Shown here piece after piece: positions 1 through 29,097 of a stretch of 29,097 nucleotides of DNA. The notes under the pieces are model-generated. The model made no database searches and had not been told where the DNA came from. It saw only the letters and a program-made list of their open reading frames with translations. The position numbers were made by a program, and so were the translations under genes. Within the stretch, counting starts at the first letter, position 1, and every line of letters begins with the position of its first letter. Origin of the DNA: a virus. Taxonomy: Duplodnaviria; Caudoviricetes. The stretch spans positions 1 to 29,097 of the IMG/VR virus record IMGVR_UViG_3300044476_000077; one strand, 5' to 3'.

Positions 1-127
1 CTTGCACCCATTGCGGTGAATCATGCCGCGGGCGAGCTGCAGAAGTACGCCAAGGCGATTATTGACAAACGGAGCGAGACGGGCTTAAAGATAGTCGAGG
101 CAATCAAGGTGAAGGAATCGCCAATGA
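1..127 (+). repeat. Terminal direct repeat, left copy (circular assembly overlap)
   Basis: Identical to 28971-29097; 127 nt is a common maximum assembler k-mer. Confidence 0.95.
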
Positions 128-561
128 TGACCGACACGCCCGTGGCAACCGTGTATATCGACGGCGCCCAATGCCCCGAGGCGGTATATGCGCACGAACG
201 GTATCACGACATCATTGTTAAGCCAAAGGTGGCGCAAATGTTGTGGATACCGCTGACGGCGGCCGGCAGGCGGCACACGCTGCACACCCGAGATGCCGTG
301 GTGAAACGGCTGAAGGGCTGGATCCCGCGCGGCCATGCGCGGAGCACGAGGACGGCGGGGCACGGGGTGCCGTTTGGGTATTGGTCTGATGACAATAAGG
401 ATGCGGGCCTTGACTTTGTCCTGGTGCGCCAGGCGAGGATCCCGGCGTACAAGAACGCGGGCTACCTTACCCGCACAGCCATCCGCATGCGGACAACCTT
501 GATTGCCGACATAAGCCGCACCATCATTCGCACTGCAAACCGAATTGGAATAGCCGCATGA
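1..561 (+). CDS. 3' part of origin-spanning neck/tail-completion protein (HK97 gp10-like), about 212 aa in total, start at 28893
   Basis: ATG 28893 reads MSLTISTTIDEQ...LAPIAVNHAAGEL in frame through the junction into the 16..561 ORF; basic protein with YAHE..HD..VKPK..LWIPL and IPA...YL.R motifs typical of neck proteins; ATGA overlaps at both ends. Confidence 0.65.
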   Translation, partial: LAPIAVNHAAGELQKYAKAIIDKRSETGLKIVEAIKVKESPMMTDTPVATVYIDGAQCPEAVYAHERYHDIIVKPKVAQMLWIPLTAAGRRHTLHTRDAVVKRLKGWIPRGHARSTRTAGHGVPFGYWSDDNKDAGLDFVLVRQARIPAYKNAGYLTRTAIRMRTTLIADISRTIIRTANRIGIAA

Positions 562-1262
562 GCATTCGACCCAATTTCATCAGCACGGATCTGACCTCGT
601 ACAAGGACGACATCATGGAGTATGCCGCGTCTGGTCGTGGCAACGCCACGTACAAGACCGGGACGGATGGTGTTATATCCGGCACCTCGTTCACCTCGGC
701 CAGTAACACGTTTGTCGCGGCAAATGTGGGCAAATACATTGCGCTGCAGGGTATTGGTTATGCCCTGATTACCACGTTGGTGTCTGACCATGTGCTCGCG
801 TTGGACACCACGTTTGCGGCGGCAACGGCTGTGCGGTTCTGCGTGGACGGCCACGCGGGGATCGAGCGGGACGCCTTTGCCCAGATCAAGACGGATGCGG
901 TGTATGGATGGTCCAGGACGATCATGGACAGCAACGGGCTGCCGCGGGCGGTGCGGGTGAAAGGACTGCTTGACATGACGGGATCCACGGTGGAGGATTA
1001 TGACTTTATGGATGGCGTTGACGACAAGGCAACCACGTTTGACGAGGCGCACAAACTGTGCACATTGTGGCGGATATGCCGGAAGGAGAGCGTGCAGGGC
1101 GGGAACGTTTGGAAGGACATTGCGGCGAATTATCAGCTTGATTACTACGGCGCCTTGCAGACGGCTATTGACAGCCTTGCTCGGTCGCTGGTGGACTCGG
1201 GCGCGGTGTGTGCCAACCAGCGCAACGGAGATATAATATTTGCGAGGCTTGAACGCATATGA
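558..1262 (+). CDS. Putative head-tail adaptor/connector with an inserted beta-rich domain, 234 aa
   Basis: Position in the neck cluster; helical C-terminus; T/G/S-rich insertion near aa 27-96; ATGA coupling. Confidence 0.45.
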   Translation: MSIRPNFISTDLTSYKDDIMEYAASGRGNATYKTGTDGVISGTSFTSASNTFVAANVGKYIALQGIGYALITTLVSDHVLALDTTFAAATAVRFCVDGHAGIERDAFAQIKTDAVYGWSRTIMDSNGLPRAVRVKGLLDMTGSTVEDYDFMDGVDDKATTFDEAHKLCTLWRICRKESVQGGNVWKDIAANYQLDYYGALQTAIDSLARSLVDSGAVCANQRNGDIIFARLERI

Positions 1263-1699
1263 CGACCAGCCAATTCACCACCTTGTTTGGCCTGTTGGAC
1301 ACCGCGCTGCAGACGGCGGGATTTGCCAAGGGTAAATTCAGCGACATCAAGGGTGACGGCGCGTTGTACCACGACAGCGGGTATGTGATTGTGCCGGCGT
1401 CGCTGATGACCAAGGAGATGAGCGCGGAGAAGTGCAGCCGGTTTGAGCTGCGGCTGAAGGTGCAGCTCGCCTGGTCGGCCTCGCCCTCTACCTGGGGGAC
1501 GCTGATGCCGACGGCAACGGCCGCGGCGGTGGACGCGCAGGTGGCACTGAATGGCATCGACTGGTCAAGCGCATTGAACCCGGTGACGGTTGGCAGCACG
1601 ATAGCGCCCGAGGAAGGGGCCTTTGAGCTGCTGCCGGAGGGTGTGTTGTACTACACGTTCGAGTTGCCAATAACATTTCGCCGACTGAGGACTACATGA
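1259..1699 (+). CDS. Putative tail terminator protein, 146 aa
   Basis: Size, position just before the tail tube gene, C-terminal beta strand YYTFELPITF. Confidence 0.45.
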   Translation: MTTSQFTTLFGLLDTALQTAGFAKGKFSDIKGDGALYHDSGYVIVPASLMTKEMSAEKCSRFELRLKVQLAWSASPSTWGTLMPTATAAAVDAQVALNGIDWSSALNPVTVGSTIAPEEGAFELLPEGVLYYTFELPITFRRLRTT

Positions 1700-1845
1700 A
1701 GCAGGAGCTTATTCGTATAGAAACCGCACGCGGCGTCGTGCATTTGACCAAGGACCAGGCCGCAGCCAAGGGCCTGCCCCCGCAACCGCTTGAGCCGGAG
1801 CAAGTCGAAGGCGTCAAGAAATCACCCAAGCAAAAGAAGGATTGA
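1696..1845 (+). CDS. Small hypothetical protein, 49 aa (MKQELIRIETARGVVHLTKDQ...KQKKD)
   Basis: Not in the ORF track; ATGA overlap with the previous stop and fills the gap before the tail tube gene. Confidence 0.6.
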   Translation: MKQELIRIETARGVVHLTKDQAAAKGLPPQPLEPEQVEGVKKSPKQKKD

Positions 1846-1850
1846 CCACC

Positions 1851-3050
1851 ATGGCCCTTATTACCCCCAAACCAGCTTCCCACGCTCGGGCATGCCTCGG
1901 CCTCTACAGCGAGCGCGTAGTCATCGACTCCGTGGCGAGTGGCGGCACTAACCTGCTGTCCATCACCACGCACACCTCGCACGGGTGGTCCACCGGCATG
2001 ACCATCTATCTTCATTTCACTTCGGTCTATACCAGCGGATGGTACCTTGCCACCACGGGCACCACGGGCACCACCCTGGTTGTGGCAGGCAGCTATTCCA
2101 GCACGACCACCGGCTATGCCGTTAAGGGGCTGAACATACCCCTGTATGCCGGCGTGAAGTACGACCACGAAGCAACCGACATCGCGTATGACCGCCTGCG
2201 GGACAACCGCTTTGTGGGCGTTAATGCCAAGTCGTTGCGGTTTGCCACGCTGGGCCATTCCATGCCGCTGTTCCTGCCGCGCGACGGCGCCGAGGTGACC
2301 ACCCTGGTTGCGCTGTACGACAAGATCCTGCTGCCGGCGGGGTACAGCAAGAGCGGCAGCACGTTAATCACGTACACAATGGGGAGCGACTTCCTCGGGT
2401 ACGACCAGGTGTTTGCCGCGTATGAGGAGGTGCTGGACCGCGAAACGCTGGTGCTAGGCGCCACGGAGTTCGGCCTGGTGCTTGACACGGCCAATGGCTG
2501 CTGGGTGCAGCCGATCGAGACCAAGGGGCAGGACGGCGGCACGGCGGCGGTTGCCGCGGCTCTGGCGTATGCCGACATTGACGGCGACGACTCGGTCAGC
2601 GTCTTCCAGAATGCCAACTTCAAGATAGGGCCGACTACCGGCTTCCTTACGGACGTGCCGGCGATCAAGAGATTCACCTTCAAGAACGGCAACGAGATTG
2701 CCCTGCGGGATGATGGATCCAGCGATGGCGGCGTGGCGGGCTTCCTGGTTGGCAACACGCTGAAGGCGCAGACGGTCGAGATTGATCTGGAAATGCCGGC
2801 GGCGCATGCCAGCTTCCCGTTTGTCACGTACTTCACCCAGGGTACCGTGCTGAAGTACCAGCTCACGATGTTCGGCACTGTGGCGGGCGGGTACGGCATC
2901 CAGATTGTCGGCCAGTTTCAGATCCGGAACAAGGTTGATCGCGGCGAGCGGAACGGGATCCGGACCATCAAGGTGTCGGGCGTATCGTGCCAGGTGGCAA
3001 CGACTGACGTGCCGTTCTCGTTCTCGGTGGGCGCGGGTATCTCTGCTTAA
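1851..3050 (+). CDS. Major tail tube protein with an N-terminal inserted beta domain, 399 aa
   Basis: Beta-rich, acidic; tube-like motifs (IKRFTFKNGNEI, DRGERNGIRTIKVSG); AGAAGGA RBS before ATG 1851. Confidence 0.7.
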   Translation: MALITPKPASHARACLGLYSERVVIDSVASGGTNLLSITTHTSHGWSTGMTIYLHFTSVYTSGWYLATTGTTGTTLVVAGSYSSTTTGYAVKGLNIPLYAGVKYDHEATDIAYDRLRDNRFVGVNAKSLRFATLGHSMPLFLPRDGAEVTTLVALYDKILLPAGYSKSGSTLITYTMGSDFLGYDQVFAAYEEVLDRETLVLGATEFGLVLDTANGCWVQPIETKGQDGGTAAVAAALAYADIDGDDSVSVFQNANFKIGPTTGFLTDVPAIKRFTFKNGNEIALRDDGSSDGGVAGFLVGNTLKAQTVEIDLEMPAAHASFPFVTYFTQGTVLKYQLTMFGTVAGGYGIQIVGQFQIRNKVDRGERNGIRTIKVSGVSCQVATTDVPFSFSVGAGISA

Positions 3051-3060
3051 TAAGGGAGCC

Positions 3061-6000
3061 ATGAACAGACTCAAACTGGTGGTGCTGCTTGCGGCAATCA
3101 GCGGACATGGTGCGCTGGTGTACACCAACACGCCCTGGTTCGGCCGCGGCAGCACGCAGGACTTCTTTGACGTTTTGGGCAAGATTAATACCAACTTCAC
3201 GGTGATTGAGTTTGCCACTCGATCAAGCGCCAGGTACGCCACCAATGCGGGCTGGGCATCGTACACCAGGTACGCCACCAATTCGGGCTGGGCGATGTGG
3301 TCCGGCTACTCCAGCAATGCGCTGGTGGCAAATTATGGGTACAACAGCTACCGGGTGTCAATGGACGGGAACCTTAATAACACGGTAACCGGCAACGAGA
3401 TCACCAACATGGCCGTGGCGCGGGCTAAGTCGTACACGGACAGCGCCACAAACGCGGTGCTTGCCGCGGCACAAGCGTATGCCGGCGCTATCTCGGCATC
3501 GACCGGCATGGCAACGTTTATTGCCATTACCAACATCTGCCAGTATTACACGAACGTGGTGCTTATTGAGGCCAAGGCATACGCGGATCAAATTGCCGCC
3601 TCAAGCGGCTTGGTAACGTATGCCTCCACTACCAACATCAGCGTATACTTCACTAATGCGGTGCTGACTGAAACGGCCAGCAAATATACCCTTAAGTCTG
3701 GTGACACCATGACCGGATCGCTGGCATTATGGACCAACGGTGCCAATGAGGTATTGGTACTCAGCCAGCAATGGTACGATGTGGAAATCATCACAACAAA
3801 CTATGAATGGATGACATACATAAATGTGACTGGTGACGGCGCACACGAAAGCACGGCATTGTCCGGTGTGTATGCCAATGCCAGTGCTACATGGACAGAC
3901 TTAAATGCGGTGCTATGGACAAACGTACTTGACAGTAACTTCGTACTGTATCAAATTGACGGTAGTCCCGCAAACTGGAAGTGGACATGGGTGTTCTGCC
4001 ACGCGAATGATGTTGGAGGCGGGAATCCACCATACGGTATTCGCATGGGGTCAGGTGTCTCCGCGCCCACATCGTGGATTTGCCCGCAAGGTACTTACCA
4101 GTATCATAACGGCGCACATTACAGTGGTACACTTGACACCTACGGAGGTGATGCGCGATACTTTTCAAACCTCGTTGAATCAAGCTACAGCTACAGCACA
4201 ACACAATGGGCGAGGGTGTCAACCAGCTATTACGCTAAGACGGGGTATGTGGATTCCGGTATGGTATCGGCAAGCAACCACGCGATTGCGGTAGCCGACT
4301 CTGCATTGTCGTATGCCCAGGCAGGTATTGACGTCGCCACGAACAGCGCGACAATTGACGCCCAGGGTAGAATTGATGCGGCGACCAATGGCGCGGCAAT
4401 TGACGCGCGCGGCGCGATTACGGCAGCGAACCTGGTCAGCCGGAACGGCGACACCATATCCGGCAGTGTCTACCTCGCCACGGAAACGAGCCAGCTTGCC
4501 CAGCTCTCAAACTTATATACCAGCTCGACCGTGTACCTGTACGGCGACATGTCGCGGAACAACCATGCCCTTGCCGGCGAGTACACGTATTACGGCGTGA
4601 CGAGCGCGTTGCCGGTGTACTGCAAATCGGTGTCGGGTGTTGGCAACGTGTATGTGTGGTACCTCTCGAACCGATGGGAACTGTTCGGTGACGTGCTGTT
4701 TGCCACGAACGGCGCAATGACCGGATCCTACACCAAGATATCGGGGTTCATCGGCAACCAGTTGTTGGGCAGCGCGGCGGTGTCAAACGTCAACAGCGGC
4801 ACGGTTGCGTACCGGGTGAACACCAACAACTGGGCGCTGCAGAGCTATGCGGCAAGCTATGCCGACGCGGCTACCAACGGCGCCACGGCAGTCCTTAATG
4901 CGCGGCTGGTGGCGGCGACCAATGCCGTGCTGCTGGATGCGTATGCACACGACTCAGACGCATTGATTACCGCAGCCACGAACGGCGCGGTGATGGATGC
5001 ACAAGGTCGCATCAATGCGGCGACCAATGCCGTGCTCACGGGCAATCTTTCCAACCCGTCCATCAACGCTAAAACCGGCATATTTCTTAACCTATATGTC
5101 GACTACGCCACCATGACGAACGTGACGATCATAAATTTGATTGTAACGAACGCAATGGTCGTCTACACAAATATCATAGCGCAGGGCACACTCAATATGT
5201 CGGGGTACTCCATTACCAACATAGGCGCACCGCCATCGGCATTAAGCGCGGCTCGACTTACCGACGTGCAAGCATGCACCAATGGCGCAGTGGCGGATGC
5301 CAAGACAAGCGCATCGCGATATTTGCCAACGAACGGAACCGTGGCGATGTCGGGCGACTTGAATCTTGGCGGCAACTACATCACCAATGCAAAGTCTATA
5401 CGTTTTGGAAATAACGGTTCAAGTATGGGCGAAGTTGACATGTCGGGTGCTACTATGCGTTTCCTTAACGCCGGCAGTTATGGCAATGTACGCGCCTCAA
5501 TAGGACAATTTGAAGGTTTGGTTATACCTGGTTATGGTATTACTGGCATTACCTATCTTGTGGGCACTACTCCCGCATCATCAATCCGAATTGACAGTCC
5601 GCTAAACATGACCGGCAACATGATAAGCAATACTACTATGATACATGTGGGGTCAGGTGCCGTGCAAGTTGGCCAGACTGTCGTGACCACGAATGGCGCG
5701 GTAGCCGTTTGGGTGGTGGCTGGTAGTACCGTGTCGAACGGTTTTGTTGTGGCTCCGTCTCGCGATGTTGACATGCAAGTCGTGGCATGCCCCGCTGGAG
5801 CGTATGACCCTATAGGAACATGTTTAGACAATGTGTCGAGCGGCACCTTGTGCAGAATTGTATCTCATGGCGCACTGGTTCAGGTAAAATGCGACAAACA
5901 GCCCAACCTCGCGGACGTAGCCTTTGTGAGCGATGTGAAGGCAGGGTATGTGACCAGCACAAACAGCTTTTCAAGTAATCCAACCGATCAGGCGCATTTC

Positions 6001-6072
6001 CGCGAGTTTGGACATGTAACCTCCCGCACCAACGCAACGGGATTGATATGGATATGGTCACATGCGCTATGA
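3061..6072 (+). CDS. Long trimeric fibre/adhesin, 1003 aa, with putative signal peptide and TN-rich repeats
   Basis: AAGGGAG RBS; fibre motifs KSGDTMTGSL, RNGDTISGSV, MSGDLNLGGNYITN; coiled-coil YxD motifs (AKSYTD, AKAYAD); repeated AATN(G/A)AV; C-terminal domain reminiscent of DUF2190/capsid-fibre beta-tulip folds. Confidence 0.75.
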   Translation: MNRLKLVVLLAAISGHGALVYTNTPWFGRGSTQDFFDVLGKINTNFTVIEFATRSSARYATNAGWASYTRYATNSGWAMWSGYSSNALVANYGYNSYRVSMDGNLNNTVTGNEITNMAVARAKSYTDSATNAVLAAAQAYAGAISASTGMATFIAITNICQYYTNVVLIEAKAYADQIAASSGLVTYASTTNISVYFTNAVLTETASKYTLKSGDTMTGSLALWTNGANEVLVLSQQWYDVEIITTNYEWMTYINVTGDGAHESTALSGVYANASATWTDLNAVLWTNVLDSNFVLYQIDGSPANWKWTWVFCHANDVGGGNPPYGIRMGSGVSAPTSWICPQGTYQYHNGAHYSGTLDTYGGDARYFSNLVESSYSYSTTQWARVSTSYYAKTGYVDSGMVSASNHAIAVADSALSYAQAGIDVATNSATIDAQGRIDAATNGAAIDARGAITAANLVSRNGDTISGSVYLATETSQLAQLSNLYTSSTVYLYGDMSRNNHALAGEYTYYGVTSALPVYCKSVSGVGNVYVWYLSNRWELFGDVLFATNGAMTGSYTKISGFIGNQLLGSAAVSNVNSGTVAYRVNTNNWALQSYAASYADAATNGATAVLNARLVAATNAVLLDAYAHDSDALITAATNGAVMDAQGRINAATNAVLTGNLSNPSINAKTGIFLNLYVDYATMTNVTIINLIVTNAMVVYTNIIAQGTLNMSGYSITNIGAPPSALSAARLTDVQACTNGAVADAKTSASRYLPTNGTVAMSGDLNLGGNYITNAKSIRFGNNGSSMGEVDMSGATMRFLNAGSYGNVRASIGQFEGLVIPGYGITGITYLVGTTPASSIRIDSPLNMTGNMISNTTMIHVGSGAVQVGQTVVTTNGAVAVWVVAGSTVSNGFVVAPSRDVDMQVVACPAGAYDPIGTCLDNVSSGTLCRIVSHGALVQVKCDKQPNLADVAFVSDVKAGYVTSTNSFSSNPTDQAHFREFGHVTSRTNATGLIWIWSHAL

Positions 6073-6292
6073 CCTGCTAATTATATGCTTGGTAATTGTC
6101 GCCTCGGCATACGCGGCACACGACTATTCCATCACCACGGAGCAGGTGGCCACCAGCAACGGGTATGTGCGGTCGGTGGTACTGCGCAAAGCGAAAGATA
6201 TGGCCAGTACCAACAAGTGCGACACGATCAAATTAAACGCCGGCGACAAGATTGACAAGATCAACAAAGAGCTCAAGCTAAAGGACAAATGA
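6062..6292 (+). CDS. Small exported protein, 76 aa
   Basis: MRYDLLIICLVIVASAYA signal peptide with A-Y-A cleavage motif; coupled to both neighbours. Confidence 0.65.
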   Translation: MRYDLLIICLVIVASAYAAHDYSITTEQVATSNGYVRSVVLRKAKDMASTNKCDTIKLNAGDKIDKINKELKLKDK

Positions 6293-6609
6293 CAATTACC
6301 ACTTACAAAGCCGCCCAGGCGGCAAGCAAGACCGTGGCACTGTTGGCAACCGGGCTCCTTGCCGTGGCGCCGGCGATTGCCGCCGATGTTGATGTAAGTT
6401 CGACCGCCCGAGAGCTGGGCGCGTGGCCGGCGCAGACCCTGCTTGCCGCGATCGCCGTCATGTCCATGTACTTCAGTTTCCATACATGGAAGCTGTACTG
6501 CGCGCAAAACGAAAAGCATACCACAGCAGTCAATAACCTGTGCGCCGAGCTGCGCCGGCGGCCGTGCGTCATGGACAACAGCAAAATTTCTAGTGATATT
6601 GAAGTGTGA
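6289..6609 (+). CDS. Membrane protein, holin-like candidate, 106 aa
   Basis: Two hydrophobic segments (the first ends in A-I-A, possibly cleaved) followed by a short coiled tail; first in the post-fibre cassette. Confidence 0.5.
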   Translation: MTITTYKAAQAASKTVALLATGLLAVAPAIAADVDVSSTARELGAWPAQTLLAAIAVMSMYFSFHTWKLYCAQNEKHTTAVNNLCAELRRRPCVMDNSKISSDIEV

Positions 6610-6621
6610 CCGGATGGCATC

Positions 6622-7044
6622 ATGATCGAGCCACTACACAGCCAAAGCCCACCCTGCGCATCCTCCGTAGCCCGCTACTCCGGGTTAATAGCAGCAACAT
6701 GCTCTGCCATCCTTTTCTTTGTGGTCGGGTGCGCCCAGGTGGATGATGCGGTGGTCAAACCGGACGGCACGGTGATCTGGGTGCCCAGGTGGCGCACCTC
6801 GGGCTTCCTGCGCGACCTCACCAAGGGCGACGAGTCGGTCAAGCGGCAAACCATCACCATGCCGTTCGCCAAGATCCAGATGCTCGGGAGCGACACGGTG
6901 GTTGAAGGGAGCAACGTGGTGATCCTGTGCGAGGAGTCCCACAAAAGCACTGTGCAGACCAAGAGCACCACGCCCGAGCTGGCCAAGACTGGCGTCGAAG
7001 CTATGGGCGTTGCCGTATCAGCCTGGGATAAGGGCAAGCCATGA
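6622..7044 (+). CDS. Lipoprotein (spanin-like candidate), 140 aa
   Basis: Hydrophobic stretch ending in a lipobox-like VVG-C. Confidence 0.55.
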   Translation: MIEPLHSQSPPCASSVARYSGLIAATCSAILFFVVGCAQVDDAVVKPDGTVIWVPRWRTSGFLRDLTKGDESVKRQTITMPFAKIQMLGSDTVVEGSNVVILCEESHKSTVQTKSTTPELAKTGVEAMGVAVSAWDKGKP

Positions 7045-7397
7045 ACACCTATAGCATAACCCATTGCGACCTCGTGCGGGTTGTTGACGGCGACACCATT
7101 GTGTTGACGATACCGATATGGTACAGCACCTACATCACGGTGCATGTCCGCCTGGCCGGGATCAACGCACCCGAGATGCCCAGCACCGAAGGCAAGGCGG
7201 CCAAGCACCACCTGCAGAGTCTGGTCACCGGCAAGCTGCACATCCTATGCCACGGCCTGGACAAGTACGGCCGCACCCTGGGCACCCTTTGGCCGGATGG
7301 GTCGCTTGCGACCGATCCGAGCATCAACGAGCGCATGATTGCCGATGGTCATGCCAAGAAGTACGAACTCTGGACACAGGAGATTGCATGTACCTGA
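7041..7397 (+). CDS. Thermonuclease (SNase) family nuclease, 118 aa
   Basis: RVVDGDTI, VRLAGINAPE, DKYGRTLG and INERMIADGHA signature motifs; no signal peptide. Confidence 0.92.
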   Translation: MNTYSITHCDLVRVVDGDTIVLTIPIWYSTYITVHVRLAGINAPEMPSTEGKAAKHHLQSLVTGKLHILCHGLDKYGRTLGTLWPDGSLATDPSINERMIADGHAKKYELWTQEIACT

Positions 7398-8095
7398 AAG
7401 ACGGCAGCACCCCGATGGATCCCCGGCTCGGCCGGCTGGAACAGTTTGACGACCGCTCGCGCCTGTATTGTATCGCCGCGGCGGCGCCAAAAACTCCGGT
7501 CAAGGCCGAGTGGAAGTGTGAACAATGGCTCGACCAGGGGCAGGAAGGCGCCTGTGTTGGATTCGGCATCACACACGAGGCCATTGCCTTGCCCGTGGCT
7601 GTCAAGGGCCTCACCGCCACCTTCGCCCGCGAGAAAATCTACTGGGAAGCCCAGAAGCATGACGGCATGCCCGGCGGCGCGTACCCTGGCGCCATGCCGT
7701 TTTACGAAGGGACCAGCGTGCTCGCAGGATTGAAGGCGTACAAGAAATGCGGACTCATTGACGGTTACGCCTGGGCATTCAGCCTTAATGAAGTCCTGTG
7801 CGGCATGGCGCTGGGCCCCTGCATCCTCGGGATCCCCTGGAAGGATGGCATGCGGGCGATTGATAAGGACGGCCTCATTCACGCCATTGGCCGCACCATG
7901 GGCGGCCATTGCATTCTGGCAACCGGTGTCTACCCGGCCACCAAGACCGTCCGCCTGCACAACTCGTGGGGCAAGATGTGGGGCACCGGCGGCGACTGCC
8001 TGATCTCCTGGACCGACCTCGGCACCCTGCTGGACGAGCGCGGCGAGGCGGCGTTTGTCACCGGCCGCCACCTCAAACCAAAGGCATCACGATGA
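7388..8095 (+). CDS. Papain-like (C1) cysteine peptidase, 235 aa
   Basis: DQGQEGACVGF (oxyanion Gln and catalytic Cys), GGHCI (His), NSWGKMWG (Asn); AGGAG RBS before ATG 7388. Confidence 0.88.
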   Translation: MYLKDGSTPMDPRLGRLEQFDDRSRLYCIAAAAPKTPVKAEWKCEQWLDQGQEGACVGFGITHEAIALPVAVKGLTATFAREKIYWEAQKHDGMPGGAYPGAMPFYEGTSVLAGLKAYKKCGLIDGYAWAFSLNEVLCGMALGPCILGIPWKDGMRAIDKDGLIHAIGRTMGGHCILATGVYPATKTVRLHNSWGKMWGTGGDCLISWTDLGTLLDERGEAAFVTGRHLKPKASR

Positions 8096-8235
8096 ACTGG
8101 ACACTGATCAAGAGCGCCATCACCAGCCTGGTTAAGCTGGCCTATAGCCAGGGCTACATCACCGCCAAGGCGCGGGACCAGATCCTCGACCTGCTGGCAC
8201 ACGCAAAGGCAACCAAGTACAAACGGTCAAAATGA
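8092..8235 (+). CDS. Small basic amphipathic protein, 47 aa
   Basis: ATGA overlaps on both sides; MNWTLIKSAITSLVKLAYSQG. Confidence 0.6.
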   Translation: MNWTLIKSAITSLVKLAYSQGYITAKARDQILDLLAHAKATKYKRSK

Positions 8236-8674
8236 CCCTCACGTTCACCGATCATCTGGGAAGGAGTTGCGGCGAGTACGCGCTGCCGGATCCTGAGCAC
8301 CGGTTTTGGGGCCTGCCCTTGGGCGCCTGGATGATAAGCGGCAGGGTATGGGAGATCATGCGGCCGTTTGGCTACCGGGTAGACACCGTGCCCGGGCTGG
8401 TGGACCAATGGATCACGGTGCCCGCGGGCACGCGCACGGACTTTGCCAGTATACCGAGGCTTGCCTGGCTGCTGATCGGCCCGCCGGCGGGCAATGGCGA
8501 TGGCGCCGAGTACGGTGTGGCGGCGGTGATCCATGACGTGCTGTGTGTACGGGCGCATTCCGGAGAGATTGAGCGATGGCGCGCGGACGCGGTATTATGG
8601 AGTACTGCAAGGTGGCGCCCTGGCGGGCGCGGATCATGTGGCTGGCGGTGCGACTTGCGGGAGTACTCAGCTAG
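8232..8674 (+). pseudogene. DUF1353-family protein with an apparent frameshift near 8596
   Basis: ITVPAGTRTDFASIPR, AAVIHDVLC and RADAV in frame 0; the family-typical end MEYCKVAPWRARIMWLAVRLAG lies in the -1 frame (8597-8674). Confidence 0.75.
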
Positions 8675-8675
8675 C

Positions 8676-8762
8676 GGCCGGCGGCATGCGGCGGGAGGCT
8701 TTACCCTCACGGGCCAACCGAATCAGCATGTCCGCCGGCCCTTATTATTTACTCGATTACTA
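8676..8762. terminator. Long stem-loop between the convergent late and early operons
   Basis: GGCCGGCGG-CATGC ... GCATGTCCGCCGGCC inverted repeat followed by TTATTATTT on the + strand. Confidence 0.5.
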
Positions 8763-9245
8763 TCCCAGTTCGTTCAACACGTCAAGAGCTATCTGCAACC
8801 GTTCTATTTTATGGCTGATCTGATACTTTAGCGTGTTGATCTGGTCCGTCGCTTGTTTCGTGCTGAGCACCACCGGGGCAGTTGCCTTGTAAGCCTTAGC
8901 CGCATTGGCTTGTTTGGCAATGGTGCGCAACGTCCTTCCAAATACCGCGCCTTGGTCAACGGCGGTTGGTTGTGTGACGGTGAATCCTGCGTACAGCTCG
9001 CCGGCGAGGGTGCCCGGCAGAAGCCAGGGACGGCCTGGTTCGTCGCTGCGCTTCATGGCCGTCACCTTGCCAGCGCGCTTGAGCCGGTACATCAGCCCTT
9101 CGGTTGACAGGTTCAGTTTGCGCGCCACTTCGGCCAACGGTATCCACTCGCGCGGTTTGGTTACTATAACCCTGTTTGCACTGTTGCCGTCGCCAGGATC
9201 TCCAGGCTGACGTATATCTTCCTCTCTCGGTATCTTGTCACTCAT
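8760..9245 (-). CDS. HTH DNA-binding protein with C-terminal coiled coil, 161 aa
   Basis: WIPLAEVARKLNLSTEGLMYRLKR...PWLLP (MerR/HTH_17-like); GAGGTG RBS. Confidence 0.7.
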   Translation of the reverse strand: MSDKIPREEDIRQPGDPGDGNSANRVIVTKPREWIPLAEVARKLNLSTEGLMYRLKRAGKVTAMKRSDEPGRPWLLPGTLAGELYAGFTVTQPTAVDQGAVFGRTLRTIAKQANAAKAYKATAPVVLSTKQATDQINTLKYQISHKIERLQIALDVLNELG

Positions 9246-9257
9246 TTGTACACCTCG

Positions 9258-9710
9258 TTATAATGAGTTATTAAGTGCTTCCTCAATCATGCTGGCAAAC
9301 TGCACGGGGCTTCGTGCTACTCCGTAATAGTGTCCGTGATTGTATGTAAGGGCAGCAAAGGCAACCTGGTCGGGTGACAACTTTCCCTTGGCAGTCTTGA
9401 GCTCTATCCACGCGGTGATACCCTTGGGCAGCATGCAGATCAGATCCGGCCAACCGGGATTGCACCGGCGCGAGTCGTACACATGCAGGTATGGTATACC
9501 ACGATCCTTGAGCCATCGCTCGCATGCGGCCTGCAGCAAGTCCTCCGATCCTGTCCACGGTGTTCCGTCGGTGGCTGACGAGCTGCCGGCGTCCTTGGGA
9601 ACCCCGCACGGGCGCGTCTGTCGCACCGCAGGCGGGGTTATTTGCCGCGCGGCCTGCTCCCGGTACTCCTCGGGCAGGTCTTCGAGCCTATACCGAGCGT
9701 TTGCGCTCAT
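9258..9710 (-). CDS. VRR-NUC (PD-(D/E)xK) nuclease, putative Holliday junction resolvase, 150 aa
   Basis: SEDLLQ, GWPDL, WIELKTAKGKLSPDQ motifs; start taken at MSANARY. Confidence 0.85.
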   Translation of the reverse strand: MSANARYRLEDLPEEYREQAARQITPPAVRQTRPCGVPKDAGSSSATDGTPWTGSEDLLQAACERWLKDRGIPYLHVYDSRRCNPGWPDLICMLPKGITAWIELKTAKGKLSPDQVAFAALTYNHGHYYGVARSPVQFASMIEEALNNSL

Positions 9711-10062
9711 TTCCGTTTCTCTGATGTTCGTTTCGATATCGATCCATGCCGAGCAGGATCCGCAGCACCATCGCACCGGTTTGTATCGCCTCGACACGCA
9801 TGTTGCGCAACAGGCTTGCATACCTGCTGGTGCCACCCTTGCGCGACTTGAAATTGAAGTCAATGGCGGCCTGCAGTGTCTCCCCCGCTTCCTCAGACAT
9901 GATCGCGGCGGCATGCACCGCGTCATCCGGCCAATCGGGGAACAGCGCGCAGGCTCGGTTGTACTCGGCAACAATTTCATCAACCAACTTCAACAGGCGG
10001 GCCGACTTCGCCATTCGGGCGGATCCCCGCGCTATCATCGATCTTAAAATGACACGACTCAT
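9688..10062 (-). CDS. MazG-like all-alpha NTP pyrophosphohydrolase
   Basis: IMSEEAGETLQA ... RVEAIQTGAMVLR (EExxE...ExxQ pattern); start may be 10014. Confidence 0.75.
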   Translation of the reverse strand: MSRVILRSMIARGSARMAKSARLLKLVDEIVAEYNRACALFPDWPDDAVHAAAIMSEEAGETLQAAIDFNFKSRKGGTSRYASLLRNMRVEAIQTGAMVLRILLGMDRYRNEHQRNGNERKRSV

Positions 10063-10628
10063 TGTGCTGCACTCCTTGGTACGTCTGCATGATGGGCCTC
10101 ATGCTCCGACATGATACGATTCTTATACTTACATTGACGTGAAATCTCGCCTCCGTGGTACCAGCCAGCGGCGTCAACCCAGTTTGTGCAATGGTGTTCA
10201 TCGTAGCACAGCCGAAGGTACAGGTAGGCATACTGCTCATTGAGTGCGGGGTCCGCAAGCTTCTGCGGTTCCTTGGCGATCGCGGCCATAGTTGCGTTGC
10301 TGACATCGCCCACCCGGGCGAGCTCGCGCACGGCGGCAACCGTGATGCCATACCGCCCCCAGGACATGCCGTCCGGGTGTTTGCCTATGTCCTTGTTGCC
10401 CGATTCTATCAGCGCGATATAGGACATCGCTTCAAATATTGACACGTCAGTCGTTGCAGCAGTGGTCATGGTGTTGCTCACATGGGGTGTTAGGTCTTCG
10501 AGGCTATCGGCAGGCGTTTTGGGCGAAAGGTCAACAGATGTCTGTTCACACTGCCCTTCGCCGCACAGCAGCACAAACAGCGTTGCCACCACCAAAAACG
10601 GAAGGCAGTACCAGGTTATGTCATTCAT
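10059..10628 (-). CDS. Lysozyme-like lytic transglycosylase with an N-terminal signal/anchor, 189 aa
   Basis: IALIESG (catalytic Glu), GRYGIT, DPALNEQYAYLYL, AAGWYHGG; hydrophobic N-terminus. Confidence 0.75.
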   Translation of the reverse strand: MNDITWYCLPFLVVATLFVLLCGEGQCEQTSVDLSPKTPADSLEDLTPHVSNTMTTAATTDVSIFEAMSYIALIESGNKDIGKHPDGMSWGRYGITVAAVRELARVGDVSNATMAAIAKEPQKLADPALNEQYAYLYLRLCYDEHHCTNWVDAAGWYHGGEISRQCKYKNRIMSEHEAHHADVPRSAAQ

Positions 10629-10945
10629 ATTGCCATCTCCATTTCAAGTTGTTCACAGCGCGGCACGAGCTCGCACATGCGGACGCCGCGGTTGGTATGC
10701 ACGTCCAGGCGCTTGCCGCACTCGCGCAGGATCCACGCCGCAATCATTTCCGTGATCCTCGGACGGACACTGTTCATGTCGTGCTTGTGCAAATATTCGC
10801 ACACCTCGCGGTCGGTCATGCGCCCGCCGCGGGCAAAGGTGTCGGCAATCTCCTGGCATCGTTTGGCCAGGGTGCCTTCTCCGATGTTCTCGCGGTGTGC
10901 ATACAGCGAATTTGCGTGCATGCGGTGCGTTTCATGCTGTGACAT
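10625..10945 (-). CDS. Winged-helix DNA-binding protein, 106 aa
   Basis: MTDREVCEYL...NSVRPRITEM motif common in phage early wHTH proteins. Confidence 0.65.
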   Translation of the reverse strand: MSQHETHRMHANSLYAHRENIGEGTLAKRCQEIADTFARGGRMTDREVCEYLHKHDMNSVRPRITEMIAAWILRECGKRLDVHTNRGVRMCELVPRCEQLEMEMAI

Positions 10946-11822
10946 TGCCGTCTCCTGTTTGGGTTATGACTGCCTTGGTGCGCCACTGTTCCATGATATT
11001 CGCCACGGCGGCCGCATCTGCCAGCACGGGCTCGTCCGCGTTGTTCTGAATGATCTTTTTGACCCGGGCCGTGCGGTAGGCCAGATCTGGGTTGCCGTTA
11101 CGCTTGATGTCCTGGGCGAGGAAGCGGGCGGCAAACAGCGGCCAGTTGCTGCTGTCAATTGGCCACCGTCCGCACATCCAGTGCGTGATCGTGCAATTGA
11201 ACTTCCAGAAGTCGTCCGCAATGCGCATGGCCGCCTTTTGGTTCTTCAGCATGGCGCAGTACCATTGTTGCACCTGGTTGTAATACACCTGCTTGGGTGG
11301 TGCGGTGTCCGTGTCTTCGTCTGCCGTTTCTATAGCATCGCGTGGAGTTGTTGTTGTTGTTAGGGGAGCAGAGTCAGACGCAGATGCAGAGTTAACAGAT
11401 TCTGAATTATGACCCGCGCGCGTGTCTGGCGTTACAACCGTGTTACACGTGGCGTTACATTTGCGTTTCACGTGCTTTTTCTTGCGGTGCTGTATGACGC
11501 GCATCGCAGATTCCATGCGGGTTTGAGCATCGCGCATCATGCGCCGGTTTGTCAGCGTTACAACGCCGTTACTCATTGCCACGTCTGCCGCGCCAGTTGC
11601 CGCCAATTCGTCAAGCGCCGAGCGGGCCTCGTTCACCTCGCACCGGCCCATCCTGGCAAGCTGGTCGATCGTTCCGGACAGCGCACCGGAACGGTCCCGC
11701 TGGTGCATGCAGTTCAGCCAATCAACCCATATGCCCCGCGTCCAGCATGAGCATGCCGATACCTGTGGATCACTCAGCCAATCCGACACGAACCATTGCA
11801 TGTAGGGGTAGTGCTTGGCCAT
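10932..11822 (-). CDS. Replication initiator (DUF1376/YdaU-like N-terminal wHTH), 296 aa
   Basis: YPYMQWFVSDWLSD...TRGIWVDWLNCM, TNRRMMRD, then a low-complexity linker with DNA repeats. Confidence 0.75.
   Translation of the reverse strand: MAKHYPYMQWFVSDWLSDPQVSACSCWTRGIWVDWLNCMHQRDRSGALSGTIDQLARMGRCEVNEARSALDELAATGAADVAMSNGVVTLTNRRMMRDAQTRMESAMRVIQHRKKKHVKRKCNATCNTVVTPDTRAGHNSESVNSASASDSAPLTTTTTPRDAIETADEDTDTAPPKQVYYNQVQQWYCAMLKNQKAAMRIADDFWKFNCTITHWMCGRWPIDSSNWPLFAARFLAQDIKRNGNPDLAYRTARVKKIIQNNADEPVLADAAAVANIMEQWRTKAVITQTGDGNVTA
11429..11474. repeat. Putative replication-origin iterons inside the initiator gene
   Basis: GTTACA at 11431, 11442, 11454 and GTTTCA at 11465 (11-12 nt period); further copies at 11557 and 11568. 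Confidence 0.55.
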
Positions 11823-11825
11823 GGT

Positions 11826-12197
11826 CTACTCCTTCTCTCGCCCAGGCGCAAGACCTGCCATCCGCGCCATGATAAACGCGCCTACGCCGTCGATCTTCAT
11901 TTGCAGTACATCACGGGGCGCCACGGCGTCAAAGGCCGCCAGAAGGCTTCCTGCTGACATTGCCGCCTTGGCAAGGTGGCCAACCATGACGGCGTCAATG
12001 GATGCTGCAAACGCATATTTGATGCGATCCTCGGTCAATTGCGACACGGCACGCAGGGATTGCCGGTACTGGCCGCGCAGGGAAAGGTAGAAGTCCGCCT
12101 GCTTTTCCGACAAGCCGGCGAGCTGGTCGCCAGGCAGGTCAACCTTTCCGTCGGCAATGCACTCCGTCCTTGTTTCTTCCCAAGATTTCTTTGCCAT
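11826..12197 (-). CDS. Hypothetical protein, 123 aa
   Basis: AGGGG RBS before MAKKSWEE; ends 3 nt before the initiator start. Confidence 0.65.
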   Translation of the reverse strand: MAKKSWEETRTECIADGKVDLPGDQLAGLSEKQADFYLSLRGQYRQSLRAVSQLTEDRIKYAFAASIDAVMVGHLAKAAMSAGSLLAAFDAVAPRDVLQMKIDGVGAFIMARMAGLAPGREKE

Positions 12198-12339
12198 GGT
12201 TACCCCTACCGGCCCCCAGGCCGGCGTGTGTGGTTTAGATCGTTTGTGAGGCGGGCGCGGCACGGTTGCACGCCACATGCCGCGTGGCTCGGTGAGTGAG
12301 TAAGCGTGCCGCCTGGGGGCCTTGTGTTTGTGTTCATGA

Positions 12340-12663
12340 TTATTTGCCGGAGCCGTCGCCGGAGCCGGAGCCGTCGCCGGAGCCGTAGCCGTCGCCGGAG
12401 CCGTAGCCGGAGCCGGATCCGTAGCCGTAGCCGGATCCGTAGCCGGATCCGTAGCCGTTGCCGGAGCCGTCGCCGGAGCCGTAGCCGTCGCCGGAGCCGT
12501 AGCCGGAGCCGGATCCGTAGCCGGAGCCGTAGCCGTCGCCGGATCCGTAGCCGTAGCCGTAGCCGTAGCCGGAGCCGGAGCCGTAGCCGGAGCCGGATCC
12601 GTAGCCGTAGCCGTAGCCGTAGCCGGATCCGTAGCCGTAGCCGTAGCCGTTTATCGCTTCCAT
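12340..12663 (-). CDS. Gly-X (GY/GS/GD) dipeptide repeat protein, 107 aa
   Basis: Built from 6-nt units GGCTAC/GGCTCC/GGCGAC/GGATCC; start overlaps the DUF6948 gene end. Confidence 0.6.
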   Translation of the reverse strand: MEAINGYGYGYGSGYGYGYGYGSGSGYGSGSGYGYGYGYGSGDGYGSGYGSGSGYGSGDGYGSGDGSGNGYGSGYGSGYGYGSGSGYGSGDGYGSGDGSGSGDGSGK

Positions 12664-12935
12664 ACCGGTACTCCGTCAATGCTGGCCGCCGCGGCCTCGG
12701 TTACGTCCAGCACTTCGATCACCTGGTGCAGCATCACGCCAGGCACCGCCACGGGGAACTTGCAAGTCGAGGGCGCCGCCGTCCCATCAACCGCAAGTTG
12801 CGACAAGCTCGCCGCGCCGTCCCAGTACCACAGCCGGCGTGCGTTTTTGAGCGTGTACGTCTGTCCATCCACCTTCACCACCTGGCCAAAGAACACGCCC
12901 GCACTGTACGTCCTCACGATCTTTCTCTTGTCCAT
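12651..12935 (-). CDS. DUF6948-like protein, 94 aa
   Basis: IVRTYSAGVFFG, LKNARRLWYWDGAASLSQLA.DG; GGAG RBS before MDKRK. Confidence 0.75.
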   Translation of the reverse strand: MDKRKIVRTYSAGVFFGQVVKVDGQTYTLKNARRLWYWDGAASLSQLAVDGTAAPSTCKFPVAVPGVMLHQVIEVLDVTEAAAASIDGVPVWKR

Positions 12936-12936
12936 G

Positions 12937-13032
12937 TCACTCTCCATTTGTGTTGTTATCGCGGAATATCCGCTTGAATAGCCACCACATCAACAACGAG
13001 GCAAGCGCGGCCATGACCGTCATCCGTTTCAC
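12937..13032 (-). CDS. Small single-TM peptide, 31 aa
   Basis: GTG start overlaps the TGA of the extended xis frame; hydrophobic core MAALASLLMWWLF. Confidence 0.45.
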   Translation of the reverse strand: MKRMTVMAALASLLMWWLFKRIFRDNNTNGE

Positions 13033-13220
13033 GCCGGCACCCCGTGCGCGACAACCCGCTCGACCACCACGTCGAGCTGATCCGATGGAATGCGCACGGC
13101 GCGGGATCACACCCGGCAAAAGTCTATGCGCTTGCCCATCCAGGCCCGCACCGTCTTTTCACTTATGCCGCATTGTGCGGCGAACTCGCGTACTGTAAGT
13201 AGTTGCTTGGTATTTCTCAT
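13029..13220 (-). pseudogene. xis: Excisionase-like HTH_17 protein interrupted by an in-frame TGA (13107-13109)
   Basis: MRNTKQLLTVREFAAQCGISEKTVRAWMGKRIDFCRV*SRAVRIPSDQLDVVVERVVAHGVPA*; the family pattern continues across the stop; absent from the ORF track. Confidence 0.75.
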
Positions 13221-13232
13221 TGCATGCTCATT

Positions 13233-13305
13233 AAAAAGTCATGGCCGGTGTTGAATCGTACCCAAGGAGCCCGGCAAGTATGTTGTGTAACCACCGGCCC
13301 ATGAC
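13233..13305 (-). terminator. Large-loop terminator-like hairpin after the first early gene
   Basis: On the minus strand GTCATGGGCCGGTG ... CACCGGCCATGAC followed by TTTTT. Confidence 0.5.
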
Positions 13306-13306
13306 A

Positions 13307-13741
13307 TTATTGCTTGACAACCTGCATATTTCTGACCACGCACTCAAACGCTCCGCCGTGCAGGCCAACCAGGAAACAAAGATCTGAAAGCCTGCATGCC
13401 GCCGCCCAGGCATCCAGACCCGCATCCGTCATGCGGTGCGACACGGTGAATACCCGCGCCGTAAAGGTGACGGTTGACCCCATCCACTTGTTTGAGTACA
13501 TGCGCGGCTGCATAAACAGGTCCACAGTATCGCCGGCGTCCATCGCCGCGGTGATCTTCTTGTTGAGCACATCGGCCCAATGGCATGCCTCAATAATGGC
13601 GTCACCCAGCATGCGCCGATCATCGGCCTTTATTTGGTCGGTTGTTTTCACGGCCGCCGGCGTGGCGGTCATGCGGTTCGAGGCGGCGCGAAGTCGAGCC
13701 TTGCGGGCGCAGGAGCAGCTTATGTCTTTAAGATCAGTCAT
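13307..13741 (-). CDS. First gene of the early operon, hypothetical, 144 aa
   Basis: GGGGA RBS before ATG 13741 (MTDLKDISC); no recognisable family. Confidence 0.6.
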   Translation of the reverse strand: MTDLKDISCSCARKARLRAASNRMTATPAAVKTTDQIKADDRRMLGDAIIEACHWADVLNKKITAAMDAGDTVDLFMQPRMYSNKWMGSTVTFTARVFTVSHRMTDAGLDAWAAACRLSDLCFLVGLHGGAFECVVRNMQVVKQ

Positions 13742-13793
13742 TGTCGTCCCCAATGAATATTAATGGTTAAATCAGAACCAATCAAAAAAGTTA

Positions 13794-13823
13794 TTGACAC
13801 ACCATGGTGAACCGTGGTATAAT
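13794..13823 (+). promoter_or_regulatory. Consensus sigma70 promoter firing antisense into the early leader and towards the repressor
   Basis: TTGACA(13794)-18 nt-TATAAT(13818) with extended -10 TG; spacer holds tandem ACCATGGT / ACCGTGGT. Confidence 0.75.
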
Positions 13824-13863
13824 ATAGTGATGTGGGTGAGGTATAGCAATATGCTTTCCATTC

Positions 13864-14017
13864 CAGACAAAAAAAAGACCGCGGCGGGCTGTGGATACAT
13901 CGGACGACAATGCGCAGATACTGAATCTGCCAGCGCCGCCGCGGTGGTGTCTGATAATTGGTTGTGTTTGTCGGTTCGCATTGTCGCCTTTCATTTCGGC
14001 CAGTATCCAACGGCCGT
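13864..14017 (-). ncRNA. Structured early-leader RNA, putative antisense immunity RNA or attenuator
   Basis: Stem 13878-13891/13931-13945 followed by U8; alternative pairing 13905-13914/13977-13986 and 13892-13898/14003-14009; 13902-13912 complementary to the RBS+ATG at 13739-13749. Confidence 0.6.
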
Positions 14018-14023
14018 GCAACC

Positions 14024-14052
14024 AGTATAGCAAATTGCTTTCTTTTTGTCAA
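14024..14052 (-). promoter_or_regulatory. Leftward early (lytic) sigma70 promoter
   Basis: Minus strand TTGACA(14052-14047)-17 nt-TATACT(14029-14024) with extended TG. Confidence 0.8.
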
Positions 14053-14077
14053 GATGCGGATGATGTTTTTGCCCTCT

Positions 14078-14095
14078 TGTGGTATAATGCCAGCA
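14078..14095 (+). promoter_or_regulatory. Extended -10 promoter for a leaderless repressor mRNA
   Basis: TGTGG-TATAAT(14083-14088), 6 nt, then ATG 14095; no SD and a poor -35. Confidence 0.7.
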
Positions 14096-14457
14096 TGACT
14101 ACAAGAATCGGCCACGCAATCCATCAAGCACGTCTGCAAGCAGGTCTCACACAGCTGCAGCTTGCCACGGTCTTGAAGGTCACCAAGACCAACTTCACCC
14201 AGCTTGAGCGTGGCAACTATCAAGGCCGCTTGTATTTGCCGACTGATAGCATGATGCGAAAAATCATCGCCGCAACGTTTGCCGAGGAGAAGCGGGGCGT
14301 GATCCTGGCGCAATGGCAATGGATGGCAACGATTGACCGCGCCGAGAAGCTGTTTCCCGGCTTTTGCTCCCGCATGGAGTATTACGGCATCGTGATTGAC
14401 GTGCTCCAACGCATCAAGACGCACAAAGGCGGCGCCGGCGCTCCGTCCGCAGTTTGA
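14095..14457 (+). CDS. XRE-family HTH immunity repressor, 120 aa
   Basis: IGHAIHQARLQAGLTQLQLATVLKVTKTNFTQLERG; divergent from the early operon and upstream of the integrase; no S24 peptidase domain. Confidence 0.8.
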   Translation: MTTRIGHAIHQARLQAGLTQLQLATVLKVTKTNFTQLERGNYQGRLYLPTDSMMRKIIAATFAEEKRGVILAQWQWMATIDRAEKLFPGFCSRMEYYGIVIDVLQRIKTHKGGAGAPSAV

Positions 14458-14482
14458 CAACACCCGCTTAAACCGATATACT
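14454..14482 (+). promoter_or_regulatory. Sigma70 promoter for the membrane protein and integrase
   Basis: TTGACA(14454)-17 nt-TATACT(14477). Confidence 0.75.
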
Positions 14483-14522
14483 ATTCCATCGCCGGCGACG
14501 GCATAACCTGTGAGGGGGTTGT

Positions 14523-15056
14523 ATGGCGCTGCATAAGTGCCAAGATTGCGGCAAGGATATCAGCACGTACGCCACGGCATGCCCACACTGCGGCAAGCCG
14601 GCCCAACAAAAGCGACGCAAGACCGGCTGCCTCGGCCTCACCTGCTGTGTCGTATTCATTGCCCTGGTCATCATACTCAGCCTTAGCCAGGCGCATCATC
14701 AGGCGGTCACCGCGCCCAGCACAATGCCGGCATCAGGCACGTACACCCTCGCGGAGCTCACACCCGCGCCGACAAACTCACCCGCTGGTATCACCCATGA
14801 AGATCAAGCCAAGATTGATGCCGCTGTCATTGCCTCGATCAACGCCGGCGTGGCGACCATACGGAATGACGAGGTGTTGATCCGCCGCTCATATTGGGAC
14901 AGCATCGACTACCAGTCGAAATTAAACACGATCCGCGTGTATGCCTTGTATAAGAAGGGCCGCGGCGAATCACACAACGTGGTCATCAAGGACGCCATGA
15001 CCGGCAAGAAGCTCGGCGCCATGACCACCTTCGGCGGGGCAACGGTGACACCATGA
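14523..15056 (+). CDS. Zinc-ribbon single-pass membrane protein (superinfection-exclusion-like), 177 aa
   Basis: CQDC...CPHCG, basic stretch, TM helix, P/T linker, extracytoplasmic domain; between repressor and integrase. Confidence 0.7.
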   Translation: MALHKCQDCGKDISTYATACPHCGKPAQQKRRKTGCLGLTCCVVFIALVIILSLSQAHHQAVTAPSTMPASGTYTLAELTPAPTNSPAGITHEDQAKIDAAVIASINAGVATIRNDEVLIRRSYWDSIDYQSKLNTIRVYALYKKGRGESHNVVIKDAMTGKKLGAMTTFGGATVTP

Positions 15057-16165
15057 GCCTGCCCACGTCAATATTCCAGTATCGAGGTGGCTACTACGCC
15101 AAGTGGTACGACGCCGGCGCTCGGCGAATGATCTGGAAGAAGCTCGCGCCCACCAAGTCACTTGCCCAGGAGGCGCTCCGCGCACTGCAAACCAAGCTGG
15201 TGAGCGGACCGCTCCGCACGTACAGCCGCGTAACTCTGCGCCAGTACTATGAGCGCCACTACAAGCCCGACTACCTGAGCAACGGCACCGCCTGGCAGGC
15301 AAAGCAGCTTGAACTATGCGCCGCCTACATACTGCCGCGCTGGGGATCCAGCATCATGAGCGAGCTGGCGTTGTACGATGTGCAGTCATGGTACCGCGAA
15401 CTCTTGGCCATCAAGAGCCGGTGCTATGCCAACCATATCGTGAGCGTACTCATGACCATGCTGCGCCGGGCGCGTGGCAGGTTCATCGCCGCCTCGCCGC
15501 TGGCAGACTTCAAGAAGCTGCGCCGGGAGAAGAAGGTACCGGACACCCTCACGCACGACCAGGTCAACCGGCTGTACACCATGCTGGATGGCCGCGATCG
15601 CGCCCTGATGTGCGTGTGGATCATGACGGGGCTGCGGCCGGCGGAGATGCAGTGGCTGCAATGGGTCGACATAAATCTCGATAATGGCAAGCTTATTGTG
15701 CGTAGCAAGCGTCAAATGCCGCAGGGCAACGCAGCCATGAGGGCCGGCCACAGCATAAAGGACGCCGAAGATCGGTACATTGACCTCACCAGCGACGCAA
15801 TAGACCTCCTCCGCGAGCATCGTGGGCCAAGGATGCCGGCGGCAGACGAGTTTGTCTTCCCAAACAATCGCGGCCAGCTCATGATGAGCATGCCGAACCA
15901 CGTGTACAAGGTATTCAAGCGATCAGGAATCCGCAACGGGAGTGCGAACCTATTGAGGCACACATTTGCGAGCATGTTTTTGAGTGGCGGCGGCAATTTA
16001 GCCGAGCTGAAGCAGTACATGGGCCATTCAAGCATAGTGATCACGGAGCAGCACTACGCGGCTTTTCTTTCGGGCAAAGCGAGCACGATCCATCGTGTAG
16101 ACTTTGGCATGACGGCGAAGGCGGAGCAAAGGCACGTGCTGGGCAAGGTTGCACAAGTAACATAA
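15053..16165 (+). CDS. int: Tyrosine recombinase (integrase), 370 aa
   Basis: TGLRPAE, LLRHTFAS, MGHSSIVITEQHY; N-terminal arm-binding-like beta domain. Confidence 0.95.
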   Translation: MSLPTSIFQYRGGYYAKWYDAGARRMIWKKLAPTKSLAQEALRALQTKLVSGPLRTYSRVTLRQYYERHYKPDYLSNGTAWQAKQLELCAAYILPRWGSSIMSELALYDVQSWYRELLAIKSRCYANHIVSVLMTMLRRARGRFIAASPLADFKKLRREKKVPDTLTHDQVNRLYTMLDGRDRALMCVWIMTGLRPAEMQWLQWVDINLDNGKLIVRSKRQMPQGNAAMRAGHSIKDAEDRYIDLTSDAIDLLREHRGPRMPAADEFVFPNNRGQLMMSMPNHVYKVFKRSGIRNGSANLLRHTFASMFLSGGGNLAELKQYMGHSSIVITEQHYAAFLSGKASTIHRVDFGMTAKAEQRHVLGKVAQVT

Positions 16166-16192
16166 CAACAGGCATTTATCAAGGGTACAAGG

Positions 16193-16220
16193 GGAGGTTC
16201 AAATCCTCCCCTCCCCACCA
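16193..16220 (+). other. attP core: tRNA 3' fragment (T-arm, acceptor strand, discriminator A, CCA)
   Basis: GGAGG-TTCAAAT-CCTCC-CCTCCCC-A-CCA, 27 nt after the int stop; no 5' half of a tRNA upstream. Confidence 0.85.
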
Positions 16221-16247
16221 TCTACAATCACCACAAAAACTTGATGC

Positions 16248-16287
16248 AGACCCGATGGATGCTTGTGTTCATCGGGTCTTTTCGTTT
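16248..16287 (+). terminator. Rho-independent terminator after attP
   Basis: AGACCCGATG ... CATCGGGTCT followed by TTTCGTTT. Confidence 0.8.
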
Positions 16288-16365
16288 AATGCTGGAATGG
16301 AGTAATATCCCGCTTTTGCCCCCCTTTTCCCGCTTGGACAAGGCGGAGCGAAGGCAGACTGAAAC

Positions 16366-16394
16366 TTGACACGCGATGTTGATTGTGCTATAGT
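16366..16394 (+). promoter_or_regulatory. Sigma70 promoter heading the morphogenesis block
   Basis: TTGACA(16366)-17 nt-TATAGT(16389) with extended TG. Confidence 0.75.
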
Positions 16395-16482
16395 GATTGC
16401 GAATCGCCCGTGAGGATACCCCCCGCAAGGTATTCCCGCGGGCGTTTGTCGTTAAGACCCCCCGCGTCAACCATGGATCATC

Positions 16483-17139
16483 ATGATCGCACCGAACGTT
16501 GATGTGAATGTCACCCATAGCATGTTCCTTGAACATGATCGCGCAGAACCGCGCACGGTCTTTGTCGCCCGCACCCTCACCCTCTCACAATCACAACGAT
16601 TAGCTGAACGCATGGCTACCCTTGAACGTCATGTCCGCATGGCCGCTGAATATAAACGCTTGCGCGATGTCTCGCAGGTTAAATATGAAGGACCCGAGGC
16701 TGCCGGCGACAAACCGCATGTCCCGCGGCCGGAACTCGTGCGCGCAATGTATGACGCCGAGGCGGATAGCGTGCGAGAAGGGATGGCCGCCCTAGTGCTG
16801 GCGTGTGAACTGTTCGAGCTGTTGATCGTGGATGTGCATAACACGCCGGCGGCCGTCAAGAAAGTTAATGGCGAGTTTGGGACGGGCGTGGCGCGGGATT
16901 GGGCTATGGAGGCGCTGGCGCGGAACTATGGCGGTGAGGCGGTGGTGGAGCTGGTAATGTCGGCGATTAATGCGAACCGGCTTACGGAGTCACAGCGAAA
17001 AAACTTATGCGCGCAGTCTGGTTTGGCGAGTATGCCGCCGGACTTGACTGCGCAACCTGCAATGACGCAGAACGTGCATGTCGCGGGTGTGTCGCCGGCG
17101 GCAGCATGCGGTACGCCGAGTATGGCGGCGGCTATATAA
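16483..17139 (+). CDS. Tail assembly chaperone (lambda G-like), 218 aa
   Basis: Directly before the tape measure gene; RKN encoded by slippery A AAA AAC at 16998-17004. Confidence 0.75.
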   Translation: MIAPNVDVNVTHSMFLEHDRAEPRTVFVARTLTLSQSQRLAERMATLERHVRMAAEYKRLRDVSQVKYEGPEAAGDKPHVPRPELVRAMYDAEADSVREGMAALVLACELFELLIVDVHNTPAAVKKVNGEFGTGVARDWAMEALARNYGGEAVVELVMSAINANRLTESQRKNLCAQSGLASMPPDLTAQPAMTQNVHVAGVSPAAACGTPSMAAAI

Positions 17140-17336
17140 CGCGATGCCCGCGGGCACTGCTGCGGGAAGACCTGTGGATTATAGGCATCATGCGGATGTA
17201 CACGCGATATATGCAGCACGGGCGGACGCCGAACGGCGGGGGCGACCTTGACCAGGCGGCGGTATTTGGCGAGTGCATGGAGCTGGTCGGCAACATGAAG
17301 GCAGTGGGATCATACGGTGTTGAGGTGAGCACATGA
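16998..17336 (+). CDS. -1 frameshift extension of the tail chaperone (lambda T-like), Cys-rich
   Basis: -1 frame open from the slippery site to 17336, overlapping the tape measure ATG; CxxC..CxxC..C and GGGDLDQ motifs. Confidence 0.75.
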   Translation, partial: KKLMRAVWFGEYAAGLDCATCNDAERACRGCVAGGSMRYAEYGGGYITRCPRALLREDLWIIGIMRMYTRYMQHGRTPNGGGDLDQAAVFGECMELVGNMKAVGSYGVEVST

Positions 17337-19120
17337 GCATCGGAACCATAGCTGTAGACCTGGCGCTTGTTGACAAGTTCAACGTGATGCTTGACAAGTT
17401 CAAGGGCGACGTGACGGGGGGGATCAAGTCGTTCGCGGCAGGATTGGTACCGGGCTTAAGCTTTGCGGCCGTGGGATCCAAGCTGGCGGCGGATCTGTAT
17501 GGAGGTATCAGTCGCGCCGCGGCGAATGAGAAGGACATCAAGGCGCTTAATGAGGACATCAAGCTGCTGGGGAGCACACTGAGCGGCGCACAGATCGAGC
17601 AGCAACTGAGCGGGATCGGTGACCGTGTGGCAAGCGATGCGGACGACTTGCGCAAGGTGTTCAACCAGTTGCGGCAGATCATGGGTAAGGACGTGGGCGC
17701 GCAGATGCTGCTTGACCTTCTGCCTGGCATGAAGGCATTCCAGGATCGCGGCATTGGCATGGAGCAGAGCGCGCAGGCAATCGGCATGGCAATGCAGGGG
17801 GCCACCCGCGGGCTGAAACAGTTTGGGATCACCTTGGCGGAGGGATCGAGCAAGGCGGATGTGTTTGATGCCCTGAGCAAGCGGTTTGCGGAGATGGGTC
17901 CGCTGGCAGAAGCGAATGCGGCGACTCTTGAGGGCATGGCTGCACGTATCAAGATTGCCTATGAGGACGCCTTTGAGGCGTTTGGCGCCGGGTTCAATGC
18001 GAGCATGGGTGCTATGAAGGTGAACATCGGCACATTTTCGGCAGACATACAAGCGTCCATGAAAACAATCGGAGAGTCGTTGGGCAGGACATTCAGCGCG
18101 GCGGGCCCGCTGATCACCTGGGCGATCAAGATAGGTGCAAAGGCCATCGAGGAGTTTAGCGTCAAGATTGAGACGCTTGGTCAGTTGTTCAACGCGTCGG
18201 TGGAGGCAATGCGGTGGGGGTTTGAGGCATTGAAGACGTATGGAAAACTGGCGTGGAACAAGCTGAGCGAGGAGTTTGTCAACTACTACAACACGGTGGC
18301 GGGGTCTGCAATTGGTGAGGTGCTTGGCCTTGAGATGATGAAGGCGAGCGAAGGGAGCAACAAGTTCCTTGAGCAGGTGGGCAAGCAGCAGCTCGCCGGA
18401 GTGAGTGACGCGATCGGGAGCTATGTGAGCATCGCTGCCAAGGCTGCGGAGAGGATTCAAGACATTTGGACGAAGGACAAGCCGGCGGCCGGCGCGGGTG
18501 ACAGTGCGGAGGATGAGAAGCAGCGAGCAGCACGGGCGGAGCGGGAGCGGCTGAACCTGCAGGAAGCGAGCAACAACGAGAAGGCGGTCAAGAGCATTGA
18601 GAAGGCCGGCGTGGCGGCTGCGGCGAAGGTGCGCGAGGAAGTGATGCGGGGCAATGACGAGATTGCAAAGGCGCTGGGTGCGGAACCAAGCACGCGGAGC
18701 GGCCAGGCAAGCAAGGCGCGGGAGGAGCAGCGATACCAGGAGGACTTGCAGCGTGCGGGCCGATCGTTTACGAAGGCGCAGGACGCGCTTGGCAACAAAG
18801 ACATTGAGGGGTACAACGCCGAGATGGCGCGGTACAAGCAGCAACTATCAGAAGCAAACCAGCACAAGGCGCGGATGAATCCCGAGCTGGGGGCGTATGG
18901 GGACGCGGTGTTTGACGCCGAGTTCCGCGGTGCCCCGACCAACAAGAGCGCGGCGAAGAAGACGGCCGGCGCGCCGGGCGGGTATGCCGTGAATGACAAC
19001 TACCTTGAGAGCGGCAAGGAACAGGTGTATCAGGCGATTGAGCGTATGGGGACGAAGTTCAATGACGCGCTGCAGAACCTTGCGACTAAAATAGACACCA
19101 TCGCACCACAACTATCATGA
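17333..19120 (+). CDS. Tape measure protein, 595 aa
   Basis: Ala/Gly-rich helical; AQAIGMAMQGATRGLKQFGI and TLEGMAARIK motifs; follows the G/GT pair. Confidence 0.85.
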   Translation: MSIGTIAVDLALVDKFNVMLDKFKGDVTGGIKSFAAGLVPGLSFAAVGSKLAADLYGGISRAAANEKDIKALNEDIKLLGSTLSGAQIEQQLSGIGDRVASDADDLRKVFNQLRQIMGKDVGAQMLLDLLPGMKAFQDRGIGMEQSAQAIGMAMQGATRGLKQFGITLAEGSSKADVFDALSKRFAEMGPLAEANAATLEGMAARIKIAYEDAFEAFGAGFNASMGAMKVNIGTFSADIQASMKTIGESLGRTFSAAGPLITWAIKIGAKAIEEFSVKIETLGQLFNASVEAMRWGFEALKTYGKLAWNKLSEEFVNYYNTVAGSAIGEVLGLEMMKASEGSNKFLEQVGKQQLAGVSDAIGSYVSIAAKAAERIQDIWTKDKPAAGAGDSAEDEKQRAARAERERLNLQEASNNEKAVKSIEKAGVAAAAKVREEVMRGNDEIAKALGAEPSTRSGQASKAREEQRYQEDLQRAGRSFTKAQDALGNKDIEGYNAEMARYKQQLSEANQHKARMNPELGAYGDAVFDAEFRGAPTNKSAAKKTAGAPGGYAVNDNYLESGKEQVYQAIERMGTKFNDALQNLATKIDTIAPQLS

Positions 19121-20460
19121 TAAGCGACACGAACGAAACAGGGATCCACGTGTTCTTTGAGCCTGAGCCGGCGGACGGCGTATGGCCGACGACCACGGCG
19201 TATACGAAGTACCTGGGCGTGCTGCAGGCGGTGAATGAGGCAGTGCGCACGGGCAATGCTCTGAAAACGACCGGCGAGGAGATGCCGTGCAATGCGGACG
19301 GGTGGGCGCGGTTTATCGCGGGCAAGCCGGCGTCATTCACGGAGGAGCTGCAGTTGGTGTACACGCGGCCGGCGATGATCGGGTTCAGCCAATGGCGCGG
19401 GATAGTGCAGGTGCTGAGCCACACAGACCGGGTGGTGCTGTTCCAGTATCTCGCCGGCGTGGACCCGGTAACTGACGCCGTGGGCAAGTACCTGCGGTGC
19501 GGGACGGGCATGCGTAGGCTGATCACGGCCGTGGGGCGTAGTTATGGCGGGATCACGTACACGGACGACTACTACGTGCTGACGCTGGACACCATGAACG
19601 GCGTTTCAAACGACTACGCGGGGATCAACAGCTCGCGGGGCTTTTGGCAGGAGAGGGCATTCTGGGAGGACTTCTGGGCGGACATAGTCGCCTGCGGTAT
19701 GGTGGGCCGGCTCAAGATGGTATGGGCGGACTATGACACGTACACCAAGGTATTGACCAATGAGAACACGCCGCGGGAGTACGAGGTGTTATTGTCAAAC
19801 CCCGTGGTGGCAGAGCCGTATGGCGTGCTGCCGGGGATGGGGTACCGGCTGCAAGTGAGGAAGACGCCGATAATCGTGGTTGTGGAGGACATCATGCAAG
19901 TACAAGCAAGCGACAGGGAGTACAACAACCAAGTGGTGATAAGCTGGCAAGATGTGCCACTGGCGGACCGGTACCAGGTGTACTTGCGTACAACCGACAC
20001 TGAGCCGAGCGGGGGCGAGCTGATTGCCGAGCAGGATCCGTTCGTCATGCCTAACGTGGTAACTGAGGTTGTGGCGGGCGAGCTGTTTGTTGTGGAGCTG
20101 CAGGGCGGAAATTATCATTTTGTTACTGAGGTTGAAGATGTGTATTTTAGAGGTGATGGTTTAGTTATACATTATGACAACCAAGAAGTAGATACTGTGT
20201 ACTCTGCGTCATACCCCGAAGCAGGCACAAGCTCCGTAGCACTAACGTATTGCAGGAACCGAAACGACAACGGAAACAACGACAACGTAATATCACCAAT
20301 TTACAAAAGAATGACGTATGACGAGAAGGCGCTTGCAGCATTGGTCACGCCGGGCCGGCGGTTCTACATTTGGGTGCGGGCGCGGGTGAACCGTGACGGA
20401 GTGACGGATGAATGGAGCGAGCTGAGTGTTATGGTAACGGGGCTTATTCGCAACTTATGA
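19117..20460 (+). CDS. Tail tip / distal tail protein with a C-terminal FN3-like domain, 447 aa
   Basis: After the tape measure gene; QVVISWQDVPLADRYQVY ... PGRRFYIWVRAR ... WSELS fibronectin-III pattern. Confidence 0.6.
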   Translation: MISDTNETGIHVFFEPEPADGVWPTTTAYTKYLGVLQAVNEAVRTGNALKTTGEEMPCNADGWARFIAGKPASFTEELQLVYTRPAMIGFSQWRGIVQVLSHTDRVVLFQYLAGVDPVTDAVGKYLRCGTGMRRLITAVGRSYGGITYTDDYYVLTLDTMNGVSNDYAGINSSRGFWQERAFWEDFWADIVACGMVGRLKMVWADYDTYTKVLTNENTPREYEVLLSNPVVAEPYGVLPGMGYRLQVRKTPIIVVVEDIMQVQASDREYNNQVVISWQDVPLADRYQVYLRTTDTEPSGGELIAEQDPFVMPNVVTEVVAGELFVVELQGGNYHFVTEVEDVYFRGDGLVIHYDNQEVDTVYSASYPEAGTSSVALTYCRNRNDNGNNDNVISPIYKRMTYDEKALAALVTPGRRFYIWVRARVNRDGVTDEWSELSVMVTGLIRNL

Positions 20461-21944
20461 GCAACACGGTGGTCAAGATAGGCGAGCCATGGCGGATAAC
20501 CACACTGGTTGGTCCGTGCAGGATCACGTGGAGCCGGGACGGATCGAGCAGCTTAAGCTTTGCCGTGAAACCGAGCACGGCGGTTGACCCGTTTGAGCTG
20601 GTGCAGGTGTATGAGGACGACCGGCGGATATTCCTCGGGCGGTGCAAGAGCCCGGTGTATGACGAGGAGCGCGGGGTGGTGACGTGCGTGGCTGACGACA
20701 TGAAGGTGCTGATTGGCGACCTGCCGCTTGCGGCGCACACCTCGGATGGGCCGGCGGGCAGGCACGGGATGGTGGTGTTCACCGGGACAAACTACAACAC
20801 GGTGTCCAGCATCATTAAGACCATTATCAGCGAGTGCTACAACGGCAATGTAGACGACGGTCAGGAACTTTTGACAGATTACGTACCTGCGGCAATCGCG
20901 GCAGCATGGGTGAGCGCGGCGAACCTTGCGGCATGGGATGATCTGCCGGCGTTGTCGCCGTATACCGTTACTTTCGCCGGCGACAGCGTGGGCAAGGCGT
21001 TGAACACGCTGATGGGCAAGTATTATCCCGGGTGGGGCTGGTGGGTTGATCCCGCGGACGGGGTGATCAAGCCGTGGAACTCGTTTGATGACGCCTACAG
21101 CTCGTTTGACACGATTGACCTGGCCACGGCGCGGCGGGTGTTTGTGAACGGGATCATGCCGAGCATGGACGGGGTGTACTCGCGGGTGATCGTGGAGGGT
21201 CGGTACACCACCGAGGTTGCATTGACGGGTACGCCTACGACGGCCGCGCCGTTTGTGACGGACGACCTGTTCCGCGCGATGGAGCGGCAGACGTGGTTCT
21301 ACGACCATTCCGAGCAGAGCATCACCTTCACCAGGACAACGTGCAGCAACGTTGACAAGGAGAACCTGAAACTGGTGGTGACGGTGACGCCCATTCGCAG
21401 CGAGTTTGCTGACCTGCCGAGTGGGCACGATGAAAGCGGTACGGACTACGAGATCGCGGGGGCGTACTCAAAGGATGTGCGGTGCCTGGCGTCGAGCGGG
21501 TACGGCGGGGACGCCTACGAGGAGTATAACCTCAAGCGGACGCTGCGGATCCAGGACGACAGCTTCGGGGTGATCCTGCACATCAATTCATCCACGGGGT
21601 TGATTGACAGCGAGGACCGGCGGGGCGATATGTCGGCGTATTGCGCGGCGATCCACGCGGTGGTGAGCAAGATACGGTACACGGGGAGCATGCGGTACAA
21701 GGCAAACGGGACGATATCCCCGTTGCGGCGGGTGCGGCTGCTGAACCATGCGCGGTACGGCACGTTGGAGTTTATGCCGCAGAGCATCACCTACGACTGC
21801 CACACGGGCATGCGGACGTACCAGCTCGGGGACGCCAAGTACTCGCCGATCGAGGAGTTGAAGCTGCTGCAGGAGCTGCGCTGGCAGAAGAAGGGGGCCT
21901 CGGGCCGGGTGATCCAAGCGCCGGACAAGAGGATGGTGCGATGA
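20457..21944 (+). CDS. Tail hub (Tal/baseplate-hub-like) protein, 495 aa
   Basis: SSLSFAV, VQVYEDDRRIFLG, WGWWVDPADG, YSRVIVEG, PQSITYD hub-like pattern; ATGA coupling. Confidence 0.65.
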   Translation: MSNTVVKIGEPWRITTLVGPCRITWSRDGSSSLSFAVKPSTAVDPFELVQVYEDDRRIFLGRCKSPVYDEERGVVTCVADDMKVLIGDLPLAAHTSDGPAGRHGMVVFTGTNYNTVSSIIKTIISECYNGNVDDGQELLTDYVPAAIAAAWVSAANLAAWDDLPALSPYTVTFAGDSVGKALNTLMGKYYPGWGWWVDPADGVIKPWNSFDDAYSSFDTIDLATARRVFVNGIMPSMDGVYSRVIVEGRYTTEVALTGTPTTAAPFVTDDLFRAMERQTWFYDHSEQSITFTRTTCSNVDKENLKLVVTVTPIRSEFADLPSGHDESGTDYEIAGAYSKDVRCLASSGYGGDAYEEYNLKRTLRIQDDSFGVILHINSSTGLIDSEDRRGDMSAYCAAIHAVVSKIRYTGSMRYKANGTISPLRRVRLLNHARYGTLEFMPQSITYDCHTGMRTYQLGDAKYSPIEELKLLQELRWQKKGASGRVIQAPDKRMVR

Positions 21945-22372
21945 AAGCGCGGAAAGTACAGAAGAAAAACGGCGGTAAAACGGCGGCATCCGAGAAGAAA
22001 GAGGCCAAGGCGGTGCGTGACCAGCGTGGAAAGTTTGCCCATGGCAACCACCTGGGCAAGCGGTTTGGGGATGGCCAACCAACCGACCTGGGCGGGCGGC
22101 CGGCGGTGACCGTGCGGTCCGTTGCGCGGCAAATGGGGATGGAGCAGGTTCGGTTGAACGGCAAAGAGGTTGTGACGAAGCTGCATGACATAGTGAGCAT
22201 GGTGCTTGAGAAGGCGCAACAAGGCGACCTGCGGGCGGCGAAGCAGTTTGTTGAATGGCACGGGTTTGACGAGGCAGACGAGACGCTTGAGCGTATGAAG
22301 GGCAACCCGGCCATCGGCGCGGCCGTTACGGTTGATTACCGGCAGTTTGCGGAGGGCATGGATGGCCGTTAG
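21941..22372 (+). CDS. terS: Terminase small subunit, 143 aa
   Basis: RDQRGKFAHGN, F..GQP...GGRP and AQQGDLRAAK motifs; overlaps the terL start. Confidence 0.7.
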   Translation: MKARKVQKKNGGKTAASEKKEAKAVRDQRGKFAHGNHLGKRFGDGQPTDLGGRPAVTVRSVARQMGMEQVRLNGKEVVTKLHDIVSMVLEKAQQGDLRAAKQFVEWHGFDEADETLERMKGNPAIGAAVTVDYRQFAEGMDGR

Positions 22373-23630
22373 CATGAACATGAAGTTCCTGGCACTGCGG
22401 CCGGACCAGATGCAGATAGCCACGCATCCCGCGAAGGAAAAGACGGTTGACACGGGGCGTCGGTTTGGCAAAACGGTCCTGGGCGGCGCGGTGGCAATGA
22501 ACTGCCTGCGGCAGCATGGCAAGGTGAGCTGGGTGGCGCCGATCTATAAGAACACCCGGGCGCTGTGGCGGTATGTGAAGTGGGCATGCTCGCACCTGGT
22601 GAAGCCTGGACTCGTTGACATATCCGAGTCTGAACGCACGATCGAGACGTTCCGCGGGGGTGTGCTTTCGATCTACAGCGCGGACAATATTGACGGCATA
22701 CGCGGGGAATGGTTCAACCTGTGCGTGGCGGACGAGGCGAGCCGGATATCGGACGAGGCATGGTATGACGCGATTGTGCCGACCTTGGCGGACTATGATG
22801 GTGATTCCATGAAGATCAGCACGCCCAAGGGCAGGAACCACTTCTACCGCGGCACATTGGGATGCCAGGGGTACCGGTACGACTCGGCAACGGGGCTGTT
22901 TGTGGCGATGCCGGCGCCGGCGCAAGTGACGCCCAGGCGAGCATGGTGGCAGGCGCCTAGCAATGCGAATCCCCTGCCGGGGATCCATGCAGAATATCAA
23001 GAAGCGCGGACGAAACTGCCGGACCGAAGCTTTCGGCAGGAATGGCAGGCTGAATTTCTTGACGATACGTCAAACGTGTTCGGCGACTTTTCGGACTGTG
23101 TGCAGGGCACGCTAGCCGAGCCGCAGCAGGGCCAGACGTATTACGGCGGGGTTGACCCTGCCCGTGCGCGTGACTACTTCGCCTCGTGCGTAATGGACGG
23201 TAACGGGCATGTGGTGGCGTTTTCTCGGGTGAATCGAAGGACATGGAACAGTATGTACGACCAGACGGCAGCCATGATGCTGAAGTACCATGCGGCAACG
23301 TATGTTGATAGCACGGGGGTGGGCGATCCTGTTCTTGAAGAGCTTTGGAAGCGTAAAGTTGATGCCCAGGGTATAGACTACCGGACGAACGACAACAAGA
23401 CACGTCTTATCGAGGAGCTGATAAGAGGCGTGGAAAACAGGCAGGTAACGTGGCCGGCGTCGCTGGACGTATTAACGCGGGAAATGACGGTATTTGAGGC
23501 GGAGATCAGACCAGGAGGACGGGTGCGGTATGAGGCGCCCGAGAATGAGCATGACGACTGTGTGAACGCGCTGGCGCTTGCAAATATGGCGCGGCGAGAC
23601 TTGTGCGTGCAGAAGATTGGCAGATATTAA
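22362..23630 (+). CDS. terL: Terminase large subunit, 422 aa
   Basis: Walker A GRRFGKT, Walker B CVADEA, ISTPKG.N.FY, FRQEWQAEF, GVDPA..RDY, HDDCV. Confidence 0.95.
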   Translation: MAVSMNMKFLALRPDQMQIATHPAKEKTVDTGRRFGKTVLGGAVAMNCLRQHGKVSWVAPIYKNTRALWRYVKWACSHLVKPGLVDISESERTIETFRGGVLSIYSADNIDGIRGEWFNLCVADEASRISDEAWYDAIVPTLADYDGDSMKISTPKGRNHFYRGTLGCQGYRYDSATGLFVAMPAPAQVTPRRAWWQAPSNANPLPGIHAEYQEARTKLPDRSFRQEWQAEFLDDTSNVFGDFSDCVQGTLAEPQQGQTYYGGVDPARARDYFASCVMDGNGHVVAFSRVNRRTWNSMYDQTAAMMLKYHAATYVDSTGVGDPVLEELWKRKVDAQGIDYRTNDNKTRLIEELIRGVENRQVTWPASLDVLTREMTVFEAEIRPGGRVRYEAPENEHDDCVNALALANMARRDLCVQKIGRY

Positions 23631-23644
23631 GAAACAAGGACACT

Positions 23645-25078
23645 ATGAACAATCCTAAACTTGACCAGTATACGCAAATACTGCATAAGAGGATCCACAA
23701 CTACATGAATCCCGGCGTGGTATCCGCATCGCATGTACGGCGCATGCAGGCATACCAGATCATAGATCACTATCTGTGCGCGGACAGTGTCCATGCGTTG
23801 CGCGAGTTGCCAGACTCGCTGCGCCAGTGGTGGACGGATCCCGGCACGTTGAAGATGTTTGCGGGAGTATTTGCGAAGCTTACCACGAAGGGCATGCGGC
23901 TGAACAGCAGCAACGACCTTCCGCCCGAGCGTAAGGCGGCGCTCTTGGACTGGACCCGCCGGTCAAAGCTGTATCGGGTATTGCGGCAATCGTGCCGCGA
24001 TGCAAGCGCCTATGGAGATGCAGTGCTGCAGCCAGTGTGGGATAACGCGCTGGGGTGCCCTCGCCTTGACGTACTGCACCCGGGGTGGTATGTGCCCATC
24101 AACGAAAATCGTGTGCTGTTGATGTGGCAGCCGGACATTGAGGTTGATGAGCTTGTCGTGCAGGATTACTTGCTGGGAACGTCTGGCATCTTGGATGGTG
24201 ACAAGGTGCGCATGACGGGCGAGTTGAAGGTGGGCATGCGCACGGTCAAAATAAGGATCAATACTATCGGGAGCAATCGCAGTGTGTTAGATTATCTTAC
24301 TGGCCAGTACGAACCGTTGCCGTATTCCAGGATCCCCGTGGTGCACATTGCAAATGGCGAGTATGGCGGCAATGGATTTGGCACCAGCGACTTCTCGACC
24401 GCGCTTGACGTGATGGACAACTACCACCAGCTCTTGACCGATAAGCGCCGGCAAAGCCGATTTATGATCCCGCCGATCGGGGTGCGCGGAAATGTGAGGT
24501 TTGCGGCACCGTCATCGGACGGCGTTGTGCGTGCGCAATACGAGCCGGGCATGTTTGTCGGCCTGGGAGAGAACGGCGGCTTTGACATGCCCGACTTCTC
24601 TCCGCTGTTGACTGCGGCAACAGCCGAAAAGGACGATGTGCGCGCCGAGCTCTTGCGTGCCTGCGGACTTACCAAAGCGGCGCTGGGAGAGCTTGGTGAC
24701 GTGTCGAACCTGCGCGAGCTTGAGATCCGCATGATATTTGCACCGATTGACAACGAGGTGCAGGATCGCCGGCAGGACTTCATCACCCCGTGGCGTGATG
24801 CCATTCGTATGACTGAAGAGCTGTGGAAATGTCAGGACATGGACGGTTATACCAAAGTGTTTGGCAATGAGAGCCTCGCGGACATGGATCTTCTCTTTGA
24901 TGAAGTGATGCCAAAAGACGTGGCAACGCTGATCAACACATTGACGGCGTCGAGGGGTGCACTTGACCAGGAAACATATACTCGTGAGATCATGGCCGCG
25001 CGTGGTATCTCGGGAGATCCCGCCGCAGTGGCGGCAAAGGTGGCAGAAGAAGGCAAAGGGACCGCACTTGGATTTTGA
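23645..25078 (+). CDS. Portal protein (SPP1 gp6-like), 477 aa
   Basis: Follows terL; YGDAVL and IPVVHIANGE...FGTSDF motifs; AAGGA RBS. Confidence 0.85.
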   Translation: MNNPKLDQYTQILHKRIHNYMNPGVVSASHVRRMQAYQIIDHYLCADSVHALRELPDSLRQWWTDPGTLKMFAGVFAKLTTKGMRLNSSNDLPPERKAALLDWTRRSKLYRVLRQSCRDASAYGDAVLQPVWDNALGCPRLDVLHPGWYVPINENRVLLMWQPDIEVDELVVQDYLLGTSGILDGDKVRMTGELKVGMRTVKIRINTIGSNRSVLDYLTGQYEPLPYSRIPVVHIANGEYGGNGFGTSDFSTALDVMDNYHQLLTDKRRQSRFMIPPIGVRGNVRFAAPSSDGVVRAQYEPGMFVGLGENGGFDMPDFSPLLTAATAEKDDVRAELLRACGLTKAALGELGDVSNLRELEIRMIFAPIDNEVQDRRQDFITPWRDAIRMTEELWKCQDMDGYTKVFGNESLADMDLLFDEVMPKDVATLINTLTASRGALDQETYTREIMAARGISGDPAAVAAKVAEEGKGTALGF

Positions 25079-25081
25079 GGC

Positions 25082-25363
25082 ATGTGTAGAGCAGGCAGCG
25101 ACAATGCGGAGAACCTTGGCGTCGTGAGTGCGGCGCTTGAGGCCGTGGCCAAGGGTGCCACGCCGGCGCAGGCATACCACCGGCTGTGCTTTGCGCTGAG
25201 CGGGTGCCGGGTGCTGTTCCCGTCGCAGCACAAGCCGCTTTTGAGGGAAATGATCGCAAGGATGCTGGCGGAGAATATGACAGTGAACCAGATCATTGAA
25301 AAAGTTGGGTGTTCGAGGCAGTACGTCTACGCAGTTGTCAAGCAAAACGGGTGTATCAGTTGA
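25082..25363 (+). CDS. Mor/C-like transcription regulator, 93 aa
   Basis: LCFALSGCRVLFP dimerisation-like motif plus C-terminal HTH TVNQIIEKVGCSRQYVYAVV. Confidence 0.65.
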   Translation: MCRAGSDNAENLGVVSAALEAVAKGATPAQAYHRLCFALSGCRVLFPSQHKPLLREMIARMLAENMTVNQIIEKVGCSRQYVYAVVKQNGCIS

Positions 25364-25387
25364 CACCAGAGAGGTACAATGGTGTCA
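25361..25387 (+). promoter_or_regulatory. Dyad with an embedded -10, putative activator-dependent head-gene promoter
   Basis: TGACACCA-N11-TGGTGTCA; TACAAT at 25375-25380 with no properly spaced -35. Confidence 0.4.
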
Positions 25388-25446
25388 TGGACGCTCAATT
25401 GAGCAACGCGGGTCATTCCCGCATAACATGCACTTGGAGCAGCATA

Positions 25447-25854
25447 ATGAAGCGCATCATAAGCACAGTCATCCTGGTAGTGGCCCTCCTGGCGTTTGCC
25501 ATGCAAGGCTATTCAGACACCACCAACACGTGGGGCGGGTTGAATGCGGTCGTCTTGACGGCGAGCAACCTTTCCGCATCAACGGAGGTCGTGTTTGACC
25601 TTCAGCGAACGGTCACTAACCTCAAGTTCTTTGTGACCGGCCCGGTGGGCGCCACGGCCGCGGCGGCAGGTATCTTTATCAAGCCGCGAAAAGTCGTAGA
25701 ACAGTTGGGAATATCTAACGCGATAATCTGGGTATGTGCGTCAATATCGAATACGACGTATGTGTCCGTCAATCCGCCGAGCAACAAGGGATCGTTCTGG
25801 ATCAAGACGACCAACCAGGCGGTGAAGATGACCTATGTCCTCAGTGCAGAATGA
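25447..25854 (+). CDS. Signal-peptide-bearing beta-rich protein in the head module, 135 aa
   Basis: GGAG RBS; MKRIISTVILVVALLAFAMQGYS signal; seven TN/SN dipeptides in the mature part. Confidence 0.75.
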   Translation: MKRIISTVILVVALLAFAMQGYSDTTNTWGGLNAVVLTASNLSASTEVVFDLQRTVTNLKFFVTGPVGATAAAAGIFIKPRKVVEQLGISNAIIWVCASISNTTYVSVNPPSNKGSFWIKTTNQAVKMTYVLSAE

Positions 25855-25937
25855 GGCACTGACTTAAGTTTGATTGTCCGTGTGTGCTCATAGTGGGCAT
25901 ACACGGGCATGCAGAATAACCAGCAGTTAGGAGCACC

Positions 25938-26492
25938 ATGCCAGACGACCCAGCAGCCAGCGCCGCCAAAGACGACGCCGGCAATAAGGCCGCGGCCGCA
26001 GCAGCCAAGCAGCCCGAAACCGTAACACTCAGCAAAGCCGACCATGACCGCCTGCAAGGCACTCTGGGCGACCTGTTGAAGAAGGAGAAGGACCGCGAGG
26101 CGGCGGAAAAGACCAAGCAGGATGAGGAATCGCGGAAACGCGGAGAGTTTGAGAAGCTCATAGCCGAACGCGACAAGGAGATTGATACCTTGAAGCCATG
26201 GCAGGAGCGGTACGCAACCCGCGTAAAAGCCGAGCACGACCGGCGCATCAAGATCATCGAGAAGGCGGATGCAAAGGTCAAGGCTCAGTTCAAGACCGGC
26301 GACAACCTCAGCCTGGAGGACAGGGAGCACAACCTGGCCAAGCTGGACGAGTACGAAACATTGGGCCTGCTCGGGTCGGGCGGCGGCAAGGAAGTCGTCG
26401 TAGACACCGAAGGCGCAGGCGGTTCCACGGCAGTCATCGCCAAGAGCGCGTCGGGCGGTGGCAAAGAGAAGTGGGATCCCCTGAGCTCATAA
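25938..26492 (+). CDS. Capsid scaffolding protein, 184 aa
   Basis: Charged coiled coil (RKRGEFEKL); immediately before the capsid gene; AGGAG RBS. Confidence 0.75.
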   Translation: MPDDPAASAAKDDAGNKAAAAAAKQPETVTLSKADHDRLQGTLGDLLKKEKDREAAEKTKQDEESRKRGEFEKLIAERDKEIDTLKPWQERYATRVKAEHDRRIKIIEKADAKVKAQFKTGDNLSLEDREHNLAKLDEYETLGLLGSGGGKEVVVDTEGAGGSTAVIAKSASGGGKEKWDPLSS

Positions 26493-26528
26493 TACACCGC
26501 AAGGTGCGCCGCGCAGGAAGAAACGAAC

Positions 26529-27425
26529 ATGGCAAACGATGTAACACCACTGGTGCTTGATGTTATCAACAATTCTCTGCCCGCAATGCGGCGGAGCATG
26601 GCCCTCTCGGCCCGGATCTACAACCACAATCGCAACGGCTTTGACGGTCGAGGGTCGTCCCGGTGGACCAAGTGGACTGCCGCGAGCGTTGAAACCAAGA
26701 CGGAAGGGACGCAGCTCACCGACTCCATCGGCGACATCACGGTCGGCAAGGTTGTGCTGGAGCCCGAAACTCACAAGGTTGCTCGCATCCGACTTGAGGA
26801 TGGCGAGATGAGCCGGACGCAGGGCGGCATCAAGTCGTTGCTGATGCAACAGGTGCCGCGCAATCTGATTGCCCTGGTGAACACCATTGAGACGGCAATC
26901 GCAGCGAAGCAGTCGAGCCTCACCACGAACCGTATTGGTGTTCTTGGCAACGGGCTTGACAAGTCGCTGCTTGCAAAAGCAATCCGCATGCTTGAGGAGC
27001 AGGAAGGCCGACCGGACACCCTCTGCGTGTCGCCGTACACCAAGGAAGGGATCATGACCGACGAGGAGACCATGAAGCTGTTCATGTATCTTCAGTCGGG
27101 CAATGCGTCCGTTGGTCAGTTTGTGCCGAACGCCCTTGGCTTCGGCGCCGTCGGTGTGAGCAACCAGATTTACACGCCCGATACTGGTCAGTACGTTGCG
27201 CTCGCATTCCAGCGGGAATGCCTGGGCATAGCGTTTGGCGACTTGACCGGCGTTGATGAGGGAGCGGGCCGGTTCATCAAGTCCATCACCGACCCTGACA
27301 CGGGCATCACGTTTCGCGTTGTGCAGGGCGCATCTCATGACCTGCATGGTCAGGTCATTTCGATTGACGTGCAGTACGACATCGAGGTGCAGCAGGAAGA
27401 GATTGGCGTTGCGATCCTTTGCTGA
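26529..27425 (+). CDS. Major capsid protein (HK97 fold, P22-coat-like), 298 aa
   Basis: After scaffold; size; ALAFQRECLGIAF and ISIDVQYDIEV C-terminal coat pattern. Confidence 0.8.
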   Translation: MANDVTPLVLDVINNSLPAMRRSMALSARIYNHNRNGFDGRGSSRWTKWTAASVETKTEGTQLTDSIGDITVGKVVLEPETHKVARIRLEDGEMSRTQGGIKSLLMQQVPRNLIALVNTIETAIAAKQSSLTTNRIGVLGNGLDKSLLAKAIRMLEEQEGRPDTLCVSPYTKEGIMTDEETMKLFMYLQSGNASVGQFVPNALGFGAVGVSNQIYTPDTGQYVALAFQRECLGIAFGDLTGVDEGAGRFIKSITDPDTGITFRVVQGASHDLHGQVISIDVQYDIEVQQEEIGVAILC

Positions 27426-27449
27426 TCTGACAGCCAACAAAAGAATCAC

Positions 27450-27469
27450 GGGGCGGGCCATCCCGCCCC
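27450..27469 (+). terminator. GC hairpin after the capsid gene (no U-tract; stabiliser or weak terminator)
   Basis: GGGGCGGG-CCAT-CCCGCCCC. Confidence 0.5.
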
Positions 27470-27492
27470 ACTAATCACAATCGAGAACGACA

Positions 27493-27714
27493 ATGGCAAT
27501 TAAATGGATTAAACACCCCAATGGGGTCGAGGTTGCTGTAGCCGCAAAAGATGCCGAGGCGCACCGCGATCGAATCCTTGGCGAGCAGCTCAAGGCGAAA
27601 GTGAAAAACCCGACTGTGACGATCCTTGACAAGCCCACTCCGGGTGCCAAGAGCGACCAGGTGGCAAGCACGCCGCAAATCGAAAAGACCAACAGCAACA
27701 GAGCCGGCAAGTAA
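27493..27714 (+). CDS. Small hypothetical protein after the capsid gene, 73 aa
   Basis: Fills the gap, same strand, low-complexity tail. Confidence 0.6.
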   Translation: MAIKWIKHPNGVEVAVAAKDAEAHRDRILGEQLKAKVKNPTVTILDKPTPGAKSDQVASTPQIEKTNSNRAGK

Positions 27715-27720
27715 CGGACC

Positions 27721-28896
27721 ATGCCGCGCAGACAAAAGAGCGCGGAACAGCTTGCGGCGATCATCAAAAAGGGCGGTCGCCGATTTCTTCGGATCTTTGA
27801 AAAGGCGCGGGATGAGCTTGCACTGCAAGTATTGCACGCTTATGGGCTGCAGGGAGGAGTGGACACGCTGAGCGGCCATGCGGCGCCGAGCACGCAGGCG
27901 GCGCTCGGGTACCAGTTGCGCCGAATCGAGCAGACGGTGAAGGAGGCGGCCTATATGATCCACACGGATGCTGCCGGCGTACTGAGCACCGTGTACCTTG
28001 ATGCCGTGCGGACGGCGCAGATTGAGGCGGAGCTGAGCCCGGTGGCGTCGTTGGAACGATTGGGCAATCCATCGCTGCACCTGGGCATGATCGAGGCGCA
28101 GCGGCAAGTGGTGGTCCATGCGTTTGACGAGGCGCTACTGAGTTCGGGCAGCTTTGCGGGCCGCTGGGTGAACTCGATACACCTTGATGCGGGACTGCGG
28201 GGCAAGGTGCAGGAGGCGTTCACTGCCGGGCTGTTCAAGTATGACAGCCGGAAGGAAGCCGCGGACGGCATCTTCAAGGTGCTATCTGACGCGGGCGATG
28301 CACGGTGCAAGGAAGCCGCTGATGCCGTGGCAGGCAAGTTTATCAGGTTTGGCAACGGGTCGTATCAGGACCTTGCAAGCTATGCCGAGATGGTGACCGA
28401 CACGCGCATGAGCGAGCTATACAATCGGGCGCAGATCAACATGTACGCGAGCGAGATGGGGTATGAGCTGGTGCAGATAAGCGATCACCAGACTGATTGC
28501 GACATCTGCGCGCCGTTTGAGGGGACCGTCTGGGCGCTTACTCCGGGACCCATTGGGCAATACCGGCCGCTAAGTGAGTGCATGAACTACGGCCCGCCGT
28601 TTCATCCGCGTTGCCTGCATCACACGGATCCTGTTGACTACCACCACGCAGGCGAGGGGAAGGTTCGGGTGGATGGAGCAATATACCGCGTCACGCCGTT
28701 CGTGCACACGGATGAGAGCCAGGCGGCGGAAGACAGGCAGCAGCGGGCAATAAACGGGAGCCCGGTGCGGGTGCCGGTGGCGATTACGTACCGGCCGGAC
28801 CTGCAAAAGCAAGATTTGAAGGGCGGCCAGGCTGAGGGCATCGACCAGCGAATGAGTCCCGACCAGCCGTTTGACATAGGAACCTTGGTGCGATGA
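27721..28896 (+). CDS. MuF/SPP1 gp7-like minor capsid (head morphogenesis) protein, 391 aa
   Basis: YAEMVTDT, ISDHQTDCDICAPFEG, GPPFHPRCLH. Confidence 0.85.
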   Translation: MPRRQKSAEQLAAIIKKGGRRFLRIFEKARDELALQVLHAYGLQGGVDTLSGHAAPSTQAALGYQLRRIEQTVKEAAYMIHTDAAGVLSTVYLDAVRTAQIEAELSPVASLERLGNPSLHLGMIEAQRQVVVHAFDEALLSSGSFAGRWVNSIHLDAGLRGKVQEAFTAGLFKYDSRKEAADGIFKVLSDAGDARCKEAADAVAGKFIRFGNGSYQDLASYAEMVTDTRMSELYNRAQINMYASEMGYELVQISDHQTDCDICAPFEGTVWALTPGPIGQYRPLSECMNYGPPFHPRCLHHTDPVDYHHAGEGKVRVDGAIYRVTPFVHTDESQAAEDRQQRAINGSPVRVPVAITYRPDLQKQDLKGGQAEGIDQRMSPDQPFDIGTLVR

Positions 28897-29097
28897 GCTT
28901 GACAATCAGCACAACGATCGACGAGCAGGCGGCGCGGGTGATAAACCGCGTGCGTGGCATGTTCCGCCAGCTTGCACCCATTGCGGTGAATCATGCCGCG
29001 GGCGAGCTGCAGAAGTACGCCAAGGCGATTATTGACAAACGGAGCGAGACGGGCTTAAAGATAGTCGAGGCAATCAAGGTGAAGGAATCGCCAATGA
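28893..29097 (+). CDS. 5' part of the origin-spanning neck protein (continues to 561)
   Basis: ATGA overlap with the MuF stop; open frame to the window end. Confidence 0.65.
   Translation, partial: MSLTISTTIDEQAARVINRVRGMFRQLAPIAVNHAAGELQKYAKAIIDKRSETGLKIVEAIKVKESPM
28971..29097 (+). repeat. Terminal direct repeat, right copy
   Basis: Identical to 1-127. Confidence 0.95.

What the first reader, a model, noticed from the sequence alone, without database searches (positions are those of the whole stretch)
3061..6292. Tail fibre with an apparent Sec signal peptide and about 30 Thr-Asn motifs: a possible exported, host-modified virion appendage system
Seen: the 1003-aa fibre starts MNRLK-LVVLLAAI-SGHG/A (basic, short hydrophobic, small-x-small) and has about 31 TN and 11 SN dipeptides by hand count, visibly more than the capsid, portal or terminase. 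The coupled 76-aa gene has a clear signal peptide, and its SN and TN sit in the mature part. Established: tailed-phage fibres normally fold and attach in the cytoplasm without signal peptides. Inference: this fibre is exported, possibly glycosylated on (T/S)-N by the host, and either added to virions at or after lysis or displayed on the cell. I associate TN-rich exported proteins with PVC bacteria (Verrucomicrobiota/Kiritimatiellota/Lentisphaerota), which is a tentative host hint. With the head-module protein at 25447 this is the best candidate for an undescribed system.
Basis: partly seen in the sequence, partly recalled or inferred. Interest (0 to 1): 0.85.

Follow-up and report, generated by a model that had tools for sequence, protein, structure and literature searches.

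The report
Phage fibre carrying an export signal
In an uncultured phage and its relatives, the fibre gene and a small gene beside the capsid genes begin with secretion-type leaders and are rich in Thr-Asn pairs, so these parts are likely exported out of the cytoplasm, possibly modified by the host, and likely added to virus particles at lysis, a route not described for tailed phages in the papers searched.

Summary
Mostly confirmed. The 1003-aa gene has 31 TN against 8.5 expected; SN and N-x-S/T are not enriched. Its leader is judged by heuristic and alignment, not SignalP. All 4 relatives sharing the N-terminal NTNF motif have a leader-like stretch before it. All 5 homologues of the small head-module gene (25447) start with a leader, and (T/S)N fills 6 of 8 invariant mature columns. 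Leaderless control fibres (0.94) and the family's core proteins (0.81) show no TN excess.

A bin holding a relative (G001, in a phylum with Ca. Auribacterota-named members) has the bias in exported (2.19x), not housekeeping (1.14x) proteins. Other bins are weaker or lack it, and it does not track STT3. Cultured Cellulophaga phage phi18:3 has three leader-bearing proteins annotated as MS-detected structural proteins, without TN excess.

Best reading (0.5): Sec export, then addition to virions at or after lysis, with T-N probably a host modification site. Virion location, tail versus head, and glycosylation are not shown. Main rivals: cell-side role; leaderless form from an internal GTG. The scan noted this pattern before on other DNA (8 notes listed).

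The parts
1851..3050 (+). Tail-tube-position gene (399 aa), no leader; directly upstream of the fibre
   Evidence: No family hit itself; the gene at the same position in L002 matches PF18906 Phage_tube_2; two relatives at 74% and 55%
3052..3058 (+). Ribosome-binding site of the fibre gene
   Evidence: Sequence; anti-SD duplex -5.3 kcal/mol
3061..6072 (+). Fibre-like protein, 1003 aa, 31 TN
   Evidence: PHROG tail-fibre matches of relatives P0005 (1.4e-6) and P0008 (5.2e-7) and of a 47-aa segment of this protein (0.002)
3061..3111 (+). Predicted Sec/SPI leader, residues 1-17; cleavage inferred after G17 from register with P0005
   Evidence: heuristic and alignment only (the heuristic itself put the cut at 15)
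3118..3120 (+). In-frame GTG at codon 20 with an SD-like site: possible second, leaderless start
   Evidence: Duplex -5.0 vs -5.3 for the first ATG; weaker or missing in relatives
3112..3210 (+). Conserved mature N-terminal segment ending in NTNF; putative docking motif
   Evidence: Shared with P0005, P0009, P0011 and the L003 fibre; likeness to T4 gp9/gp10 N-termini not significant (E 0.29, 0.35)
3694..3723 (+). K-x-G-D-T-M-T-G-x-L fibre shaft motif
   Evidence: PHROG tail fibre families at E 0.002 for the segment 3640-3780
5017..5460 (+). Repeat shaft and neck region (residues about 653-800)
   Evidence: Matches P0005, P0007, P0008, P0010; a tblastn with P0010 reaches annotated tail fibres of cultured phages
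5716..6072 (+). C-terminal domain (886-1003), also found as a stand-alone leaderless 129-aa protein
   Evidence: P0006, E 2.4e-9, 38% identity; P0006 has a weak match to head-and-packaging phrog_673 (0.004); fold not resolved
6062..6292 (+). 76-aa gene overlapping the fibre stop; predicted leader; role unknown
   Evidence: no family hit; no counterpart after the fibre in L002
6289..8095 (+). Probable lysis cassette: holin-like 106 aa, lipobox-bearing 140 aa, peptidase 235 aa
   Evidence: Position and hydrophobicity (inference); peptidase phrog_16701 E 1e-46
25447..25854 (+). 135-aa head-module gene with predicted leader and conserved (T/S)N positions; candidate spike base or decoration protein
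   Evidence: Five homologues with leaders; small beta-sandwich leads only from the ESM Atlas (scores under 0.9, pTM 0.37)

Best explanation
The fibre and the small head-module protein are late-operon phage proteins that are likely exported by the host Sec pathway, probably modified at Thr-Asn sites by a host envelope enzyme, and would join finished particles only when lysis breaks the inner membrane. Steps: (1) leaders precede the mature proteins in every relative seen (shown, by heuristic and alignment); (2) signal peptidase I cuts them and the fibre folds as a trimer outside the cytoplasm (inferred, about 0.85); (3) the excess T-N is selected at protein level and shared with exported proteins of at least one likely host bin (shown), and marks a modification site such as O-linked sugar on Thr or a non-classical N-link (inferred, about 0.5); (4) with no lipobox or recognised membrane anchor, the proteins wait in the periplasm and dock on heads, necks or tails through the conserved N-terminal motif (inferred, about 0.6). 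Whether the fibre sits on the tail or on the head is open.
For: Leader-like stretch directly before the NTNF segment in 4 of 4 relatives that share it: P0005, P0009 (= L002), P0011, L003. P0009 and P0011 are 81% identical there, so this is 3 independent lineages. Same gene order and a leader-bearing small gene before the scaffold in L002 and L003. Homologues of the small gene also lie in the head modules of two phage contigs with a different head type, each with a leader-bearing TN-rich fibre-like gene (L114, L115). (T/S)N holds 6 of 8 invariant mature columns though only 14 of 112 columns are (T/S)N (Fisher 3e-5). TN observed/expected: family leader set 111/37.0 (13 proteins), family core proteins 20/24.6 (25), leaderless control fibres 53/56.3 (9 of 10). 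Only adjacent T-N is enriched, spaced T..N is about 1.0. G001: leader-bearing proteins 167/76.2 (42), housekeeping 35/30.7 (53); still 1.45x after dropping the top 8. No terminator-like site on the + strand between tube and fibre, and no promoter-like site upstream of the fibre start, in 1600-8900. Precedent: 3 of 11 examined phi18:3 proteins annotated as MS-detected structural proteins carry leaders. T4's record notes gp12 'can be added after phage completion'.
Against: No direct evidence of cleavage, modification or virion location. The internal GTG at codon 20 has an SD-like site as strong as the first start. P0005's gene call begins about 25 residues before its hydrophobic stretch and my heuristic scores it negative. 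The host is inferred: the attP-like motif had no exact hit in genome contigs and none in 79 phylum genomes at 2 mismatches. G007 and G013, which also hold related phage DNA, show only 1.49x and 1.37x in leader-bearing proteins, with TN ranked 253 and 172 of 400 overall. Five small samples were mixed (0.71-1.71x, two with no leader versus non-leader contrast in the expected direction). One leaderless fibre (P0007) reaches 43/14.7 through a tandem repeat and was left out of the control pool. 14 of the 31 TN sit in ATN or ITN contexts that resemble ordinary fibre motifs (recalled), though 17 vs 7.1 remain. L114 and L115 were found with a profile that already weighted the TN columns. phi18:3's leader-bearing proteins have no TN excess (20/16.8), so export does not need it. 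The 447-aa tail-tip protein is longer than its counterpart in L139 (240 aa) and could itself bind the receptor.
Confidence: 0.5

Rival explanations
1. The proteins are exported but work for the infected cell or lysogen (receptor blocking, superinfection exclusion, adhesin or lysis aid) and never join the virion.
For: The phage is temperate (integrase 15053-16165). The fibre abuts the lysis cassette. Bdellovibrio MAT proteins show phage-fibre-like trimers with signal peptides working as cell adhesins (PMC10769870, passages).
Against: No lipobox and no Pfam anchor domain. The genes are packed into the late operon without a separate promoter or terminator-like site. The small gene keeps a head-module position in 5 phages of two head types. 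No other fibre-like gene is evident among 38 called genes.
Confidence: 0.22
2. A second start near the cleavage site makes an ordinary cytoplasmic fibre for the virion; the leader form is a side product or has a separate use.
For: GTG at codon 20 with SD energy -5.0; start codons also lie near the site in L002 (GTG 22) and L003 (ATG 16), and P0005 has Met at mature position 2.
Against: Those sites are weak (-1.7, -3.3), L115's fibre-like gene has no start codon between codons 12 and 25, and most small-gene homologues lack a strong second start near the cut. A cytoplasmic protein would not explain a TN excess that is confined to leader-bearing proteins.
Confidence: 0.12
3. Export is real but T-N is structural (helix caps, Asn ladders, coiled-coil cores) or a lineage-specific habit, with no covalent modification. 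This rival concerns step 3 only and is compatible with virion attachment.
For: ATN and ITN contexts make up 14 of 31 sites; P0007 is TN-rich without a leader; part of the G001 signal comes from a repeated TNC unit in one protein; no candidate enzyme tracks the bias.
Against: Nine leaderless fibres of similar composition give 0.94. The excess appears in unrelated folds (fibre, small beta-sandwich, host RCC1 and FG-GAP proteins). It differs by lineage under the same heuristic: 2.19x in G001, 0.82x in G041, 0.53x in G079.
Confidence: 0.4
4. Classical STT3/PglB N-glycosylation of N-x-S/T sequons explains the composition.
For: STT3-family matches occur in the phylum (46 of 79 at E 0.001 or better, 24 over the cut-off).
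Against: N-x-S/T is not enriched in the fibre (14 vs 16.5) or in G001's leader-bearing proteins (1.07). No PF02516 match was found in G001 or G013 (incomplete bins), while G079 and G041 have clear matches and no TN excess.
Confidence: 0.04

Closest known systems
Cellulophaga phage phi18:3 gp085-gp087 (KC821620.1)
   Same: Tailed phage; three adjacent large proteins with leaders by my heuristic, annotated 'structural protein' on MS/MS evidence
   Different: Bacteroidota host; no TN excess (20/16.8); no sequence match to this fibre in INPHARED; two searches found no paper discussing these leaders (listings only)
Cytoplasmically assembled phage tail fibres (T4 gp34-37, S-B28, CRP-738)
   Same: Shaft and neck motifs, PHROG tail-fibre matches of relatives
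   Different: Controls have no leader and no TN excess; this gene is 11 kb from the tape-measure and tail-tip genes
Bdellovibrio mosaic adhesive trimer (MAT) fibres (PMC10769870)
   Same: Phage-fibre-like trimers that follow a signal peptide (passages)
   Different: Chromosomal predator adhesins, 13 of 21 with an S74 chaperone; here a phage late gene with no Pfam hit at all
RcGTA head spike (base plus head fibre) and post-assembly decoration proteins (recalled, no call)
   Same: Small beta-sandwich gene beside the capsid genes plus a fibre with a short N-terminal docking segment
   Different: Those proteins are cytoplasmic as far as I recall; no sequence or fold match was shown here
Bacterial protein glycosylation: PglB/STT3 N-x-S/T; Bacteroidota D-(S/T)-(A/I/L/V/M/T) O-glycosylation (motifs recalled)
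   Same: Short motif over-represented in exported proteins, envelope location
   Different: The motif here is adjacent T-N; neither known motif describes it; no enzyme identified

Membership tests
Phage tail fibre | Fibre shaft repeats and homology to known fibres | tested here: met
   PHROG matches of P0005, P0008 and one window segment; the full-length protein itself has no Pfam or PHROG hit
Phage tail fibre | Trimeric fold | tested here: inconclusive
   AlphaFold2 monomer models of C-terminal parts had pLDDT 31 and 30; no trimer was folded
Phage tail fibre | Attachment to tail tip or baseplate | not testable with these tools
   Gene follows the tube gene, far from tail-tip genes; in L114/L115 leader-bearing fibre-like genes follow the head-tail adaptor
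Phage tail fibre | Cytoplasmic synthesis without a leader | tested here: not met
   Leader in the window gene and 4 of 4 N-terminal relatives
Sec/SPI substrate | Basic n-region, hydrophobic h-region, small residues at -3 and -1 | tested here: met
   Heuristic and alignment; h-region is short (8 residues); no SignalP
Sec/SPI substrate | Cleavage and translocation in vivo | not testable with these tools
   Needs N-terminal proteomics or a reporter fusion
Trimeric autotransporter or lipoprotein moron (Eib, Lom, Bor type) | C-terminal membrane anchor or lipobox | tested here: not met
   No Pfam hit at E 0.05-0.5 for the protein or its C-terminal part; no Cys in the leader region
T4 gp9/gp10-type N-terminal connector | N-terminal K-I-N-x-x-F motif | tested here: inconclusive
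   Best alignments fall on the motif but E 0.29 and 0.35
STT3/PglB N-glycoprotein | Enriched N-x-S/T sequons and host STT3 | tested here: not met
Glycoprotein of any kind | Covalent sugar on T or N | not testable with these tools
   Only statistical and conservation evidence; PMT_2-type GT-C genes are in all 5 genomes tested and do not discriminate

The most novel reading that the evidence does not exclude
Tailed phages of some Auribacterota-related hosts run a two-compartment assembly line: fibres and head decorations are secreted, glycosylated by an undescribed host system that recognises Thr-Asn, and snap onto particles at lysis, so that virions wear host-type sugars. T-N would then be a new bacterial glycosylation motif readable directly from genomes.
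Probability: 0.3. Interest if true: 0.9.

Novelty: new variant of a known kind. Interest (0 to 1): 0.7.

Why it matters
Tailed phages are taken to build all virion parts in the cytoplasm (established knowledge, recalled). Conserved leaders on fibres and head-module proteins would add an envelope step, and a cultured phage (phi18:3) allows the export-and-attach half to be tested now. The T-N signature, shared with exported proteins of a likely host bin, points to an unknown protein modification in a barely studied phylum and could serve as a host-prediction marker. Five searches aimed at exported or glycosylated phage virion proteins or a bacterial Thr-Asn motif (listings and abstract starts only) showed no paper describing either; the library lacks most subscription journals.

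Tried and rejected
Homologue searches with the full fibre: only itself, nothing in IMG/VR, INPHARED or PDB sequences; ESM Atlas hits under 0.9.

attP route to the host: no hit; no tRNA or Rfam match in the window. 16S search in 5 bins empty. Both AlphaFold2 jobs unusable, so no fold search was run. Complex prediction of capsid protein x2 with small protein x3 gave 'no answer' and is not used either way; a pentamer model could not be submitted.

Terminase search of 79 genomes gave 6 matches in 5 genomes; the contigs fetched held no fibre genes. No RNA holder listed; the second run covered only short pieces. Upstream in-frame TTG at 2905 rejected: it overlaps the tube gene and the ATG at 3061 has its own ribosome site. 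A five-way alignment of fibre N-termini was not completed, so the cleavage register rests.

Papers: PMC10769870, PMC12057145 and PMC9324843 were seen as term passages only; no supplements were read, and the phi18:3 proteomics paper was not seen.
Full report
SETTING. The window is a complete circular phage genome (127-nt terminal repeat) from a sediment metagenome. It has an integrase, terminase, SPP1-type portal and capsid genes. The late operon runs tape measure, two tail-tip-position genes, terminase, portal, a small gene at 25447, scaffold, capsid, head completion, tube, fibre, lysis cassette. Labels without a family hit are inferred from position.

OBSERVATION. The fibre has 31 TN against 8.5 expected, beyond all 20000 global and 20000 local shuffles; SN (11 vs 8.2) and N-x-S/T (14 vs 16.5) are at chance. 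The TN hexamer is in frame 31 times and out of frame once. The N-terminus fits a short Sec leader by my heuristic, which flags 4 of 38 called genes, one of them probably a holin. No SignalP was available.

IS THE LEADER CONSERVED? A search of 1.84 billion representatives gave 6 non-self hits. Two share the N-terminal segment ending in NTNF; a profile search added P0011 and a viral scan added L003. All 4 have a hydrophobic leader-like stretch directly before that segment. P0009 and P0011 are near-copies there, and P0005's gene call starts about 25 residues early. L002 (G001:C89) and L003 have the window's gene order, with capsid proteins 56-58% identical, and both carry a leader-bearing small gene before the scaffold. 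A profile of that gene matched 3 of 79 phylum genomes: G001, two contigs in G007 and one marginal hit. The G007 contigs are phages with another head type; the small gene lies one or two genes after the capsid gene, and a TN-rich leader-bearing fibre-like gene follows the adaptor. In the five small proteins (21-31% identical to the window's), 6 of 8 invariant mature columns are T-N or S-N, with the caveat that two were found by a profile weighted on those columns.

IS T-N JUST FIBRE STRUCTURE? Nine leaderless fibres or connectors give 53/56.3; a tenth (P0007, a tandem repeat) gives 43/14.7 and was excluded. Twenty-five core proteins of the family give 20/24.6. Thirteen family proteins give 111/37.0, including P0008, which has no leader at its called start; without it, 95/31.3. 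The excess is spread over all eight segments of the fibre and survives masking ATN and ITN (17 vs 7.1). Only adjacent T-N is enriched.

HOST. Four of ten RecA look-ups from G001's 79-genome phylum carried a taxon name: Ca. Aureabacteria/Auribacterota, Ca. Ancaeobacter aquaticus and two labelled Chlamydiota; G001's own says only 'bacterium'. PMC12057145 lists Auribacterota in PVC (passage). Links to the phage family: the L002 contig binned in G001 (no host flanks shown), two contigs in G007, and a decayed remnant (leader of the small gene, capsid fragment, 73-aa-gene homologue) among host genes near tRNA-Ser in G013. The window's own attP-like motif was not matched, and other PVC phyla were not searched. 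In 455 kb of G001's 4.8 Mb (314 genes, own caller), TN is the most over-represented of 400 dipeptides. It is 2.19x in 42 leader-bearing proteins and 1.14x in 53 housekeeping proteins, picked by NCBIfam name from 121 scanned; 30 of 42 versus 21 of 53 proteins show an excess (P 0.003), and 1.45x remains after dropping the top 8. Other genomes: G008 1.43, G007 1.49, G013 1.37, G041 0.82, G079 0.53, and five small mixed samples. The bias is therefore lineage-dependent and strong in only one bin examined.

ENZYME. STT3 matches are clear in G079 and G041, which lack the bias, and were not found in G001 or G013 (bins are incomplete). PMT_2-type genes are in all 5 genomes tested. So classical N-glycosylation is unlikely and no enzyme is identified.

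WHERE DO THE PROTEINS GO? The fibre has no lipobox or recognised anchor; its C-terminal domain also exists as a leaderless stand-alone protein that reminds me of capsid-cement domains (recalled; folds failed). No promoter- or terminator-like site separates it from the tube gene. The best outside support is phi18:3, a lead taken from an earlier scan note and checked here: gp085-087 carry leaders and are annotated as MS-detected structural proteins, while 8 other such proteins examined do not carry leaders. These three lack TN excess, so export and T-N are separable. Against a purely exported form stands the GTG at codon 20, which is not strong in relatives.

VERDICT. Export of the fibre and the small protein is likely; addition to virions at lysis is the most economical reading but unshown; a T-N modification is an even bet. 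This works like a phage fibre with a decoration partner but fails the usual membership feature of cytoplasmic synthesis, so I file it as a new variant of a known kind. The scan has noted the same pattern on other DNA; those notes are leads and did not enter the scores.

Noticed in passing
window 16483-21944; L022; L139: Tape-measure and tail-tip genes lie before the terminase, 11 kb from the tube gene; the same split order holds in both relatives.
   Followed up: partly
window 7388-8095; L002:11347-13800: The lysis-position cassette holds proteases rather than a recognised muramidase: a PHROG peptidase here, two caspase-domain genes (one with a lipobox-like leader) in L002.
   Followed up: no
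window 10059-10628 (-): 189-aa gene with a hydrophobic N-terminus and a motif resembling lytic transglycosylases (recalled; no Pfam or PHROG hit) in the leftward early region.
   Followed up: no
G079:C16:400001-540000 (L090-L096): TN is almost the most depleted dipeptide (rank 399 of 400) in all protein classes of a genome with a full-length STT3.
   Followed up: no
window 16191-16220: tRNA 3'-end-like sequence ending in CCA just after the integrase: likely attP core; unmatched.
   Followed up: partly
L003:3750-3850 and 4463-4520; L002:3439-3510: Scaffold genes, and L003's capsid gene, have short hydrophobic N-terminal extensions resembling ribosomal-protease (Prp) cleavage leaders (recalled); absent in the window's genes.
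   Followed up: no
window 19117-20460: The tail-tip-position protein is 447 aa against 390 in L022 and 240 in L139; the extra C-terminal part may be a receptor-binding domain.
   Followed up: no
L022:1856-3139: The G001 relative has a visibly different large terminase, while portal-to-tube order is kept; a second contig (G001:C208) holds the terminase that matches the window's at 40%.
   Followed up: partly
window 12340-12947 (-): A Gly-Tyr-Ser repeat ORF coupled to a DUF6948 gene.
   Followed up: no

Follow-up and report, generated by a model that had tools for sequence, protein, structure and literature searches.

Does the early leader of this small phage encode an antisense switch of the kind known from P4 CI and P1 C4, and, if so, what would such a switch control? 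The window, that is the whole stretch of 29,097 nucleotides that was analysed, carries a leftward control region for which a first-pass annotation proposed an RNA immunity or attenuation device with three pairing sites. The window looks like the complete 29-kb genome of a small temperate phage, though the record is rated 45% complete. It has a terminal repeat of 127 nt, its ends are joined into a circle by a contig of one DNA sequencing run labelled as a sediment metagenome, and all the main gene modules are present, namely terminase, portal, capsid, minor head genes and a tyrosine integrase (15053-16165). Directly behind the integrase lies a 28-nt copy of the 3' end of a tRNA-Tyr (16193-16220, plus strand), likely the attP core; this 28-mer has exact matches in 7 genomes belonging to several phyla and thus indicates no single host. 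The phage is a singleton: nine of the ten proteins looked up were found, each alone in its cluster.

All the elements that had been described for the leftward leader are found at their positions on the minus strand. The leader begins with a 5' hairpin (14016-13997, minus strand; -9.7 kcal/mol, with 3/200 shuffles folding equally well), whose loop holds the site a1 (14009-14003). Downstream of it lies b1 (13988-13977, minus strand), which comprises the ribosome site and start codon (ATG, 13981) of a leader ORF of 69 codons. Further along the same leader, an antisense segment (13914-13892) is complementary to three sites, a1, b1 and b2. Its a' part (13898-13892) directly adjoins the closing stem's 3' strand and would form with a1 the 7 bp that had been reported. 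Its b' part (13914-13902) is the partner of both b1 and b2. The ten Watson-Crick pairs noticed earlier for b1 (13986-13977 with 13914-13905) extend to 12 bp with one G-U (13988-13977 with 13914-13903), and the 11 bp of the downstream match join 13912-13902 to b2 (13749-13739, minus strand), where gene 1 of the early operon has its ribosome site and its ATG (13741).

The complementarities of the antisense segment exceed chance. Of 3000 dinucleotide shuffles of the 279-nt leader, three gave one 8-nt core with complements on both its upstream and its downstream side; when the segment itself was left unshuffled, a match of at least 10 bp upstream arose in 100/20000 shuffles and one of at least 11 bp downstream in 4/20000. 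The 10+11 layout occurs once in this genome and three times per 1,175,012 strand-bases of the fetched loci (0.15 per 58 kb), every time in G+C-rich words; these thresholds were chosen after the site was seen, and at 9+9 the background rises to 0.89 per 58 kb. Among 412 tiles of the phage's own genome, the 8-nt statistic was reached by eight, of which one is this site, five lie in a Gly-Tyr repeat gene and two elsewhere. Comparison of the segment with 30 gene starts placed the two flanking starts at the top (11 and 10 nt), followed by one with 9 nt, the other 27 reaching at most 6. A 73-aa gene located behind the capsid gene has a start (27493) complementary to the segment over 9 nt (27487-27495, plus strand), and this late gene is a possible third target. 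In terms of duplex energy, the upstream site is the best of 7264 non-self windows, with a margin of 0.1 kcal/mol (-27.2 versus -27.1), while b2 (-20) lies outside the best 40 of these windows. The two sites are not fully independent of each other, as both are start regions and several starts in the genome share the last bases before the ATG. Judged on its letters, the three-site leader is a real and ordered structure, a well-shaped single case.

The antisense segment belongs to a predicted C4-like three-stem RNA (13945-13878, minus strand). Its closing stem P1 (13945-13931 with 13891-13878; 14 bp, one bulge) is followed, as had been described, by a C and a U8 tract (13876-13869, minus strand), and it encloses P2 (13930-13925/13919-13914, 6 bp) and P3 (13913-13908/13902-13897, 6 bp including two G-U pairs, weak). 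The fold of 13948-13870 has an energy of -40.2 kcal/mol and a z-score of -6.21, equalled by 0/200 shuffles; the opposite strand reaches a z-score of -4.35. The first-pass annotation regarded the antisense sequence as unpaired within its loop, and here the prediction differs: the segment is partly folded as the weak P3 and is open only at 13907-13903 and 13896-13892. P3 itself is not above chance, 422 of 2000 segment shuffles folding equally well, and its opening would cost 2.4-6.4 kcal/mol. Of the open stretches, the P3 loop (13907-13903) is complementary to the ribosome-site half of b2 and b1, and the junction, made of the five bases before the 3' strand of P1, is the partner of a1 in the 5' hairpin loop. 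The U8 tract is the genome's only run of at least seven A or T and occurs only on the leftward strand. The stem and the U8 are both present, but the structured loop of 39 nt exceeds the 3-8 nt limit of the terminator scan, so that the site, which is not of the standard small-loop kind, was not listed there. From its predicted fold, the closing stem of the RNA likely doubles as an intrinsic terminator.

Stepwise folding of the growing leader revealed a competition between this stem and the upstream sites. As long as the 3' end lies between 13905 and 13882, b1 and b' are predicted to pair in cis with a probability of 0.996 or more; the closing stem takes over at 13880-13878 (0.915 at 13880). When the upstream sites are blocked, as a ribosome or a trans-acting RNA would do, the closing stem forms at 13882, with a probability of 0.998 versus 0.002 unblocked. 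At equilibrium, the complete terminator fold is better by about 7 kcal/mol (-52.0 versus -44.9). Since the terminator fold wins at equilibrium and the advantage of the cis pairing ends within a few bases, read-through must be kinetic: closing the 14 bp would need melting of the 19-bp cis pairing, which holds the 5' strand of the stem in its loop, with the 3' end in the polymerase. Pairing with b2 in cis, on the other hand, is 15 kcal/mol worse than the free fold and has a probability of 0.0 in the folding, and b2 is therefore best read as a trans target.

The control region that surrounds this RNA has a lambda-like layout, with PL and its operator, the leader, the terminator, a convergent promoter directed toward the repressor, and gene 1. 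PL, the leftward early or lytic promoter (14024-14052, minus strand), is of the sigma-70 type, matches the consensus at 11/12 positions with a TG before the -10, and would start transcription at about 14017. An operator-like palindrome, O1 (14027-14041), occupies its spacer between -35 and -10, and a second one, O2 (13843-13857), is located just beyond U8; these are the only two places in the genome within three mismatches of the palindrome. They are presumably bound by the product of the adjoining HTH repressor-like gene (14095-14457, plus strand; 120 aa; HTH_31, E 2.4e-5, below the curated cut-off), for which two full-length relatives (P0004 and P0006) of about 40% identity were found. An extended -10 match (14079-14094, with the -10 at 14079-14088, plus strand) would place its start on the repressor ATG, giving a putative leaderless, PRM-like promoter. 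Upstream of the repressor ATG, its frame has no stop for another 68 codons, back across the entire control region to a GTG at 13891 (13891-14457, plus strand). At the other end of the gene, a strong rightward promoter (14454-14482, plus strand; 11/12) overlaps the repressor stop codon and precedes a zinc-ribbon gene and the integrase.

One further element, which the first-pass annotation did not mention, changes the logic of the switch. A rightward promoter, P+ (13794-13823, plus strand), with a full 12/12 consensus and a TG, is placed between U8 and gene 1 and is convergent with PL. It would start at about 13830, about 40 nt beyond U8, so that O2 covers about +14 to +28 of its transcript, and this transcript would cross the entire RNA in antisense before reaching the repressor gene, which gives P+ a PRE-like position. 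The P+ spacer (13801-13818) contains two near-identical 8-nt palindromes, a possible site for a second regulator, and a 4-codon ORF starts at 13910 on the P+ strand.

The leader ORF (13772-13981, minus strand) runs for its 69 codons through the RNA and U8. It matched no family and was absent from the protein collection searched; its GC3 is 0.51 versus 0.68-0.77 in four neighbouring genes, and its product is probably not a functional protein. Gene 1 (13307-13741, minus strand; 144 aa) matched no known family either; a single-sequence model of its structure has a pLDDT of 41, and the best atlas score is 0.78. Gene 1 is followed by a broken xis-like gene, DUF6948 and further early genes. The xis-like HTH_17 gene (13029-13220, minus strand; E 3.7e-6 when read through with X) has an in-frame TGA at codon 38, and the assembled sequencing run shows the same letters there. 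Recoding of TGA was ruled out as the reason, since TGA ends 20 of 30 genes. A Gly-Tyr-Ser repeat protein (12340-12663, minus strand), of which the sequencing run holds many look-alikes, adjoins DUF6948.

The reading that we favour, with a little more confidence than doubt, is that the predicted C4/CI-type RNA with its own terminator is a self-limiting antisense attenuator on the early operon, acting as a timer rather than as lasting immunity. On the first PL transcripts, b' and a' would pair in cis with b1 and a1 as they emerge, unfold P3 and delay the 14-bp stem, so that the polymerase would often pass U8; translation of the leader ORF across the stem would favour the same outcome. Transcripts that do stop at U8 would build up, either as a 148-nt leader or as a trimmed RNA of about 77 nt. 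Acting in trans, the accumulated RNA could then occupy a1 and b1 on new transcripts and block the leader ribosome site; with a1 and b1 occupied, the stem would close and termination would rise. On read-through messages, the same RNA could mask the gene 1 start, ribosome site and ATG included. Termination about 40 nt before the P+ start would also spare P+ from being run over and thereby favour repressor synthesis, and the repressor would then shut PL at O1. The scheme follows published logic. Passages of PMC4825925 describe the processed leader RNA of P4 CI as pairing with seqA and seqC to cause termination, translation of Eta prevents termination in P4 according to parts of PMC10111431, and coverage of ribosome sites by the b' loop of C4 appears in excerpts of PMC5320573 and PMC12197685. 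A weak point of the proposed mechanism is that the untrimmed 148-nt RNA, having the antisense segment and its targets on one molecule, would be expected to titrate itself; signals for trimming it to a free RNA were looked for at the site and not found.

Within this self-limiting attenuator, the RNA would be a delay or dose device in the lysis-lysogeny decision more than a factor of lasting immunity. Its role in lasting immunity is doubtful, because the leader's only strong promoter has an operator-like palindrome and would probably be off in a lysogen, and because P1 possesses a second c4 promoter while none is seen here. Sections of PMC8198154 report that the c4 operon of P1 is also under a protein repressor and yet needs C4.

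Several other explanations account for part of these observations. The leader could be a purely cis-acting attenuator, in which b' and a', by pairing with the ribosome site of the same leader, set translation of the leader ORF through the terminator and no diffusible RNA is involved. The cis pairing is indeed the one predicted to form first, the stem and U8 are spanned by an open ORF that has a ribosome site, and no processing signal that would release a free RNA was found. We nevertheless hold such an attenuator to be unlikely: the longest match, 11 bp to the start of gene 1 (4/20000 shuffles), would be left unexplained, as its pairing in cis is disfavoured by 15 kcal/mol, and the cis pairing would oppose the terminator yet mask the ribosome site of the leader, two effects that pull in opposite directions in the absence of any external input. 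Somewhat less likely again is a fixed terminator combined with a small RNA, where transcripts from PL always end at U8, the RNA only represses gene 1 in trans, and a1 and b1 tune its availability. Gene 1 would then be transcribed from a weak leftward promoter match (13849-13821, minus strand) that overlaps O2 and would compete with P+. The equilibrium fold, which is the terminator, and the length of the b2 match speak for this arrangement, as does the existence of the 9/12 promoter match beyond U8 and over O2; 9/12 matches, however, arise by chance at a mean of 1.3 per shuffle of the region, and a near-perfect, operator-bearing promoter whose sole product is an RNA against the lytic side would be silent precisely in lysogens.

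It is improbable, slightly more so than the fixed terminator, that only the terminator is real and that the three-way match reflects chance, a decayed C4-type relic or protein-bound DNA repeats. The case comes from a single genome, its thresholds were set once the site was known, and rare coincidences are expected when many windows are scanned (the 10+11 layout by itself has a background of 0.15 per 58 kb); the a2 site of C4 is missing, and the broken xis-like gene downstream suggests that the region may not be fully functional. However, the matches coincide with a hairpin loop, with the start codons of two ORFs and with the junction of a fold with a z-score near -6, in the nested order of C4; furthermore, the repeats are not palindromic and the inverted copy is the one within the stem, which fits RNA pairing, and separate palindromic operators are present. 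The lowest probability of these goes to a switch of opposite sign resembling IsrK, in which the short isoform would bind the read-through message through a1 and b1, tie up b' and thus free the start of gene 1. The Gifsy-1 IsrK, whose short isoform activates the long one according to passages of PMC4825925, provides a precedent, and the terminated RNA exposes a1 and b1 in its best fold; but such a switch needs b' to mask b2 in cis by default, and this masking is predicted to be absent (probability 0.0, 15 kcal/mol worse).

Returning to the self-limiting attenuator, it can be carried one step further. Speculatively, and with considerably less confidence than the attenuator itself, the C4-type RNA fused with its own terminator would replace the CII and N proteins in a lambda-like switch, counting both time and dose. 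The RNA would rise with time and with the number of infecting genomes, stop early transcription short of a constitutive P+, relieve the interference and so turn on the repressor; it might also damp the late gene with the 9-nt match at 27493. If so, antisense attenuation would be coupled to transcriptional interference.

To find relatives of this leader, viral, metagenome, genome-collection, protein and profile searches, blastn against phages and plasmids and searches with models in host-phylum genomes were employed, and none returned a homologous leader. In viral contigs, the exact antisense segment was found at 0 loci and the b1+b' pattern at 54, none with the third site; the stem with U-tract gave 7 loci and the P2 scaffold 5, all unrelated. 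A C4-type stem variant matched two viral loci (L062 and L063), and L062, the one read, lacks matching sites. The L062 element (2496-2622, minus strand) is the start of a C4-type stem closed by a U-tract, has a second hairpin upstream and faces the end of an integrase-like gene. In metagenomes, the stem pattern gave 93 loci, and none of the 81 distinct matches examined has the layout. Blastn of the leader against phages and plasmids returned short chance pieces only. Protein searches with gene 1, the repressor and the integrase led to no locus, and among 5.8 billion proteins gene 1 and the repressor matched only themselves. Genomes of the phyla to which the attachment site points, four sets of 151, were scanned with a single-sequence RNA model, which detected no related locus; two of the sets gave 6 matches at E ≤ 0.01, all unrelated, and the other two none at E ≤ 0.001. 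The repressor profile, run over 5, 301, 208, 51 and 401 genomes, gave two matches, one a generic chromosomal HTH gene and the other confined to the HTH. RF01695 had no match in 51 genomes, where the controls gave none either. Among sequencing runs, the sequence was listed in one DNA run, possibly its source, and in no RNA run.

Searches of the literature, whose scope excluded most subscription papers, among them the primary P4 and P1 work, listed no account of a PR/PRE-type switch in which a C4-type RNA is fused with its own terminator. If the favoured reading is true, the C4/CI design exists well outside the proteobacterial family described by Rfam (c4 is listed for Proteobacteria and phages in portions of PMC2864571), and it exists in a compact form in which the antisense RNA and the terminator are one stem. 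A phage that bears a repressor would moreover have built this design into its main lysis-lysogeny switch, and not into an antirepressor or satellite side circuit. The whole unit covers about 330 bp and has sigma-70-type promoters, so that it is testable in E. coli reporters, and it could serve as a self-addressed feedback attenuator.

How far does this RNA resemble the known ones? The likeness to P4 CI and P1 C4 that was first proposed holds for the anatomy, that is the three-stem topology and the nested order of sites when compared with the P1, P4 and N15 records, and fails for membership in RF01695. A search of the window against Rfam, including C4 and isrK, gave no match at E ≤ 1; a scan of the 401 nt 13700-14100 gave no C4 match at E ≤ 10 and produced two chance matches, both under their cut-offs. 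The comparison with the c4-2 motif was made by Rfam scan. C4 of P1/P7, with a1b1 and a2b2, is covered by RF01695 and RF03163 (clan CL00128). In a single-family search, RF01695 had no match at the site, with a membership bar of 45 bits, and the P1, P4 and N15 controls scored 68.8-78.8 bits. Rfam likewise recognises isrK in P4 and N15 and c4-a1b1 in P1 (51-62 bits), whereas neither isrK/seqA (RF01394) nor c4-a1b1 (RF03163) matched here, where there is only one 5' hairpin instead of a two-hairpin leader. With a model built from the C4 RNAs of P1, P4 and N15, the site obtained 8.5 bits (E 4), the third of 13 chance-level matches; in the reverse direction, a model of this RNA gave 54 matches up to E 10, and the P1, P4 and N15 RNAs were absent among them. 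An a2 site just after the RNA was searched for, and the best match is 5/8 and overlaps b2, while the controls have a2 3-11 nt after the RNA. The RNase P processing ends of C4, namely a GGW at the 5' end of stem P1 (a rule given in excerpts of PMC5320573) and the C4 3' tail, were not found; this stem begins here with ACC and leads into C-U8. By score, a2 and processing ends, the leader RNA is thus not a member of RF01695.

Among the other known systems, IsrK of the Salmonella prophage Gifsy-1 (RF01394) shares with the device proposed here a short terminated and a long read-through isoform, an upstream ORF and pairing in trans, according to parts of PMC4825925. IsrK contains the target half only and activates translation, and the terminated RNA here would contain both halves.

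In lambda, the gene order is PRM/cI, PR, a short ORF, a terminator, PRE and the first regulated gene, and the PRM message is leaderless. The order of parts, PR-tR1-PRE-cII with PRM/cI, is shared by this control region, including the back-to-back early and leaderless repressor promoters and the short ORF. Unlike lambda PRE, P+ matches the consensus perfectly and would be expected to work without a CII-type activator; unlike the lambda short ORF, the leader ORF has no Cro-like domain; and the place of the lambda-type terminator would be taken by the antisense RNA. The two promoter starts are about 187 nt apart here and 320 bp apart in lambda. Sections of PMC5001618 describe the arrangement of PR, tR1 and PRE and an interference of about 5-fold by PR on the convergent PRE.

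The closest resemblance in anatomy is to C4 and CI. The three-stem P1/P2/P3 junction, with a' single-stranded before the 3' strand of P1, is shared in the fold predicted here. As in P1, P4 and N15, a1 lies in the loop of a leader hairpin and is followed by b1, b' and then a' stand beside the closing strand, and b2 covers the ribosome site of the next gene. The spacing of the nested sites is similar, with an a1-b1 gap of 14 versus 7-9 in P1, P4 and N15 and a b'-a' gap of 3 versus 6-7. The a1-b1 gap also counts among the differences, as do other dimensions: b2 is 128 nt away from the RNA versus 33-42 in these controls (33 in P1), the RNA measures 68 nt versus 77-80 (77 for P1 C4), and the closing stem has 14 bp versus 17 in P1/P7 C4. 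C4 of P1/P7 targets icd/ant, and the targets here would be gene 1 and the leader ORF; a convergent promoter between the RNA and b2 is a further difference from P1/P7 C4. In P1, a repressor operator overlaps one c4 promoter and a second c4 promoter exists, whereas no second, operator-free promoter is seen here. The P4 promoter is constitutive, according to parts of PMC10111431, while PL has an operator-like site and an adjoining protein repressor gene. In P4 and N15, the upstream seqA/isrK module ends in a U-tract terminator and precedes CI, whereas the terminator here would be the antisense RNA's own stem. On the other hand, the P1 and P4 leaders show the same early cis pairing in the same stepwise folding, and the Eta ORF of P4 is translated through the RNA region (passages of PMC10111431), like the leader ORF would be here. 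With P4 CI this leader also shares its location at the head of an early operon that includes replication genes, both upstream and downstream targets, and, as proposed here, termination as the output. Collectively, these comparisons suggest that the leader RNA likely works like C4/CI.
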